NCBI GenBank assembly: GCA_032718475.1
Contig: JAUCBJ010009012.1
Span: 1-64,000, forward strand
Length of the DNA stretch: 64,000 nucleotides
Source: Nemertoderma westbladi
Taxonomy: Eukaryota > Animalia > Xenacoelomorpha
Reading direction: 5' to 3'
Both the position numbers and the translations under genes were made by a program. Positions 1 through 64,000 of this stretch are shown piece after piece; positions within the stretch are counted from its first letter, which is position 1; the number at the start of each line of letters is the position of its first letter. Under the pieces are notes generated by a model, which was given only the letters and a program-made list of their open reading frames with translations, was not told the origin of the DNA and did no database searches.

Positions 1-345
1 AACATATCGGTAGTACATTTACCTAAACAAACATATCGGTTGTACATTTACCTAAACAAACATATCGGTAGTACATTTACCTAAACAAACATATCGGTAG
101 TACATTTACCTAAACAAACATATCGGTTGTACATTTACCTAAACAAACATATCGGTTGTACATTTACCTAAACAAACATATCGGTTGTACATTTACCTAA
201 ACAAACATATCGGTTGTACATTTACCTAAACAAACCTATCGGTTGTACATTTACCTAAACAAACATATCGGTAGTACATTTACCTAAACAAACATATAGG
301 TTGTACATTTACCTAAACAAACATATCGGTAGTACATTTACCTAA
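1..345. repeat. 29-bp satellite, left segment, continuing off the window
   Basis: Tandem AACATATCGGTWGTACATTTACCTAAACA, about 12 units, identical to the main array at 5924-25725. Confidence 0.98.
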
Positions 346-526
346 GGTCATTGGTCAATAAACGTGGCTCAAAGCGTTGCAAAATATTTTTTTTTTATTT
401 CTTACCGAACCTCAATATATTATATACCATTGGAATCGTCTTCTTGAGCTCTTTCCAGATCTGGCCAAAATATATAAATATACTCAAGTCTAAAAGTTTT
501 ATAGGCGAAGTAACGCTAAATGCTAT

Positions 527-830
527 CCAAGGTAGACATCCAAGGTATACATGGGTTCAAGGTATACATTTTTGTGTACCAAGGTATACATTGGTTAAAT
601 TTTCAAGGTATACGTTTTGTGTACCAAGGTATACAATTTGTGTACCAAGGTATACATTTTGTGTACCAAGGTATACATTTTGTGTACCAAGGTATACATT
701 GGTTAAATTTTCAAGGTATACGTTTTGTGTACCAATGTTAGTCTACCAAGGTATACGTGTTGTGTAGCAAGGTAGTGTGCCAAGGTATACGTGTTGTGTA
801 GCAAGGTATTCTTCGTTTGGTGTAACAAGG
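527..830. repeat. ~21-bp internal tandem repeat (CCAAGGTATACATTTTGTGTA) of the Kolobok-like element
   Basis: Visible tandem copies. Inverted GTATACCTTG copies occur at about 4810-5110. Explains ORFs 351-767 and 520-741. Confidence 0.85.
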
Positions 831-1924
831 TAAACATGGGTTCAATCTTTAAGGTATGAGATTTGTGTATCAAGGGTTACGATATTAGTGATTTTGAAAA
901 CAAGTAAATAAGGTAGGCTGTATCTGGGGTCAATATATTCAGTTCAATATTCAGAGTAAGCCTATATGTAATAGTTAAAGTTTCGGGAGACAGATGCACT
1001 GTAACTGAATAATTGATAGACGCGACAAATCGTTACAAATAAACAAATTCAATATGTTCATTAACTTATCAGAATAGTTAACTGAAGCCCCAGATAATCT
1101 GTTCGACTAGTTTGCGTGTTTCATCGCCTCTATGTTTACATGGTGGTGGGGTGGGGGTAGGGGGTCTGCTAAGCTAGTTCCTTTGAAATGCTATGTAAGC
1201 ATGCCTCTCGCGGTTTAGATTTTGGGACTGTAGCAATTTTCGACAGCCTGTTTTTCGTGGCTCTTTGAGGAAGTTTGTCCGGATTAAAATACCTCAGATG
1301 GTTCTTGTTACAGAATTTACCTTGCAGGTAATGAGAACAGTAGCACGAGGTCTTCCTTCTGGGACGGGATCCATTCTATCTGGTGAATTTGTCTCGTGTT
1401 TGGAATGAGTTTAGGTTTAGTTTAGTTAATGTTTCTGGAAGACTATGAGGGCCGAGTAACTCAAAAAATCTTGAGATTGATCTTGAAACTAACCTTGAAT
1501 CTATTTTACTAGTATTCCTATCTGAAATATTTCAAGGTCAACCTTAAGGTAGACTTCAGATTTTCCTCAAGGTAAACTTGACATTTCAAGCCGGTAACAC
1601 AAAATATCTTGACTTGAGTTGAAGTCAAGATTCGAGGTAAATTTCAAGGTAGCCATAGAGGTACCTTCAAATTTCAAGGTATTTTCAAATCAATGTTTCA
1701 GCTGTTAGCTGTAGTCTTCCGCTACCGGTACCGTAAGCGGCATTTTTGCAGATACCCCAGACCCGAAATTTCTAAATAAAACTCAGTTTATCATGAATAT
1801 AATGAATGATACTGTAGCTAGAGTTATACTGTATAGCGGCACTACTACGAGTATGTGTACCCATGACCGGGATTTTTTGATAGTAGCTAGTTTTTGCTAC
1901 TTTTTTTTAAATTTTCTATGTCAA

Positions 1925-2465
1925 ATTAGCTATAGTTTTGTAAAAAAAATGTTCTAGAACAAATATTTTTTGTTCTAGAACATTTAAAAAAATAAATTTA
2001 TTAGAAATTATTTGTTATGTTAATAAATAGTTTAATTATCTATAAACATTAATAGCTACAGTACTAATTATTTTCAAGCTAGCTAGTGATTTTACAAGTT
2101 TAGCTATCATTTAAAAAAAAATTCAGAAATTAATTGTTATGTGTAATAAATTGTTTTTTTTTAAATAATAGCTAACTGGCAAAATCACTAGCTAGCCTGA
2201 ATATTTCTAGCTATTAATGTTTATATGATAATTAAACAATTTATTACACATAACAAATAAATTCTTAAATTTTTTTTTAATGATAGCTAAACTTGGAAAA
2301 TCACTAGCAAGCCTGATAATTTGTATTTTAGATAAATTTTAGATGTTTATAGATAAATAAACTATTTAACATAATAATAACTAATTTTTAATATTTTTTT
2401 TTAATGTTCTAGAACAAAAAATATTTGTTCTGGAACATAATCTTTTTACCTAACAATAGCTATAA
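1925..2465. repeat. AT-rich foldback (long imperfect inverted repeat)
   Basis: About 2075-2156 is the reverse complement of about 2234-2315. The TGTTCTAGAACA palindrome pair at 1950-1983 is mirrored at 2405-2438. Confidence 0.75.
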
Positions 2466-3604
2466 TCTAATATTTTGAATCTAATCACATGAAAGTTTTT
2501 TTATATGATAGATCAAAGATGGGGCAACATAACTATCAGGCGAAATTTTGTGAAAATAATTCTGCACCGCTAGGTGGCGCTGCAAATTTAGGCTAAATTT
2601 TGAGGTTTGTTATAAATAGTATTAAATTTTATTAACAAATAATTTCGAAAAGTTGTCTGATAATTTTATGCAGGGTGGCTATCTAGACACCCACAGGAAG
2701 TTTCAGACAAATTGCTCAAAAATTGTAGAAGTAGTAGGGTTTTGAAGTTGACAATTTCATAAAAACAATATTTGGAGATAATCGACCTTTCATTATACAT
2801 AATGATAGTAATTTCAATAGGAATCCCTAAATGGAAATTGTTATAACTTGAAAACTAAAAGAGCTATTAAATAGCAGTTTTCAGATTTGGAAACACCATT
2901 CAATGGTGCATTATAATAGACCATAAAAAAAATCGACATATTTTTGACCAAAATGGTGTACCCCCCCCCCCCCCCCCCTTAATTGGAAATGAAATTTAGC
3001 CCAAATTCCAGACTTGGAGGCACTTAGGATTTGACTTGGATTTCGAAAGGAATTTACTTGGAAATCGGCGCTTACTTTGATGTCTGGAAGGTGGACTGAC
3101 TCAGACTATGCTTGTGCTGGTCCACTTCTCCTCTATCCTGTCAATCATTAAGTTGTATAGAATGGACTAGACTCAGCCTAAAGTTTGCGTAGTGTTAGTG
3201 TTCAGTTCATTACATTAAGGTATGGTTGTCGATGGAAGATTACACTGCTACTGTACCTTGTATTGCCAGCCTCTGACGTAAATAATATTTAGAATATGAA
3301 CTATAATAGATGAAATCCACACACATCCCATCCGCACATTATAGTTAACGTCCGTGGGCTGGTGGGCTCTGGAATAATTTAAAATCGTATTGAACTTACA
3401 AATAAATGTAGGATCACACTGTATTTATTACTTTTGAACATATTTTGAGTAATAAAGAGTAAAACACAATGTTTATGTAATTATTAATAGAATAAATATT
3501 AGTTTATTTTCATTTATTAGTTTAATTAATAATTAGACAGGGGCTAAAACTGGGCGACTAAATAAATGTTTGAAGTTTTACTGGAGACTATAAGTACTGT
3601 AGGT

Positions 3605-3818
3605 GGTCTCAGGAATTCTTAGCCCGGTGAGTATTCTTAGCCCGTGGGTATTCTTAGCCCGCAAAACAATAACGTTTATTGATTTGGTTCCCCCAATACG
3701 CCTCTGAAACCTGCTCCTTTACTAACCTGCTCCGTTACTAACTCGCAGGCTAAGAATACTCGCGGGCTAAGAATACCCGTGGGTTAAGAATACTCGCGGG
3801 CTAAGAATTCACCCAACC
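3605..3818. mobile_element. MITE with ~18-bp subterminal repeats (GTATTCTTAGCCCGCGAG)
   Basis: Inverted arms GAATTCTTAGCCCG and CGGGCTAAGAATTC. Flanks CTGTAGGT and ATGTAGGT give an 8-bp TSD with one mismatch, or a 6-bp TGTAGG TSD if the ends are TG..CA. Confidence 0.75.
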
Positions 3819-5923
3819 ATGTAGGTGTATGTTGTTTTGAGTATGGCAACTAATGTCTGGGAATAACAAAGTGTTTCCATAGGCTTCCCCTCTAACATTT
3901 CTGGTCGAGTATATCTCCAATACTTTTATCTAAGAAGATATTAATATCAGCTCTAACAAGTACAGTATTAATAAAATAATACAAAATAATAATACAAAAT
4001 TTTAAACAATTATTCAAGTTTACACCTGGATTCCAACCACACATTTACAACTGATTACGAACGACTATTCATTGTAAATTAGTGAACAGATTAATGACAA
4101 CATACTGTAAAGAAATAGAATGCTCAGTAATATCACATTGTGCGTTTTAGTCCAATACTGTATGTCCCAATCAAAATCCTAATTCCTAATTTTAGGAATT
4201 AGGAATCGAAATCCTAATTTTAGTTTAAGTACTACTGTACATTGCTCACCCTCACAACCATGATTATATTTCCCAGATACAGTATGTCACTTCGATATAC
4301 TGTATAGGCCAAACTGTTGTGGTCAGTAAACTATGTACTGCCTGTAATCTGTTTAGAAGGTGCGTGGTTTTATCGAAATTACAATTGCCAAAGTGTTTCA
4401 ACAGTGTGTTTAACGCTTTAACGTACTGTATTGAGTAGGCCTACTGTATATTATTGCAGGTATACACAATGGGATTCACTGCATAACCTAGGCAACTGCT
4501 GAAATAAACAAATACTTCTTCCATCTTTAATACTCAAGGTGAGCCTTGAAATTTCAAGTATCACCTTGACTAAGTATTGCTTTGAGTTACCCGCTTGACT
4601 GAAACTCAAGAAAATCTTAGTCAAGGTAAAACTTGAGTTTCAAGGTGACCTTGAAGTGAATTTCAAGGTCAATCTCAAGATTTTTTGAGTTACTCGGCCC
4701 AGGTTCACCCTTCAAATCGACCAGCGAAATGATCGAGAAATGGCAACTGGTTATATTATCTTTTGCGAATGATTGGAACGAATGGATTGAATGGAAATGA
4801 ATGGATTGTATTGTATACCTTGGAGTGGTTGTCCCCATTGTTTATATCGTATAGGGGCTGTTAAACGCCTATGTACCGTTTATTAATTGTTCTAAGTTGT
4901 TGTTGAAGCCTGGCCCCATTATGTATATCGTATTGGGGCTGTTAAACGCCTACCGTGTATTAATTGTATTGTATACCTTGAATACATTGTAGAAGCTTGG
5001 CGTGTTGCTGTCCAATTGTTTATCACACTGATAGGGTATACCTTGAACATTATAATATGTATAATAAGCTAAAACTGTCTACCTTGGTATAAAAATGTCT
5101 ACCTTGGAACGAACAAACTCTTTCACTTCCAAGGGATACAAATTCCAAGGGATACCGTCTTATACCAAGGTATACCAATATACTGCAGTATCATAGAAAC
5201 GGGAAGGGCAGCGACAATTTATCTTAGCCAACACAAAGGGCTCTATAGAAGTAATAAAAATTGTAAGTGCCGATATAAACCCGTTCGTTTGTAGAAAATG
5301 ACAGGCAGTCAAAGTTATGTTCCAAGGGTATACATATTTATCCAAAATCGTGTCCTACCCTCCTTAAACAGATTGTGTGGTCAAATTGCAGGAAGTAGGA
5401 GGGTCGAATAGATATAATTTGGGAAGCAGAATCAATACTCATTACAATAAATGTTTATTTGGCGGCATTCCGACACCATGTAAACAGTCTGTAGATGTTG
5501 TTTTTACACTATTTTTTTTAAGAAAAAAGTGAAATTCTATATAGTTTACTATGCTAGACGTTATTTTAAGCCATGGGTCATGTTTATGTTCCCTTTGTGA
5601 TTAAATGAAGAAGCAACGTCCACTCTATCGATTGGTATATAGTATTGGCCAAGATATTCAAGTCATATTTTTGTGTGGCAGCTTATTTCATGGGGACTAT
5701 ATTTTGCAACGCCCAAGGTAGACACCAAGGTATACATTTTTATGACTTGACTTCTTGTAGTGAAAATACAATATTAGTGTGCAACTCAGATTTTATCTAT
5801 GTTGTAGAGCTCGCTCTAAGCTTCCAAACGAGCCCTCAACCATTAAAATCGGTTGATGTAAACTGGATTTATAAGCAAAAGTGTGAATTTGCAAAAATGT
5901 GCCATCCTTACTGACCAATGACC

Positions 5924-8900
5924 CTAAACAAACATATCGGTTGTACATTTACCTAAACAAACCTATCGGTTGTACATTTACCTAAACAAACATATCGGTA
6001 GTACATTTACCTAAACAAACATATCGGTAGTACATTTACCTAAACAAACATATCGGTTGTACATTTACCTAAACAAACATATCGGTTGTACATTTACCTA
6101 AACAAACATATCGGTAGTACATTTACCTAAACAAACATATCTGTAGTACATTTACCTAAACAAACATATCGGTAGTACATTTACCTAAACAAACATATCG
6201 GTTGTACATTTACCTAAACAAACATATCGGTTGTACATTTACCTAAACAAACATATCGGTAGTACATTTACCTAAACAAACATATCGGTAGTACATTTAC
6301 CTAAACAAACATATCGGTAGTACATTTACCTAAACAAACATATCGGTAGTACATTTACCTAAACAAACATATCGGTAGTACATTTACCTAAACAAACATA
6401 TCGGTAGTACATTTACCTAAACAAACATATCGGTAGTACATTTACCTAAACAAACATATCGGTAGTACATTTACGTAAACAAACATATCGGTAGTACATT
6501 TACCTAAACAAACATATCGGTAGTACATTTACCTAAACAAACATATCGGTAGTACATTTACCTAAACAAACATATCTGTAGTACATTTACCTAAACAAAC
6601 ATATCGGTAGTACATTTACCTAAACAAACCTATCGGTTGTACATTTACCTAAACAAACATATCGGTTGTACATTTACCTAAACAAACATATCGGTAGTAC
6701 ATTTACCTAAACAAACATATCGGTAGTATATTTACCTAAACAAACATATCGGTAGTACATTTACCTAAACAAACATATCTGTAGTACATTTACCTAAACA
6801 AACATATCGGTTGTACATTTACCTAAACAAACATATCGGTTGTACATTTACCTAAACAAACATATCGGTTGTACATTTACCTAAACAAACATATCGGTTG
6901 TACATTTACCTAAACAAACCTATCGGTAGTACATTTACCTAAACAAACATATCGGTAGTACATTTACCTAAACAAACATATCTGTAGTACATTTACCTAA
7001 ACAAACATATCGGTTGTACATTTACCTAAACAAACCTATCGGTTGTACATTTACCTAAACAAACATATCGGTTGTACATTTACGTAAACAAACATATCTG
7101 TAGTACATTTACCTAAACAAACATATCGGTAGTACATTTACCTAAACAAACATATCGGTTGTACATTTACCTAAACAAACATATCGGTAGTACATTTACC
7201 TAAACAAACATATCGGTATCGGTTGTACATTTACCTAAACAAACATATCGGTAGTACATTTACCTAAACAAACATATCGGTAGTACATTTACCTAAACAA
7301 ACATATCGGTAGTACATTTACCTAAACAAACATATCGGTTGTACATTTACCTAAACAAACCTATCGGTAGTACATTTACCTAAACAAACATATCGGTTGT
7401 ACATTTACCTAAACAAACATATCGGTAGTACATTTACCTAAACAAACATATCGGTAGTACATTTACCTAAACAAACATATCGGTAGTACATTTACCTAAA
7501 CAAACATATCGGTTGTACATTTACCTAAACAAACCTATCGGTTGTACATTTACCTAAACAAACATATCGGTTGTACATTTACCTAAACAAACCTATCGGT
7601 AGTACATTTACCTAAACAAACATATCGGTTGTACATTTACCTAAACAAACATATCGGTTGTACATTTACCTAAACAAACATATCGGTAGTACATTTACCT
7701 AAACAAACATATCGGTATCGGTTGTACATTTACCTAAACAAACATATCGGTAGTACATTTACCTAAACAAACATATCGGTAGTACATTTACCTAAACAAA
7801 CATATCGGTAGTACATTTACCTAAACAAACATATCGGTTGTACATTTACCTAAACAAACCTATCGGTAGTACATTTACCTAAACAAACATATCGGTTGTA
7901 CATTTACCTAAACAAACATATCGGTAGTACATTTACCTAAACAAACATATCGGTAGTACATTTACCTAAACAAACATATCGGTAGTACATTTACCTAAAC
8001 AAACATATCGGTTGTACATTTACCTAAACAAACCTATCGGTTGTACATTTACCTAAACAAACATATCGGTTGTACATTTACCTAAACAAACCTATCGGTA
8101 GTACATTTACCTAAACAAACATATCGGTTGTACATTTACCTAAACAAACATATCAGTAGTACATTTACCTAAACAAACATATCGGTAGTACATTTACCTA
8201 AACAAACATATCGGTAGTACATTAACCTAAACAAACATATCGGTTGTACATTTACCTAAACAAACATATCGGTAGTACATTTACCTAAACAAACATATCG
8301 GTATCGGTTGTACATTTACCTAAACAAACATATCGGTAGTACATTTACCTAAACAAACATATCGGTAGTACATTTACCTAAACAAACATATCGGATCGGT
8401 AGTACATTTACCTAAACAAACATATCGGTAGTACATTTACCTAAACAAACATATCGGTAGTACATTTACCTAAACAAACATATCGGTAGTACATTTACCT
8501 AAACAAACATATCGGATCGGTAGTACATTTACCTAAACAAACATATCGGTAGTACATTTACCTAAACAAACATATCTGTAGTACATTTACGTAAACAAAC
8601 ATATCGGTAGTACATTTACCTAAACAAACATATCGGTTGTACATTTACCTAAACAAACATATCGGTTGTACATTTACCTAAACAAACCTATCGGTTGTAC
8701 ATTTACCTAAACAAACATATCAGTAGTACATTTACCTAAACAAACATATCGGTTGTACATTTACCTAAACAAACATATCGGTTGTACATTTACCTAAACA
8801 AACATATCGGTAGTACATTTACCTAAACAAACATATCGGTAGTACATTTACCTAAACAAACATATCGGTAGTACATTTACCTAAACAAACATATCGGTAG

Positions 8901-11900
8901 TACATTTACGTAAACAAACATATCGGTAGTACATTTACCTAAACAAACATATCGGTAGTACATTTACCTAAACAAACATATCGGTAGTACATTTACCTAA
9001 ACAAACATATCTGTAGTACATTTACCTAAACAAACATATCGGTAGTACATTTACCTAAACAAACCTATCGGTTGTACATTTACCTAAACAAACATATCGG
9101 TTGTACATTTACCTAAACAAACATATCGGTAGTACATTTACCTAAACAAACATATCGGTAGTATATTTACCTAAACAAACATATCGGTAGTACATTTACC
9201 TAAACAAACATATCTGTAGTACATTTACCTAAACAAACATATCGGTTGTACATTTACCTAAACAAACATATCGGTTGTACATTTACCTAAACAAACATAT
9301 CGGTTGTACATTTACCTAAACAAACATATCGGTTGTACATTTACCTAAACAAACCTATCGGTAGTACATTTACCTAAACAAACATATCGGTAGTACATTT
9401 ACCTAAACAAACATATCTGTAGTACATTTACCTAAACAAACATATCGGTTGTACATTTACCTAAACAAACCTATCGGTTGTACATTTACCTAAACAAACA
9501 TATCGGTTGTACATTTACGTAAACAAACATATCTGTAGTACATTTACCTAAACAAACATATCGGTAGTACATTTACCTAAACAAACATATCGGTTGTACA
9601 TTTACCTAAACAAACATATCGGTAGTACATTTACCTAAACAAACATATCGGTATCGGTTGTACATTTACCTAAACAAACATATCGGTAGTACATTTACCT
9701 AAACAAACATATCGGTAGTACATTTACCTAAACAAACATATCGGTAGTACATTTACCTAAACAAACATATCGGTTGTACATTTACCTAAACAAACCTATC
9801 GGTAGTACATTTACCTAAACAAACATATCGGTTGTACATTTACCTAAACAAACATATCGGTAGTACATTTACCTAAACAAACATATCGGTAGTACATTTA
9901 CCTAAACAAACATATCGGTAGTACATTTACCTAAACAAACATATCGGTTGTACATTTACCTAAACAAACCTATCGGTTGTACATTTACCTAAACAAACAT
10001 ATCGGTTGTACATTTACCTAAACAAACCTATCGGTAGTACATTTACCTAAACAAACATATCGGTTGTACATTTACCTAAACAAACATATCGGTTGTACAT
10101 TTACCTAAACAAACATATCGGTAGTACATTTACCTAAACAAACATATCGGTATCGGTTGTACATTTACCTAAACAAACATATCGGTAGTACATTTACCTA
10201 AACAAACATATCGGTAGTACATTTACCTAAACAAACATATCGGTAGTACATTTACCTAAACAAACATATCGGTTGTACATTTACCTAAACAAACCTATCG
10301 GTAGTACATTTACCTAAACAAACATATCGGTTGTACATTTACCTAAACAAACATATCGGTAGTACATTTACCTAAACAAACATATCGGTAGTACATTTAC
10401 CTAAACAAACATATCGGTAGTACATTTACCTAAACAAACATATCGGTTGTACATTTACCTAAACAAACCTATCGGTTGTACATTTACCTAAACAAACATA
10501 TCGGTTGTACATTTACCTAAACAAACATATCGGTAGTACATTTACCTAAACAAACATATCGGTTGTACATTTACCTAAACAAACATATCGGTAGTACATT
10601 TACCTAAACAAACATATCGGTAGTACATTTACCTAAACAAACATATCGGTAGTACATTTACCTAAACAAACATATCGGTTGTACATTTACCTAAACAAAC
10701 ATATCGGTAGTACATTTACCTAAACAAACATATCGGTATCGGTTGTACATTTACCTAAACAAACATATCGGTAGTACATTTACCTAAACAAACATATCGG
10801 TAGTACATTTACCTAAACAAACATATCGGATCGGTAGTACATTTACCTAAACAAACATATCGGTAGTACATTTACCTAAACAAACATATCGGTAGTACAT
10901 TTACCTAAACAAACATATCGGTAGTACATTTACCTAAACAAACATATCGGATCGGTAGTACATTTACCTAAACAAACATATCGGTAGTACATTTACCTAA
11001 ACAAACATATCTGTAGTACATTTACGTAAACAAACATATCGGTAGTACATTTACCTAAACAAACATATCGGTTGTACATTTACCTAAACAAACATATCGG
11101 TTGTACATTTACCTAAACAAACCTATCGGTTGTACATTTACCTAAACAAACATATCAGTAGTACATTTACCTAAACAAACATATCGGTTGTACATTTACC
11201 TAAACAAACATATCGGTTGTACATTTACCTAAACAAACATATCGGTTGTACATTTACCTAAACAAACCTATCGGTTGTACATTTACCTAAACAAACATAT
11301 CAGTAGTACATTTACCTAAACAAACATATCGGTTGTACATTTACCTAAACAAACATATCGGTTGTACATTTACCTAAACAAACATATCGGTTGTACATTT
11401 ACCTAAACAAACCTATCGGTTGTACATTTACCTAAACAAACATATCAGTAGTACATTTACCTAAACAAACATATCGGTAGTACATTTACCTAAACAAACA
11501 TATCGGTTGTACATTTACCTAAACAAACATATCGGTAGTACATTTACCTAAACAAACATATCGGTAGTACATTTACCTAAACAAACATATCGGTTGTACA
11601 TTTACCTAAACAAACATATCGGTTGTACATTTACCTAAACAAACATATCGGTTGTACATTTACCTAAACAAACATATCGGTTGTACATTTACCTAAACAA
11701 ACATATCGGTTGTACATTTACCTAAACAAACCTATCGGTTGTACATTTACCTAAACAAACATATCAGTAGTACATTTACCTAAACAAACATATCGGTTGT
11801 ACATTTACCTAAACAAACATATCGGTTGTACATTTACCTAAACAAACATATCGGTTGTACATTTACCTAAAGAAACCTATCGGTTGTACATTTACCTAAA

Positions 11901-14900
11901 CAAACATATCAGTAGTACATTTACCTAAACAAACATATCGGTAGTACATTTACCTAAACAAACATATCGGTTGTACATTTACCTAAACAAACATATCGGT
12001 AGTACATTTACCTAAACAAACATATCGGTAGTACATTTACCTAAACAAACATATCGGTTGTACATTTACCTAAACAAACATATCGGTTGTACATTTACCT
12101 AAACAAACATATCGGTTGTACATTTACCTAAACAAACATATCGGTTGTACATTTACCTAAACAAACCTATCGGTTGTACATTTACCTAAACAAACATATC
12201 GGTAGTACATTTACCTAAACAAACATATCGGTTGTACATTTACCTAAACAAACATATCGGTTGTACATTTACCTAAACAAACCTATCGGTTGTACATTTA
12301 CCTAAACAAACATATCAGTAGTACATTTACCTAAACAAACATATCGGTAGTACATTTACCTAAACAAACATATCGGTTGTACATTTACCTAAACAAACAT
12401 ATCGGTAGTACATTTACCTAAACAAACATATCGGTAGTACATTTACCTAAACAAACATATCGGTTGTACATTTACCTAAACAAACATATCGGTTGTACAT
12501 TTACCTAAACAAACATATCGGTTGTACATTTACCTAAACAAACATATCGGTTGTACATTTACCTAAACAAACATATCGGTTGTACATTTACCTAAACAAA
12601 CCTATCGGTTGTACATTTACCTAAACAAACATATCAGTAGTACATTTACCTAAACAAACATATCGGTTGTACATTTACCTAAACAAACATATCGGTTGTA
12701 CATTTACCTAAACAAACATATCGGTTGTACATTTACCTAAAGAAACCTATCGGTTGTACATTTACCTAAACAAACATATCAGTAGTACATTTACCTAAAC
12801 AAACATATCGGTAGTACATTTACCTAAACAAACATATCGGTTGTACATTTACCTAAACAAACATATCGGTAGTACATTTACCTAAACAAACATATCGGTA
12901 GTACATTTACCTAAACAAACATATCGGTTGTACATTTACCTAAACAAACATATCGGTTGTACATTTACCTAAACAAACATATCGGTTGTACATTTACCTA
13001 AACAAACATATCGGTTGTACATTTACCTAAACAAACCTATCGGTTGTACATTTACCTAAACAAACATATCGGTAGTACATTTACCTAAACAAACATATCG
13101 GTAGTACATTTACCTAAACAAACATATCGGTTGTACATTTACCTAAACAAACCTATCGGTTGTACATTTACCTAAACAAACATATCGGTAGTACATTTAC
13201 CTAAACAAACATATCGGTTGTACATTTACCTAAACAAACATATCGGTAGTACATTTACCTAAACAAACATATCGGTAGTACATTTACCTAAACAAACATA
13301 TCGGTAGTACATTTACCTAAACAAACATATCGGTAGTACATTTACCTAAACAAACATATCGGTTGTACATTTACCTAAACAAACATATCTGTAGTACATT
13401 TACCTAAACAATCATATCGGTAGTACATTTACCTAAACAAACATATCGGTTGTACATTTACCTAAACAAACATATCGGTTGTACATTTACCTAAACAAAC
13501 ATATCGGTAGTACATTTACCTAAACAAACATATCGGTTGTACATTTACCTAAACAAACATATCGGTTGTACATTTACCTAAACAAACATATCGGATCGGT
13601 AGTACATTTACCTAAACAAACATATCGGTTGTACATTTACCTAAACAAACCTATCGGTTGTACATTTACCTAAACAAACATATCGGTAGTACATTTACCT
13701 AAACAAACATATCGGTAGTACATTTACCTAAACAAACATATCTGTAGTACATTTACCTAAACAAACATATCGGTTGTACATTTACCTAAACAAACCTATC
13801 GGTTGTACATTTACCTAAACAAACATATCGGTTGTACATTTACGTAAACAAACATATCTGTAGTACATTTACCTAAACAAACATATCGGTAGTACATTTA
13901 CCTAAACAAACATATCGGTTGTACATTTACCTAAACAAACATATCGGTAGTACATTTACCTAAACAAACATATCGGTATCGGTTGTACATTTACCTAAAC
14001 AAACATATCGGTAGTACATTTACCTAAACAAACATATCGGTAGTACATTTACCTAAACAAACATATCGGTAGTACATTTACCTAAACAAACATATCGGTT
14101 GTACATTTACCTAAACAAACCTATCGGTAGTACATTTACCTAAACAAACATATCGGTAGTACATTTACCTAAACAAACATATCGGTTGTACATTTACCTA
14201 AACAAACATATCGGTAGTACATTTACCTAAACAAACATATCGGTAGTACATTTACCTAAACAAACATATCGGTAGTACATTTACCTAAACAAACATATCG
14301 GTTGTACATTTACCTAAACAAACATATCGGTAGTCCGTAGTACATTTACCTAAACAAACATATCGGTTGTACATTTACCTAAACAAACATATCGGTAGTA
14401 CATTTACCTAAACAAACATATCGGTTGTACATTTACCTAAACAAACATATCGGTTGTACATTTACCTAAACAATCATATCGGTTGTACATTTACCTAAAC
14501 AAACATATCGGTAGTACATTTACCTAAACAAACATATCGGTTGTACATTTACCTAAACAAACATATCGGTTGTACATTTACCTAAACAAACATATCGGTT
14601 GTACATTTACCTAAACAATCATATCGGTTGTACATTTACCTAAACAAACATATCGGTAGTACATTTACCTAAACAAACATATCGGTAGTCCGTAGTACAT
14701 TTACCTAAACAAACATATCGGTTGTACATTTACCTAAACAAACATATCGGTAGTACATTTACCTAAACAAACATATCGGTTGTACATTTACCTAAACAAA
14801 CATATCGGTAGTACATTTACCTAAACAAACATATCGGATCGGTAGTACATTTACCTAAACAAACATATCGGTTGTACATTTACCTAAACAAACATATCGG

Positions 14901-17900
14901 TAGTACATTTACCTAAACAAACATATCGGTAGTACATTTACCTAAACAAACATATCGGTTGTACATTTACCTAAACAAACATATCGGTAGTACATTTACC
15001 TAAACAAACCTATCGGTAGTACATTTACCTAAACAAACATATCGGTTGTACATTTACCTAAACAAACATATCGGTAGTACATTTACCTAAACAAACATAT
15101 CGGTAGTACATTTACCTAAACAAACATATCGGTAGTCCGTAGTACATTTACCTAAACAAACATATCGGTAGTACATTTACCTAAACAAACATATCGGTAG
15201 TACATTTACCTAAACAAACATATCGGTAGTACATTTACCTAAACAAACATATCGGTAGTACATTTACCTAAACAAACATATCGGTAGTCCGTAGTACATT
15301 TACCTAAACAAACATATCGGTAGTACATTTACCTAAACAAACATATCGGTAGTACATTTACCTAAACAAACATATCGGTAGTACATTTACCTAAACAAAC
15401 ATATCGGTAGTACATTTACCTAAACAAACATATCGGTAGTACATTTACCTAAACAAACATATCGGTAGTACATTTACCTAAACAAACATATCGGTAGTAC
15501 ATTTACCTAAACAAACATATCGGTAGTACATTTACCTAAACAAACATATCGGTTGTACATTTACCTAAACAAACATATCGGTAGTACATTTACCTAAACA
15601 AACATATCGGTAGTACATTTACCTAAACAAACATATCGGTAGTACATTTACCTAAACAAACATATCGGTTGTACATTTACCTAAACAAACATATCGGTAG
15701 TACATTTACCTAAACAAACATATCGGTAGTACATTTACCTAAACAAACATATCGGTAGTACATTTACCTAAACAAACATATCGGTAGTACATTTACCTAA
15801 ACAAACATATCGGTAGTACATTTACCTAAACAAACATATCGGTAGTACATTTACCTAAACAAACATATCGGTTGTACATTTACCTAAACAAACATATCGG
15901 TTGTACATTTACCTAAACAAACATATCGGTAGTACATTTACCTAAACAAACATATCGGTAGTCCGTAGTACATTTACCTAAACAAACATATCGGTTGTAC
16001 ATTTACCTAAACAAACATATCGGTAGTACATTTACCTAAACAAACATATCGGTTGTACATTTACCTAAACAAACATATCGGTAGTACATTTACCTAAACA
16101 AACATATCGGATCGGTAGTACATTTACCTAAACAAACATATCGGTTGTACATTTACCTAAACAAACATATCGGTAGTACATTTACCTAAACAAACATATC
16201 GGTAGTACATTTACCTAAACAAACATATCGGTTGTACATTTACCTAAACAAACATATCGGTAGTACATTTACCTAAACAAACATATCGGTAGTACATTTA
16301 CCTAAACAAACATATCGGTTGTACATTTACCTAAACAAACATATCGGTAGTACATTTACCTAAACAAACATATCGGTAGTACATTTACCTAAACAAACAT
16401 ATCGGTAGTCCGTAGTACATTTACCTAAACAAACATATCGGTAGTACATTTACCTAAACAAACATATCGGTAGTACATTTACCTAAACAAACATATCGGT
16501 AGTACATTTACCTAAACAAACATATCGGTAGTACATTTACCTAAACAAACATATCGGTAGTCCGTAGTACATTTACCTAAACAAACATATCGGTAGTACA
16601 TTTACCTAAACAAACATATCGGTAGTACATTTACCTAAACAAACATATCGGTAGTACATTTACCTAAACAAACATATCGGTAGTACATTTACCTAAACAA
16701 ACATATCGGTAGTACATTTACCTAAACAAACATATCGGTAGTACATTTACCTAAACAAACATATCGGTTGTACATTTACCTAAACAAACATATCGGTTGT
16801 ACATTTACCTAAACAAACATATCGGTTGTACATTTACCTAAACAAACATATCGGTAGTACATTTACCTAAACAAACATATCGTTATCGGTTGTACATTTA
16901 CCTAAACAAACATATCGGTAGTACATTTACCTAAACAAACATATCGGTTGTACATTTACCTAAACAAACATATCGGTAGTACATTTACCTAAACAAACAT
17001 ATCGTTATCGGTTGTACATTTACCTAAACAAACATATCGGTAGTACATTTACCTAAACAAACATATCGGTTGTACATTTACCTAAACAAACATATCGGTT
17101 GTACATTTACCTAAACAAACATATCGGTAGTACATTTACCTAAACAAACATATCGGTTGTACATTTACCTAAACAAACATATCGGTTGTACATTTACCTA
17201 AACAAACATATCGGTATCGGTTGTACATTTACCTAAACAAACATATCGGTAGTACATTTACCTAAACAAACATATCGGTTGTACATTTACCTAAACAAAC
17301 ATATCGGTTGTACATTTACCTAAACAAACATATCGGTTGTACATTTACCTAAACAAACATATCGGTAGTACATTTACCTAAACAAACATATCGTTATCGG
17401 TTGTACATTTACCTAAACAAACATATCGGTAGTACATTTACCTAAACAAACATATCGGTTGTACATTTACCTAAACAAACATATCGGTATCGGTTGTACA
17501 TTTACCTAAACAAACATATCGGTTGTACATTTACCTAAACAAACATATCGGTATCGGTTGTACATTTACCTAAACAAACATATCGGTTGTACATTTACCT
17601 AAACAAACATATCGGTAGTACATTTACCTAAACAAACATATCGGTAGTACATTTACCTAAACAAACATATCGGTTGTACATTTACCTAAACAAACATATC
17701 GGTAGTACATTTACCTAAACAAACATATCGGTAGTACATTTACCTAAACAAACATATCGGTAGTCCGTAGTACATTTACCTAAACAAACATATCGGTAGT
17801 ACATTTACCTAAACAAACATATCGGTAGTACATTTACCTAAACAAACATATCGGTAGTACATTTACCTAAACAAACATATCGGTTGTACATTTACCTAAA

Positions 17901-20900
17901 CAAACATATCGGTAGTACATTTACCTAAACAAACAAAGCGGTTGTACATTTACCTAAACAAACATATCGGTTGTACATTTACCTAAACAAACCTATCGGT
18001 TGTACATTTACCTAAACAAACATATCGGTTGTACATTTACCTAAACAAACATATCGGTTGTACATTTACCTAAACAAACATATCGGTAGTACATTTACCT
18101 AAACAAACAAAGCGGTTGTACATTTACCTAAACAAACATATCAGTAGTACATTTACCTAAACAAACATATCGGTAGTACATTTACCTAAACAAACATATC
18201 GGTAGTACATTTACCTAAACAAACATATCGGTAGTACATTTACCTAAACAAACATATCGGTAGTCCGTAGTACATTTACCTAAACAAACATATCGGTAGT
18301 ACATTTACCTAAACAAACATATCGGTTGTACATTTACCTAAACAAACATATCGGTAGTACATTTACCTAAACAAACATATCGGTAGTACATTTACCTAAA
18401 CAAACATATCGGTTGTACATTTACCTAAACAAACATATCGGTAGTACATTTACCTAAACAAACAAAGCGGTTGTACATTTACCTAAACAAACATATCGGT
18501 TGTACATTTACCTAAACAAACCTATCGGTTGTACATTTACCTAAACAAACATATCGGTTGTACATTTACCTAAACAAACATATCGGTTGTACATTTACCT
18601 AAACAAACATATCGGTAGTACATTTACCTAAACAAACAAAGCGGTTGTACATTTACCTAAACAAACATATCAGTAGTACATTTACCTAAACAAACATATC
18701 GGTAGTACATTTACCTAAACAAACATATCGGTTGTACATTTACCTAAACAAACATATCGGTAGTACATTTACCTAAACAAACAAAGCGGTTGTACATTTA
18801 CCTAAACAAACATATCGGTTGTACATTTACCTAAACAAACCTATCGGTTGTACATTTACCTAAACAAACATATCGGTTGTACATTTACCTAAACAAACAT
18901 ATCGGTTGTACATTTACCTAAACAAACATATCGGTAGTACATTTACCTAAACAAACAAAGCGGTTGTACATTTACCTAAACAAACATATCAGTAGTACAT
19001 TTACCTAAACAAACATATCGGTAGTACATTTACCTAAACAAACATATCGGTTGTACATTTACCTAAACAAACATATCGGTAGTACATTTACCTAAACAAA
19101 CATATCGTTATCGGTTGTACATTTACCTAAACAAACATATCGGTAGTACATTTACCTAAACAAACATATCGGTTGTACATTTACCTAAACAAACATATCG
19201 GTTGTACATTTACCTAAACAAACATATCGGTAGTACATTTACCTAAACAAACATATCGGTTGTACATTTACCTAAACAAACATATCGGTTGTACATTTAC
19301 CTAAACAAACATATCGGTATCGGTTGTACATTTACCTAAACAAACATATCGGTAGTACATTTACCTAAACAAACATATCGGTTGTACATTTACCTAAACA
19401 AACATATCGGTAGTACATTTACCTAAACAAACAAAGCGGTTGTACATTTACCTAAACAAACATATCGGTTGTACATTTACCTAAACAAACCTATCGGTTG
19501 TACATTTACCTAAACAAACATATCGGTTGTACATTTACCTAAACAAACATATCGGTTGTACATTTACCTAAACAAACATATCGGTAGTACATTTACCTAA
19601 ACAAACATAGCGGTTGTACATTTACCTAAACAAACATATCGGTAGTACATTTACCTAAACAAACATATCGGTAGTACATTTACCTAAACAAACATATCGG
19701 TAGTACATTTACCTAAACAAACATATCGGTAGTACATTTACCTAAACAAACATATCGGTAGTCCGTAGTACATTTACCTAAACAAACATATCGGTAGTAC
19801 ATTTACCTAAACAAACATATCGGTTGTACATTTACCTAAACAAACATATCGGTAGTACATTTACCTAAACAAACATATCGGTAGTACATTTACCTAAACA
19901 AACATATCGGTTGTACATTTACCTAAACAAACATATCGGTAGTACATTTACCTAAACAAACAAAGCGGTTGTACATTTACCTAAACAAACATATCGGTTG
20001 TACATTTACCTAAACAAACCTATCGGTTGTACATTTACCTAAACAAACATATCGGTAGTACATTTACCTAAACAAACATATCGGTAGTACATTTACCTAA
20101 ACAAACATATCGGTAGTACATTTACCTAAACAAACATATCGGTAGTACATTTACCTAAACAAACATATCGGTAGTACATTTACCTAAACAAACATATCGG
20201 TAGTACATTTACCTAAACAAACATATCGGTAGTACATTTACCTAAACAAACATATCGGTAGTACATTTACCTAAACAAACATATCGGTTGTACATTTACC
20301 TAAACAAACATATCGGTAGTACATTTACCTAAACAAACATATCGGTAGTACATTTACCTAAACAAACATATCGGTAGTACATTTACCTAAACAAACATAT
20401 CGGTTGTACATTTACCTAAACAAACATATCGGTAGTACATTTACCTAAACAAACATATCGGTAGTACATTTACCTAAACAAACATATCGGTAGTACATTT
20501 ACCTAAACAAACATATCGGTAGTACATTTACCTAAACAAACATATCGGTAGTACATTTACCTAAACAAACATATCGGTAGTACATTTACCTAAACAAACA
20601 TATCGGTTGTACATTTACCTAAACAATCATATCGGTTGTACATTTACCTAAACAAACATATCGGTAGTACATTTACCTAAACAAACATATCGGTAGTCCG
20701 TAGTACATTTACCTAAACAAACATATCGGTTGTACATTTACCTAAACAAACATATCGGTAGTACATTTACCTAAACAAACATATCGGTTGTACATTTACC
20801 TAAACAAACATATCGGTAGTACATTTACCTAAACAAACATATCGGATCGGTAGTACATTTACCTAAACAAACATATCGGTTGTACATTTACCTAAACAAA

Positions 20901-23900
20901 CATATCGGTAGTACATTTACCTAAACAAACATATCGGTAGTACATTTACCTAAACAAACATATCGGTTGTACATTTACCTAAACAAACATATCGGTAGTA
21001 CATTTACCTAAACAAACATATCGGTAGTACATTTACCTAAACAAACATATCGGTTGTACATTTACCTAAACAAACATATCGGTAGTACATTTACCTAAAC
21101 AAACATATCGGTAGTACATTTACCTAAACAAACATATCGGTAGTCCGTAGTACATTTACCTAAACAAACATATCGGTAGTACATTTACCTAAACAAACAT
21201 ATCGGTAGTACATTTACCTAAACAAACATATCGGTAGTACATTTACCTAAACAAACATATCGGTAGTACATTTACCTAAACAAACATATCGGTAGTCCGT
21301 AGTACATTTACCTAAACAAACATATCGGTAGTACATTTACCTAAACAAACATATCGGTAGTACATTTACCTAAACAAACATATCGGTAGTCGTAGTACAT
21401 TTACCTAAACAAACATATCGGTAGTACATTTACCTAAACAAACATATCGGTAGTACATTTACCTAAACAAACATATCGGTAGTACATTTACCTAAACAAA
21501 CATATCGGTATCGTAGTACATTTACCTAAACAAACATATCGGTAGTACATTTACCTAAACAAACATATCGGTAGTACATTTACCTAAACAAACATATCGG
21601 TAGTACATTTACCTAAACAAACATATCGGTAGTACATTTACCTAAACAAACATATCGGTAGTACATTTACCTAAACAAACATATCGGTAGTACATTTACC
21701 TAAACAAACATATCGGTAGTACATTTACCTAAACAAACATATCGGTAGTACATTTACCTAAACAAACATATCGGTAGTACATTTACCTAAACAAACATAT
21801 CGGTAGTACATTTACCTAAACAAACATATCGGTAGTACATTTACCTAAACAAACATATCGGTAGTACATTTACCTAAACAAACATATCGGTAGTACATTT
21901 ACCTAAACAAACATATCGGTAGTCCGTAGTACATTTACCTAAACAAACATATCGGTAGTACATTTACCTAAACAAACATATCGGTAGTACATTTACCTAA
22001 ACAAACATATCGGTAGTCCGTAGTACATTTACCTAAACAAACATATCGGTAGTACATTTACCTAAACAAACATATCGGTAGTACATTTACCTAAACAAAC
22101 ATATCGGTAGTACATTTACCTAAACAAACATATCGGTAGTCCGTAGTACATTTACCTAAACAAACATATCGGTAGTACATTTACCTAAACAAACATATCG
22201 GTAGTACATTTACCTAAACAAACATATCGGTAGTACATTTACCTAAACAAACATATCGGTAGTACATTTACCTAAACAAACATATCGGTAGTCCGTAGTA
22301 CATTTACCTAAACAAACATATCGGTAGTACATTTACCTAAACAAACATATCGGTAGTACATTTACCTAAACAAACATATCGGTAGTCCGTAGTACATTTA
22401 CCTAAACAAACATATCGGTAGTACATTTACCTAAACAAACATATCGGTAGTACATTTACCTAAACAAACATATCGGTAGTACATTTACCTAAACAAACAT
22501 ATCGGTAGTACATTTACCTAAACAAACATATCGGTAGTCCGTAGTACATTTACCTAAACAAACATATCGGTAGTACATTTACCTAAACAAACATATCGGT
22601 AGTACATTTACCTAAACAAACATATCGGTTGTACATTTACCTAAACAAACATATCGGTTGTACATTTACCTAAACAAACATATCGGTTGTACATTTACCT
22701 AAACAAACATATCGGTAGTACATTTACCTAAACAAACATATCGGTAGTACATTTACCTAAACAAACATATCGGTAGTACATTTACCTAAACAAACATATC
22801 GGTAGTACATTTACCTAAACAAACATATCGGTAGTACATTTACCTAAACAAACATATCGGTAGTACATTTACCTAAACAAACATATCGGTTGTACATTTA
22901 CCTAAACAAACATATCGGTTGTACATTTACCTAAACAAACATATCGGTTGTACATTTACCTAAACAAACATATCGGTAGTACATTTACCTAAACAAACAT
23001 ATCGTTATCGGTTGTACATTTACCTAAACAAACATATCGGTAGTACATTTACCTAAACAAACATATCGGTTGTACATTTACCTAAACAAACATATCGGTA
23101 GTACATTTACCTAAACAAACATATCGTTATCGGTTGTACATTTACCTAAACAAACATATCGGTAGTACATTTACCTAAACAAACATATCGGTTGTACATT
23201 TACCTAAACAAACATATCGGTTGTACATTTACCTAAACAAACATATCGGTTGTACATTTACCTAAACAAACATATCGGTAGTACATTTACCTAAACAAAC
23301 ATATCGGTTGTACATTTACCTAAACAAACATATCGGTTGTACATTTACCTAAACAAACATATCGGTATCGGTTGTACATTTACCTAAACAAACATATCGG
23401 TAGTACATTTACCTAAACAAACATATCGGTTGTACATTTACCTAAACAAACATATCGGTTGTACATTTACCTAAACAAACATATCGGTTGTACATTTACC
23501 TAAACAAACATATCGGTAGTACATTTACCTAAACAAACATATCGTTATCGGTTGTACATTTACCTAAACAAACATATCGGTAGTACATTTACCTAAACAA
23601 ACATATCGGTTGTACATTTACCTAAACAAACATATCGGTATCGGTTGTACATTTACCTAAACAAACATATCGGTTGTACATTTACCTAAACAAACATATC
23701 GGTATCGGTTGTACATTTACCTAAACAAACATATCGGTTGTACATTTACCTAAACAAACATATCGGTAGTACATTTACCTAAACAAACATATCGGTAGTA
23801 CATTTACCTAAACAAACATATCGGTTGTACATTTACCTAAACAAACATATCGGTAGTACATTTACCTAAACAAACATATCGGTAGTACATTTACCTAAAC

Positions 23901-25725
23901 AAACATATCGGTAGTCCGTAGTACATTTACCTAAACAAACATATCGGTAGTACATTTACCTAAACAAACATATCGGTAGTACATTTACCTAAACAAACAT
24001 ATCGGTAGTACATTTACCTAAACAAACATATCGGTTGTACATTTACCTAAACAAACATATCGGTAGTACATTTACCTAAACAAACAAAGCGGTTGTACAT
24101 TTACCTAAACAAACATATCGGTTGTACATTTACCTAAACAAACCTATCGGTTGTACATTTACCTAAACAAACATATCGGTTGTACATTTACCTAAACAAA
24201 CATATCGGTTGTACATTTACCTAAACAAACATATCGGTAGTACATTTACCTAAACAAACAAAGCGGTTGTACATTTACCTAAACAAACATATCAGTAGTA
24301 CATTTACCTAAACAAACATATCGGTAGTACATTTACCTAAACAAACATATCGGTAGTACATTTACCTAAACAAACATATCGGTAGTACATTTACCTAAAC
24401 AAACATATCGGTAGTCCGTAGTACATTTACCTAAACAAACATATCGGTAGTACATTTACCTAAACAAACATATCGGTTGTACATTTACCTAAACAAACAT
24501 ATCGGTAGTACATTTACCTAAACAAACATATCGGTAGTACATTTACCTAAACAAACATATCGGTTGTACATTTACCTAAACAAACATATCGGTAGTACAT
24601 TTACCTAAACAAACAAAGCGGTTGTACATTTACCTAAACAAACATATCGGTTGTACATTTACCTAAACAAACCTATCGGTTGTACATTTACCTAAACAAA
24701 CATATCGGTTGTACATTTACCTAAACAAACATATCGGTTGTACATTTACCTAAACAAACATATCGGTAGTACATTTACCTAAACAAACAAAGCGGTTGTA
24801 CATTTACCTAAACAAACATATCAGTAGTACATTTACCTAAACAAACATATCGGTAGTACATTTACCTAAACAAACATATCGGTTGTACATTTACCTAAAC
24901 AAACATATCGGTAGTACATTTACCTAAACAAACAAAGCGGTTGTACATTTACCTAAACAAACATATCGGTTGTACATTTACCTAAACAAACCTATCGGTT
25001 GTACATTTACCTAAACAAACATATCGGTTGTACATTTACCTAAACAAACATATCGGTTGTACATTTACCTAAACAAACATATCGGTAGTACATTTACCTA
25101 AACAAACAAAGCGGTTGTACATTTACCTAAACAAACATATCAGTAGTACATTTACCTAAACAAACATATCGGTAGTACATTTACCTAAACAAACATATCG
25201 GTTGTACATTTACCTAAACAAACATATCGGTAGTACATTTACCTAAACAAACATATCGTTATCGGTTGTACATTTACCTAAACAAACATATCGGTAGTAC
25301 ATTTACCTAAACAAACATATCGGTTGTACATTTACCTAAACAAACATATCGGTTGTACATTTACCTAAACAAACATATCGGTAGTACATTTACCTAAACA
25401 AACATATCGGTTGTACATTTACCTAAACAAACATATCGGTTGTACATTTACCTAAACAAACATATCGGTATCGGTTGTACATTTACCTAAACAAACATAT
25501 CGGTAGTACATTTACCTAAACAAACATATCGGTTGTACATTTACCTAAACAAACATATCGGTTGTACATTTACCTAAACAAACATATCGGTTGTACATTT
25601 ACCTAAACAAACATATCGGTAGTACATTTACCTAAACAAACATATCGGTTGTACATTTACCTAAACAAACATATCGGTAGTACATTTACCTAAACAAACA
25701 TATCGGTTGTACATTTACCTAAACA
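5924..25725. repeat. 29-bp satellite, ~19.8 kb (about 680 units), derived from the aconitase intron-4/exon-5 junction
   Basis: Highly homogeneous tandem unit. Its minus strand reads ATGTTTGTTTAG GTAAATGTACWACCGAT. Recurrent variants form kb-scale duplicated blocks. Confidence 0.98.
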
Positions 25726-25869
25726 CCTCCAACATGTGTAACGTAACCCATTGGAACCAGCCTATAAGTTGTAGGTTTGAAGTGATGGCGATTGAAATAA
25801 TATGGGTAGGATGTAGTTTATAGTTGACATATATTTAATCTCGCAGAGGCTGCATGTATTGAGTCTAAC

Positions 25870-26052
25870 CTTTTACTTTAATAAGGACAACGGCGTCTAT
25901 AATATCTTTACCATCCCAAACTGGGAAAGGGTCTAACAACTGTAGTCTGTCGCTGGTTGGAGACACGTCTACCGACTTCGAGCTGCCCTCGGCGGGGGGG
26001 TGTTGGTAAGTATCCTCTCCTGGGTCGAAACCCAAACTCGGTAAGTGCTCAC
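25870..26052 (-). CDS. ACO2: Mitochondrial aconitase, exon 4 (missed by the ORF track)
   Basis: Translates (G)[60 protein letters not shown](G). Acceptor ttacttAG at 26053-26054, donor GTTAGA at 25869. 183 nt, phase 1 to phase 1. Confidence 0.93.
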
Positions 26053-26054
26053 CT

Positions 26055-29000
26055 AAGTAATGAAAGGGTGGAAATGGTGAGTAATGGAAAGGTGGAAAGA
26101 GTAAGTGATTAATGGAAGGGTGGAAATGGTAAGTGAGTAATGGAAGGGTGGGAATGGTAAGTGAGTAATGGAAAGGTGGAATTGGTAAGTGAGTAATGGA
26201 AAGGTGGAAATGGTAATTTATTAATGGAAGGGTAGAAATGGTAAGTGAGAAAAGGAAGGGTGGAACTTGTAAGGGAGTAATGGAAGGGTGGAACTTGTAA
26301 GTGAGTAATGGAAGGGTGGAAATGGTAAGTGAGTAATGGAAAGGTGGAAATGGTAATTTATTAATGGAAGGGTAGAAATGGTAAGTGAGAAAAGGAAGGG
26401 TGGAACTTGTAAGGGAGTAATGGAAGGGTGGAACTTGTAAGTGAGTAATGGAAGGGTGGAAATGGTAAGTGAGTAATAGAAGGGTGGAACTTGTAAGGGA
26501 GTAATGGAAGGGTGGGAATGGTAAGTGAGTAATGGAAAGGTGGAATTGGTAAGTGAGTAATGGAAAGGTGGAAATGGTAATTTATTAATGGAAGGGTAGA
26601 AATGGTAAGTGAGAAAAGGAAGGGTGGAACTTGTAAGGGAGTAATGGAAGGGTGGAACTTGTAAGTGAGTAATGGAAGGGTGGAAATGGTAAGTGAGTAA
26701 TAGAAGGGTGGAACTTGTAAGGGAGTAATGGAAGGGTGGGAATGGTAAGTGAGTAATGGAAAGGTGGAATTGGTAAGTGAGTAATGGAAAGGTGGAAATG
26801 GTAATTTATTAATGGAAGGGTAGAAATGGTAAGTGAGAAAAGGAAGGGTGGAACTTGTAAGGGAGTAATGGAAGGGTGGAACTTGTAAGTGAGTAATGGA
26901 AGGGTGGAAATGGTAAGTGAGTAATGGAAAGGTGGAATTGGTAAGTGAGTAATGGAAAGGTGGAATTGGTAAGTAGTAATGGAAAGGTGGAAATGGTAAT
27001 TTATTAATGGAAGGGTAGAAATGGTAAGTGAGAAAAGGAAGGGTGGAACTTGTAAGGGAGTAATGGAAGGGTGGAACTTGTAAGTGAGTAATGGAAGGGT
27101 GGAAATGGTAAGTGAGTAATGGAAGCGTGGAAATGATAAGTGAGTAATGGAAGGGTGGAACTTGAACGTGAGTAATGGGAGGGTGGAAAAGGTAAGTGAG
27201 TAATGGAAGGGTGGAAATGGTAAGTGAGTAATAGAAGGGTGGAAATTGTAAGTGAGTAATGGAAGGGTGGAACTTGTAAGGGAGTAATGGAATGGTGGAA
27301 AAGGTAAGTGAGTAATGGAAGGGTGGAACTTGAACATGAGTAATGGGAGGGTGGAAAAGGTAAGTGAGTAATGGAAAGGTGGAATTGGTAAGTGGTAATG
27401 GAAAGGTGGAAATGGTAATTTATTAATGGAAGGGTAGAAATGGTAAGTGAGAAAAGGAAGGGTGGAACTTGTAAGGGAGTAATGGAAGGGTGGAACTTGT
27501 AAGTGAGTAATGGAAGGGTGGAAATGGTAAGTGAGAAAAGGAAGGGTGGAACTTGTAAGGGAGTAATGGAAGGGTGGAACTTGTAAGTGAGTAATGGAAA
27601 GGTGGAAATGGTAATTTATTAATGGAAGGGTAGAAATGGTAAGTGAGAAAAGGAAGGGTGGAACTTGTAAGGGAGTAATGGAAGGGTGGAACTTGTAAGT
27701 GAGTAATGGAAGGGTGGAAATGGTAAGTGAGTAATAGAAGGGTGGAACTTGTAAGGGAGTAATGGAAGGGTGGGAATGGTAAGTGAGTAATGGAAAGGTG
27801 GAATTGGTAAGTGAGTAATGGAAAGGTGGAAATGGTAATTTATTAATGGAAGGGTAGAAATGGTAAGTGAGAAAAGGAAGGGTGGAACTTGTAAGGGAGT
27901 AATGGAAGGGTGGAACTTGTAAGTGAGTAATGGAAGGGTGGAAATGGTAAGTGAGTAATGGAAAGGTGGAATTGGTAAGTGAGTAATGGAAAGGTGGAAT
28001 TGGTAAGTAGTAATGGAAAGGTGGAAATGGTAATTTATTAATGGAAGGGTAGAAATGGTAAGTGAGAAAAGGAAGGGTGGAACTTGTAAGGGAGTAATGG
28101 AAGGGTGGAACTTGTAAGTGAGTAATGGAAGGGTGGAAATGGTAAGTGAGTAATGGAAGCGTGGAAATGATAAGTGAGTAATGGAAGGGTGGAACTTGAA
28201 CGTGAGTAATGGGAGGGTGGAAAAGGTAAGTGAGTAATGGAAGGGTGGAAATGGTAAGTGAGTAATAGAAGGGTGGAAATTGTAAGTGAGTAATGGAAGG
28301 GTGGAACTTGTAAGGGAGTAATGGAATGGTGGAAAAGGTAAGTGAGTAATGGAAGGGTGGAACTTGAACGTGAGTAATGGGAGGGTGGAAAAGGTAAGTG
28401 AGTAATGGAAAGGTGGAATTGGTAAGTAGTAATGGAAAGGTGGAAATGGTAATTTATTAATGGAAGGGTAGAAATGGTAAGTGAGAAAAGGAAGGGTGGA
28501 ACTTGTAAGGGAGTAATGGAAGGGTGGAACTTGTAAGTGAGTAATGGAAGGGTGGAAATGGTAAGTGAGAAAAGGAAGGGTGGAACTTGTAAGGGAGTAA
28601 TGGAAGGGTGGAACTTGTAAGTGAGTAATGGAAAGGTGGAAATGGTAATTTATTAATGGAAGGGTAGAAATGGTAAGTGAGAAAAGGAAGGGTGGAACTT
28701 GTAAGGGAGTAATGGAAGGGTGGAACTTGTAAGTGAGTAATGGAAGGGTGGAAATGGTAAGTGAGTAATAGAAGGGTGGAACTTGTAAGGGAGTAATGGA
28801 AGGGTGGGAATGGTAAGTGAGTAATGGAAAGGTGGAATTGGTAAGTGAGTAATGGAAAGGTGGAAATGGTAATTTATTAATGGAAGGGTAGAAATGGTAA
28901 GTGAGAAAAGGAAGGGTGGAACTTGTAAGGGAGTAATGGAAGGGTGGAACTTGTAAGTGAGTAATGGAAGGGTGGAAATGGTAAGTGAGTAATGGAAAGG

Positions 29001-32000
29001 TGGAATTGGTAAGTGAGTAATGGAAAGGTGGAATTGGTAAGTAGTAATGGAAAGGTGGAAATGGTAATTTATTAATGGAAGGGTAGAAATGGTAAGTGAG
29101 AAAAGGAAGGGTGGAACTTGTAAGGGAGTAATGGAAGGGTGGAACTTGTAAGTGAGTAATGGAAAGGTGGAAATGGTAATTTATTAATGGAAGGGTAGAA
29201 ATGGTAAGTGAGAAAAGGAAGGGTGGAACTTGTAAGGGAGTGATGGAAGGGTGGGACTTGTAAGTGAGTAATGGAAGGGTGGAAATGGTAAGTGAGAAAA
29301 GGAAGGGTGGAACTTGTAAGGGAGTAATGGAAGGGTGGAACTTGTAAGTGAGTAATGGAAGGGTGGAAATGGTAATTTATTAATGGAAGGGTGGAAATGG
29401 TAAGTGAGAAAAGGAAGGGTGGAACTTGTAAGGGAGTAATGGAAGGGTGGAACTTGTAAGTGAGTAATGGAAGGGTGGAAATGGTAAGTGAGAAAAGGAA
29501 GGGTGGAACTTGTAAGGGAGTAATGGAAGGGTGGAACTTGTAAGTGAGTAATGGAAGGGTGGAAATGGTAAGTGAGTAATGGAAGCGTGGAAATGATAAG
29601 TGAGTAATGGAAGGGTGGAACTTGAACGTGAGTAATGGGAGGGTGGAAAAGGTAAGTGAGTAATGGGAGGGTGGAAAAGGTAAGTGAGTAATAGAAGGGT
29701 GGAACTTGTAAGGGAGTAATGGAAGGGTGGAACTTGTAAGTGAGTAATGGAAGGGTGGAAATGGTAAGTGAGAAAAGGAAGGGTGGAACTTGTAAGGGAG
29801 TAATGGAAGGGTGGAACTTGTAAGTGAGTAATGGAAAGGTGGAAATGGTAATTTATTAATGGAAGGGTAGAAATGGTAAGTGAGAAAAGGAAGGGTGGAA
29901 CTTGTAAGGGAGTAATGGAAGGGTGGAACTTGTAAGTGAGTAATGGAAGGGTGGAAATGGTAAGTGAGTAATAGAAGGGTGGAACTTGTAAGGGAGTAAT
30001 GGAAGGGTGGGAATGGTAAGTGAGTAATGGAAAGGTGGAATTGGTAAGTGAGTAATGGAAAGGTGGAAATGGTAATTTATTAATGGAAGGGTAGAAATGG
30101 TAAGTGAGAAAAGGAAGGGTGGAACTTGTAAGGGAGTAATGGAAGGGTGGAACTTGTAAGTGAGTAATGGAAGGGTGGAAATGGTAAGTGAGTAATGGAA
30201 AGGTGGAATTGGTAAGTGAGTAATGGAAAGGTGGAATTGGTAAGTAGTAATGGAAAGGTGGAAATGGTAATTTATTAATGGAAGGGTAGAAATGGTAAGT
30301 GAGAAAAGGAAGGGTGGAACTTGTAAGGGAGTAATGGAAGGGTGGAACTTGTAAGTGAGTAATGGAAGGGTGGAAATGGTAAGTGAGTAATGGAAGCGTG
30401 GAAATGATAAGTGAGTAATGGAAGGGTGGAACTTGAACGTGAGTAATGGGAGGGTGGAAAAGGTAAGTGAGTAATGGAAGGGTGGAAATGGTAAGTGAGT
30501 AATAGAAGGGTGGAAATTGTAAGTGAGTAATGGAAGGGTGGAACTTGTAAGGGAGTAATGGAATGGTGGAAAAGGTAAGTGAGTAATGGAAGGGTGGAAC
30601 TTGAACGTGAGTAATGGGAGGGTGGAAAAGGTAAGTGAGTAATGGAAAGGTGGAATTGGTAAGTAGTAATGGAAAGGTGGAAATGGTAATTTATTAATGG
30701 AAGGGTAGAAATGGTAAGTGAGAAAAGGAAGGGTGGAACTTGTAAGGGAGTAATGGAAGGGTGGAACTTGTAAGTGAGTAATGGAAGGGTGGAAATGGTA
30801 AGTGAGAAAAGGAAGGGTGGAACTTGTAAGGGAGTAATGGAAGGGTGGAACTTGTAAGTGAGTAATGGAAAGGTGGAAATGGTAATTTATTAATGGAAGG
30901 GTAGAAATGGTAAGTGAGAAAAGGAAGGGTGGAACTTGTAAGGGAGTAATGGAAGGGTGGAACTTGTAAGTGAGTAATGGAAGGGTGGAAATGGTAAGTG
31001 AGTAATAGAAGGGTGGAACTTGTAAGGGAGTAATGGAAGGGTGGGAATGGTAAGTGAGTAATGGAAAGGTGGAATTGGTAAGTGAGTAATGGAAAGGTGG
31101 AAATGGTAATTTATTAATGGAAGGGTAGAAATGGTAAGTGAGAAAAGGAAGGGTGGAACTTGTAAGGGAGTAATGGAAGGGTGGAACTTGTAAGTGAGTA
31201 ATGGAAGGGTGGAAATGGTAAGTGAGTAATGGAAAGGTGGAATTGGTAAGTGAGTAATGGAAAGGTGGAATTGGTAAGTAGTAATGGAAAGGTGGAAATG
31301 GTAATTTATTAATGGAAGGGTAGAAATGGTAAGTGAGAAAAGGAAGGGTGGAACTTGTAAGGGAGTAATGGAAGGGTGGAACTTGTAAGTGAGTAATGGA
31401 AAGGTGGAAATGGTAATTTATTAATGGAAGGGTAGAAATGGTAAGTGAGAAAAGGAAGGGTGGAACTTGTAAGGGAGTAATGGAAGGGTGGGACTTGTAA
31501 GTGAGTAATGGAAGGGTGGAAATGGTAAGTGAGAAAAGGAAGGGTGGAACTTGTAAGGGAGTAATGGAAGGGTGGAACTTGTAAGTGAGTAATGGAAGGG
31601 TGGAAATGGTAATTTATTAATGGAAGGGTGGAAATGGTAAGTGAGAAAAGGAAGGGTGGAACTTGTAAGGGAGTAATGGAAGGGTGGAACTTGTAAGTGA
31701 GTAATGGAAGGGTGGAAATGGTAAGTGAGAAAAGGAAGGGTGGAACTTGTAAGGGAGTAATGGAAGGGTGGAACTTGTAAGTGAGTAATGGAAGGGTGGA
31801 AATGGTAAGTGAGTAATGGAAGCGTGGAAATGATAAGTGAGTAATGGAAGGGTGGAACTTGAACGTGAGTAATGGGAGGGTGGAAAAGGTAAGTGAGTAA
31901 TGGAAGGGTGGAAATGGTAAGTGAGTAATAGAAGGGTGGAAATTGTAAGTGAGTAATGGAAGGGTGGAACTTGTAAGGGAGTAATGGAAGGGTGGAAAAG

Positions 32001-33388
32001 GTAAGTGAGTAATGGAAGGGTGGAACTTGAACGTGAGTAATGGGAGGGTGGAAAAGGTAAGTGAGTAATGGAAAGGTGGAATTGGTAAGTAGTAATGGAA
32101 AGGTGGAAATGGTAATTTATTAATGGAAGGGTAGAAATGGTAAGTGAGAAAAGGAAGGGTGGAACTTGTAAGGGAGTAATGGAAGGGTGGAACTTGTAAG
32201 TGAGTAATGGAAGGGTGGAAATGGTAAGTGAGAAAAGGAAGGGTGGAACTTGTAAGGGAGTAATGGAAGGGTGGAACTTGTAAGTGAGTAATGGAAAGGT
32301 GGAAATGGTAATTTATTAATGGAAGGGTAGAAATGGTAAGTGAGTAATGGAATGGTGGAAATGGTAAGTGAGTAACGGAAGGGTGGAAATGGTAATTTAT
32401 TAATGGAAGGGTAGAAATGGTAAGTGAGTAATGAAATGGTGGAAATGGTAAGTGAGTAATGGAAGCGTGGAAATGATAAGTGAGTAATGGAAGGGTGGAA
32501 ATGGTAATTTATTAATGGAAGGGTAGAAATGGTAAGTGAGTAATGGAAGGGTGGAACTTGTAAGGGAGTAATGGAAGGGTGGAAAAGGTAAGTGAGTAAT
32601 GGAAGGGTGGAACTTGAACGTGAGTAATGGGAGGGTGGAAAAGGTAAGTGAGTAATGGAAAGGTGGAATTGGTAAGTAGTAATGGAAAGGTGGAAATGGT
32701 AATTTATTAATGGAAGGGTAGAAATGGTAAGTGAGAAAAGGAAGGGTGGAACTTGTAAGGGAGTAATGGAAGGGTGGAACTTGTAAGTGAGTAATGGAAG
32801 GGTGGAAATGGTAATTTATTAATGGAATGGTGGAAATGGTAAGTGAGTAACGGAAGGGTGGAAATGATAAGTGAGTAATGGAAGGGTGGAAATGGTAATT
32901 TATTAATGGAATGGTGGAAATGGTAAGTGAGTAACGGAAGGGTGGAAATGGTAAGTGAGTAATGGAAGGGTGGAAATGGTAATTTATTAATGGAATGGTG
33001 GAAATGGTAAGTGAGTAACGGAAGGGTGGAAATGGTAAGTGAGTAATGGAAGGGTGGAAATGGTAATTTATTAATGGAATGGTGGAAATGGTAAGTGAGT
33101 AACGGAAGGGTGGAAATGGTAAGTGAGTAATGGAAGGGTGGAAATGGTAAGTGAGTAATGGAAGGGTGGAAATGGTAAGTGAGTAATGGAAGGGTGGAAA
33201 TGGTAATTTATTAATGGAATGGTGGAAATGGTAAGTGAGTAACGGAAGGGTGGAAATGGTAAGTGAGTAATGGAATGGTGGAAATGGTAAGTGAGTAACG
33301 GAAGGGTGGAAATGGTAAGTGAGTAATGGAAGGGTGGAAATGGTAAGTGAGTAATGGAATGGTGGAAATGGTAAGTGAGTAATGGAAT
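26055..33388. repeat. 28-bp purine-rich minisatellite (about 260 units) filling aconitase intron 3
   Basis: Unit GGTAAGTGAGTAATGGAAGGGTGGAAAT with variants. The 28-aa period of the repeat ORFs equals 3 units. Confidence 0.97.
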
Positions 33389-33411
33389 AATTCAAATAAT
33401 TATACACCTAC

Positions 33412-33610
33412 CAGCGGGGGGTTCTAGAACAAAAGATTGTCCCTTGGAATCTGTAATGGCATCGTGTACGGGGTTGAAGTCGAGTCTCCCAGCGAGTACC
33501 ATCGCTGTAACAATCTCTGGCGATGCCACGAACGCGTGGGTTGCGGGATTAGCGTCGTTGCGACCCGTAAAGTTACGATTGTACGAAGTCACTATCGTAT
33601 TCTTCTCCCC
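33412..33610 (-). CDS. ACO2: Mitochondrial aconitase, exon 3
   Basis: [36 protein letters not shown]...LEPPA(G). Acceptor ttttAG at 33611-33612, donor GTAGGT at 33411. 199 nt, phase 0 to phase 1. Confidence 0.95.
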
Positions 33611-33771
33611 CTAAAATGGAGAAAATCGAGAAAATATTCGAATAAAAATGAAAATTATTTCAGGAATGTAAAACTTGTACGAAAAGGTTAATGACTTCCA
33701 TCATCTACAGAAATATCTGTACAGGTACAGTACATAATGGATTCAAATACACAAATGTAAAACCACATTAC

Positions 33772-33917
33772 CAGGAAGTGAGCAGGTTAAATTAGAGTTA
33801 TGTTCTAACCAAAACAATAAACGAAACATAATTTAACTTGTGGTCAATTGCGCCACTATCTGGAAGAAATTGAATAACAAACGAAAACACCCACTTCCAT
33901 CTTCTCTTGCCCCCTGG
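33772..33917. mobile_element. Degenerate MITE-like insert in aconitase intron 2
   Basis: Weak inverted ends (CCAGGAAGTG versus CACTTCC...CCTGG) and the shared core GAGCAGGTTA-N17-AACCAAAACAATAAACG. Confidence 0.4.
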
Positions 33918-33957
33918 GTTCCTGTTTATGTTAATATAATCGGTTTTAACTACGAAC

Positions 33958-34593
33958 CTTTTTCACATCTCGCCGATCCCACTGCCCTATACAGGGGCCA
34001 CACGCGTTGGCCAGCACCAGTCCCCCCACATCCCGCAGCACTGCCGCCTGTCCGTCCCGCTCCACCGTGGCGCGGATCTGCTCGGACCCCGGGGTGATGG
34101 TGAACGCCGACTTGGCTCGCACCCCCCGCCCCAACGCCTGACTCGCCACGCTCGCCGAGCGGCTCATATCCTCGTACGAGGAGTTGGTACAGGAACCAAT
34201 GAGCCCCACCCGGATGTCGAGCGGCCAGCCCGCCTCGCGGGCCACCGCGGCGAGCTGCGAGATGGGCGTGGCGAGGTCCGGCGTGAAGGGCCCGTTCACG
34301 TGGGGCTCCAGGGAGTCCAGGTTGATCTCGATCAGTTGGTCGTATTGGCAGTCGGGGTCGGCGCGCAGCAACTCGCGGTTGGAGTTGGCCAGCCGCGCGA
34401 TATCGCCGCGCCCAGTCGCCTCCAGGTAGCGCTCCATCGACTGGTTGTACGGGAACACAGAGGTTGTCGCGCCGATTTCCGCTCCCATGTTGCAGATAGT
34501 TCCCATTCCGGTGCAACTCATGGTGTCCACACCGGTACCGTAGTATTCTACTATGGCGCCGGTACCTCCCTTGACTGTTAAAATTCCAGCAAC
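33958..34593 (-). CDS. ACO2: Mitochondrial aconitase, exon 2
   Basis: [17 protein letters not shown]...[13 protein letters not shown]...[12 protein letters not shown]...[11 protein letters not shown], containing the three Fe-S ligand cysteines. AG at 34594-34595, GT at 33957. 636 nt, phase 0 to phase 0. Confidence 0.97.
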
Positions 34594-35034
34594 CTAATAG
34601 GTTAATAAATAAATTAATAACATTAAGTCAACTAATAAATTATAATAAGTTAACTAAGTTTGATTAGATTGGGCTAATTAAACATTTCCTTTCTGGTGTA
34701 TCTAAACGGCGGGGTAGTAAATAAAGTATAAATAGTCACTAATTCCTTTATTATTTTCGTTAAGTTAGACATTGTGTATCCTGGGTGGGTATAAATTAGT
34801 GGCATACGGAACCATCGAGTAATTATTACGTGGGATGTTATTTTTTATGAGGGTAGAGGACAAATACTTTTTAAGAAAAAATATTTAATGAATGCTTCAG
34901 ATGTGTTTGACGTCACTTTAAGTTGAGTACATATCAGAAGGATCTATTGGATAAATTTTATTATAAGTTCATCACTAGCATTCAGTCACAAATCAATATT
35001 GCTTTCTATTTTTGCGAAAATTTGTACCTGTTCT

Positions 35035-35103
35035 CTACTCGGGATCGAACTCGCACCCTTTAGATCTGCAACATAATTCCCCCCAACTGAGCCACGTGGG
35101 ACC
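35035..35103 (-). mobile_element. tRNA-derived SINE head or tRNA-like relic in intron 1
   Basis: Minus strand has an A box TGGCTCAGTTGG and a B box AGTTCGATCCC. The cloverleaf is degenerate. Confidence 0.55.
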
Positions 35104-36290
35104 GATGTTGTGGGTTGGGATAGAAGTATTGACAAGACAATTATAACTATCATTATATATATAGGCTTCTTTCCGAGGCTGTTATTATGTATAATTGGCA
35201 GAGCGAGCGTTAGTGAGCCAAAGCTAATCATACATATACGTATAAATTATAATTATATAATTAAACATATAGTGATTGGTCATATGATTAAAGGTAATTT
35301 TTTCACGTAATACGTCATTTTAATTCATAAAATGACCTTTTTACCCTCCTCTGGTAGATGTTGGGTATGTGGTGTGTCTGATAGTACCAGTATACCTAAT
35401 TACCATGAATACTCCACCAAATGTTCGAAGGTAAAATTTTAGGAAAATAAATTTCCTTTATTTCATTTCTATCCATATATTTGTAGGAATAAAGTCCGGT
35501 CTATATTCCTGAGACGTCGGAAGGTTAACAATGATAGTACAGTATTTAAATTTATTCATTTACGTATTGTTTTATTTTATATTTAAACGTCACGTCGTCA
35601 CTCATCACGATTCACGACTCATATGATGCTCCTCTATTTATCATGTAAAGACATCCTTTTAACCTAGAACCCTTATCATATATTTTTCACCATCGTAATT
35701 AATCAAACATTAAATCCTACTTCATGCTCAGCTCATGGTACTTAACTAAACTAGGCCTATAACTTCATTTAAAAGTCATCACTTTAAGTTAAGTCATCAC
35801 TAAAAGTTATCACTTATTGATAATAATACAGTAATAAAGCGAAATTTAAACGTTATAATATTGTCGATAATTGTCGATTTATCCGTCGGTTTAATAAAAC
35901 CTAATTTCGTCGTAAAATAATAATATCTAAATTTACGATTAAAATTACGTAGTCGTAATCTACTGAGGTAGCAGTTACTAAGCTGTCGACTATATATATA
36001 TATGTTGTTGTCGACTAGGTCTTTATAACGCGGCATACAATAATTAATTGCAGAATTATATAACTAGTTCTAAGATATTTTAAGATTTAAAATAAATAGT
36101 TATTGTTTATTGCACCTGGTGTAGTCACTACATTACCGGTAGGTAAAGTACAGAAGTATACTGTCACCTGCAAAAAAATAAAGTTGTAAAATAATTAATA
36201 TAGATAGTCCCGGCCCCGGGAGACTTTATACCTGTAATGAAAGATATCTGTCTGTCCAATAGACCCCCCTTACGGGTAAGTACACATTAC

Positions 36291-37034
36291 CTTTAGTATG
36301 ACGTCCTTGGCCGAAGTCCATCCGTTCATTGACCCTGTTAGATTAACCCCGATAACGCGCGGACACTTTAACTCCCAGGGGATATCAGCCATCACGTCTA
36401 CAGCGTCAGCCCCACCCACCCCGATGCAAACTCCACCCAGCCCGCCGCCGTTGGGGGTGTGACTATCCGTCCCGATAAGCAACAACCCCGGGAACGCGTA
36501 ATTCTCGAGAACGATCTGGTGGATAATCCCGGATCCGGGCTTCCAGAAACCAACGCCGTATTTACCCGCGGAGGTCGATAAGAAGTTATAAACCTCTTTA
36601 TTTACTTCTTTAGCGCGGGCGAGATCTTTATCTCCTCCAACTTGTGCCTCAATAAGATGATCGCAATGGATCGTTGAAGGAACAGCGACGCGAGGTAAAC
36701 CGCTCGATATGAACTGCAACATCGCCATCTGCGCGGTAGCGTCCTGCATAGCAACTCGGTCGGGACGCAGCCGTAAGTAACTGGTGCCACGCGCGATATC
36801 CTGCCCGGAGGGATCCTCTAGATGACCGTATAAAATCTTCTCGGAGAGAGTCAGCGGTCTGTTTAATCGTCGACGGACTACGTCGACTTTCTCCGCTAGC
36901 GAGTCGTAGCTCAGTCGGGTGTCCGGCTCGAATCGGCTCATTGCGACAGCGGCGTATCCGCGGGACGCCGTGCGGAGTCGCGAGAATCGGTAGCCGGCGA
37001 CGAGCGACTCCGTGCGGAGGACAATGGAGGCCAT
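36291..37034 (-). CDS. ACO2: Mitochondrial aconitase, exon 1, with an Arg-rich targeting peptide
   Basis: Motifs [44 protein letters not shown] and [10 protein letters not shown]. Donor GTAATG at 36290. 744 nt = 248 codons. Confidence 0.97.
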
Positions 37035-37549
37035 TTTACCAGTCCGCTAGAACGGTTACTAGGTTACCGTAAACAACCACTACAAACAAAATAATGTCGC
37101 AATGTTTGTATGTGGTATCGGCAACGGTAGGCCTATGTACTGATGTAAACAGAATGAGGATCCGGTAGAGAACGTACGGTAACGTTGAACCTGGGCGAGT
37201 TACTTACACCTGTACACTTACTGCTGTACTGCTCAGTGCAGCAGTGCTCACAGCGGCGGGCAGGATTTCTTTATAATACTACTAGGTACTATATCAGTAT
37301 ATACAGTCTATATACAGTATTTACTATATTACTGCTGTACTGCAGTTACTAAGGTACAATATTATTGGCATTATACTTAGAGTTACGGTCTGACAGTAGC
37401 CTACAATACACAAACAATAATTACTATCAGTTTATCTTTCCAGAAACCGTTTTTTATACTCTTTAGTATTGAGTAAACTATTATTAACTCACAATAATTA
37501 CTACCCTATACCTACAGCCACAGTACAGTATCTATACAAAATAACATCT

Positions 37550-37797
37550 CAATCTCAAATCGGTTTCAGGACTAAACGGACAACTTCCCATGCTCTCATT
37601 TCTCGTCTAGAATTCATTCACAAGTCTCTCGAAGATAAACAATCATCATGTGCAGTTTACATAGACTTATCCAAAGCATTGCGATAGATCATAATAGGGG
37701 AGCTAGAAGCCTACGGTGTTAGGAGTTAGGGGCATACCACTGCAATTATTCACAAGTTTTCTTTCCTCTAGACATCAATTTGTCAAATTAGGAGACA

Positions 37798-37840
<43 letters not shown>

Positions 37841-38300
37841 ACTGGACGCAAAACCCACCTTGGCGAATTCATATCCCGCCTCAATGTTAAATTCTCAATT
37901 TAGGGAAAGGACCAGGTTACAGTGGCACGTTATTTTAACCAAAGCAATAAACTAAACACAATAGAACACTGGTTACAGTTTTATTTTTGAGAGTAATCAG
38001 CCTTTATTTGCTTCGAATTTCCACGGGAGAGGGATGGATTTTTATTGCTTCCAGTCCCCCCCCCCCCCATCTGCAAATTAGGTAACTTTTTTTCATCGCT
38101 AGCGCCACTCCTTTTCTGCGTCCCACTCCCACAAGTGGGTGTGCTTTCTCCCACCTTGTTTCTACTTTACATCAATGACCTTCCAGAGGTCTCCTTCACT
38201 CTCATAAAAATCAAACCTAATAGCCGATCTAAACCTAGAGCTAACTATAAAGTATCTGATAACGCTCTTTCTCTACATTTATCTAAAACCGAGGCCACTT
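37550..38300 (+). pseudogene. Degenerate non-LTR retrotransposon reverse transcriptase (CR1/L2/Jockey-type)
   Basis: Fragments in shifting frames: QIGFR..RTTSHAL, AVYIDLSKA, GVRGIPLQLFTSFLSSRHQFVKLG, VLSPTLFLLYINDLP, NALSLHLSKT. Confidence 0.85.
37793..38073. mobile_element. MITE with poly-G and poly-C arms, inserted in the LINE relic
   Basis: 9-bp direct repeat CAAATTAGG (37784-37792 and 38074-38082) duplicating the RT KLG codons. Inverted arms G(n)AACTGGACGCAA and TTGCTTCCAGTC(n). Carries the shared core motif. Confidence 0.7.
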
Positions 38301-38712
38301 TCTTTTCAAACTATCATTCTACTTGCAACCTACAAAGAGTGGAAATATTTCAATTTTTTGAAAATTTCAATTTTCAAATATTTCAAAAGGCACCTACAAC
38401 TGGAATCCATATAACATTCAACACCCCCCCCCCCCCCCCCCCCCCCCCCCCTCAGGGCACCAACAAACTTCTAGCTTTCTAGCCTTTCCTTCTTTTCCCT
38501 CTATTCAATTATAATTCTTATAAATAACAATGGCTTTGTTTATAATTGGAATATATTATTATGTATAGGGGCCTACTTTATTATTGTTATTTGTTTATTT
38601 AGTTTTAGAAAATATAATTTCAAGTTCATAGAAGTTTAGCTACATGACATAAGACATGCTACAGTATAAGACCAAGGCGTTATATCAGTCATCGGACATA
38701 TTTAAGCACTTT

Positions 38713-38899
38713 GGGATTATTCTGTTTGGGGGCCTCCAAAACCAGGCAGGTTAGTAAAGGAGCAGATTACAGTTTCGTGTTGAAGAACCAAAACAATAAA
38801 CGAGAGTTAGGAATATTGTAGAATAGAAAACCAAATTAAAAACAAAATTTAATTGAGAATCAACAGTCGGGTGTATAGGCCCCCAAACAAGATAGAGCC
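38713..38899. mobile_element. MITE with GG..CC ends
   Basis: Inverted TGTTTGGGGGCCT and AGGCCCCCAAACA. Flanks AGCACTTT and AGCTTTTT match 6/8. Carries the shared core motif. Confidence 0.6.
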
Positions 38900-39779
38900 A
38901 GCTTTTTGCTTAATAACGGTATAGGATAACATTATAGATAGAGATAGACTGCAGTAGTCAACCTCATGTGGTGCCGCTGAAGTTGTTCTTATTTGGTAGA
39001 ATGGTCAGGTCAGTGTTTCTAAGATAATTTTTATTTTTCTGGGAAACTCACCCCAAGGCGCAATCAGCACTCAGGCGACGCTTACTCCCACCATTTCTAT
39101 ACTCCTACCTCTCCGGCGAGACTATTTTTTTTAGAAAACATTACGCCCCCACGTGGGGCACCTGGTGGAACCTTTACTTTGAACAATATAATTGTACTAA
39201 GTATTGATTACAGTAAAATCACAAAAACAGTAATATCACAAAGATATAAATATTGTTTTTTATTTAAAAGACATTTGATATGAGTATGAATAATAAACTA
39301 ATTCATTAATAATTTTAGTCCAGTAGACGCTCAATAGAGCTCCAGGGAGGACCGTGAACTTGGGTCATCACGCAATTTTATTTTCTCAATGTCTTCCCTG
39401 ATAATAATAATGTAAATATTCCAAGGTTGGGATACCTTGGGGAATTTTTTTTACAGCATAAAATACAAGTACAAATGTGACGGGATCAGTGGGATCCCGA
39501 CCGGGTTTGTGGACTACGCGTCACCGCTTAGTTGTGAAATAGAGTTTGTTGCTATCGTTGAATGACAGGGTATTGATAATATTGAATAAACGATAATAAT
39601 ATAATATAACAGCACAGTTGATAGAATTGATGGTATAATGTTGTACCGGTAATAGGATAATATATGTGATGTGTGGTGATGGTAACGGTGACGGTGAAAA
39701 ACATCACCGGTCTGCCCTGAACTGAATGACTGAATAACTAAACTGACCGGTACGGTATGCAATATAATATATGTGATTG

Positions 39780-40930
39780 TCACTCCTACATTACTTTGGC
39801 CTCTCAATCTAGCGGATGCTTCCCTCGCCCTTATTGGCTAATAGTCTAATTCTCGCCTCTCACCTCTGTGGGAGTGCTTCCCCCCCCCCCCCCGCTGCTG
39901 TTACTTTCCCTCTCGAGGTGGTTTGACCTCTAACCTCCCTTTGTGTGGCCTTCGGGGCTGTGCGTTGTCCCCGTTATTGGGTGTCATACGAGATTAGTTG
40001 TGATTAATCTCGTATCTCTAATATTGCTGAAAAGGCGCCACTTCCCAACTTTATGGGGATAGTGAGGCGGAATTGAATCCGCTCACACTCCCCCCATGCT
40101 ATCTTCCCGGTGAGAAGATAGCATCACCTTTGAGTGCGCTTTAATTCCGCTGGAACCCGATCTACTATCGGGTGTGGGGTGGAGTTCTTTTACTTTGAGT
40201 CGGCTTTCCAGGCCGCTCCCTCTGGGTATGATATTACTACCCCCTCTTGGTGCAACTCCAACCTATGTTGCACCAAGACATCTGGCGTCTCGGTTCGAGA
40301 CAATTGTGGATTTCTCTCACACAATTTTTAAGTCTCCTCTCCACTCTAACTGGCTATAACTCCTCGCTACTTCCACTCTAACTTTCGGGCCTCCTTGTCC
40401 CTCACTCTGCCTCTTACTCCTCCCCCCCACATCGAATTGCACCCGTATTCTCTTCACACGCATCAACACCACCTCTCACTAACTCCCCTGCGTTCTATAC
40501 TCCACCCTTATTCGTTCCGCTCCACTCGCTCCTGACGAACCCCACCCTCCCCTTTCGAGTCGTCTAGTGTCTCGTCCTGTCATAGTCAATTGGTCCCCAG
40601 TCCCAGTAGCTAGTTGGAAAAGGTTACATGACTATAGTACTTACTTTGATTATATTGGTTATATGACTATATTCTAATGATTACTACATACGTACATACT
40701 AATTGCACTTTTAATTAAATTTGCACTTAGGAGTTCGTATTACTTCGCATGTGGTGCCTTCCAGGCATCCCCACATCTGCCCCTCCAAGTTCTAGTTCGC
40801 TCCTCCTGTCTTTGGGAACCATCTCAGTTCCTTCCCTCTGTCGTCGTCCTGTCTCGGTCGCTTCCTGGTTGTCGCCGCTCCCTTGTTCTTGTCCTCCTTA
40901 AGGTTCCTCATCCTTGCCCTTATTTCCCTA
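39780..40930 (+). mobile_element. Pyrimidine-rich insert within Academ, probably a deleted I-group LINE with a structured 5' region
   Basis: Composition differs from the flanks. About 40745-40795 translates with frameshifts to ACGAFQASP.SA.QVL, similar to the post-RT GAFRTSP motif of I/Nimb/R1-type LINEs. Boundaries are approximate. Confidence 0.4.
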
Positions 40931-40966
40931 CTGATTCATGTACTGTTATTTAATCGGCGCTAAATT

Positions 40967-43561
40967 ATGGATGATTCGTGTCTGTTTTGCCGAAAAACAT
41001 CTGGAACACTAATCACTGGAGGACCTATTCGCATAATGAACATCATAGCTTGTAGTGCAGCCCGTGAAAGTGATAACCTCAATGAGATTCTTCAGCGAAA
41101 ACTTAATAACGATTCGGAACTGAATGTTATTTTTCACAAACAGTGCATTTCTACATATACTTCGAAACAACATATAGAGCGTGAGTTAAAACGACGACAC
41201 ATTTCCAACTCACAGAAATTACCAGAACCACATGTGAAAAAATTGGAGGAAATACTAGGTATGTCAAATTTCAAGGGTGTCAATAGCATGTTGAATGGCA
41301 AAGCTTGGCCTAAAGCAGTACGAGGTTTGCGAATGGTTGTGAGTGGTCTACTTAAAGATATAATTAACCCATGTAGTTCACTGGTAACTGTTAGAAAATC
41401 AATAGATAACATGCGATTGTCTCGAACTGGAAAACTGTGGGTTGATTGCCTAATTATTCCAGTTTCAATCATTCATGTTTACATCAGAGCTAAGAACACG
41501 GCGAATTGGAATCTACATATGTGTGCACTTAAGATGATGTTACCATATTTCTTTTCTTCTGGTCACTGGAATTATGCAAGGTACATTACTTGGCATATTG
41601 AAGAAATAGAACGAGGTCTACCAAGTGATGCTCTCAATGCGTTTATAGAAGGAGATTTTGTTTGCAGACATCAGGAAGGAATGTGCAACTCTGTTTGGAA
41701 GGACCAGTTTGGGGAGCAGACCTACATAAGAAAGGGGAAGTCACTTGGTGGATTGAAGGGGAAAACTCTGTCCCAAGAACAGTCGACCATTTGGGTGTTA
41801 TCCCACCACATATGCAATATGTTTGCCTTGGGTGTGGATAACATGTTTGATTCTGGGTTAGTGGAGGATGATGAAGATCGTGAAGGTGATTTAAGACGAC
41901 ATAAAAAGGAAGGCACTAAGCGGCGGCATCTTGATGCCGGTGATAGAATCAGTATACTTCGAACATTAAAAAAGTGCAGGGATCCATTTGGCTTTAATGA
42001 TACTAATGTGTTGATCAATATTTTGAATGGTCGTATAGCTCCACCAGAAGTCAATGTCGATAATGCTGTAAAGTTGGGGTTGGAGTCGGCAAGGGCATTC
42101 AAATCAACTCTCCCAAATGGTTTCTACCAGAGAATAACACGCTCAGTTTTAACTATGGATTTGAAACCCACACGTGGCAAACATGGTTGCAAGACCTATG
42201 ATATGGAGAGATTATACGCAAGACTTCTGATTGTCTCACAGAAACGCAATATTGATTTGTTAGAATTATTTAGCTATGAACTATTCCCATCACCTCCATC
42301 ACTATTCAATGAGTATGGTGAATTACGTTCTGGAAAGAAAACTGATTTGGTTCCTCTGGCAGTAAATGGGGCCAACCCACTCCCTCCTGTTGATTTGGAA
42401 CTAGTTGATGGAAATGCTTCGCTATACCATATTTATTGGACCAACAAGTTATCTGTAGCCGCTTTTTGTGATGCCTACTGCAGCAACTATACAGATACAG
42501 TAGCTGAACACCATCATGAAACGTATATAATATTTGATCGTTACTTTCCAAGTAGCATTAAATCTTTAGAAAGGGAAAAGCGTAATAAATCCAACAGTTA
42601 TCAACAATATGAACTATCACTAGAAACAATTCTACCTTCCAGAGACACTATTATGAAGTCTGTGAACAATAAACAAAATCTTATTCAATTGATGTGTAAT
42701 TATACAACACATAAATCATTACACCTTGTTGGGGACTCTAATAATATATTCGAACATGAAGAAGCTGATGTTACTATTATTAGTTACATGTTAAAGTTAT
42801 CTGATAATGACAACATCAGACATATACAAATAACAACAGATGATACAGACATTTTCGTACTAGCAGTATTCTTCTTCTGGCTATATCAACCAACTGTTCA
42901 ACTCTCCATACGTAGATTTAATGGGAAAATCATAAATATCAACACAACTGCTATCCAACTCGGAAATCAGTGTGCTGGTCTCCTTTCTTTACACGCTTTA
43001 TCTGGTTGTGATACAGTATCATATCCATATGGGAAGGGAAAAAAGAACGCAATGAAATTGCTGTGTAGGTTGCACGAATCTCTGGAGATTTTCTGTGATC
43101 CAAATGTTACAGAAGAAGAATGGCTACAAATAGGCCTCTCGTTCATTATACGCCTCTATGGTGGTGGCATATCGGATACTCTGAATGAACTTCGACATAG
43201 GCTATTCACTACAAAGAAGCAACACCCTAAAGTATTCAACCTTCCCCCCACACAGAGTGCTGCTGTACAACATGTAAAACGGGCTCGTTTGCAAGTTTTT
43301 TTGTGGAGAGCTGCTGATGATACTGCACTTCCACTGTTGGCTGTTAACAAGTTTGGTTGGATGGCGATCAATGGCAAACTGATAGCGGACCCTCGCGTCT
43401 CATCCATTGCCCCAATTTCGATCCTTAAAACTATATGTTGTAATTGCAAGTCCGAAAGCGCCCGTTCTTCCAATCGATGCGGATGTTCTATAGCCGCTCT
43501 ACCATGTACTACAATATGCACCTGCACCACTTCAAAGTGTAAAAATAAATACAATGTTTAA
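40967..43561 (+). CDS. Academ-type protein, 864 aa: partial transposase, XPG/PIN-like nuclease and C-terminal Cys-rich zinc finger
   Basis: LVDG, IIFDRY, HEEAD, DDTDIFVL and LHALSGCDTVS motifs. C-terminal CCNC...RCGC...LPCTTICTC...C. Transposase distal segment W.LH..MLPYFF..GH.NYARY...DQFGEQ. Confidence 0.8.
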   Translation: MDDSCLFCRKTSGTLITGGPIRIMNIIACSAARESDNLNEILQRKLNNDSELNVIFHKQCISTYTSKQHIERELKRRHISNSQKLPEPHVKKLEEILGMSNFKGVNSMLNGKAWPKAVRGLRMVVSGLLKDIINPCSSLVTVRKSIDNMRLSRTGKLWVDCLIIPVSIIHVYIRAKNTANWNLHMCALKMMLPYFFSSGHWNYARYITWHIEEIERGLPSDALNAFIEGDFVCRHQEGMCNSVWKDQFGEQTYIRKGKSLGGLKGKTLSQEQSTIWVLSHHICNMFALGVDNMFDSGLVEDDEDREGDLRRHKKEGTKRRHLDAGDRISILRTLKKCRDPFGFNDTNVLINILNGRIAPPEVNVDNAVKLGLESARAFKSTLPNGFYQRITRSVLTMDLKPTRGKHGCKTYDMERLYARLLIVSQKRNIDLLELFSYELFPSPPSLFNEYGELRSGKKTDLVPLAVNGANPLPPVDLELVDGNASLYHIYWTNKLSVAAFCDAYCSNYTDTVAEHHHETYIIFDRYFPSSIKSLEREKRNKSNSYQQYELSLETILPSRDTIMKSVNNKQNLIQLMCNYTTHKSLHLVGDSNNIFEHEEADVTIISYMLKLSDNDNIRHIQITTDDTDIFVLAVFFFWLYQPTVQLSIRRFNGKIININTTAIQLGNQCAGLLSLHALSGCDTVSYPYGKGKKNAMKLLCRLHESLEIFCDPNVTEEEWLQIGLSFIIRLYGGGISDTLNELRHRLFTTKKQHPKVFNLPPTQSAAVQHVKRARLQVFLWRAADDTALPLLAVNKFGWMAINGKLIADPRVSSIAPISILKTICCNCKSESARSSNRCGCSIAALPCTTICTCTTSKCKNKYNV

Positions 43562-44461
43562 AGCAATGTTCCGTTTAAATAATTAATTTAATAAACATAC
43601 AACTCTTCTAGCTGATTGATTAACTTTCGTAATACCAGTAATGGAGAATATTTGGGATAGATACCCAGATAGGTAGGCCTACGCAGTAAAGAATGATGGC
43701 ACATTGAATCTACTGTACCTATTTTCTGCAATCATTGGATAGATAAACGTAAAAATTTGCATTTGAAAGGAAAAAACTAACTCATCTAATTAAATGAAAA
43801 CGAAATGTGATTAATAACCCCCCCCCTCCCCCCAGTGATGATAATTGTTTGCTTTTATAAATAGTTACATAAATAATCTAAAGTTTAATAGTTGGCATAT
43901 CTTAATTAACATCCCAAAGGCCAAAATTTCTGATTAATATTGTTGCTATGGGAACTAATCTTCTAGAAATCTTATTCAGAATAATTAACAAGAGCTGTGG
44001 CAATAGGTGCAAGGTCGCAGATATCTCAAAATAAAACCTTGTATGGCGGTTGCTATGGAAACTTAGGTTAAGTGCTTTATAAAAAGTTCCCCAAAGGTGC
44101 CGAAGTGGCACCCGACGGATTTTGATTGCTCTAAGGTCCAACTAAAGTTTAAGCAAATAAAAATGCGTGATGACCCAAAGTCACGGTGGACCCCTCTGTC
44201 TACCTGACTAATTAAAAATGTTAGAATGTATTATTGTCTGGCGAGTTACGAAGCAGGACCTTATCGCCCCTATAAATTGCATTTTTGTTGGGAACTCATC
44301 GTCCCTGGTCCTTTATCGCCCCTGTCATTATTCAGGCTACATTCCCTCAAATTCCCTCTAAGTCAAACTTTAGTTATTTGTCTACAGTTATATTTATACT
44401 CAAATAGTTTCACTTAGAGGAGGCCTACAATTATAAATATTCATTATCAATTCATAGACAA

Positions 44462-44630
44462 AGCAGCCGCTTGGTCTATTGGTAACAATCTGGACTTTCA
44501 TTGAGGAGGCCCAAGGTTCGATCCCTGGACGACCCTCACGGGACTTTAATTGCTGCAGACTAGCTCTATCCAGGCTTTCATCTTTCACTGGTCGATAAAT
44601 TGGAACCATGGAAACTTGGAAAACGGAAGA
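44462..44630 (+). mobile_element. tRNA(Glu)-like SINE with a Deu/Nin-type conserved core
   Basis: A box TGGTCTATTGG, CTTTCA anticodon-like loop and B box GGTTCGATCCC. These are followed by CAGGCTTTCATCTTTCACTGGTCGATAAATTGGAACC, which resembles the Nin-domain consensus as recalled. Confidence 0.7.
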
Positions 44631-44643
44631 GTTAACTGTGTGA

Positions 44644-45862
44644 GATCACCCATGGTGGTGAACAGGCATTCCATTGAGAAACAGAATGGAAGGGTTTACT
44701 GTGGAAGATCACATCACCCATGGTGGTGAACAGGCATTCCTTTAGGATACAGAGTGGAAGGGTTTACTGTGGAAGATCACCCATGGTGGTGAACAGGCAT
44801 TCCATTGAGAAACAGAGTGGAAGGGTTTACTGTGGAAGATCACATCACCCATGGTGGTGAACAGGCATTCCTTTAGGATACAGAGTGAAAGGGTTTACCT
44901 TGGAAGATCACCCATGGTGGTGAACAGGCATTCCATTGAGAAACAGAGTGGAAGGGTTTACTGTGGAAGATCACATCACCCATGGTGGTGAACAGGCATT
45001 CCTTTAGGAAACAGAGTGAAAGGGTTTACCTTGGAAGATCACCCATGGTGGTGAACAGGCATTCCATTGAGAAACAGAGTGGAAGGGTTTACTGTGGAAG
45101 ATCACATCACCCATGGTGGTGAACAGGCATTCCTTTAGGATACAGAGTGAAAGGGTTTACCTTGGAAGATCACCCATGGTGGTGAACAGGCATTCCTTTA
45201 GGATACAGAGTGAAAGGGTTTACCTTGGAAGATCACCCATGGTGGTGAACAGGCATTCCATTGAGAAACAGAGTGGAAGGGTTTACTGTGGAAGATCACA
45301 TCACCCATGGTGGTGAACAGGCATTCCTTTAGGATACAGAGTGAAAGGGTTTACCTTGGAAGATCACCCATGGTGGTGAACAGGCATTCCTTTAGGATAC
45401 AGAGTGAAAGGGTTTACCTTGGAAGATCACCCATGGTGGTGAACAGGCATTCCATTGAGAAACAGAGTGGAAGGGTTTACTGTGGAAGATCACATCACCC
45501 ATGGTGGTGAACAGGCATTCCTTTAGGATACAGAGTGAAAGGGTTTACCTTGGAAGATCACCCATGGTGGTGAACAGGCATTCCTTTAGGAAACAGAGTG
45601 AAAGGGTTTACTGTGGAAGAACACCCATGGTGGTGAACAGGCATTCCTTTAGGATACAGAGTGGAAGGGTTTACCTTGGAAGATCACCCATGGTGGTGAA
45701 CAGGCATTCCTTTAGGAAACAGAGTGGAAGGGTTTACTGTGGCAGATCACCCATGGTGGTGAACAGGCATTCCTTTAGGAAACAGAGAGGAAGGGTTTAC
45801 TGTGGAAGATCACCCATGGTGGTGAACCGGCATTCCTTTTGGAAAGAGTGGAAGGGTTTTCA
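44644..45862. repeat. 63/68-bp minisatellite (about 19 units) directly after the SINE
   Basis: Unit CCCATGGTGGTGAACAGGCATTCCTTTAGGATACAGAGTGAAAGGGTTTACCTTGGAAGATCA, alternating with a +CATCA variant. Confidence 0.95.
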
Positions 45863-46429
45863 CTGGCGGGGAACACTGGCTTACTAATACCTAAACGTTT
45901 CTCCCATTTAAAATTAATATTTGTCACGGTGACAACAAGTTCCCAGGGGCGATACGGCCCTACAATCTTGTGGAAGGGATGAGGGTTTGAGCACATCTTA
46001 TGATGGAATCCATGACAGGTGGCTCTAGTAATAATTTGTCTATGTTTCTGTCCAGGTCCTCTCCAAATGGAATTAGAGATTGCGAGGCCTCTAAGTATCC
46101 ATCAGAAATCTGTCATTTGTTTCTGAAGGCTTTGTACTTGACGATAACATCGTGGTCAAAGGAGTTTTGGCATTTTTGGACTGGTTCCTTAGTAGAGTTA
46201 ACAGCTTTATGTAAACTGAACTGCTATTAATGGTGACGAAGATCGTCGCTTAACCTGCAGGAACTGTTAATGAGTCATGAAATTTGAATGTAACAATGAC
46301 AACTAGAACCGTTCCTATAATAAATTAAATTTGAAAACAGAAATTGTTTCGTACCATTACTGAACTGGGAGGTTCAACCACTATATTGTTTGATGGAGTC
46401 CAATTCGGAGGCAATATTTTCGGCGACAT

Positions 46430-46721
46430 TGTAAAAGCTTTTGCGGATATAATCAGTCCCCCTGCCCGCAAAGTACCGTTGTAGGTGTTTTAACGGACAT
46501 AAAAGTCATTCTTCTATATGTGTGCTTTGGCGGACATGGCAAGGCACAAAACCCGCAATGCGTCAAATACTCTAGCACAGTGTAGCCTTGATGATTCAGA
46601 TTACGACATCTAACAGCTGGTTGCTGGCATGGAAACGGCCATTGGACACATGGTTCTTTGTTTAGCTTAACAGCCAATCAGGGCGATTTTTACTGTCGAT
46701 GTGGAGATATTCTACAGATCG
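46430..46721 (+). repeat. 5' LTR (verifiable part; true end probably farther right, possibly about 47550-47610)
   Basis: Appears identical to 63709-64000 over 292 bp and starts with TG. An AATAAA near 47413 may be the LTR poly(A) signal. Confidence 0.9.
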
Positions 46722-47934
46722 TGCTAGGAGTGTTCAGTCTTACTGTTTTCTTGTTACAGTTGTGTTGTTGCTTCTAGGCCAAGAACATCGGCTCTGGAGT
46801 CAATTTGTTTCAGACTTTAGAAGAAACATTAGTAGGCTTAGATTATAGAACGTATAACTGTTATCGGCACAGTCCGGCAGATCGTATCATTGTTACATTA
46901 TCGGTACATTGTCATATCATATCTTAACCTACCGTCTTAATGGTTTTACTGTTGTTTGGTTGAATATTATTACTTGGAGAACATCGATAAATAACCCAAA
47001 TTTCTCAATTTTCTTGATACACTACAGGTTACATATAGCGATTGCGACTTATATTATCGTGGTTTGTAGTGAGTTTAATGCTATTTGATAGGCTCTACAT
47101 GAGTCAATTGCTGTTCTCTTTATATATGATAAAATTCATTGACGGTCGGCAGATTAGTGTGCAGTATCGTGCGTTACCGGTAGTGTGCATGATTGTGGCT
47201 GATAACTAAGCATTTCCTAAAGAATGCGCCTCATACGTGAATCATAAGCCTTACAGTCTTACAGTTGTGTTTAGTATAAGTCATATCTCTGTTTACCTAG
47301 ATAGAGCGCCACGTCCTAAAGGAACTGTTAATATTTCCCGAAAGTGAATAATACTCGTCAGAAATTATTTATTAACGATCAATCGAATAATACAGTAAGC
47401 TTACACTGCAATAATAAAATCTAAGCCCCATCCGAATCCAGTCTCCCGGGTATATCCAGCGGGTGAATGGACGCGCACTAGGCTGGCTTCGGCTAATGTT
47501 GTGTTTATTGGTATTAAATACTTGTCATTTACTAAAGTCTATTTATAAACCAAAAGACATATAAATTTTGGCAGGTTAAACTGCCAAAGGTCTTCAAAAG
47601 CGCGTACAATAACAGTTATTTTCTTTATTGCAGTAAGCAATAAAGTTGAAAGTACCGGTCGACCGGTAAACCTGAACCGGTACTGCTGTAGGTCCGTAGG
47701 CCCAACTGCCAGAATCGGTACTGCTGTAGGTCTGTAGGCCCAACTGTCCTAACCGGTACTTCCAGTATAAGTACATTAGTATTATTCGATTTTGATTATT
47801 GTATACCGGTAGGTCTCGATATTAAATCGGGGACGCCTGGTTTTTATTGGGATTTTACTTAGGTCTATTTCTGTCAGTTTTATTTCCTAGTAAGTTAATA
47901 TTGAGCTGAAGACGTGTAAGTCTGCTCAGATTGT

Positions 47935-48512
47935 TCAGATAATTGTAGGCCGGACTGTTGTCGGACTGTTGTTGGGTCTGGAGAGATTGCGGCGTGTGTA
48001 GAGTCTGTCCGATAAAGTGCCAGTTAGTAAGTTGGGGCATCTTGAGTTGTAAGGTCAATCCCCTCTTAAAGAATAAGTCGTACTACCGTGTTAGAACGCA
48101 TACTAACTAACCATTTTGGAATCTGCATATACTGTAGTTTATTTAGGCTTGATAGTAGTCTGCCAGCGTTTTAGCCTGTGTTTGTTTGTGTGGTCTGTTC
48201 AGGTACCGTAATAGTTATTACTCAGATATTTTGTAGGCTGGATTGTTGTCTAGCTGTTATTAGGTCTGAAGAGATTGCTGCGTGTGTAGAGTTTGTCTGA
48301 TAAAGTGCCAGTTAGTAGTAAGTTGGGGCAGCCAGAGCTGTAAGGTCAATCCCCTCCTAAAGAATAAGTCGTACTACCGTGTTAGAACGCATACTAACTA
48401 ACCATTTTGGAATCTGCACATACTGTAGTTTATTTAGGCTTGGTGGTAGTTTGCCAGCGTTTGGTTTGTATTTTGTTTGAGTATTCTGTACGGGTAGCGT
48501 AATATTTATTAT
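47935..48512. repeat. Diverged ~290-bp tandem duplication in the retrotransposon leader
   Basis: AAGGTCAATCCCCTC at 48051 and 48342. The core AAAGAATAAGTCGTACTACCGTGTTAGAACGCATACTAACTAACCATTTTGGAATCTGCA is identical in both copies. Confidence 0.9.
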
Positions 48513-49430
48513 TCAGAGTTTATGCGATTATTCGCAACATTCATGTCCCCAAGTTTATTCCTACAGTAATTGTGCTTGTTACACATACCGTTATAGTTAA
48601 ATTAACCCCGGTACTACACGGGCTGCTTGGCGTAGGTAAAGACTGGTGACTTTGTGCTCCGGTCACTCCAGCAGATGCCGTGGTTCTTTTAACTGTTCAA
48701 GTATGTTTAACTGCTAGTTATCTGTTTTAATAAGTACTTGTACCTAATTTAGGGTTTGGTGTACAGTGCTTTCCGAAAGTAATTAGTGTGTAGGCAGTGT
48801 ATTGTGTTGTAAAGTGGTTAATAGGCACGTTGGATCTGGTAGTCCGCGGTAATTAACTTCCAGGTAGGAACACTCCGTGATACATAACGTAGTACCTATA
48901 GCGATACGGCTATAGGTCGTCAGACGGTGGTATTTTTCCTATCTGGACAGCGCAACATATTTACTACTACTTATTATTTTCAAATACCGTAGTACCCTGT
49001 CCGTTGTAATAACCAGAAGTTCTAACCCTTTGTTAGACTGGTTTGTAGACTTCCTGTAAAATTACCCTAAAATTTCATACGTAATATTTTGTTGTGTTTT
49101 AATTAGAGAATTAATCTCACCCGTATCGTAAGTAATTTGTAGTATTAAGTAACTTAGGTAAATTAGAATTATCTGTTTTAGTGTCCAATAAGTAGCACTT
49201 CACTGAGAGCGCACAGCTTCTGTGTAGTGACTCCCCCCAGAAATAATAACATTTATTTCAAATATTGACAAAACCCATTTTAAACGGGTATATATATATT
49301 ATAAATCAACTCAAACGATTTATAAATAGTAGGCCTGCCATACAACTACTGCTTAAATAACGGTAATAAAGTAAGTTAAAGTAACTAAGTAACCTTTAAA
49401 ATTCAGAAATTCAATTATTTAAATAATTGA

Positions 49431-49702
49431 TATACCGGTATTCACGATAGGCCTATTATCTTTATTTCTATAAATTTAGGCTGAAATTATACCGGTATTC
49501 TGTAATTAATTCTAGTCCAGAATTATACTTATATACTATAAGTATAGGCTGTATACCGGTATTCACGATAGGCCTATTATATATTTATATATATTTGTGT
49601 TAAAATTATATACCGGTATTCTGAGACAAACCTAGTTTACAATACTTATATATATTATAAGTGTATACCGGTATTCTAATATACTGTAATAAATTACCGG
49701 TA
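49431..49702. repeat. Cluster of TACCGGTA palindromes in a ~121-bp dimer just upstream of gag
   Basis: TATACCGGTATTCACGATAGGCCTATTAT at 49431 and 49552. Six TACCGGTA copies in the interval. Confidence 0.8.
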
Positions 49703-49782
49703 CTAGGCCAACGGTCATACTGAATTACTAGACTTGCTTTAACTGTAACTATAGCAGTAAGCATTCAACTGTATAGATAAAC

Positions 49783-52700
49783 ATGTCTGACACCCAGCAA
49801 AACCTGTCAGACAGTCTAATCGATACAACCATCTGTGACACAGATAGGAGTGTGGAGCGATTAAGAAAGGGGTTCAGCTCACCTCCTACTGAAAGAAAGG
49901 TCATCCCTCCAGTAGTAGTATCAGACCCTAGGCTAATCCAACACCGTAGGTCTATCATCGGCACTCGGGCCCAAGTCAAACGGAACCAGGAAGCAGCTGT
50001 CCAACAGCAGCAACATCCTAGTCAAGAAACTTGTTCCCAGCGACCCGATAGCTCCAGTAGTTCGGATACTGTAGAGCTGACCCCCGAACGCGGAGTACAG
50101 ATGGCGGCTACAGCCTACTCGGATCCACTTCTCACCCTTCCTGCCGCAGTATTAACAACTATATTCATTGCGGTGGAGGAACACCAAGTCGATTGGGCGA
50201 GAAGTAAGCGAGCGACCCAAGATAGTTATGCGGGATACGCCAGGGAAGAATTGATGTCTATTGTCGAGTCACAATGGAACTTTCCCGGACCCGGACTCCC
50301 GTTAGATTTGTCCGAAGCTACTTGGGAAGACATACACAGGATGGAAGTGACTAAAGATACGATGGATCCAGCTGTTTGGAAGAGGTCGGCAGCAGGATAT
50401 GTGCAGGGATTCTTCGGCTCCTTAGAGCGATTAGAAGAACAACTGTTTCGACAACCCCAAGGACCTCAAGAGCAGGAAGAGCTGCTATATCAAGTACGCG
50501 AAAGAACCCTACGCATTAGACTAATCCTATCAGCCTTTGAGGAAACTTCCAAAAGAAGACAGGACACGTCGCTGCAGGTTGCTGTCAAAACTTGGTTCCA
50601 GCGGGTAGGTCTCAAAGTACAAGAAACGGCCCAGTGGAAATCCCAGCTGGCTGAGAGACCAACCTATGAAGAACCAACCGATGCCACCCTTTCTCAAGAG
50701 GAAAGCAAAGGGACAGCAGAGAGACCGCGAACGAGAGACGCCATCGACATCTATCTGTCAGACTATCAACGCTTCTTGGGTGATGAAGAGTTGAGGAGAC
50801 GACTGGCTGGACTTCGCCCCAATAGTGAAGGAGCCAAGCTTGTGTTGGACTCAATCGATGCGGAAATGTTAGCTGCAAACAAAGCTAAATTTGATGAAAA
50901 ACTCCGCCTCGCTAGAGTCCAAGAAGAACAAGTAAAGAAAAAACGGATAGAGGACCGAAAGGCAGCAGCAGTGGCAGAAGCAGAACGGAGAGCGTCTGAG
51001 GAGACTACCCAACTGGAGTTGGAAAATCTGCAAGAGACGCAAGACAACCTAAATAAACAGTTAACTGCTAGTCAAATGCAGATGATGAGACGATCTACTC
51101 CCAAACGCCAGGGATACACATCATCGGAGGAAAGCGAAACCACCGATCCTGAAGGCGGAGGAAATAGATCTCGTCTAAGCAGGCGTAGAAAAACATCTCA
51201 CCGTCACAAATTGCCTGATTTGCCCCCAGCGGTTAGAAGACAACTAGCTAGCACAGACTTAAGTAGTACAGAACCCACAGACCAAATTATTCAGGTCAAA
51301 AGACTCCCTACAATAGTTGATGAGCCTGAAATAATTAGGCCTGTCGTTCCCAAAGCCACTCCTGTACTAGAGACCCCTGTACTTCCAGAGCTTAACTCTA
51401 AATTCCCTTTACACAGTATTACACTGCCTGTACCTGGTAGAACAGTCCATGAGAATATCCCTGTCCTGGAAGCTGAGAGAGAAATCAAAGATTTGTCTCC
51501 CGTCGTCCCGCGTCGGCCCGCTACAATGTTGGCGACTCCCGCTTCGGCGGTCGAGTGGGTAGAGGAGGGACGGCGGGGGATGAATCTCCTGCTCGGACAG
51601 ATGCAGGAGACTGTCCACCAACTTAAGGGAACAGTAAGGGAAAGTAGGGCAGAATTGCAAGAAGTGCAGCAAAGTATCGCGCTAGAACGCGACAAATTAG
51701 TCAATATACAAAAGGGTATACCAATACCCCCAGTAACATTGTGTCAACCTGTTAGGTCTGAAGTATCACATGCGCAAGGTGTGGAGCCTACACGCATCTA
51801 TACTGCTAGTGAAGTAGAAACTCCTATAGCAAACCCTATTAAGGGTGATTATAAACCTGTTGTTAATGATATTCCCTATAGACCTGATAATAATCCGAGA
51901 AATTCATATACCGATAATTCGATATTAAATAACACGATGGCCCAAGAAAGCTTTACGCGTCAGATGGCTAGAACAGAAGCCCGCCAAGCGGTCAAAGTGG
52001 GAGAGATCGTTAAATTCAATGGAGATGAGATGAAATGGTTACCTTTCAATGAATATTACAAAGATAGCATACAGAACTCTGTACTATCTAACGGAGAGAA
52101 ACTTAGATTCCTCATCAAGTGCTTGGAAGGACCTCCCAAGTTAATGGCGTTAAAGTTTATTGGACATCCAGATGGATTAAGACAAGTTTGGGATACATTA
52201 AACATCAGGCATGGTAACAAGGATAACATAGCTAAGTATTTGTATGCAAAATTAGTAGCCCCCAGAAACTTCCTTAGTAGCGGGATTATAGAGTTTTCCG
52301 ATGAGATTCAGGAGATCTGTAGACAATTGGACTGGTTAGGTAAGTCTCATGAATATCAGAGTTCCATGGTTATTGGAGCAGTAGTCTCTACTTTACCAAA
52401 GGGTGGAGTATGTACACGTTGGGACAAGAAAGTGTTGTATATGAATGAGCAGCAACGACGAAGCCCTACCATGGCTGATCTCATGTCCTTCTTAGATGGT
52501 GAAGTAAAACTACAACTCATCAAGCAGTCCAGAGAGAAAACATCGGAAAATAAGGTAAGTGAGAAACCCGTTTCTAGGAGAAGAGTAACACCAGTGTGTT
52601 ACACTGACGACGGCGAAAGCCAAGCTTCTCAAGAAGAGGACAGCGGAAAAGACACTGACAAATTTTACTACGTTAACAAAACCTCAAAGGACGTAAGTAA

Positions 52701-55700
52701 ATACAAGGCTCGAACCAAAGATAGGAGAGAACAGGTTGCTAAGACTCCTCCTCAGTCTCCTAACAGAATGCACGGAAGAAAGCCCGAAGAAAGAACGAGA
52801 GTGCATCACGTTACCCAAGGTAAAGTGAGTAACATCAAACCAAACTGTGCGCTGTGCGACGGGCCCCACCGTTTGAGTGCGTGTGCTGAATTTCTAAAGA
52901 AATCCCTTGTAGACAGACGTAAAGTCATGTGGGATAAGCGGTTATGCTATAATTGCCTCAGATCAGGACACCAACGGCGAACCTGTTACTCCGACGTAAA
53001 GTGTGCAAAGTGTGGCGCGAAACATCACATCTTGTTACACAGTGAGTTCGAACGAGACAACCCGAGTCAGGTAAGTGAGCCCGAACTACATGTCCAATTC
53101 AGTGATGTAAATGACACTGATCAAGAGTCTGAGATGGAAGGATTCTATACTGACGAATTCTCCGACGCCAACGAATCCTGTTACCTAATAAATACCGCAG
53201 TGTATCGAGCACATACTTACGAAAAGGACACCGACAATGAGTTTCCCCCAACTACTTTTGCCAGACAACCATCTTGGAAAGCTCCAACTTCCAACGTAGG
53301 AATCAGAGAATTTCCTGTAGTGCAGGTAAGAGTTCACAGTCCTAACAAAAGTTACATAGTGAACGCCCTCCTTGACTCCGGCAGCACAGGAACATTCATC
53401 GATAAAGAACTAGCCGAAGATATCTTTGCTGGACAACCCAAATTCCGGACTAAATTGAATATGTCAGGAATTATGCAGGTTTGGAAATCTACCCTAACGG
53501 CAGATTACTATGTAGGTGTGTTGTCCACCCCCCAGGATAAATTAGGAGCACAAGGTATAAGGTCGGTAAAAATGGTGGCTATAAAGAACTTCGCTACTAC
53601 CCAAGCAGAACTTTATAATTGGGACGAGGATGAGAGCATCCAACAGCTTAAGATACCTCGATTCCAGACAGATTATCCTGGAGTGCAAATACTCATCGGC
53701 CAAAACGCGCATGAGGCGCTCGAGACATTGGAGAAACGGCCTGCTCAACCGCAGCCACTGCAAACCTATGCGGTAAGAACTAGAGTAGGTTGGTACTTTA
53801 CTGGCCCTTCCCGCAGAACTCTCGAAGAGAGAATGCCACAAGAACGAATATACCAAGTAAACGATTGGGAAGTGGAGAGCAGTGAGGTGGACGAACTAAC
53901 TGAGGGAACACCATACTCCTCAGATAATGACGACATCTACCAACTCTTCGATGAAGAGAACACAATCGACCTACTTACAGAAAACAAAACTTGGAAAAAC
54001 CAGGTGAACCTATGTCAACTGATTCGCCCATCGGGACCCATTGATTACAATGACGAACTAAATGATGAGATAGAGCGCTACAACGCTAGAACTCGGGACG
54101 AACTCGCCGTACGATTCTTTACTCAAGAATTGGTAGAGCCCAATTCATACGATAAGGCCCTATCGATAGAAGAAGAAAGAGCCAAGCAAATCCAGGAAAC
54201 AACTACACGTTTTTTAAAAGATCAAGGTAGATATGAAATCGGCCTACCATTTCGAAAACGAGAACCTAGATTTATAAATAACAGACCCTTGGCAGAGAAA
54301 AGAATCACTCAATTACATCGACGCCTTACGGCTAATGCTTCAGCTAAAGAAATGTACCAAACTCAGTTGAAGAAATTTATTACAAAGGGATACGCGGAGC
54401 GAGTACCGGAAGGAACACCAGTGACTGAGAGAACGTATTACTTAACACATCATTACGTTCCCAAACCCGGTAAACCCCATGAAGTACGAGTCGTATTCGA
54501 TGGCTCCGCTCTATATATGGGCCAATCCCTCAATTCCGAGTTGTTACCAGGACCCAACTTACTTCAATCTTTGTTGGGAATACTTTTAAGATTAAGACAA
54601 TATTCCATCTCGTTCGCCTCCGATATAGAAGGAATGTTCTTACAAGTCAAGGCGCTGGATAGAGATAGAGACAGCCTAAGATTTCTGTGGTGGCCTGAAG
54701 GAGATCTCAACCAGAAACCGGTAGAGTACTGGATGACCATCCAGGCTTTTGGGATCATATCAAGCCCTTCCAACGCCTGCTCCGTGGTGCGGACCACTGC
54801 GAATGACAACCGAGACGCCTTCTCCAAAGAGGTGATAGACAACATCAAGCGCGATATATACATGGACGACAATTTAAAGTCCCTTCCATCAGTAGAAGAA
54901 GCCATTGATGTCGCGAAAGGAACGGTAGAGTGTTTGAAAAGAGGTGGATTTCGACTGACGAAATTCACCAGCAACTCCCGTGAGTTTCTGGAAGCGATAC
55001 CGGTAGAAGACCGAGGAACGAAAGATCTAGACTTAATAAAGGACGATCTTCCAGAAACCAAGACGCTTGGCTTGAAGTGGGACACCGAAAGAGATATCCT
55101 GTTTTTTCAGCTAAAACAGCGAGATAATCCAGTTCGGACCAAACGGATTTGTTTAAGTATCCTGAGCACTTATTTCGACCCATTGGGATTTATCAGCCCA
55201 GTTATATTGATTGCTCGGAGTTTAGTACAACAAATGTGGCTTGAAAACCACTCATGGGACGATCCACTTAAGGGAGAACTGTTAAAGAAGTGGATGAAAT
55301 GGGAAGATTCTCTACCTGCCATCGAGAGCTTTGTAATTTCCCGTGCATATTTTGGTCATGTTCTTCCTACATATTCCTATCAACTCCATGTGTTTGGAGA
55401 CGCCAGCGACATGGGAATAGGTATAGTAGCATATCTGCGAGTCGAAACTCCGAATGGAATCAAAGTCGCCTTGGTTACCTCTAAGGCATTGATTAACAAC
55501 AAGTTAAAGGTTCCTCGAGCGGAGTTAAAGGCGGCTTTATACGCTACAGCCATCGGCCGTAACGTAACAGAACAAATCGACTATCCACTGGAGAAAACTG
55601 TTTATTGGACCGACGCTTTACTCGTGTTGGAGTATATAACCAATGAAGTCTGTCAGTTCAGCATTTTTGTTACTAACAGGGTAGCTATTATTCTTAGTCG

Positions 55701-57744
55701 CACAAAGATAGATCAATGGAGACATTGCCCTGGTACGATTAATCCAGCCGATATCGCCTCCAGGGGAGCAACTCCACAGGAACTGATAGATACTCCAGAC
55801 TGGTTGGGTGGACCCGACTTCCTGAGTAAGGAAGAGGATGAATGGCCTCCTCACCTTACTACGGCGGAGATTAGACAAGCCAAGGGAGCGGAGAAAGTCA
55901 AACCTAAAACCCGGGCGAGTAAATCGAAGTTATTTAAACCGACGATCGATCTATCTGTATTACATACTTCCGGAAACGATGCTTCGGATCCACAATCCCT
56001 CGCCACAAATAAGTCTGTTGTAGAAATTAGAGATAGAGATTGGAAATCTGGAACACCAGACGTCTCGCAAGGAATCTCACCCCTGCTGCAGAGAGCAATG
56101 CATCACTACAGTTCCTGGAATCGGCTCTGTAAAGCCGTCACATATTTAAGGCGATGTTTTCATCATCACTACTCCAGGACGAAGACCATTAGTGATACCG
56201 CTCCATTGACATCTGCGCAAGTTCATGTTATTAAAAATTTACCCAAATATAAGACATCCGACCGGTTTCTAAAGGAGAAAATCAGTTACCAGGAGCATGA
56301 AGAAACCAATAAGCAGATACTGAGACTCCTGCAATGCTATGAGGATTCCGATAAGTATTTCCTGTTGTTGAGAAATCCGCAGATGCGCTTAAGGGATCGC
56401 TTCTCTAGCACAATGATAGATGGGTTAATACGTGTTGGAGGAAGGCTCACCAATGCGCCATTATCCTTGGACACTAAATTCCCCATACTCATTAGAAATC
56501 TTGAAGTACAAATCAAGATGATTGTAGATGTTCACAGTAAACTTTATCATGCTGGTAGAGAACGAGTTCTTAGCGAAATCCGAACTCGCTATTATTTTTA
56601 TAAACCCCGTAGAGCTCTGAACCAAGTTCTTAGGAACTGCATACCCTGTAGGAAAGCATTCAGTAGGCCTTTAACACAGCGAGAGGCAGAATTACCTAGG
56701 GAACGAGTAAGATTCTATGAACCACCTTTTACTAATACTGGTGTAGATTTATTTGGCCCTATTGAAGTATATCGTGCTAGGACTATAGTCAAGAGATGGT
56801 GTGTCATCTTCGTATGCATGACTTGTAGAGCCATCCATCTCGATATGGTGAACGATCTATCTACCAACAGCTTCGTCTTAAGTTTACGCCGACAGATCGC
56901 TCGCTTCTTGACGAGTAATACCATGAGATCGGATAAGGGAACGAACTTCATTGGTGCCAACAACGAAATCCAGGCTTACGTGAAGGACTGGAACCAAAGA
57001 CAGGTGGACGATCAGCTAAGGATAACAGCGTCTAGCTGGACCTTCAACGCCGCCGACGCCCCTTGGTGGGGAGGAAGTTGGGAGAGATTAATTAGAAGCG
57101 TCAAGACCGCATTTCACTTTATAGTGCCATGCCGCGCGTATCTCACCGACGAACTTTTGCGGACGTTAATGGAGGAAATAGCTGCCTATCTCAACGAGAG
57201 ACCGCTTATGCCAGTCTCATCGAGTCCCGATTCCCTGGAAGCGCTAACACCCGCGCACTTCCTACTGAAGAAACCTGTAGCCATGCTCCCACGATCGGAG
57301 ATTACCGACGGAGACGAATACTGCCGTCAAACTTGGCAACTTATGCAGTTGCTATCCCGTCGTTTCGCTGACCATTTCGAGAAACATTATCTGCCCACGC
57401 TACAACTTCGAACTAAGTGGTTTGCGCGGCAAGAAAACGTCAGCGCCGGAGATATGGTGCTTATTGTAGATTCAGACCTCCCACGTAAACGGTGGCAGAC
57501 AGGTCGTATCATCGAGACTCACATCTCGGATGATGGTTTAGTACGCTCGGTAGAACTCGTCGTCATGCGGCGTAACTTCAAGAAGCCAGGCATAATCTTT
57601 GAGACGCAACAACTCAATCGCCCAGTTGGTCGTTTATGTTTACTGGAAAGAGACAGAGAACTCTCCGGAAACTATGGAAGGCAAGACATTCTTCCCACGA
57701 CCACCTCCCTAATTCCTCAAACATCTAGGGACTCCCCAACGTGA
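49783..57744 (+). CDS. BEL/Pao Gag-Pol polyprotein, 2653 aa, intact
   Basis: DUF1759-like gag (KFNGDEMKW...LSNGEKLRFL), three Cys/His knuckles, protease ALLDSGS, RT (RVVFDGS, SDIEGMF, YMDD), Pao RNase H (HVFGDAS, PRAEL, WTD), integrase HHCC with D-D-E core (GVDLFGP, SDKGTNF, SWER) and a DUF5641-like tail. Confidence 0.97.
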   Translation: MSDTQQNLSDSLIDTTICDTDRSVERLRKGFSSPPTERKVIPPVVVSDPRLIQHRRSIIGTRAQVKRNQEAAVQQQQHPSQETCSQRPDSSSSSDTVELTPERGVQMAATAYSDPLLTLPAAVLTTIFIAVEEHQVDWARSKRATQDSYAGYAREELMSIVESQWNFPGPGLPLDLSEATWEDIHRMEVTKDTMDPAVWKRSAAGYVQGFFGSLERLEEQLFRQPQGPQEQEELLYQVRERTLRIRLILSAFEETSKRRQDTSLQVAVKTWFQRVGLKVQETAQWKSQLAERPTYEEPTDATLSQEESKGTAERPRTRDAIDIYLSDYQRFLGDEELRRRLAGLRPNSEGAKLVLDSIDAEMLAANKAKFDEKLRLARVQEEQVKKKRIEDRKAAAVAEAERRASEETTQLELENLQETQDNLNKQLTASQMQMMRRSTPKRQGYTSSEESETTDPEGGGNRSRLSRRRKTSHRHKLPDLPPAVRRQLASTDLSSTEPTDQIIQVKRLPTIVDEPEIIRPVVPKATPVLETPVLPELNSKFPLHSITLPVPGRTVHENIPVLEAEREIKDLSPVVPRRPATMLATPASAVEWVEEGRRGMNLLLGQMQETVHQLKGTVRESRAELQEVQQSIALERDKLVNIQKGIPIPPVTLCQPVRSEVSHAQGVEPTRIYTASEVETPIANPIKGDYKPVVNDIPYRPDNNPRNSYTDNSILNNTMAQESFTRQMARTEARQAVKVGEIVKFNGDEMKWLPFNEYYKDSIQNSVLSNGEKLRFLIKCLEGPPKLMALKFIGHPDGLRQVWDTLNIRHGNKDNIAKYLYAKLVAPRNFLSSGIIEFSDEIQEICRQLDWLGKSHEYQSSMVIGAVVSTLPKGGVCTRWDKKVLYMNEQQRRSPTMADLMSFLDGEVKLQLIKQSREKTSENKVSEKPVSRRRVTPVCYTDDGESQASQEEDSGKDTDKFYYVNKTSKDVSKYKARTKDRREQVAKTPPQSPNRMHGRKPEERTRVHHVTQGKVSNIKPNCALCDGPHRLSACAEFLKKSLVDRRKVMWDKRLCYNCLRSGHQRRTCYSDVKCAKCGAKHHILLHSEFERDNPSQVSEPELHVQFSDVNDTDQESEMEGFYTDEFSDANESCYLINTAVYRAHTYEKDTDNEFPPTTFARQPSWKAPTSNVGIREFPVVQVRVHSPNKSYIVNALLDSGSTGTFIDKELAEDIFAGQPKFRTKLNMSGIMQVWKSTLTADYYVGVLSTPQDKLGAQGIRSVKMVAIKNFATTQAELYNWDEDESIQQLKIPRFQTDYPGVQILIGQNAHEALETLEKRPAQPQPLQTYAVRTRVGWYFTGPSRRTLEERMPQERIYQVNDWEVESSEVDELTEGTPYSSDNDDIYQLFDEENTIDLLTENKTWKNQVNLCQLIRPSGPIDYNDELNDEIERYNARTRDELAVRFFTQELVEPNSYDKALSIEEERAKQIQETTTRFLKDQGRYEIGLPFRKREPRFINNRPLAEKRITQLHRRLTANASAKEMYQTQLKKFITKGYAERVPEGTPVTERTYYLTHHYVPKPGKPHEVRVVFDGSALYMGQSLNSELLPGPNLLQSLLGILLRLRQYSISFASDIEGMFLQVKALDRDRDSLRFLWWPEGDLNQKPVEYWMTIQAFGIISSPSNACSVVRTTANDNRDAFSKEVIDNIKRDIYMDDNLKSLPSVEEAIDVAKGTVECLKRGGFRLTKFTSNSREFLEAIPVEDRGTKDLDLIKDDLPETKTLGLKWDTERDILFFQLKQRDNPVRTKRICLSILSTYFDPLGFISPVILIARSLVQQMWLENHSWDDPLKGELLKKWMKWEDSLPAIESFVISRAYFGHVLPTYSYQLHVFGDASDMGIGIVAYLRVETPNGIKVALVTSKALINNKLKVPRAELKAALYATAIGRNVTEQIDYPLEKTVYWTDALLVLEYITNEVCQFSIFVTNRVAIILSRTKIDQWRHCPGTINPADIASRGATPQELIDTPDWLGGPDFLSKEEDEWPPHLTTAEIRQAKGAEKVKPKTRASKSKLFKPTIDLSVLHTSGNDASDPQSLATNKSVVEIRDRDWKSGTPDVSQGISPLLQRAMHHYSSWNRLCKAVTYLRRCFHHHYSRTKTISDTAPLTSAQVHVIKNLPKYKTSDRFLKEKISYQEHEETNKQILRLLQCYEDSDKYFLLLRNPQMRLRDRFSSTMIDGLIRVGGRLTNAPLSLDTKFPILIRNLEVQIKMIVDVHSKLYHAGRERVLSEIRTRYYFYKPRRALNQVLRNCIPCRKAFSRPLTQREAELPRERVRFYEPPFTNTGVDLFGPIEVYRARTIVKRWCVIFVCMTCRAIHLDMVNDLSTNSFVLSLRRQIARFLTSNTMRSDKGTNFIGANNEIQAYVKDWNQRQVDDQLRITASSWTFNAADAPWWGGSWERLIRSVKTAFHFIVPCRAYLTDELLRTLMEEIAAYLNERPLMPVSSSPDSLEALTPAHFLLKKPVAMLPRSEITDGDEYCRQTWQLMQLLSRRFADHFEKHYLPTLQLRTKWFARQENVSAGDMVLIVDSDLPRKRWQTGRIIETHISDDGLVRSVELVVMRRNFKKPGIIFETQQLNRPVGRLCLLERDRELSGNYGRQDILPTTTSLIPQTSRDSPT

Positions 57745-59376
57745 TACGTCTGGAGTGGGTGCATGACTATATTATTCTATCTATTTTATTATATTTTTAT
57801 ATGCGAACGTTATTATGTACTTTATTATAATCGTTTTATTTAATTTTATTTAGTATAATGTTATTTTAGATTATTTAGTAGGTTAGTGCAATATATTAGT
57901 GTTTATTACATAATTACACATAATATATATTTAATATGACGGCGAGAAATAATTCTTTCTTTTTCCTTACTGTCCGTATTATATTATAAATGCGAGACTA
58001 TAGTAAGATGACATGTCAGTACTTATTAAAGTACAATAAAGCTCCTACTATATTTAAGTATTATTGGTAGGCAGAGTATTAGGAATGCAAAGTTCAGATC
58101 CTTGTGTCTCGGCTAAACCAAGCTCTGGGTAGACCTTGGAAACGACTTGCCTCTTCACACTGACATTGCTTCGTGTGATATTGCTCTTCTACCTTATATT
58201 AAATAATACATATAGTAGCGTGATGTCCCTCTAACAGTAGCGTAAAACGCAAATAAATCTGTTAAACCTTTTGACCATCTGTAATTCTAGTCGATTAAGA
58301 TATCGCGGCACCCACCGATATACTTGAAAGACAAATTCTAGAATCAGTGGTTAACGTCCCCAGACAAGTTCTGGAACAAGTTCGGAGACAAGTTCGGTGC
58401 TCATCTTAAATATTAATTTAATATTTATTAAAATCTGTAAAATTCAGATCCTTTAAAATTTCTAGTCAATTAAGATATCGCAGCACTTACCGATACTCTT
58501 AAAAGACAATTTAATAGAATTAAGGATCCTAAGTCCCCAGACATGCTCTGGAATAAAAATTGTGTCAATTTTAACATCAAATAATAAAATTCACGGGAAT
58601 AAATTTAAATTCATATTTTAAATGAATTTCATAAATTGTCATTTTGTGCAATTTATAACATTCCCAAAATTCCATTAATTAATAGATCATGGGAGCGGAG
58701 ATTCATCCTATTGAGTGTATTAGAGTGCGAGAACCTCCAACATATAGTCAATAGCCGATAAAATTAATAAAATCATGTATAAAGAGGATATTGACAATTA
58801 AAGAATTACTATTAAATAGCATTCCAGATCTGTATGCATGAGAATTACCCTAATTCTACCGCTAGCTTTCCATAATGTCACCATAGCAACACCCACACTA
58901 GAATTAGAAGCCAGTTAAAAGAACAATAGAAAGCTTGTCCCATTGCATAGCATAGAGAATACATAGCACACTGTTAGTATCCAAGGATACACAGTAATAA
59001 CGTGACATTCTGGAAGGCACTGACTAACGGACAAATGGCCTGTATGTGTACAATTGGTGACAGTTGTGTGGAATTTATGCGTTTATAGGTGAATGTTACT
59101 GCTAAAGTATGTTTACAGTAGCTAGTTGCAATTGTGAAAGTAACCCAACTCTCCTATAGAAAGAACCTAAAGTGGATCCAAGCCTTTGGGACGGACAGTG
59201 GAGTGACTTGTGCCGGTTATCGTTGTCGTGATGTTGCTACATGTTGGCGTAAACACCGCGACTACGGTACATCGGCGCTGAGAATCCCACTGTCCGGGGG
59301 CAACGAGAGGTAGGCAGCGACGCCCGCTAGCCTAAACATAAACTCATTTTGATATTAATAAACTCAGATAACAGAT

Positions 59377-62300
59377 ATGACGGAGTTGATAGAAGATGAT
59401 CTTGGTATTAGGGAGCGATATACTCTACCTTTACAAGCATTTGTGGATAGCTTGATACGCGGTGAAGCCGATCCAACCATTACAGAGGACGATGGTCATT
59501 ATATCGAACCGCCGATGTCCCAAGAGCAACTTATGCGTGAATTGGACTATCGAAAATTCACCGCTCGCTATACGAATCGTAATGGTACGTATATGGACTT
59601 CTTAACTACCGGCCATCCTATCGATTTACATGATACGGACGATGTAGACACAGAAAGGGAAATGGTTCTATTTAAATATCATACCCAGCGGAGTCGTAAC
59701 GATAAACCGAGAATAGAACATGAAAATTCTATTCGTAACAGACTGGAAAGAGAAAACGTTGAAGAACCGGATAAACGCATCGACTTCAACGACTACCTGG
59801 AATTTTTGAGAGAAACTTATCTCAACATCGCCAGTCAGCAGAACCTAGAGACTCGATATCCTCAAGGTATACATCATGACCCTATGGTAGAACTCAAACG
59901 GCTCTATTTCACTATGATGTATTTTACCGCCGATCGTCCACTACCTGTTATCCCGGATAGTTTTGAACAAATGGAAGAATATTGCAAAACTGGAGAACGA
60001 TCACCCGCGTTTCCCCTGCAGGACGTGCGTCTTTGGTATTATTGTGACGAATGCCCTAGACCCAACCAACAAACTGAAAGACATAAACATCCGCGGAGAC
60101 GTTGCGCTAAACACAGCTTTACGCGTTATACTTACGGGAGTTTCGAGCGAAACCTGTTCGACGTATCACCCACGATCGCTCGTCTTAAACGATCACTAAA
60201 TAAACCTATGATCAGAGTTCCGGAATACTCGGTCAGGCCTCCTCATTCCCTAGTGAGACCTCAAACTCTTGATCCTAACAGTATCACTGATCCTCCCGAA
60301 CTATATTCCCTGTTCAAAGACTTAGTGTTACCCGAACAATTAATCGGTGGTGCTCCGGTAGTGGGTTCATTAGACATTCGCCCATCCTACTTAGCCGGAT
60401 TGGGACGCGGGCAGCTAATATCGCCATTTGATCCTTACAATCGTCCAGGATTAAACCCGATGCAACCCGCCACGGAAGTCGAGGAGAGCGTTATAAGAAA
60501 CGCTTTAGACGCCATTCGACAGAAGATCGGAAAGGGAACACAAGATTGTTTAGAGAAACGTAAATTACAACAACAAGTCCAATCGGTGAAGGAGTTAGCC
60601 TTGCCACAGTTCGATAGAGAAATCCAAAACCTCTAGGAGGACATCGAGCTTGGACGCACATATTCTCTACAAGAGTTTTTAGATGAACGCTTACAGAGAC
60701 AAGCGGAAGAAAATCTACTCGAGGAGAAACACACGAAAATGGACGAGAGAGAAGAAGCCGCTTTAGCCCAACCTGAAGCTCAAATCCTTATGACAGATCT
60801 CTACTCTAAAACCGTCCGTCATCCCTCGATGATTCCACATTTCGGAGATAAACTCTTCGCGACGATACAACCTCAACCGGTTGATATCAGTACAGGATCG
60901 CAAAATCTTATCGCTGACGCCCCTATGTTACAGCGTCCGCCAATCGAGGCCGCTCGTGTTGACGGTATACTCGTTGAACCTCCGGACAATCGAGCGGATC
61001 TTGTCCGTCGTATGGTACACGATGTCAACATACGCGCTAGACCTTTACAGAACTCGTTTTATGGGATTAAAGACCACCCTTATTATGTTAATCTGACTCA
61101 ATATTATATGGTAAAACCAGAAGACCTGACGCATAAGTTAAAGTTTCTACCACTAATAAATCCTCTAGACGTTGTCGAACTCGAACAATTGCAGAAACAT
61201 CTGGATCAGTTAGTAAAGGTAAACTCATTTAGAAAACCATATAACATTTCTCGAATCGAGAAGGATATAGAACCTCCTTATAATCTCGATGGATTTATTA
61301 AAACTCGATTAGTCCATTGGAATCTAGATGTATTATTTGAAGAAGAGAAAATACAAAGATATGGAAATGTGGAGACGTATACCACTCGGCACATGAAGTA
61401 TAGTGATCTCCCTGACGCTAACCAATGCACCACCTTGTGGCATCCAGTAGGGATGACCCTAGAGAACGCCACCAAGGAGTGGAATGAAACTCTTAATGTT
61501 ATTGAGATGTATGGAGTTGTCACCTATGATAATGAAGGTAGCGTTCCTGTCGGAGAACTAGGAACTACGCGCATGATCCACATATGCGGATTAGCTGGTT
61601 CTACCCACATGTTTACTCGAGCGTGTTCCGACGTGATTGATTATTCCTTTGAAACTCTCACCGAAACACAAAAGAATCTCCGACATGGACAATTCGAACT
61701 CGCGCAGCGTTACGTCATTGACACCGAACGCAAACCGGCCATGGGTATCGATGGATCGATGTTACCCCAGCCCGTACTCGAGATGTTGTTCAACGAAAGA
61801 ATCCTTAAAATCGGCTCAGCTGTTTATGGAGATCTCCAAAACGACTTTCGGAATATGGAAAATATCCCATATCCTTTCGTGGATACGCAGCTGATTGCTC
61901 CCTAGGCAGAAGGTCGAGGTTTCTTCCGCACCTTGTATGCTAATACGTCTAGCAACATTACAAAGGTGCAACGAACTTCCATCGGACATCTTGCCTTTCA
62001 GGAATACGGATGGAATTTTAAGGTCGGAAATCCCATCAACTATCAACAAGTATACGGAGACCATTATTCTCGATTATACTTTGATGGACCATTGACCGCA
62101 CCTGGTGCCGTGTATAGCTTCATGAGTGTTCCACTCCGTCCCTCCTTAGCTATCTACACGATCTTTGAAAACACCGCACTTGCCGGTTGGCTAGCCGATG
62201 TGTGCAGTTGTACTATACGCGCCCATCCATTAATACTTGGGACCAAGCTCGCTAAGCTAGATGAACATAATAAATTCATCCGCTTCGAATGTTTCCGGCG

Positions 62301-63630
62301 ATTTTTAACCCCGTTCCGCAACGTGGATAGCCAATTTAAAGACCGCGCTTTGACTAAGCTCAGCCTAAGAAGCTCAGCTGCAGAGAAGTTAGATAGCGCT
62401 GGATTTGCCATTTTCAAAGAGATTTGTATATCGAACTTACACTCCTCTGTTATACAAAGACCTCGAATCCCCACAGGTTATTCTGTCGTGGAAATTCAGA
62501 CAATAGGTCCACTTGAAGAGACAGACACGCCCACCTCAGCTATGCACTGGGAAGACGAACCAATATGTCTAGAATCTGAGGAGATTCAGCCTATCGCGCC
62601 CCGGAACAGCGACAACGATTACATCCTAGAATGGTATCAAGGTCCACAGTGTCTCACTGCGTACGATTATCGACATGCCAACTATGTTTCTAGGCAACGT
62701 TGTCGGTTATGCGCATCGAGAGACCATGTTACGCCCATGGACACAAACGTCCGCTGTTCCTATTTCCAAGAACAACCGACGATGGAAATTTATTGCGCAT
62801 ATTGCAGACTCAATAACTTGCATATTTTTGCGGTTTGCCCTCAATTTATGACTCAATGTCACCATTGTCAACTAAAGGGACACGCCAGTTTCGATTGCCC
62901 TTTTAATCACGATTTGGAAAGCGTAGATGAAATGATCACACTACGTTACATCAGAGCTTGGGAAGCGAACGCTGATTTACATTGTGATTCGCGCCATCGC
63001 TTTTATCCTGGACGCGCTTACGAAGGAGTTTATGCGTTCCATCCTTATCTATTCGCTTCTGTCGAACAGAAATCACGCATATCGAGTTACGAACTACTGA
63101 AGCGCGTCGGAGAATGTATTCCAACCAAATTCGTACGCAAATTTCTCAGGAGTGTTAATCCTAGCGACCTTCATTCCTATAACTTAATCAATTATATCCG
63201 TCAGGATCTGGACTATGGAGACTTATTTGTTAACTCACACCCCGAGTTACAGGAAGTATATCGACGGCCTTACGAATACCGAGCCCGCGAACGCGAGTTG
63301 GAAAGAACCATTAAACCCAGGAGGTTTCTGACTGCCTATGGTCCACCCACGGCTCTCGTTCAGACCACTCGTAAAGGACCCGTAAGAGCGGCTGTCCTAA
63401 AACGCGCTCTCAAGGCCGTTAGACCCCTCTCCCCCGACGTTGATGTCAATCAACCCGGTACTTCGACTGGCGGATACACCGACCATAATCCTACACCCTC
63501 TGATGCAATCATATTGCACCCTTCACCCAGGAGTTATAGCCCTCCTTGTAAAGTGGCTCGCCCCAAAGAGAAAAGGACTCTGGCCAGCTTTAAAAAACTG
63601 CGTAAACGCCGTCCACGCAAGAAAGACTAA
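59377..63630 (+). CDS. Accessory ORF2 of the retrotransposon: one ~1417-codon frame with two internal TAG codons, DEDDy-like exonuclease and zinc knuckles
   Basis: ORFs 59377, 60739 and 61933 share a frame, and the gaps are open apart from TAG at 60634-60636 and 61903-61905. Exonuclease motifs VVTYDNEG, ILKIGSAVYGD, FVDTQ and PLRPSLAIYTIFE. CCHC-type motifs at about 62701-62898. Confidence 0.75.
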
Positions 63631-63698
63631 CTGTTTAGAGTATTTACGTATATTAGAAACTGTGATTTTTGTATATTTATAGACTTGAATCCCATTTT

Positions 63699-63708
63699 CT
63701 GGGAGCGG
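63699..63708 (+). other. Polypurine tract
   Basis: CTGGGAGCGG lies immediately before the TG of the 3' LTR. Confidence 0.75.
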
Positions 63709-64000
63709 TGTAAAAGCTTTTGCGGATATAATCAGTCCCCCTGCCCGCAAAGTACCGTTGTAGGTGTTTTAACGGACATAAAAGTCATTCTTCTATATGT
63801 GTGCTTTGGCGGACATGGCAAGGCACAAAACCCGCAATGCGTCAAATACTCTAGCACAGTGTAGCCTTGATGATTCAGATTACGACATCTAACAGCTGGT
63901 TGCTGGCATGGAAACGGCCATTGGACACATGGTTCTTTGTTTAGCTTAACAGCCAATCAGGGCGATTTTTACTGTCGATGTGGAGATATTCTACAGATCG
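63709..64000 (+). repeat. 3' LTR (partial)
   Basis: Direct copy of 46430-46721. Confidence 0.95.

Follow-up and report, generated by a model that had tools for sequence, protein, structure and literature searches.

A satellite-sized array of splice-acceptor junction units within the mitochondrial aconitase gene of Nemertoderma westbladi

How can a gene of core metabolism be spliced across an intron filled with hundreds of copies of what appears to be its own 3' splice site? The question is raised by a 64-kb stretch of Nemertoderma westbladi DNA (positions 1 to 64,000 of contig JAUCBJ010009012.1, hereafter the window), which bears four coding exons of a mitochondrial aconitase (ACO2-type) gene on its minus strand (Table 1). 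The first of these exons shares 80% identity with the mitochondrial aconitases of fish and tick, and exons 1-4 together form an open, gap-free match of 584 residues to homologues at 75% identity; no protein record identical to the exon-4 peptide was found among the 120 matches listed of 2,177 (best 80%), and an Rfam search of the 64-kb window returned 0 matches. An earlier note on this DNA had ended exon 4 at I-K-V-K-G in phase 1 and closed a 151-nt intron at the first AG; both assignments were recovered here, and the donor falls at 25869.

Table 1. Coordinates of the aconitase exons, the repeat arrays and the insertion in the 64-kb window.
Feature	Position	Strand	Details and basis
Resumption of the 29-bp array, 12 units (11.9 copies)	1..345	-	345-bp block with 12 intact acceptors, continues past the window edge
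Transposon-like insertion, 5,578 bp	346..5923	.	Terminal inverted repeats of 12 bp without mismatch; TTAG (4 bp) duplicated at one acceptor
Main 29-bp array, 671 units (671.3 copies)	5924..25725	-	19.8-kb block; repeat analysis
Intron 4, unique 5' part, 151 nt	25719..25869	-	Real donor at 25869, first AG at 25720-25719
Exon 4	25870..26052	-	Ends I-K-V-K-G, phase 1; covered by spliced contig and by DNA contigs, two individuals
28-bp array, 262 copies	26056..33387	-	Fills intron 3; repeat analysis
Exon 3	33412..33610	-	Four-exon model aligns gap-free to homologues; X4 contig joins its 3' end to exon 4
Exon 2	33958..34593	-	Pfam Aconitase, E=4.6e-64; GT-AG borders
Coding exon 1	36291..37034	-	Pfam Aconitase PF00330, E=1.6e-53; ORF

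In the 29-bp unit, 12 nt of the intron-4 acceptor are followed by the 17 nt with which aconitase exon 5 begins, such that the last base of exon 4 and the 17 nt together encode G-K-C-T-T-D. The chance probability of an AG followed in phase by these six codons is 1.8e-9 for a single site and 1e-7 when all 29 registers on both strands are counted, and GKCTTDHIS occupies the exon 4-5 position in 114 of 120 homologues, in agreement with the continuation that the earlier note had given for mitochondrial aconitases. Its reading of the unit as a splice acceptor plus the start of exon 5 in the same phase is thus borne out by translation as well as by the transcribed exon described below, and we hold the identity and origin of the unit, taken by themselves, to be close to certain. 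Within the 64-kb window the 17-mer of exon 5 (with up to 2 mismatches) does not occur outside the two array blocks, and tblastn with the C-termini of five homologues found no exon 5 sequence past its first six residues, which places the real exon 5 beyond the window, as had been proposed.

Some 700 copies had been claimed, a fair figure given the 671.3 and 11.9 counted in the window, but as one continuous array over 1-25869; a non-repeat insertion of 5,578 bp (346-5923) in fact splits it in two. Both blocks together hold 676 intact TTAG/GT sites (the slash marking the splice position) and 7 lost ones, of which 664 intact and 7 lost belong to the main block. The array is homogeneous, with a mean identity to the consensus of 97.9% over 616 units of 29 nt, and its 22 unit variants are arranged in ordered higher-order patterns; exact block duplications of 2,369 nt and 1,743 nt occur inside the main array. 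Each unit further presents, unremarked in the earlier note, a donor-like GT directly behind its acceptor (AG/GTAAAT) that matches the donor consensus at 8 of 11 positions, comparable to the four own donors of the gene (6, 7, 8 and 7 of 11 on the same consensus). The first AG would close a 151-nt intron at the position and of the length previously described, yet the acceptor itself is a weakened one: only its last 7 nt are common to the unit, a 5-nt purine insertion into the 12 intronic nt creates an extra AG 8 nt upstream, and pyrimidines fill just 9 of 18 positions. With just 17 branch-point-like YTRAY motifs in the whole main block and none in the 151-nt unique part of intron 4, no branch point could be placed. 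As a separate observation on the unit codons, the commonest polymorphism falls on a synonymous threonine position and two rarer ones are also synonymous, while three further polymorphisms are non-synonymous or nonsense; selection on these codons was considered, and with changes of both kinds present the events are too few to claim it.

The insertion carries perfect 12-bp terminal inverted repeats (346-357 and 5912-5923) and ends in GG...CC, in line with the RR...YY termini and inverted repeats of Kolobok elements, which are defined in addition by a TTAA target duplication and a DDE transposase (PMC9587614). The duplicated target is TTAG rather than TTAA, no DDE transposase was found, and no stop-free frame in the insertion exceeds 101 codons except one that runs across a tandem repeat. 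From its sequence we therefore describe the insertion as Kolobok-like by its ends only, and do not assign it to Kolobok; as a DNA transposon it would be non-autonomous. Because the same unit variants flank it on both sides and a target duplication is present, it would have entered later than the array was formed.

The neighbouring intron 3 is itself filled by a tandem array, whose 28-bp unit corresponds to the intron-3 polypyrimidine tract and 8 nt of exon 4, lacking the 8 nt that surround the splice site. The in-register 8-nt word shared by the unit and exon-4 positions 6-13 is that of the column consensus, the commonest variant giving a match of 5 nt only. It occurs in 26 of 36,453 background 20-mers (that is, 2 sites), and any 8-nt word of the unit in 424 of 36,453, for an out-of-register chance of 1.2%. 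On this likeness, the acceptor junction of intron 3 is the probable source of the array, the splice site itself having been deleted.

Evidence that the exons are correctly joined comes from public run X4, labelled 'DNA?' but taken as cDNA on the sole ground that its contig joins exons. The spliced contig (record 23; 1,885 nt, depth 1,474) links exons 3, 4 and the real exon 5, which opens with the 17 nt of the unit and continues into H-I-S-A-A (K-C-T-T-D-H-I-S-A-A, translated by eye from the reverse complement of the loose end at 25868), and it extends 738 nt past exon 4, enough for the approximately 185 residues still needed. The key prediction of the earlier note, the run-on from the unit into H-I-S-A-A, accordingly holds for RNA in this contig, which is also the sole X4 record on a 432-nt stretch (1 of 1) and has the correct junction. 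Contigs lose rare forms, such that splicing error rates are not readable from them, and gaps such as those of X4 on the array and the 151-nt intron, or of X3 on exon 4, where depth is lacking, are not evidence. X4 stems from a third sample, S3, the DNA of which was not seen and whose allele may or may not bear the array; its contig matches exon 4 except for one change, which it shares with the array-bearing sample S2.

We lean towards a model where the array is a junction-born minisatellite, raised by duplication and unequal exchange, and where correct mRNA is made via the last acceptor. A single short tandem duplication across the intron-4/exon-5 junction likely started it, in an intron of probably about 146-151 nt, and growth likely proceeded by unequal crossing-over, as the kilobase-long exact block repeats suggest, with a DNA transposon entering the array at a later time. 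Most likely, the last acceptor, in front of the real exon 5, would alone be used productively and be chosen by exon definition, although the first acceptor, at a distance of 151 nt from the donor, would already be open to use well before transcription reaches exon 5. Every one of the 661 internal acceptors that were tested leads to a stop within 21 codons (599 of them after 9 codons), and so wrongly spliced RNA may be cleared by nonsense-mediated decay. The donor-like GT of each unit would allow short pseudo-exons to be defined within the array, and an account by exon definition alone is the weaker for it. Overall, the gene would tolerate the array as a passenger, and the array would not be an adaptive device.

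The same origin could be combined with another route of splicing, in which intron 4 is removed stepwise over a ladder of recursive ratchet sites formed by the array, with errors erased along the way up to the true exon 5: splicing of exon 4 to an internal acceptor would rebuild a donor (exon-4 AAG plus unit GTAAAT), to be spliced again further on, and with AG/GT in each unit mis-splices could indeed be re-spliced. Ratchet points are described as juxtaposed acceptor-donor pairs that require a downstream donor defining a cryptic exon (PMC8605326); at the sequence level the aconitase units show the same order of acceptor and then donor (AG/GTAAAT), the window offers 676 intact sites, and downstream units offer the donors needed to define a cryptic exon. 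Like ratchet points and RS-exons (PMC8605326, PMC8184009), in which a donor follows directly upon the acceptor, exon 5 itself starts with a donor-like GT. The rebuilt donor scores 8 of 11 on the donor consensus, where the real exon-4 donor scores 7, and departs from the working exon-1 donor no earlier than position +5, but it lacks the +5G. Moreover, the exon junction complex is reported to suppress regenerated sites after splicing (PMC8184009), and the final exon 4-5 junction rebuilds an identical donor that must escape reuse. AG/GT at an exon start is also common by ancestry, GT being the first two bases in 3 of the 4 downstream exons of this gene, and mirages, the amphioxus repeats discussed below, are reported to splice correctly though some of their units lack AG/GT. 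In the sources on ratchet points each is a lone conserved site within a long intron, its intermediates demonstrated, whereas here hundreds of candidate sites lie 29 nt apart and the contigs, which could not show an intermediate, contain none. We consider stepwise removal possible but unlikely. Its most far-reaching form, a natural ladder with roughly a thousand sites for recursive splicing in which the donor-start of exon 5 enabled growth to tens of kilobases and intron 3 took the other escape by deleting its splice site, strikes us as doubtful; the intron-3 array, which has no AG/GT, would fit a filter of losing the acceptor or ratcheting, a speculative reading of two cases.

It is improbable that the array marks a dead or inefficiently spliced copy, whether allele or paralogue, with the correct mRNA supplied by a short allele or by another aconitase locus. 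Such a reading would accommodate a spliced contig from a third sample whose DNA was not seen, and a join of array and exon 5 that was not seen in DNA: in X1-X3 no DNA contig led from a unit on into exon 5, where one would overlap the searched stretch by only about 30 nt. Against it, exons 1-4 are open and gap-free over the 584 residues, the X4 contig equals exon 4 but for the change common to S2, and no DNA contig with an alternative path past the first unit is listed. Run X2, from another sample and another study, yields a contig joining exon 4, intron and array at a depth of 22.9, and the one loose end found in this run, at 25723, proved to be a unit variant. The array is thus present in a second individual at a similar relative depth, the summed array depth by the same ratio being 4,559 in X2 and 4,473 in X1, where summed depth does not equal copy number. 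An assembly artefact that accounts for the array, in whole or for the greater part, is very improbable, and so is an unrelated satellite of chance likeness: X1 is possibly the assembly's own source and hence not independent, and the support comes from contigs, but the chance estimate given above, the ordered patterns of the 22 variants and the presence of the array in X2 all speak against it, as does one exact 54-nt array contig at 528 times the depth of unique sequence, while its words number 312 copies in the window, which indicates that the assembly does not overstate the amount of array. A rough estimate from depth puts the whole array at about 1,150 units, or 34 kb.

Returning to the junction-born minisatellite, its closest known counterparts are the mirage minisatellites of amphioxus, reported for Adh3, the globins BflGb6 and BflGb9, troponin C and PGBD5, where acceptor-side duplications are described as leaving regular splicing undisturbed (PMC3087553, PMC3902484). 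These are likewise tandem repeats across an intron-exon boundary in which many units retain AG/GT, and in BflGb6, as in aconitase, the 3' end of the intron is repeated along with the 5' part of the next exon. The aconitase array shares their boundary-spanning unit, preserved splice signals and regularly spliced mRNA, the last from one contig of a sample whose DNA was not seen, and is likely an extremely large example of this class: the copy numbers reported are 3 and 6 for BflGb6 and about 3 for PGBD5, compared with at least 683 units and more than 20 kb here, and the aconitase array, unlike the mirages described, is 98% homogeneous and carries a transposon-like insertion. In the human minisatellites that span splice boundaries (F7 intron 7, CBS intron 13, interferon-inducible 6-16, lamin B2 and PDGF; PMC1557585), an authentic splice site is reiterated and the authentic or nearest few sites alone are reported to be used; there a donor is repeated 5-25 times and the first-transcribed site is used, whereas in aconitase it is an acceptor, and the site in use would be the last one, after more than 25 kb. 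Dual-specific AGGT sites also occur in the tandem repeats of UBC and VCX3A (PMC10809524), and introns can be gained through tandem genomic duplication (PMC3443670). Repeats of this type have AGGT in the unit, as here, and unit-to-unit splicing is possible in principle in both, but they are exonic and create new introns, while in aconitase an existing intron was lengthened and none gained. Intron gain by exonic AGGT duplication, in which donor and acceptor would both stem from the duplicated segment, was rejected for this locus, because neither the donor at 25869 nor the 151-nt intron body belongs to the repeat, both being unique sequence. In the main texts of the open-access papers searched, acceptor arrays with hundreds of copies did not appear, and we make no claim to the largest one known.

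The class of element is thus already known, and the novelty lies in the scale and in a ratchet geometry that can be tested. Exon 5 is preceded by at least 676 intact decoy acceptors that hardly differ from one another or, presumably, from the true site, and since local sequence cannot distinguish between such sites, the locus offers an unusually clean natural test of 3' splice site choice by first-AG scanning, exon definition or recursive splicing. It also illustrates how a splice junction can become satellite-sized DNA, a course that was probably taken twice, in adjacent introns, and indicates that correct mRNA can persist when a junction repeat reaches this size in a gene of core metabolism.

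The array lies in intron 4 of a mitochondrial aconitase gene, of which four coding exons are present in the window and give a model aligning gap-free with fish aconitase (75% identity over 584 residues), its closest protein matches among the homologues listed being all animal (74-84%). Exon 4 ends in I-K-V-K-G, in phase 1, and each 29-bp unit carries 17 nt completing G-K-C-T-T-D in that phase, then 12 nt ending in TTAG; GKCTTDHIS occupies the exon-4/5 position in 114 of the 120 homologues listed, where a median of 185 residues follow CTTD. A match between unit and aconitase junction has a chance of 1.8e-9 per site, or 1e-7 across all registers and strands. Upstream of the gene stand homopolymeric stretches of G and C, one 42 nt long (37798-37839) and one 28 nt long (38424-38451).

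Coordinates of the aconitase exons, the tandem arrays and the inserted element
Feature	Position	Strand	Details
Aconitase coding exon 1	37034-36291	minus	GT-AG borders; Pfam Aconitase match
Aconitase coding exon 2	34593-33958	minus	GT-AG borders; Pfam Aconitase match
Aconitase coding exon 3	33610-33412	minus	GT-AG borders
Aconitase coding exon 4	26052-25870	minus	GT-AG borders
28-bp array filling intron 3	26056-33387		262 copies
Main 29-bp array	5923-25725	minus	Tandem Repeats Finder, period 29, 671.3 copies
Inserted element	346-5923		5,578 bp; perfect 12-bp terminal inverted repeat
Second 29-bp array block	1-345	minus	Tandem Repeats Finder, 11.9 copies, cut by window edge

Six public sequencing runs were considered, none recorded as RNA and five with all or some of the stretch, and the contigs of four were compared with 25644-26075. 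In one run, X4, a single record of 1,885 nt (depth 1,474) covers exon 4 only within this interval and has two loose ends which, read by eye, are the end of exon 3 and the unit's 17 nt followed by H-I-S-A-A; because it holds exon 4 alone, joined on both sides in this way, it behaves as spliced cDNA, and it reaches 738 nt past exon 4, sufficient for the remaining protein. This single contig, from a sample known without its DNA, shows that the true exon 5 starts with the unit's 17 nt; contigs lose rare isoforms. Together with the in-phase match and its low chance value, it bears out the earlier note, which had read the unit as the aconitase acceptor plus exon-5 start and had expected H-I-S-A-A to follow, here at the transcript level. 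No DNA contig on 25644-26075 is listed as running from a unit into exon 5, and tblastn with five homologue C-termini matches only the six repeated residues in the window, which places the rest of exon 5 outside it, as that note had supposed.

Intact acceptors number 664 in the main block and 12 in the edge block, the AG being gone in seven, and identity to the consensus averages 97.9% over the 616 units that are 29 nt long. The 22 unit variants form higher-order patterns, and exact blocks of 2,369 and 1,743 nt recur within the array, which would be the usual trace of unequal exchange. The main polymorphism (357 versus 259 of the 616 units) falls at a synonymous threonine codon position, with the minority form present in transcribed exon 5; it may go back to a pair of old alleles that unequal exchange has intermingled. 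The first AG after exon 4, at 25720-25719 and 151 nt from the donor, belongs to an acceptor that consists of the unit's 12 intronic nt with 5 nt of purines inserted. Pyrimidines fill 9 of its 18 positions, against 11 in the unit and 13-15 in the gene's working acceptors, and an additional AG lies 8 nt upstream; this acceptor may have decayed after duplication. A 3-nt word is common to the intron directly before the duplicated 12 nt (25735-25719) and to exon 5 directly after the duplicated 17 nt; speculatively, it could be the microhomology behind a duplication that at first spanned 30 nt and has since dropped one base.

Both X1, possibly the source of the assembly (depth 26.1), and X2, from another sample and study (depth 22.9), have a unique contig that leads out of exon 4, crosses the 151-nt intron and enters the first unit. 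Array depth summed relative to unique depth, which is not a copy number, is nearly equal in the two (4,473 and 4,559). An exact 54-nt array contig in X1 stands at 528 times unique depth, and the window has 312 occurrences of its words; a rough total of 1,150 units, or 34 kb, is suggested if all copies lie at the aconitase locus.

The array had been described as continuous across 1-25869, wrongly, as a non-array element splits it. On both flanks it has TTAG, the four bases with which one acceptor ends, and since the same unit variants lie on either side, the element probably entered a pre-existing array. Inverted repeats nested inside it (1449-1493 paired with 4656-4700; 1942-2445) hint at additional elements, and no long ORF was found there. 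In its GG...CC ends and its duplication of 4 bp it is similar to Kolobok elements, but we do not assign it there, the Kolobok duplication being given as TTAA in the portion of PMC9587614 available. Elsewhere in the window, 63-68-bp units form a tandem array of about 19 copies (44625-45859). An ORF of 865 residues without introns (40964-43561, plus strand), rich in cysteine at one end and lacking a Pfam match, may be transposon-derived. An intact-looking BEL/Pao ORF of 2,655 residues (49777-57744, plus strand; Pfam Peptidase_A17, DUF1759, DUF5641, Integrase_H2C2) apparently sits in a ~17.5-kb element between long direct repeats, matched by eye near 46430-46720 and 63710-64000. Three successive same-frame ORFs in this presumed LTR element (424, 422 and 574 residues; 59362-63630, plus strand), separated by single TAG stops and without Pfam match, are possibly one extra gene, broken or read through.

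Intron 3 is filled by an array of its own, whose last 28-bp unit provides the exon-4 acceptor with its pyrimidine tract. In the consensus unit the 8 nt after this tract equal exon-4 positions 6-13, so that it may be read as intron end plus exon start, minus 8 nt around AG|GT. Of 36,453 background 20-mers, 26 (at 2 sites) contain the in-register 8-nt word and 424 contain one or another of the unit's 8-nt words; we regard a junction origin as quite probable. The consensus lacks AG, with a weak AAG in 93 variant units.

Joined to exon 4, each of the 661 internal 29-bp-array acceptors tested runs into a stop codon after no more than 21 codons (after 9 in 599 cases), which leaves the last acceptor alone able to yield the enzyme. 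On balance we favor its direct choice, the simplest route, as the sole acceptor preceding the real exon, with wrongly spliced products removed by decay; mirages, the amphioxus minisatellites spanning intron-exon boundaries, are said to splice normally in the available parts of PMC3087553 and PMC3902484. Against direct choice counts a donor-like GT in every unit: exon-4 AAG plus the unit start agrees with the donor consensus at 8 of 11 positions (6-8 in the four real donors), so that a wrong splice at any unit would recreate a donor from which splicing could proceed once more. Such recursion would share the geometry of ratchet points, where an acceptor directly joins a donor (PMC8605326, in part), and we consider it rather unlikely, because re-splicing of this kind is reportedly prevented by the exon junction complex (PMC8184009, in the text available) and because the final exon 4-5 junction rebuilds the same donor.

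Intron gain by AGGT duplication, reviewed in PMC3443670 (available in part), is ruled out for intron 4, which has its own donor. In the accessible portions of the sources, UBC bears AGGT repeats splicing unit to unit (PMC10809524), human boundary minisatellites repeat the donor side in 5-25 copies (PMC1557585), whereas the aconitase array repeats the acceptor, and one acceptor-side amphioxus mirage has 3 and 6 units (PMC3087553, PMC3902484), against several hundred here. A literature search run without the term "mirage" and without supplements found no printed acceptor array of such size. The aconitase array is real and belongs to a known class, of which it is a very large example.

Follow-up and report, generated by a model that had tools for sequence, protein, structure and literature searches.

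The fourth intron of the mitochondrial aconitase gene (ACO2) of Nemertoderma westbladi contains a real and extreme mirage array, in which the end of an intron and the start of the following exon are repeated head to tail, and which provides a good test system for the choice of splice sites. The preliminary description of this DNA had proposed that each repeat unit is a ratchet point through which the intron is removed stepwise by recursive splicing. Recursion is possible but is unsupported so far. The evidence comes from the window, which is the whole 64,000-nt stretch of DNA analysed, and from contigs of sequencing runs designated X1 to X5.

ACO2 is encoded on the minus strand, with four coding exons within the window:

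36291..37034, minus strand: exon 1 (coding part, ATG to K248), an open frame with a GT donor; Pfam Aconitase, E=1.6e-53
33958..34593, minus strand: exon 2, with AG/GT ends and an open frame; Pfam Aconitase, E=4.6e-64
33412..33610, minus strand: exon 3, with AG/GT ends; the end of this exon is found as the loose end of the spliced X4 contig
25870..26052, minus strand: exon 4, ending ...LIKVK G (phase 1), spanned in full by the spliced X4 contig

Exons 1–4 give 587 open codons, the last of which form LIKVK-G, and exon 4 ends with AAAG (25870) in phase 1. The possibility that the gene is a pseudogene is rejected on the basis of these 587 open codons, which include the cluster motifs. The named entries among the best 120 homologues are animal ACO2, and in 112 of the 120 the sequence continues after exon 4 with KCTTDHIS. 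The closest proteins are 84% and 80% identical locally in two protein searches, and the best identity over exons 1–4 is ~75% among the 238 homologues fetched. A six-frame motif search of the 64-kb window found no exon 5 or later ACO2 motifs. Since the KCTTDHIS continuation is absent from the window, exon 5 must lie to the left of position 1 and intron 4 must be longer than 25.8 kb.

The gene is intact through exon 4, in line with the preliminary description, and a correctly spliced product is found in one of the runs. A contig of run X4 (sample S3, study P3; 1,885 nt, depth 1,474) matches the window only at 25868-26053; beyond this stretch, one of its loose ends leads into the end of exon 3 and the other into KCTTDHISAA. 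Although X4 is recorded as 'DNA?', both introns are cleanly absent from the contig, implying that it is derived from RNA. The contig is exon 3, exon 4 and exon 5 correctly joined, so correct splicing occurs in at least one sample, and regular mRNA is made in S3. The A>C SNP at 25889 is common to X4 and sample S2, and array contigs are present in the latter. Over 25645-26110, X4 gives one record with no unit sequence; contigs drop rare forms, so this record does not assess mis-splicing.

The visible part of intron 4 consists of a short unique segment followed by the array, which is interrupted near the window edge:

25719..25869, minus strand: unique 5' part of intron 4, 151 nt, with the real donor and the first AG (25720-25719); the same DNA is present in X1 and X2
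5924..25718 (repeat tract 5923-25725), minus strand: intron 4 mirage array, 671 units with a period of 29 nt; the start of exon 5 is read from the loose end of the X4 contig
346..5923, no strand assigned: 5.58-kb non-autonomous DNA-transposon-like insertion splitting the array, with terminal inverted repeats starting GGTCATTGGTCA and a 4-nt target duplication, CTAA
1..341, minus strand: continuation of the array, with 11 complete units and a further one truncated at the window edge

Counting both sides of the insertion, the array has at least 683 units and occupies ~20 kb. Each unit is made up of the first 17 nt of exon 5 and a 12-nt acceptor tail. The 17 exon-side letters match the true start of exon 5 as given by the loose end of the X4 contig, and the tail aligns 12/12 with the first acceptor after a 5-nt gap, those 5 nt being missing from the unit. 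Judged by these alignments, the unit copies the junction between intron 4 and exon 5 of ACO2 itself, and the array, combining the end of intron 4 with the start of exon 5, therefore belongs to the ‘mirage’ minisatellites, whose unit spans an intron–exon boundary of the host gene. The 151-nt spacer is probably the ancestral short intron 4. A link to intron gain by tandem duplication of AGGT-containing sequence, which the preliminary description had drawn, does not hold. In that mode of gain, as outlined in the available text of PMC3265369, the 5' end of the new intron copies the start of the downstream exon and its 3' end copies the end of the upstream exon. The real donor of intron 4 is AAG|GTTAGA (25869), so that the intron starts with GTTAGA, and the sequence that recurs in the unit tail is the end of the intron itself, not that of exon 4, implying that the array duplicates a pre-existing acceptor. 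A gain of the Rogers type is accordingly rejected.

The array is young and homogeneous. Its two main unit forms differ only at position 11, with TAC in 308 and AAC in 210 of the 672 pieces of a minus-strand split, and 19 of the 29 columns are invariant among 617 standard-length units. A block of 79 units is duplicated exactly, and this block copy together with the transposon insertion points to fast turnover. The block copy and the few variant sites are also what length instability and concerted turnover would leave, although short contigs cannot give allele lengths. In X1, the depth of one unit contig over that of the single-copy contig is ~528, compared with 312 such words in the window, which is a rough hint of more units beyond the window and not a copy number. 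Selection on the splice dinucleotides is rejected, since 7 of 617 units differ in the acceptor G and conservation is no higher at the splice letters than elsewhere in the unit. Synonymous variants are apparently in excess in the exon-derived part (three of six substitution types), but these are too few to mean anything. An assembly artefact is likewise rejected, because unit and spacer contigs are also found in run X2, which belongs to a different study from X1. X2 holds a contig joining the spacer to exon 4 and many unit contigs (352 records), and the spacer contig of X1 extends 23 nt into the first unit, beyond the branching point expected of an array-free allele. A loose end leading from a unit into exon 5 was not found in any DNA contig among the records listed for the TAC form in X1–X4 and for the AAC form in X1, X2, X3 and X5; a spacer contig with a 30-nt overlap did appear in X1 in the same search.

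The right end of the insertion at 346-5923 borders on different sequence in X1, X2, X3 and X5, as expected for a mobile element, and the insertion contains no ORF longer than 144 aa. Inverted repeats nested inside it (1449-1493 with 4656-4700; 1942-2445) suggest that it contains further elements, and a shorter derivative, with 5238 joined to 5904, is present in X1, X2 and X3. The part of the window beyond ACO2 also holds repetitive and mobile DNA. Positions 46429-64000 are occupied by a young BEL/Pao LTR retrotransposon, with LTRs 100% identical over the visible 292 nt and, at 49777-57744, a gag-pol frame of 2,655 aa that is intact. Inside it, at 59362-63630 on the plus strand, three consecutive in-frame ORFs (424, 422 and 574 aa) are separated by single TAG stops and have no Pfam match; they may represent read-through or a decaying extra gene. 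An intron-less ORF of 865 aa at 40964-43561 (plus strand), with a Cys-rich C-terminus and no Pfam match, presumably resembles a transposon-borne gene. A third minisatellite at 44625-45859 has 63/68-nt units and higher-order periods of 131 and 194, with no host exon identified.

The AG|GT form that had been described for the tandem units is borne out throughout the array. All 671 units start with GT, 670 of them with GTAAAT, and 664 end with AG, so that AG and GT are juxtaposed and use of a unit would recreate a 5' splice site. When exon 4 is joined to a unit, AAAG|GTAAAT results, also as had been described, and this site has 8/11 matches to the U1 consensus, while the four real donors of the gene have 6, 7, 8 and 7 (7/11 for intron 4). 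These scores are counts of matches out of 11 to the consensus and not MaxEnt-type scores. The internal unit-unit donor, TAG|GTAAAT, which would be the downstream donor of a cryptic exon, equals the regenerated one with 8/11. A stop at the place predicted by GKCTTDMFV-stop is the commonest outcome: 609 of the 671 possible exon 4-unit joins reach a stop after 9 codons, as in GKCTTDMFV*, and all 671 stop within 21 codons. The stop is the unit-ending TAG, which doubles as the acceptor of the next unit.

The heptamer TACTACC had been read as a branch point, and this part of the description fails. It is found in only 335 of the 671 units, with TACAACC in another 283, and belongs to the exon 5 codons TGT ACT ACC (Cys-Thr-Thr), its sole mismatch to TACTAAC falling at the branch adenosine. 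TACTAC (25676-25682, minus strand; in 335 units) is the perfect complement of the U2 branch-recognition hexamer without the bulged A, and it may be speculated that such units might capture U2 and yet be unable to branch. By branch-point rules taken from other animals, neither of the two main unit forms contains a yUnAy or nUnAy motif, and the 36 nUnAy matches in the whole 19.8-kb array are all in minor unit variants. The probability of a unit without nUnAy is ~0.11-0.12 in shuffles; the lack is thus not statistically unusual (P ~0.11) and need not be selected. It would follow from a duplication that took just 12 intron bases. Motifs of the yUnAy or nUnAy type lie within 61 nt of each acceptor of introns 1-3 and of the first AG in intron 4, whereas none is found at the internal unit AG that was examined. 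Branch-like motifs precede the first AG at -21, -26 and -47, but its pyrimidine tract is poor (8/17) and broken by GGAGG. As far as sequence can tell, a functional acceptor with branch point and pyrimidine tract is thus lacking in the main units and only weakly present at the first AG.

The preceding intron has an array of its own:

26056..33387, minus strand: intron 3 array, ~262 units of 28 nt that form a mirage of the junction between intron 3 and exon 4, from which 8 nt, TAG|GTGAG, are deleted

Exon 4 starts with a donor-like GTGAGC, and the intron 3 units have an in-register 8-mer match to the start of exon 4 (P ~2e-4). No YAG is present in this 7.3-kb array, all 93 AGs on the sense strand being AAGT. 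Two consecutive introns have thus expanded from their own acceptors, one losing the AG|GT and the other keeping it. Since the intron 3 array reaches 7.3 kb without any YAG, such arrays can grow in this gene without any ratchet, and the AG|GT-less mirage provides a natural control for the array of intron 4. Read antisense to ACO2, on the plus strand, the array of intron 3 carries 122 GGTAAG donor-like motifs.

Mirages were described in amphioxus as head-to-tail repeats of an intron's 3' end and the 5' part of the next exon, with units of 10-160 bp, in the genes for globin BflGb6, Adh3, troponin C and PGBD5. Many units keep AG/GT and regular splicing is reported to be unaffected, according to the available parts of PMC3087553 and PMC3902484. 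The edge units diverge and escape homogenisation (PMC3087553, available text). The ACO2 array has the same design of intron end plus exon start. It differs from the amphioxus mirages, as far as these sources go, in its size (at least 683 units and 20 kb, compared with 3-6 units in BflGb6, Adh3 copy numbers being outside the comparison), in an exon part that opens with a full donor motif to give AG|GTAAAT units, and in affecting two consecutive introns, one with AG|GT deleted. In the human CBS 844ins68 allele, an acceptor is similarly duplicated with part of its exon, the distal acceptor is used and the mRNA is normal (PMC1802585, in part). That case has two copies, with G runs between the sites reported to promote distal use, while ACO2 has hundreds of copies of a unit without G runs. 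Identical splice sites in tandem are also found in the 37-bp VNTR of human F7 intron 7, where the most upstream of the identical donors is used, and in the related donor minisatellites of 6-16, CBS intron 13, LAMIN B2 and PDGF (PMC1557585, in part). The copies in minisatellites of this type are mostly silent; there it is the donor that recurs and the first copy is the real one, but in ACO2 it is the acceptor, and only the last copy can be the real one.

Ratchet points and RS-exons share the juxtaposed AG|GT with the ACO2 units (PMC8605326, PMC6224609 and PMC8184009, as far as available). The true exon 5 is itself RS-exon-like, since the exon 4-5 junction reads AAG|GTAAAT. The ratchet points known so far depend on a defined cryptic exon and on a donor that is stronger than the one competing with it (available text of PMC8605326), and the EJC (exon junction complex) reportedly represses regenerated donors in human and fly (PMC6224609 and PMC8184009, in part). 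The known points, as presented in these sources, are single and conserved with strong acceptors and a defined cryptic exon, while the ACO2 units are young repeats without a branch motif. No report of a repeat array acting as serial ratchet points, or of a mirage of this size, was found in the literature covered, which consisted mainly of titles and the openings of abstracts. The kind of structure is already known; what differs here is the scale, the core metabolic gene, the AG|GT in every unit and the paired AG-less array.

On balance, the array is probably a minisatellite formed by tandem duplication of the junction, in which the ~680 AG|GT copies are silent decoys and the intron is removed in one step. 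The duplicated piece would be too short to include a branch point, so that the internal AGs would recruit U2 poorly and would have no real exon behind them, and the real acceptor would win through its downstream exon and perhaps also through its upstream sequence. Rare slips would meet a stop within 21 codons and would probably be degraded, or be rescued through the regenerated donor as a side effect. The array would grow and turn over by unequal exchange and would have no selected function. One-step removal is favoured because neither a branch motif nor a real exon accompanies the internal AGs, and because of the precedents of the mirages, CBS 844ins68 and the EJC. Some observations fit it less well. 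A mature contig cannot separate one-step from stepwise removal, and X4 represents a third sample with the spliced contig only, whose own allele may be array-free. The real acceptor of exon 5 lies outside the window and, if it is merely the last unit, it too would be without a consensus branch point. The first AG, 151 nt from the donor and with branch-like motifs, would be the natural choice under intron definition. This last point leads to the best form of the recursion idea, a single ratchet step at the first AG, which we consider unlikely. More broadly, one or a few ratchet steps, in which the first AG (25720-25719) is spliced, AAG|GTAAAT is regenerated and the array is then skipped to exon 5, are given a similarly low probability. 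The branch-like motifs at the first AG, absent from the internal units, and the regenerated donor with its 8/11 matches against 7/11 for the real one argue for such a step. Short-intron recognition is plausible, given that introns 3 and 4 have only short unique parts, and the use of the most upstream donor in F7 would favour the regenerated donor over the internal ones (PMC1557585, available text). The poor, GGAGG-interrupted pyrimidine tract of the first AG counts against it, as does the repression by the EJC of regenerated and nearby downstream donors (PMC6224609 and PMC8184009, as far as available). Because the real exon 5 also begins with GTAAAT, the donor recreated by the final join has to stay silent, except if exon 5 is the terminal exon.

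The least likely account, and a very doubtful one, is that of the preliminary description, in which units throughout the array are ratchet points for removal in many steps with a by-product subject to nonsense-mediated decay (NMD). Almost every unit has the required ends, each use would regenerate the same donor, every un-rescued product would carry an early stop, and the process would be self-terminating if exon 5 is the last exon. The two main units, however, have no consensus branch point; the competing donors here are equal, while known points need a cryptic exon and a winning donor (PMC8605326, in part); the splice letters are conserved no more than the other letters of the unit; and the intron 3 array has expanded to its full length without a YAG. 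It is improbable, though less so, that there is no choice among identical acceptors at all, either because the acceptor of exon 5 has its own distinct upstream sequence or because the expressed allele has a short array or none. The divergence of mirage edge units (PMC3087553, available text), the first unit's acceptor, which differs from the consensus tail by 5 nt, and the origin of the spliced contig from the sample represented by X4 alone are consistent with this, but the X1 spacer contig that enters the first unit by 23 nt and the richness of X2 in unit contigs are not what an array-free allele would give. Such an acceptor or allele is compatible with one-step removal past silent decoys and would only remove the puzzle. 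A giant array might be tolerated in an essential gene because exon 5 starts with a donor motif, so that each acceptor used would regenerate AAG|GTAAAT. A single duplication would then have created a self-correcting recursive ladder, and the neighbouring array would have survived by the opposite route, deletion of its AG|GT; we regard this as a minor possibility.

Studies of how one acceptor is chosen among identical ones usually deal with two to a few dozen copies, whereas at least 683 near-identical AG|GT are present here in one intron of a housekeeping gene. The ACO2 arrays are a ready natural test of scanning, exon definition, the need for a branch point and recursive rescue, and reads across an exon 4-unit junction are unambiguous despite the repetitive array. 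If the self-correcting ladder is true, it would provide a mechanism for the birth of ratchet points, and giant mirages would be predicted only at exons starting with GT or after loss of the AG. Recursion itself, if true, would tie the expansion of minisatellites to the way in which ratchet points originate; if it is not true, the intron 4 array is an extreme but ordinary mirage.

Follow-up and report, generated by a model that had tools for sequence, protein, structure and literature searches.

DEDDy-type exonuclease genes carried as cargo by LTR elements have been published for bdelloid rotifers, in which ORF3 of the Juno and Vesta LTR retrotransposons and of the Athena/Terminon elements encodes such a domain, of putative function (Rodriguez et al. 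2017, PMC5408684). A DEDDy domain is also carried by the Dada DNA transposons of Laccaria and Ectocarpus (PMC3706591). The literature searched contained no DEDDy cargo in BEL/Pao elements, the published cases being those of the rotifer gypsy-type elements and Dada. The locus described here lies in the first 64,000 nucleotides (the window) of contig JAUCBJ010009012.1 of Nemertoderma westbladi. It would extend the published nuclease cargo by a BEL/Pao host, a different catalytic variant and fused zinc knuckles, all concerning the second open reading frame of the element, ORF2 (Table 1).

Table 1. Features of the element and of ORF2 within the 64,000-nt window
Feature	Position	Strand	Remarks
5' LTR, start	46430..46721	+	begins TG; 292/292 nt identical to 63709-64000
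Rest of LTR and long non-coding leader	46722..49782	+	longest ATG ORF in 46430-49782 is 61 aa
gag-pol	49783..57744	+	single intact ORF, 2653 aa
pol-ORF2 spacer, 1.6 kb	57745..59376	+	AT-rich; no ORF >35 aa
ORF2, 1417 codons and stop	59377..63630	+	broken in the window copy by two TAG
ORF2, N-terminal 690 residues	59377..61446	+	Cys/His cluster at residues 223-243; homology undetected
DEDDy-like 3'-5' exonuclease domain, predicted	61447..62220	+	D718 (61528), E720 (61534), D819 (61831), Y927 (62155), E931 (62167)
Three Cys/His knuckle-like motifs, residues 1109-1174	62701..62898	+	last one canonical CCHC
Basic tail	63538..63627	+	14 K/R in 30 residues
PPT-like purine-rich tract, 8 nt	63701..63708	+	directly 5' of 3' LTR
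3' LTR, cut by window end	63709..64000	+	starts TG; 292/292 nt identity with 5' LTR

The host element and its family

The initial annotation assigned the element to BEL/Pao and placed ORF2 where env usually lies, and both assignments hold: LTRs, the protease, reverse transcriptase, RNase H and integrase order, Pfam domains specific for BEL/Pao and a polypurine tract are all present, and ORF2 is located between pol and the 3' LTR, within the LTRs of the element. The gag part of gag-pol contains three Cys/His knuckles, followed by the protease motif DSG (about 53370), the reverse transcriptase motif YMDD (54859), RNase H (about 55393) and integrase (from about 56743). In Pfam the frame matches Peptidase_A17 (E 3.6e-36), DUF5641 (1.4e-19), DUF1759 (1.4e-10) and Integrase_H2C2 (9.9e-7); PF05380, PF03564 and PF18701 exceed their cut-offs, the first of them being a Bel/Pao marker (PMC3985635). 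With LTRs identical over 292 nt and gag-pol intact, this is a young BEL/Pao LTR retrotransposon. Its size is at least 17.6 kb since the 3' LTR leaves the window, and for the same reason the true 3' end of the 5' LTR cannot be fixed. Repeat comparison revealed that the leader contains two copies (47943-48171 and 48231-48462) of a unit about 290 nt in length. Rfam gave no match anywhere across the element, no tRNA genes were found in the 64-kb window, and no relative was found among viral contigs.

The frame of about 1417 codons proposed for ORF2 has the expected span but is not open in the window copy. TAG stops break the frame at codon 420 (60634-60636) and codon 843 (61903-61905), the latter falling inside the nuclease domain, and this copy is thus unable to make the full ORF2 protein without read-through. 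The two stops compare with 71-98 in the other five frames and with about 75 expected from composition, the probability of only two being about 5e-30. In all four sequencing runs every contig reads another letter at codon 420 (31, 10, 2 and 5 contigs) and at codon 843 (52, 26, 2 and 4 contigs), so the stops look private to the window copy. Reassignment of TAG and programmed read-through were both rejected, because TAG is absent from the 2653 codons of gag-pol and the sister contigs differ at both stops.

ORF2 is present in sister copies, and is thus no one-off insertion of the kind that would have counted against the annotation: the segment 57000-63720 is covered in 30 of 30 bins in each of the four runs, which come from four studies. 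Differences from the window copy were assessed in the best-supported 2% of rows (40 of 1853), which are linked and not independent; 32 of these 40 fall in ORF2, and none touches a catalytic codon. With the two stop rows set aside, 19 of the 20 shared differences in ORF2 are synonymous (p 1.7e-8 against the 0.34 expected for transitions); of the ten private to the window copy, nine are non-synonymous. ORF2 is family-wide and, judging from these substitutions, appears to be kept under selection; very probably it is a selected accessory gene of the family. Contig joints that skip about 2.8 kb of ORF2, the whole nuclease domain included, were found in three of the four runs. Because variants without the nuclease region exist, the nuclease probably acts in trans as an accessory.

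ORF2 and its exonuclease-like domain

As annotated, ORF2 has no transmembrane segment (maximum 19-residue Kyte-Doolittle mean 1.21) and no evident signal peptide, its N-terminus being acidic as judged by eye; it therefore lacks both hallmarks of an env glycoprotein, a signal peptide and a transmembrane anchor. The N-terminal part matches nothing in Pfam or NCBIfam, residues 1-419 have no PDB match under E 0.2, and PDB searches with the N- and C-terminal parts returned nothing relevant. A phmmer search of 1.84 billion representatives gave two matches, the distant relative P0002 (E 5e-7), which lies on a 9.4-kb contig, and P0003, a spurious match to a trypanosomatid repeat protein, which was rejected. 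P0002 is 30% identical to ORF2 over 171 aa; it keeps D-x-E, D and Y-x-x-x-E, followed by three Cys/His knuckles in the same layout. Compared with P0002, ORF2 has about 29 extra residues inserted behind strand 3.

The four Cys/His motifs of the annotation are all present, and one of the four, at residues 1161-1174, has the canonical CX2CX4HX4C spacing. Two others are of the type CX2CX5HX4C (1140-1154) and CX2CX4HX9C (1109-1127), and the cluster at 223-243 is loose and absent from P0002. The knuckles are supported by Pfam zf-CCHC_3 (E 0.084) and by CCHC leads in the Atlas (up to 0.84); the score of the knuckle region common to ORF2 and P0002 was reached by none of 500 shuffles, and the knuckles of P0002 find counterparts in retroviral nucleocapsid structures (E about 1e-4). 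The basic tail at the very end of ORF2, also seen initially, is a possible nuclear-import or RNA-binding segment.

The catalytic residues named in the annotation occupy the positions given in Table 1. The reading of a DEDDy-like nuclease with knuckles is supported as to the domain family, but not by a direct match: no exonuclease was found for the domain in Pfam or in four PDB searches by sequence or profile. Among 18,950 NCBIfam models RNase D was the best for this domain (E=0.0028), at 17 bits against a curated cut-off of 299. With a two-row profile, E. coli RNase D reaches 11.0 bits, a score attained by none of 1000 shuffles, and D819 falls on its ExoII Asp; D819 aligns with the ExoII Asp of fungal proteins as well. 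The significant profile matches cover the ExoII region only (27-46 residues). The ExoI D-x-E (D718, E720) aligns with that of P0002 and of the fungal proteins under E-INS-i, not L-INS-i, and the ExoI segment of ORF2 compared alone with that of P0002 gives a non-significant score, reached by 134 of 500 shuffles. The ExoIII motif is Y927-x-x-x-E931 instead of Y-x-x-x-D, and since the last catalytic position is Glu also in P0002, the domain is classed as DEDDy-like, not canonical.

On the same stretch P0002 matches PF01612 with E 0.2 and 11.9 bits (cut-off 23.6), the curated profile cut-offs being reached by neither protein. In the Atlas, PF01612 stands on 25 of the 30 matches of the P0002 domain (best 0.94, 173/256 features), with PF01612 on only 34% of the members of the top named cluster and a calibration that excludes protein parts. 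Motif searching of metagenomes gave 365 matches, of which two were confirmed, both PF01612-like. Phages, viral contigs and the first metagenome scan gave no match; in the word-index searches none of 7993 candidates passed for full ORF2, and among 949 candidates for the P0002 domain only P0002 itself was found. The only PHROGs match, to phrog_1674 'exonuclease' (E 0.3), was left out of the evidence, and the AlphaFold models (pLDDT 32.1 and 37.1) are too low in confidence to show the fold. The profile matches, weak but concordant, indicate the RNase D/WRN (DEDDy) family. An exonuclease-family fold of the ORF2 domain is quite probable, and it is somewhat more likely than not that the domain is still catalytic.

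Candidate roles of ORF2

The best explanation, although a tentative one, is that ORF2 acts as an RNA-trimming counter-silencing factor, a probable family-wide DEDDy-type exonuclease fused to RNA-binding knuckles. The protein would have a message of its own, either spliced or initiated internally, which we infer from the 1.6 kb of non-coding DNA following the pol stop. The knuckles and the basic tail would bind RNA and might direct ORF2 to the nucleus or the nuage. D718, E720, D819 and E931, together with Y927, would bind a pair of metal ions and cleave nucleotides off 3' ends. Acting in trans, the protein would allow the domain-less variants and the window copy still to be mobilised. Its targets may be small RNAs or the precursors of these, or else antisense transcripts, and trimming or destroying silencing RNAs derived from the element would help the family escape small-RNA control by the host. 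As precedents, a role in silencing has been raised for DEDDy ORF3 of rotifers (PMC5408684), and innate signalling is suppressed by the ExoN of arenaviruses (PMC7968707). The rotifer DEDDy ORF3 has no clear link to copy number (PMC5408684), which counts against counter-silencing.

A rather unlikely, though the leading, alternative is a packaged replication helper, carried by its nucleocapsid-like knuckles on genomic RNA into the virus-like particle. There its nuclease would trim back primers or nucleotides added to cDNA 3' ends without a template, or proofread reverse transcription. The resemblance of the P0002 knuckles to retroviral nucleocapsid structures fits such a role, as does a nuclease family that includes WRN and the proofreading domains of DNA polymerases. 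Processing of 3' ends was proposed for the Dada exonucleases (PMC3706591) and was the first suggestion for the rotifer ORF3 (PMC5408684). The size of the element, set against the typical 4.2-10 kb (PMC8742986), recalls the ExoN-linked genome growth of nidoviruses (PMC7968707). However, the published description of BEL/Pao elements goes no further than gag, pol and, at most, an env gene (PMC8742986), and ORF2, with its 1417 aa, is not part of Pol; the domain-less variants also speak against a packaged helper, though supply in trans would account for them. It would be a long shot that a giant BEL/Pao lineage acquired a DEDE-y exonuclease with nucleocapsid-like knuckles that enters the particle and proofreads reverse transcription; if true, this would parallel nidovirus ExoN and explain why the genome is almost double the usual size for the family.

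It is unlikely that the Asp-to-Glu change has left a weak or dead nuclease fold serving as a non-catalytic adaptor that binds the RNA of the element and moves or shields it, for which EXD1, Maelstrom-like and Egalitarian-type proteins offer models. The ExoIII Glu shared by ORF2 and P0002 and the insertion after strand 3 would suit an adaptor, but at about 30% identity the two proteins still share the Tyr and the four carboxylates, and dead members of the DEDD group usually lose the acidic residues altogether. Inactive DEDD derivatives retaining RNA binding have been noted, but rotifer ORF3s with a D-to-E change (DEED) were judged possibly active (PMC5408684).

That the domain is not a DEDD nuclease, its motif order being coincidental and ORF2 a selected protein of another fold, is improbable. 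The scores below the curated cut-offs, the low pLDDT and the short extent of the matches agree with it, but several separate lines converge on one family, and two proteins of 30% identity share the order and spacing of the motifs. It is highly improbable that ORF2 is a decaying passenger that was captured a single time and has since ceased to benefit the element: the two stops beside an intact gag-pol and identical LTRs, and the deletion variants across ORF2, would suit it, but the shared differences are nearly all synonymous and the stops occur in no sister contig. The host offers a system for asking whether the gene serves counter-silencing, cDNA or RNA end processing, or RNA transport. An animal retrotransposon nuclease directed against small-RNA silencing, or a proofreader of reverse transcriptase, would, if true, be a notable result.

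Comparison with known systems

Like Belpaoviridae with env-like third genes, the element is flanked by LTRs, has gag and pol in one continuous frame and carries a third gene where env would lie. Here, however, that gene is devoid of membrane features, and the length of the element comes close to double the upper quoted size (PMC8742986). With the cellular RNase D, WRN exonuclease, Mut-7, Rrp6 and EXD1/2 (PF01612) ORF2 shares the order of a putative ExoI D-x-E, ExoII D and ExoIII Y, and its FVDTQ strand aligns with LIDTQ of RNase D. It differs from the cellular DEDDy nucleases in ExoIII YxxxE, insertions and fused knuckles, and no HRDC or helicase domain was detected in it. By eye, against Fig. 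S1 of PMC3706591, its ExoII resembles that of WRN and Dada, and the next strand that of RNase D.

As in Dada and the fungal PF01612 + DUF6729 proteins, the putative exonuclease is transposon-borne and WRN-like, with a similar ExoII (12.6 bits, 0/500 shuffles; HMM built from 23 of 34 fungal proteins, the 11 without the anchor motif being left out). We do not claim a special kinship with the fungal Dada-like exonucleases, since the search motif came from ORF2 and the argument would be circular. In Dada the domain is inserted in a DNA transposase and has canonical DEDD.

The closest parallel is the rotifer ORF3, which likewise follows pol, is not an env gene and encodes a DEDDy domain of the RNase D type. 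Neither it nor ORF2 has transmembrane or fusion features, both show one D-to-E change among the catalytic residues, and the function of both is putative. The DEDDy ORFs of Juno, Vesta and Athena did not appear among the results of the word-index, phmmer and fungal searches. The hosts differ, BEL/Pao here and the Juno, Vesta, TelKA and Mag lineages, which are gypsy-like, in rotifers. The catalytic motif is DEDE in contrast to DEED, the latter by published description (PMC5408684). ORF2, of 1417 aa, further differs in its three C-terminal knuckles and unexplained N-terminus of 690 aa, and it shows a synonymous bias, whereas the within-genome variation in rotifers, tested for the env and GDSL types, looked neutral. 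A BEL/Pao case of this kind, with another catalytic variant, fused knuckles, a signal of selection, a high copy number and naturally occurring deletion variants, suggests repeated capture of 3'-5' exonucleases by retroelements.

The element and the ORF2 frame

The element is a young BEL/Pao retrotransposon of at least 17,571 nt, bounded by direct repeats (LTRs) whose two copies are identical and both begin with TG, the second being directly preceded by a purine-rich tract. PF05380 is described as a marker of Bel/Pao elements in excerpts of PMC3985635. The element is longer than the BEL/Pao members of the ICTV profile (4.2-10 kb, PMC8742986); the same range is given in PMC3118150, in the available portion of which the word 'exonuclease' is absent. 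Its length of at least 17.6 kb is due to the leader together with ORF2, the frame between pol and the 3' LTR. The leader contains an internal duplication with a unit of about 290 nt.

Features of the window and of ORF2 variants (nt positions)
Feature	Position	Strand	Remarks
Large satellite blocks	about 5800-33400; about 44580-45880
Satellite, 28-nt unit	about 26-33.4 kb		extreme GC skew
Two long coding exons	33946-34593; 36270-37046	-	GC3-rich; between satellites and transposons
Long poly-G and poly-C runs	37797-37839; 38424-38452		about 600 nt between
865-aa ORF	40964-43561	+	intronless; Cys clusters at termini
Direct repeat, first copy	starts 46430		292 nt
Leader, LTR start to gag	46430-49782		3.35 kb; largest ORF at most 61 aa
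gag-pol ORF, 2653 aa	49783-57744	+	single frame without interruption, between repeats
ORF2	59377 (ATG)-63630	+	2 internal stops
ORF2 spans skipped at contig joints	59741-62546; 59750-62551; 60731-63469		contigs, 3 of 4 runs
Direct repeat, second copy	starts 63709		292 nt; reaches window end

The initial annotation described ORF2 as a long frame with exonuclease motifs, Cys/His zinc knuckles and no evident transmembrane segment. The frame is real, with two stops as against 71-98 in the other five frames and about 75 predicted from composition for its span, but in this copy two TAG codons, 420 and 843, interrupt it, the latter lying between ExoII and ExoIII. All the named catalytic-motif residues lie where they had been placed, and no transmembrane-grade segment was detected in a hydropathy scan (maximum 1.21). 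The knuckles hold up in part: the last Cys/His motif has the canonical CCHC spacing, and the others depart from it.

In the surroundings, the two exons on the minus strand look like mitochondrial aconitase, which we take to be a host gene. The 865-aa ORF, with no Pfam match at E 0.1, is probably a DNA transposon gene. The poly-G and poly-C runs sit within what appears by eye to be a decayed LINE reverse-transcriptase fragment. A 29-nt satellite unit accounts for 615 overlapping matches among the matches listed, and a satellite with a 63/68-nt unit lies immediately upstream of the element.

Sister copies and deletion variants

Six of seven listed sequencing runs, from four studies, contain part of the stretch; four of them, one possibly the window's own source, were compared through their contigs. 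Each of the four covers 30 of 30 bins, so ORF2 is present in sister copies and is not a one-off insertion. Identity of the contigs to the window extends from below 90% to above 99%, indicating a diverse family. At both TAG codons the entire contig depth in all four runs carries another letter, and the stops therefore look private to the window copy. Among the best-supported 40 of 1853 differences (2%, linked rows), 32 fall within ORF2. With the two stop rows omitted, synonymous changes make up 19 of the 20 differences common to other copies (binomial p 1.7e-8 against the 0.34 expected for transitions), while non-synonymous ones make up nine of the 10 private to the window copy (shared versus private, Fisher p 6.7e-6). 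In these linked, best-supported 2% of rows, the pattern is that of a family under purifying selection, one inserted copy of which is decaying neutrally. At contig joints in three of the four runs, 2.7-2.8 kb of ORF2 are missing, the nuclease region among them, which means that deleted variants exist as DNA; two of the three joints retain the knuckle region together with codons 1 to about 120. ORF2 is a selected, family-wide, non-membrane frame, missing from some variants, that combines nuclease-like motifs with zinc knuckles and a basic tail.

Relatives of the predicted exonuclease domain

The ORF2 domain matched no Pfam family, PDB sequence searches gave no relevant chain, and a word-index search with ORF2 accepted none of 7993 candidates; for the first 690 residues, Pfam and NCBIfam searches, and a PDB search with residues 1-419, offered no explanatory match. 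The best NCBIfam model for the domain was RNase D TIGR01388 (E 0.0028, far under its cut-off). Exhaustive phmmer with residues 642-1208 against 1.84 billion representatives returned only P0003, dropped as a trypanosomatid repeat protein, and P0002, a single-member ENA protein of 648 aa, 30% identical over 171 aa and matching ORF2 in the knuckles as well. None of 500 shuffles reached the score of the ExoII-III region or of the knuckles; the ExoI segment (134/500), the post-knuckle region (400/500) and the N-terminus (273/500) were not significant. Under E-INS-i the D-x-E motifs of the two proteins fall opposite each other across a 29-residue insertion, and their Y-x-x-x-E motifs are likewise paired; L-INS-i places ExoI in a different register. 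The P0002 knuckles match retroviral nucleocapsid structures (E about 1e-4); for the knuckle region of ORF2 the Atlas offers no more than leads towards CCHC proteins (up to 0.84).

PF01612 matches P0002 (E 0.2) over the stretch corresponding to the RNase D match in ORF2. Atlas hits for P0002 25-265 carry PF01612 in 25 of 30 cases, the other five being unnamed clusters; the best (0.94, 173/256 features) is a cluster with PF01612 on 34% of its members. Against a profile built from ORF2 and P0002, E. coli RNase D reaches 11.0 bits, a score attained by none of 1000 shuffles, and its ExoII Asp is aligned with D819; three neighbouring E. coli proteins fall below zero or go unreported. Of 365 metagenome motif matches two were confirmed, one above the PF01612 cut-off and the other at E 0.046; a search extended from them through 7992 candidates added 34 proteins, of which 26 have a recorded PF01612 and 33 are labelled fungal. 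An HMM from 23 of the 34, mostly fungal, scores ORF2 at 12.6 bits over 27 residues (0/500 shuffles), which adds little because the set was chosen with an ORF2 motif. AlphaFold gave models of low confidence only, with pLDDT 32.1 for the single sequence and 37.1 for a four-row alignment led by P0002. These weak but converging matches make membership of the exonuclease family very probable. The domain is filed as DEDDy-like because ExoIII reads YxxxE. Of the captured nuclease first proposed, a selected, family-wide BEL/Pao ORF2 with knuckles and a predicted DEDDy-like domain stands; the ExoIII motif is not canonical.

The fungal proteins with PF01612 and DUF6729 (PF20499) (L002; P0004-P0037) show by eye an exonuclease followed by a DxxH-like motif, a layout they share with that described for Laccaria Dada transposases in part of PMC3706591; DUF6729 may mark Dada transposases.

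Possible role and known nuclease cargo

ORF2 would be expressed separately, bind RNA, trim 3' ends by two-metal chemistry and act in trans. Host small-RNA silencing is the favoured, though tentative, target, since the gene is an add-on to the replication set in a group described without it, since it is lost in cis, and since the ExoN of RNA viruses provides a precedent for counter-defence (PMC7968707, in excerpt). Two close rivals, each rather unlikely by itself, fit the results equally well: that ORF2 is a packaged trimmer or proofreader of cDNA or RNA ends, or that it is a non-catalytic RNA adaptor, the latter slightly the less probable.

No published report of an exonuclease in BEL/Pao or semotivirus was found in the partly available literature, most subscription journals and Repbase annotations lying beyond the search; in the accessible parts of PMC6338049, PMC6431247 and PMC5718144 such cargo appears only for rotifer elements or in general terms. 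Dada DNA transposons contain a DEDDy domain (PMC3706591, in part). DEDDy ORF3s with a DEED motif are described, in the portions available of Rodriguez et al. 2017 (PMC5408684), for rotifer Juno and Vesta and as common to Athena elements, their function being given there as untested. The rotifer ORF3s thus carry DEED, whereas ORF2 is DEDE-y, with Glu at the last catalytic position, and this large BEL/Pao element with a selected, exonuclease-like, knuckle-bearing accessory gene is a variant on the known nuclease-cargo theme.
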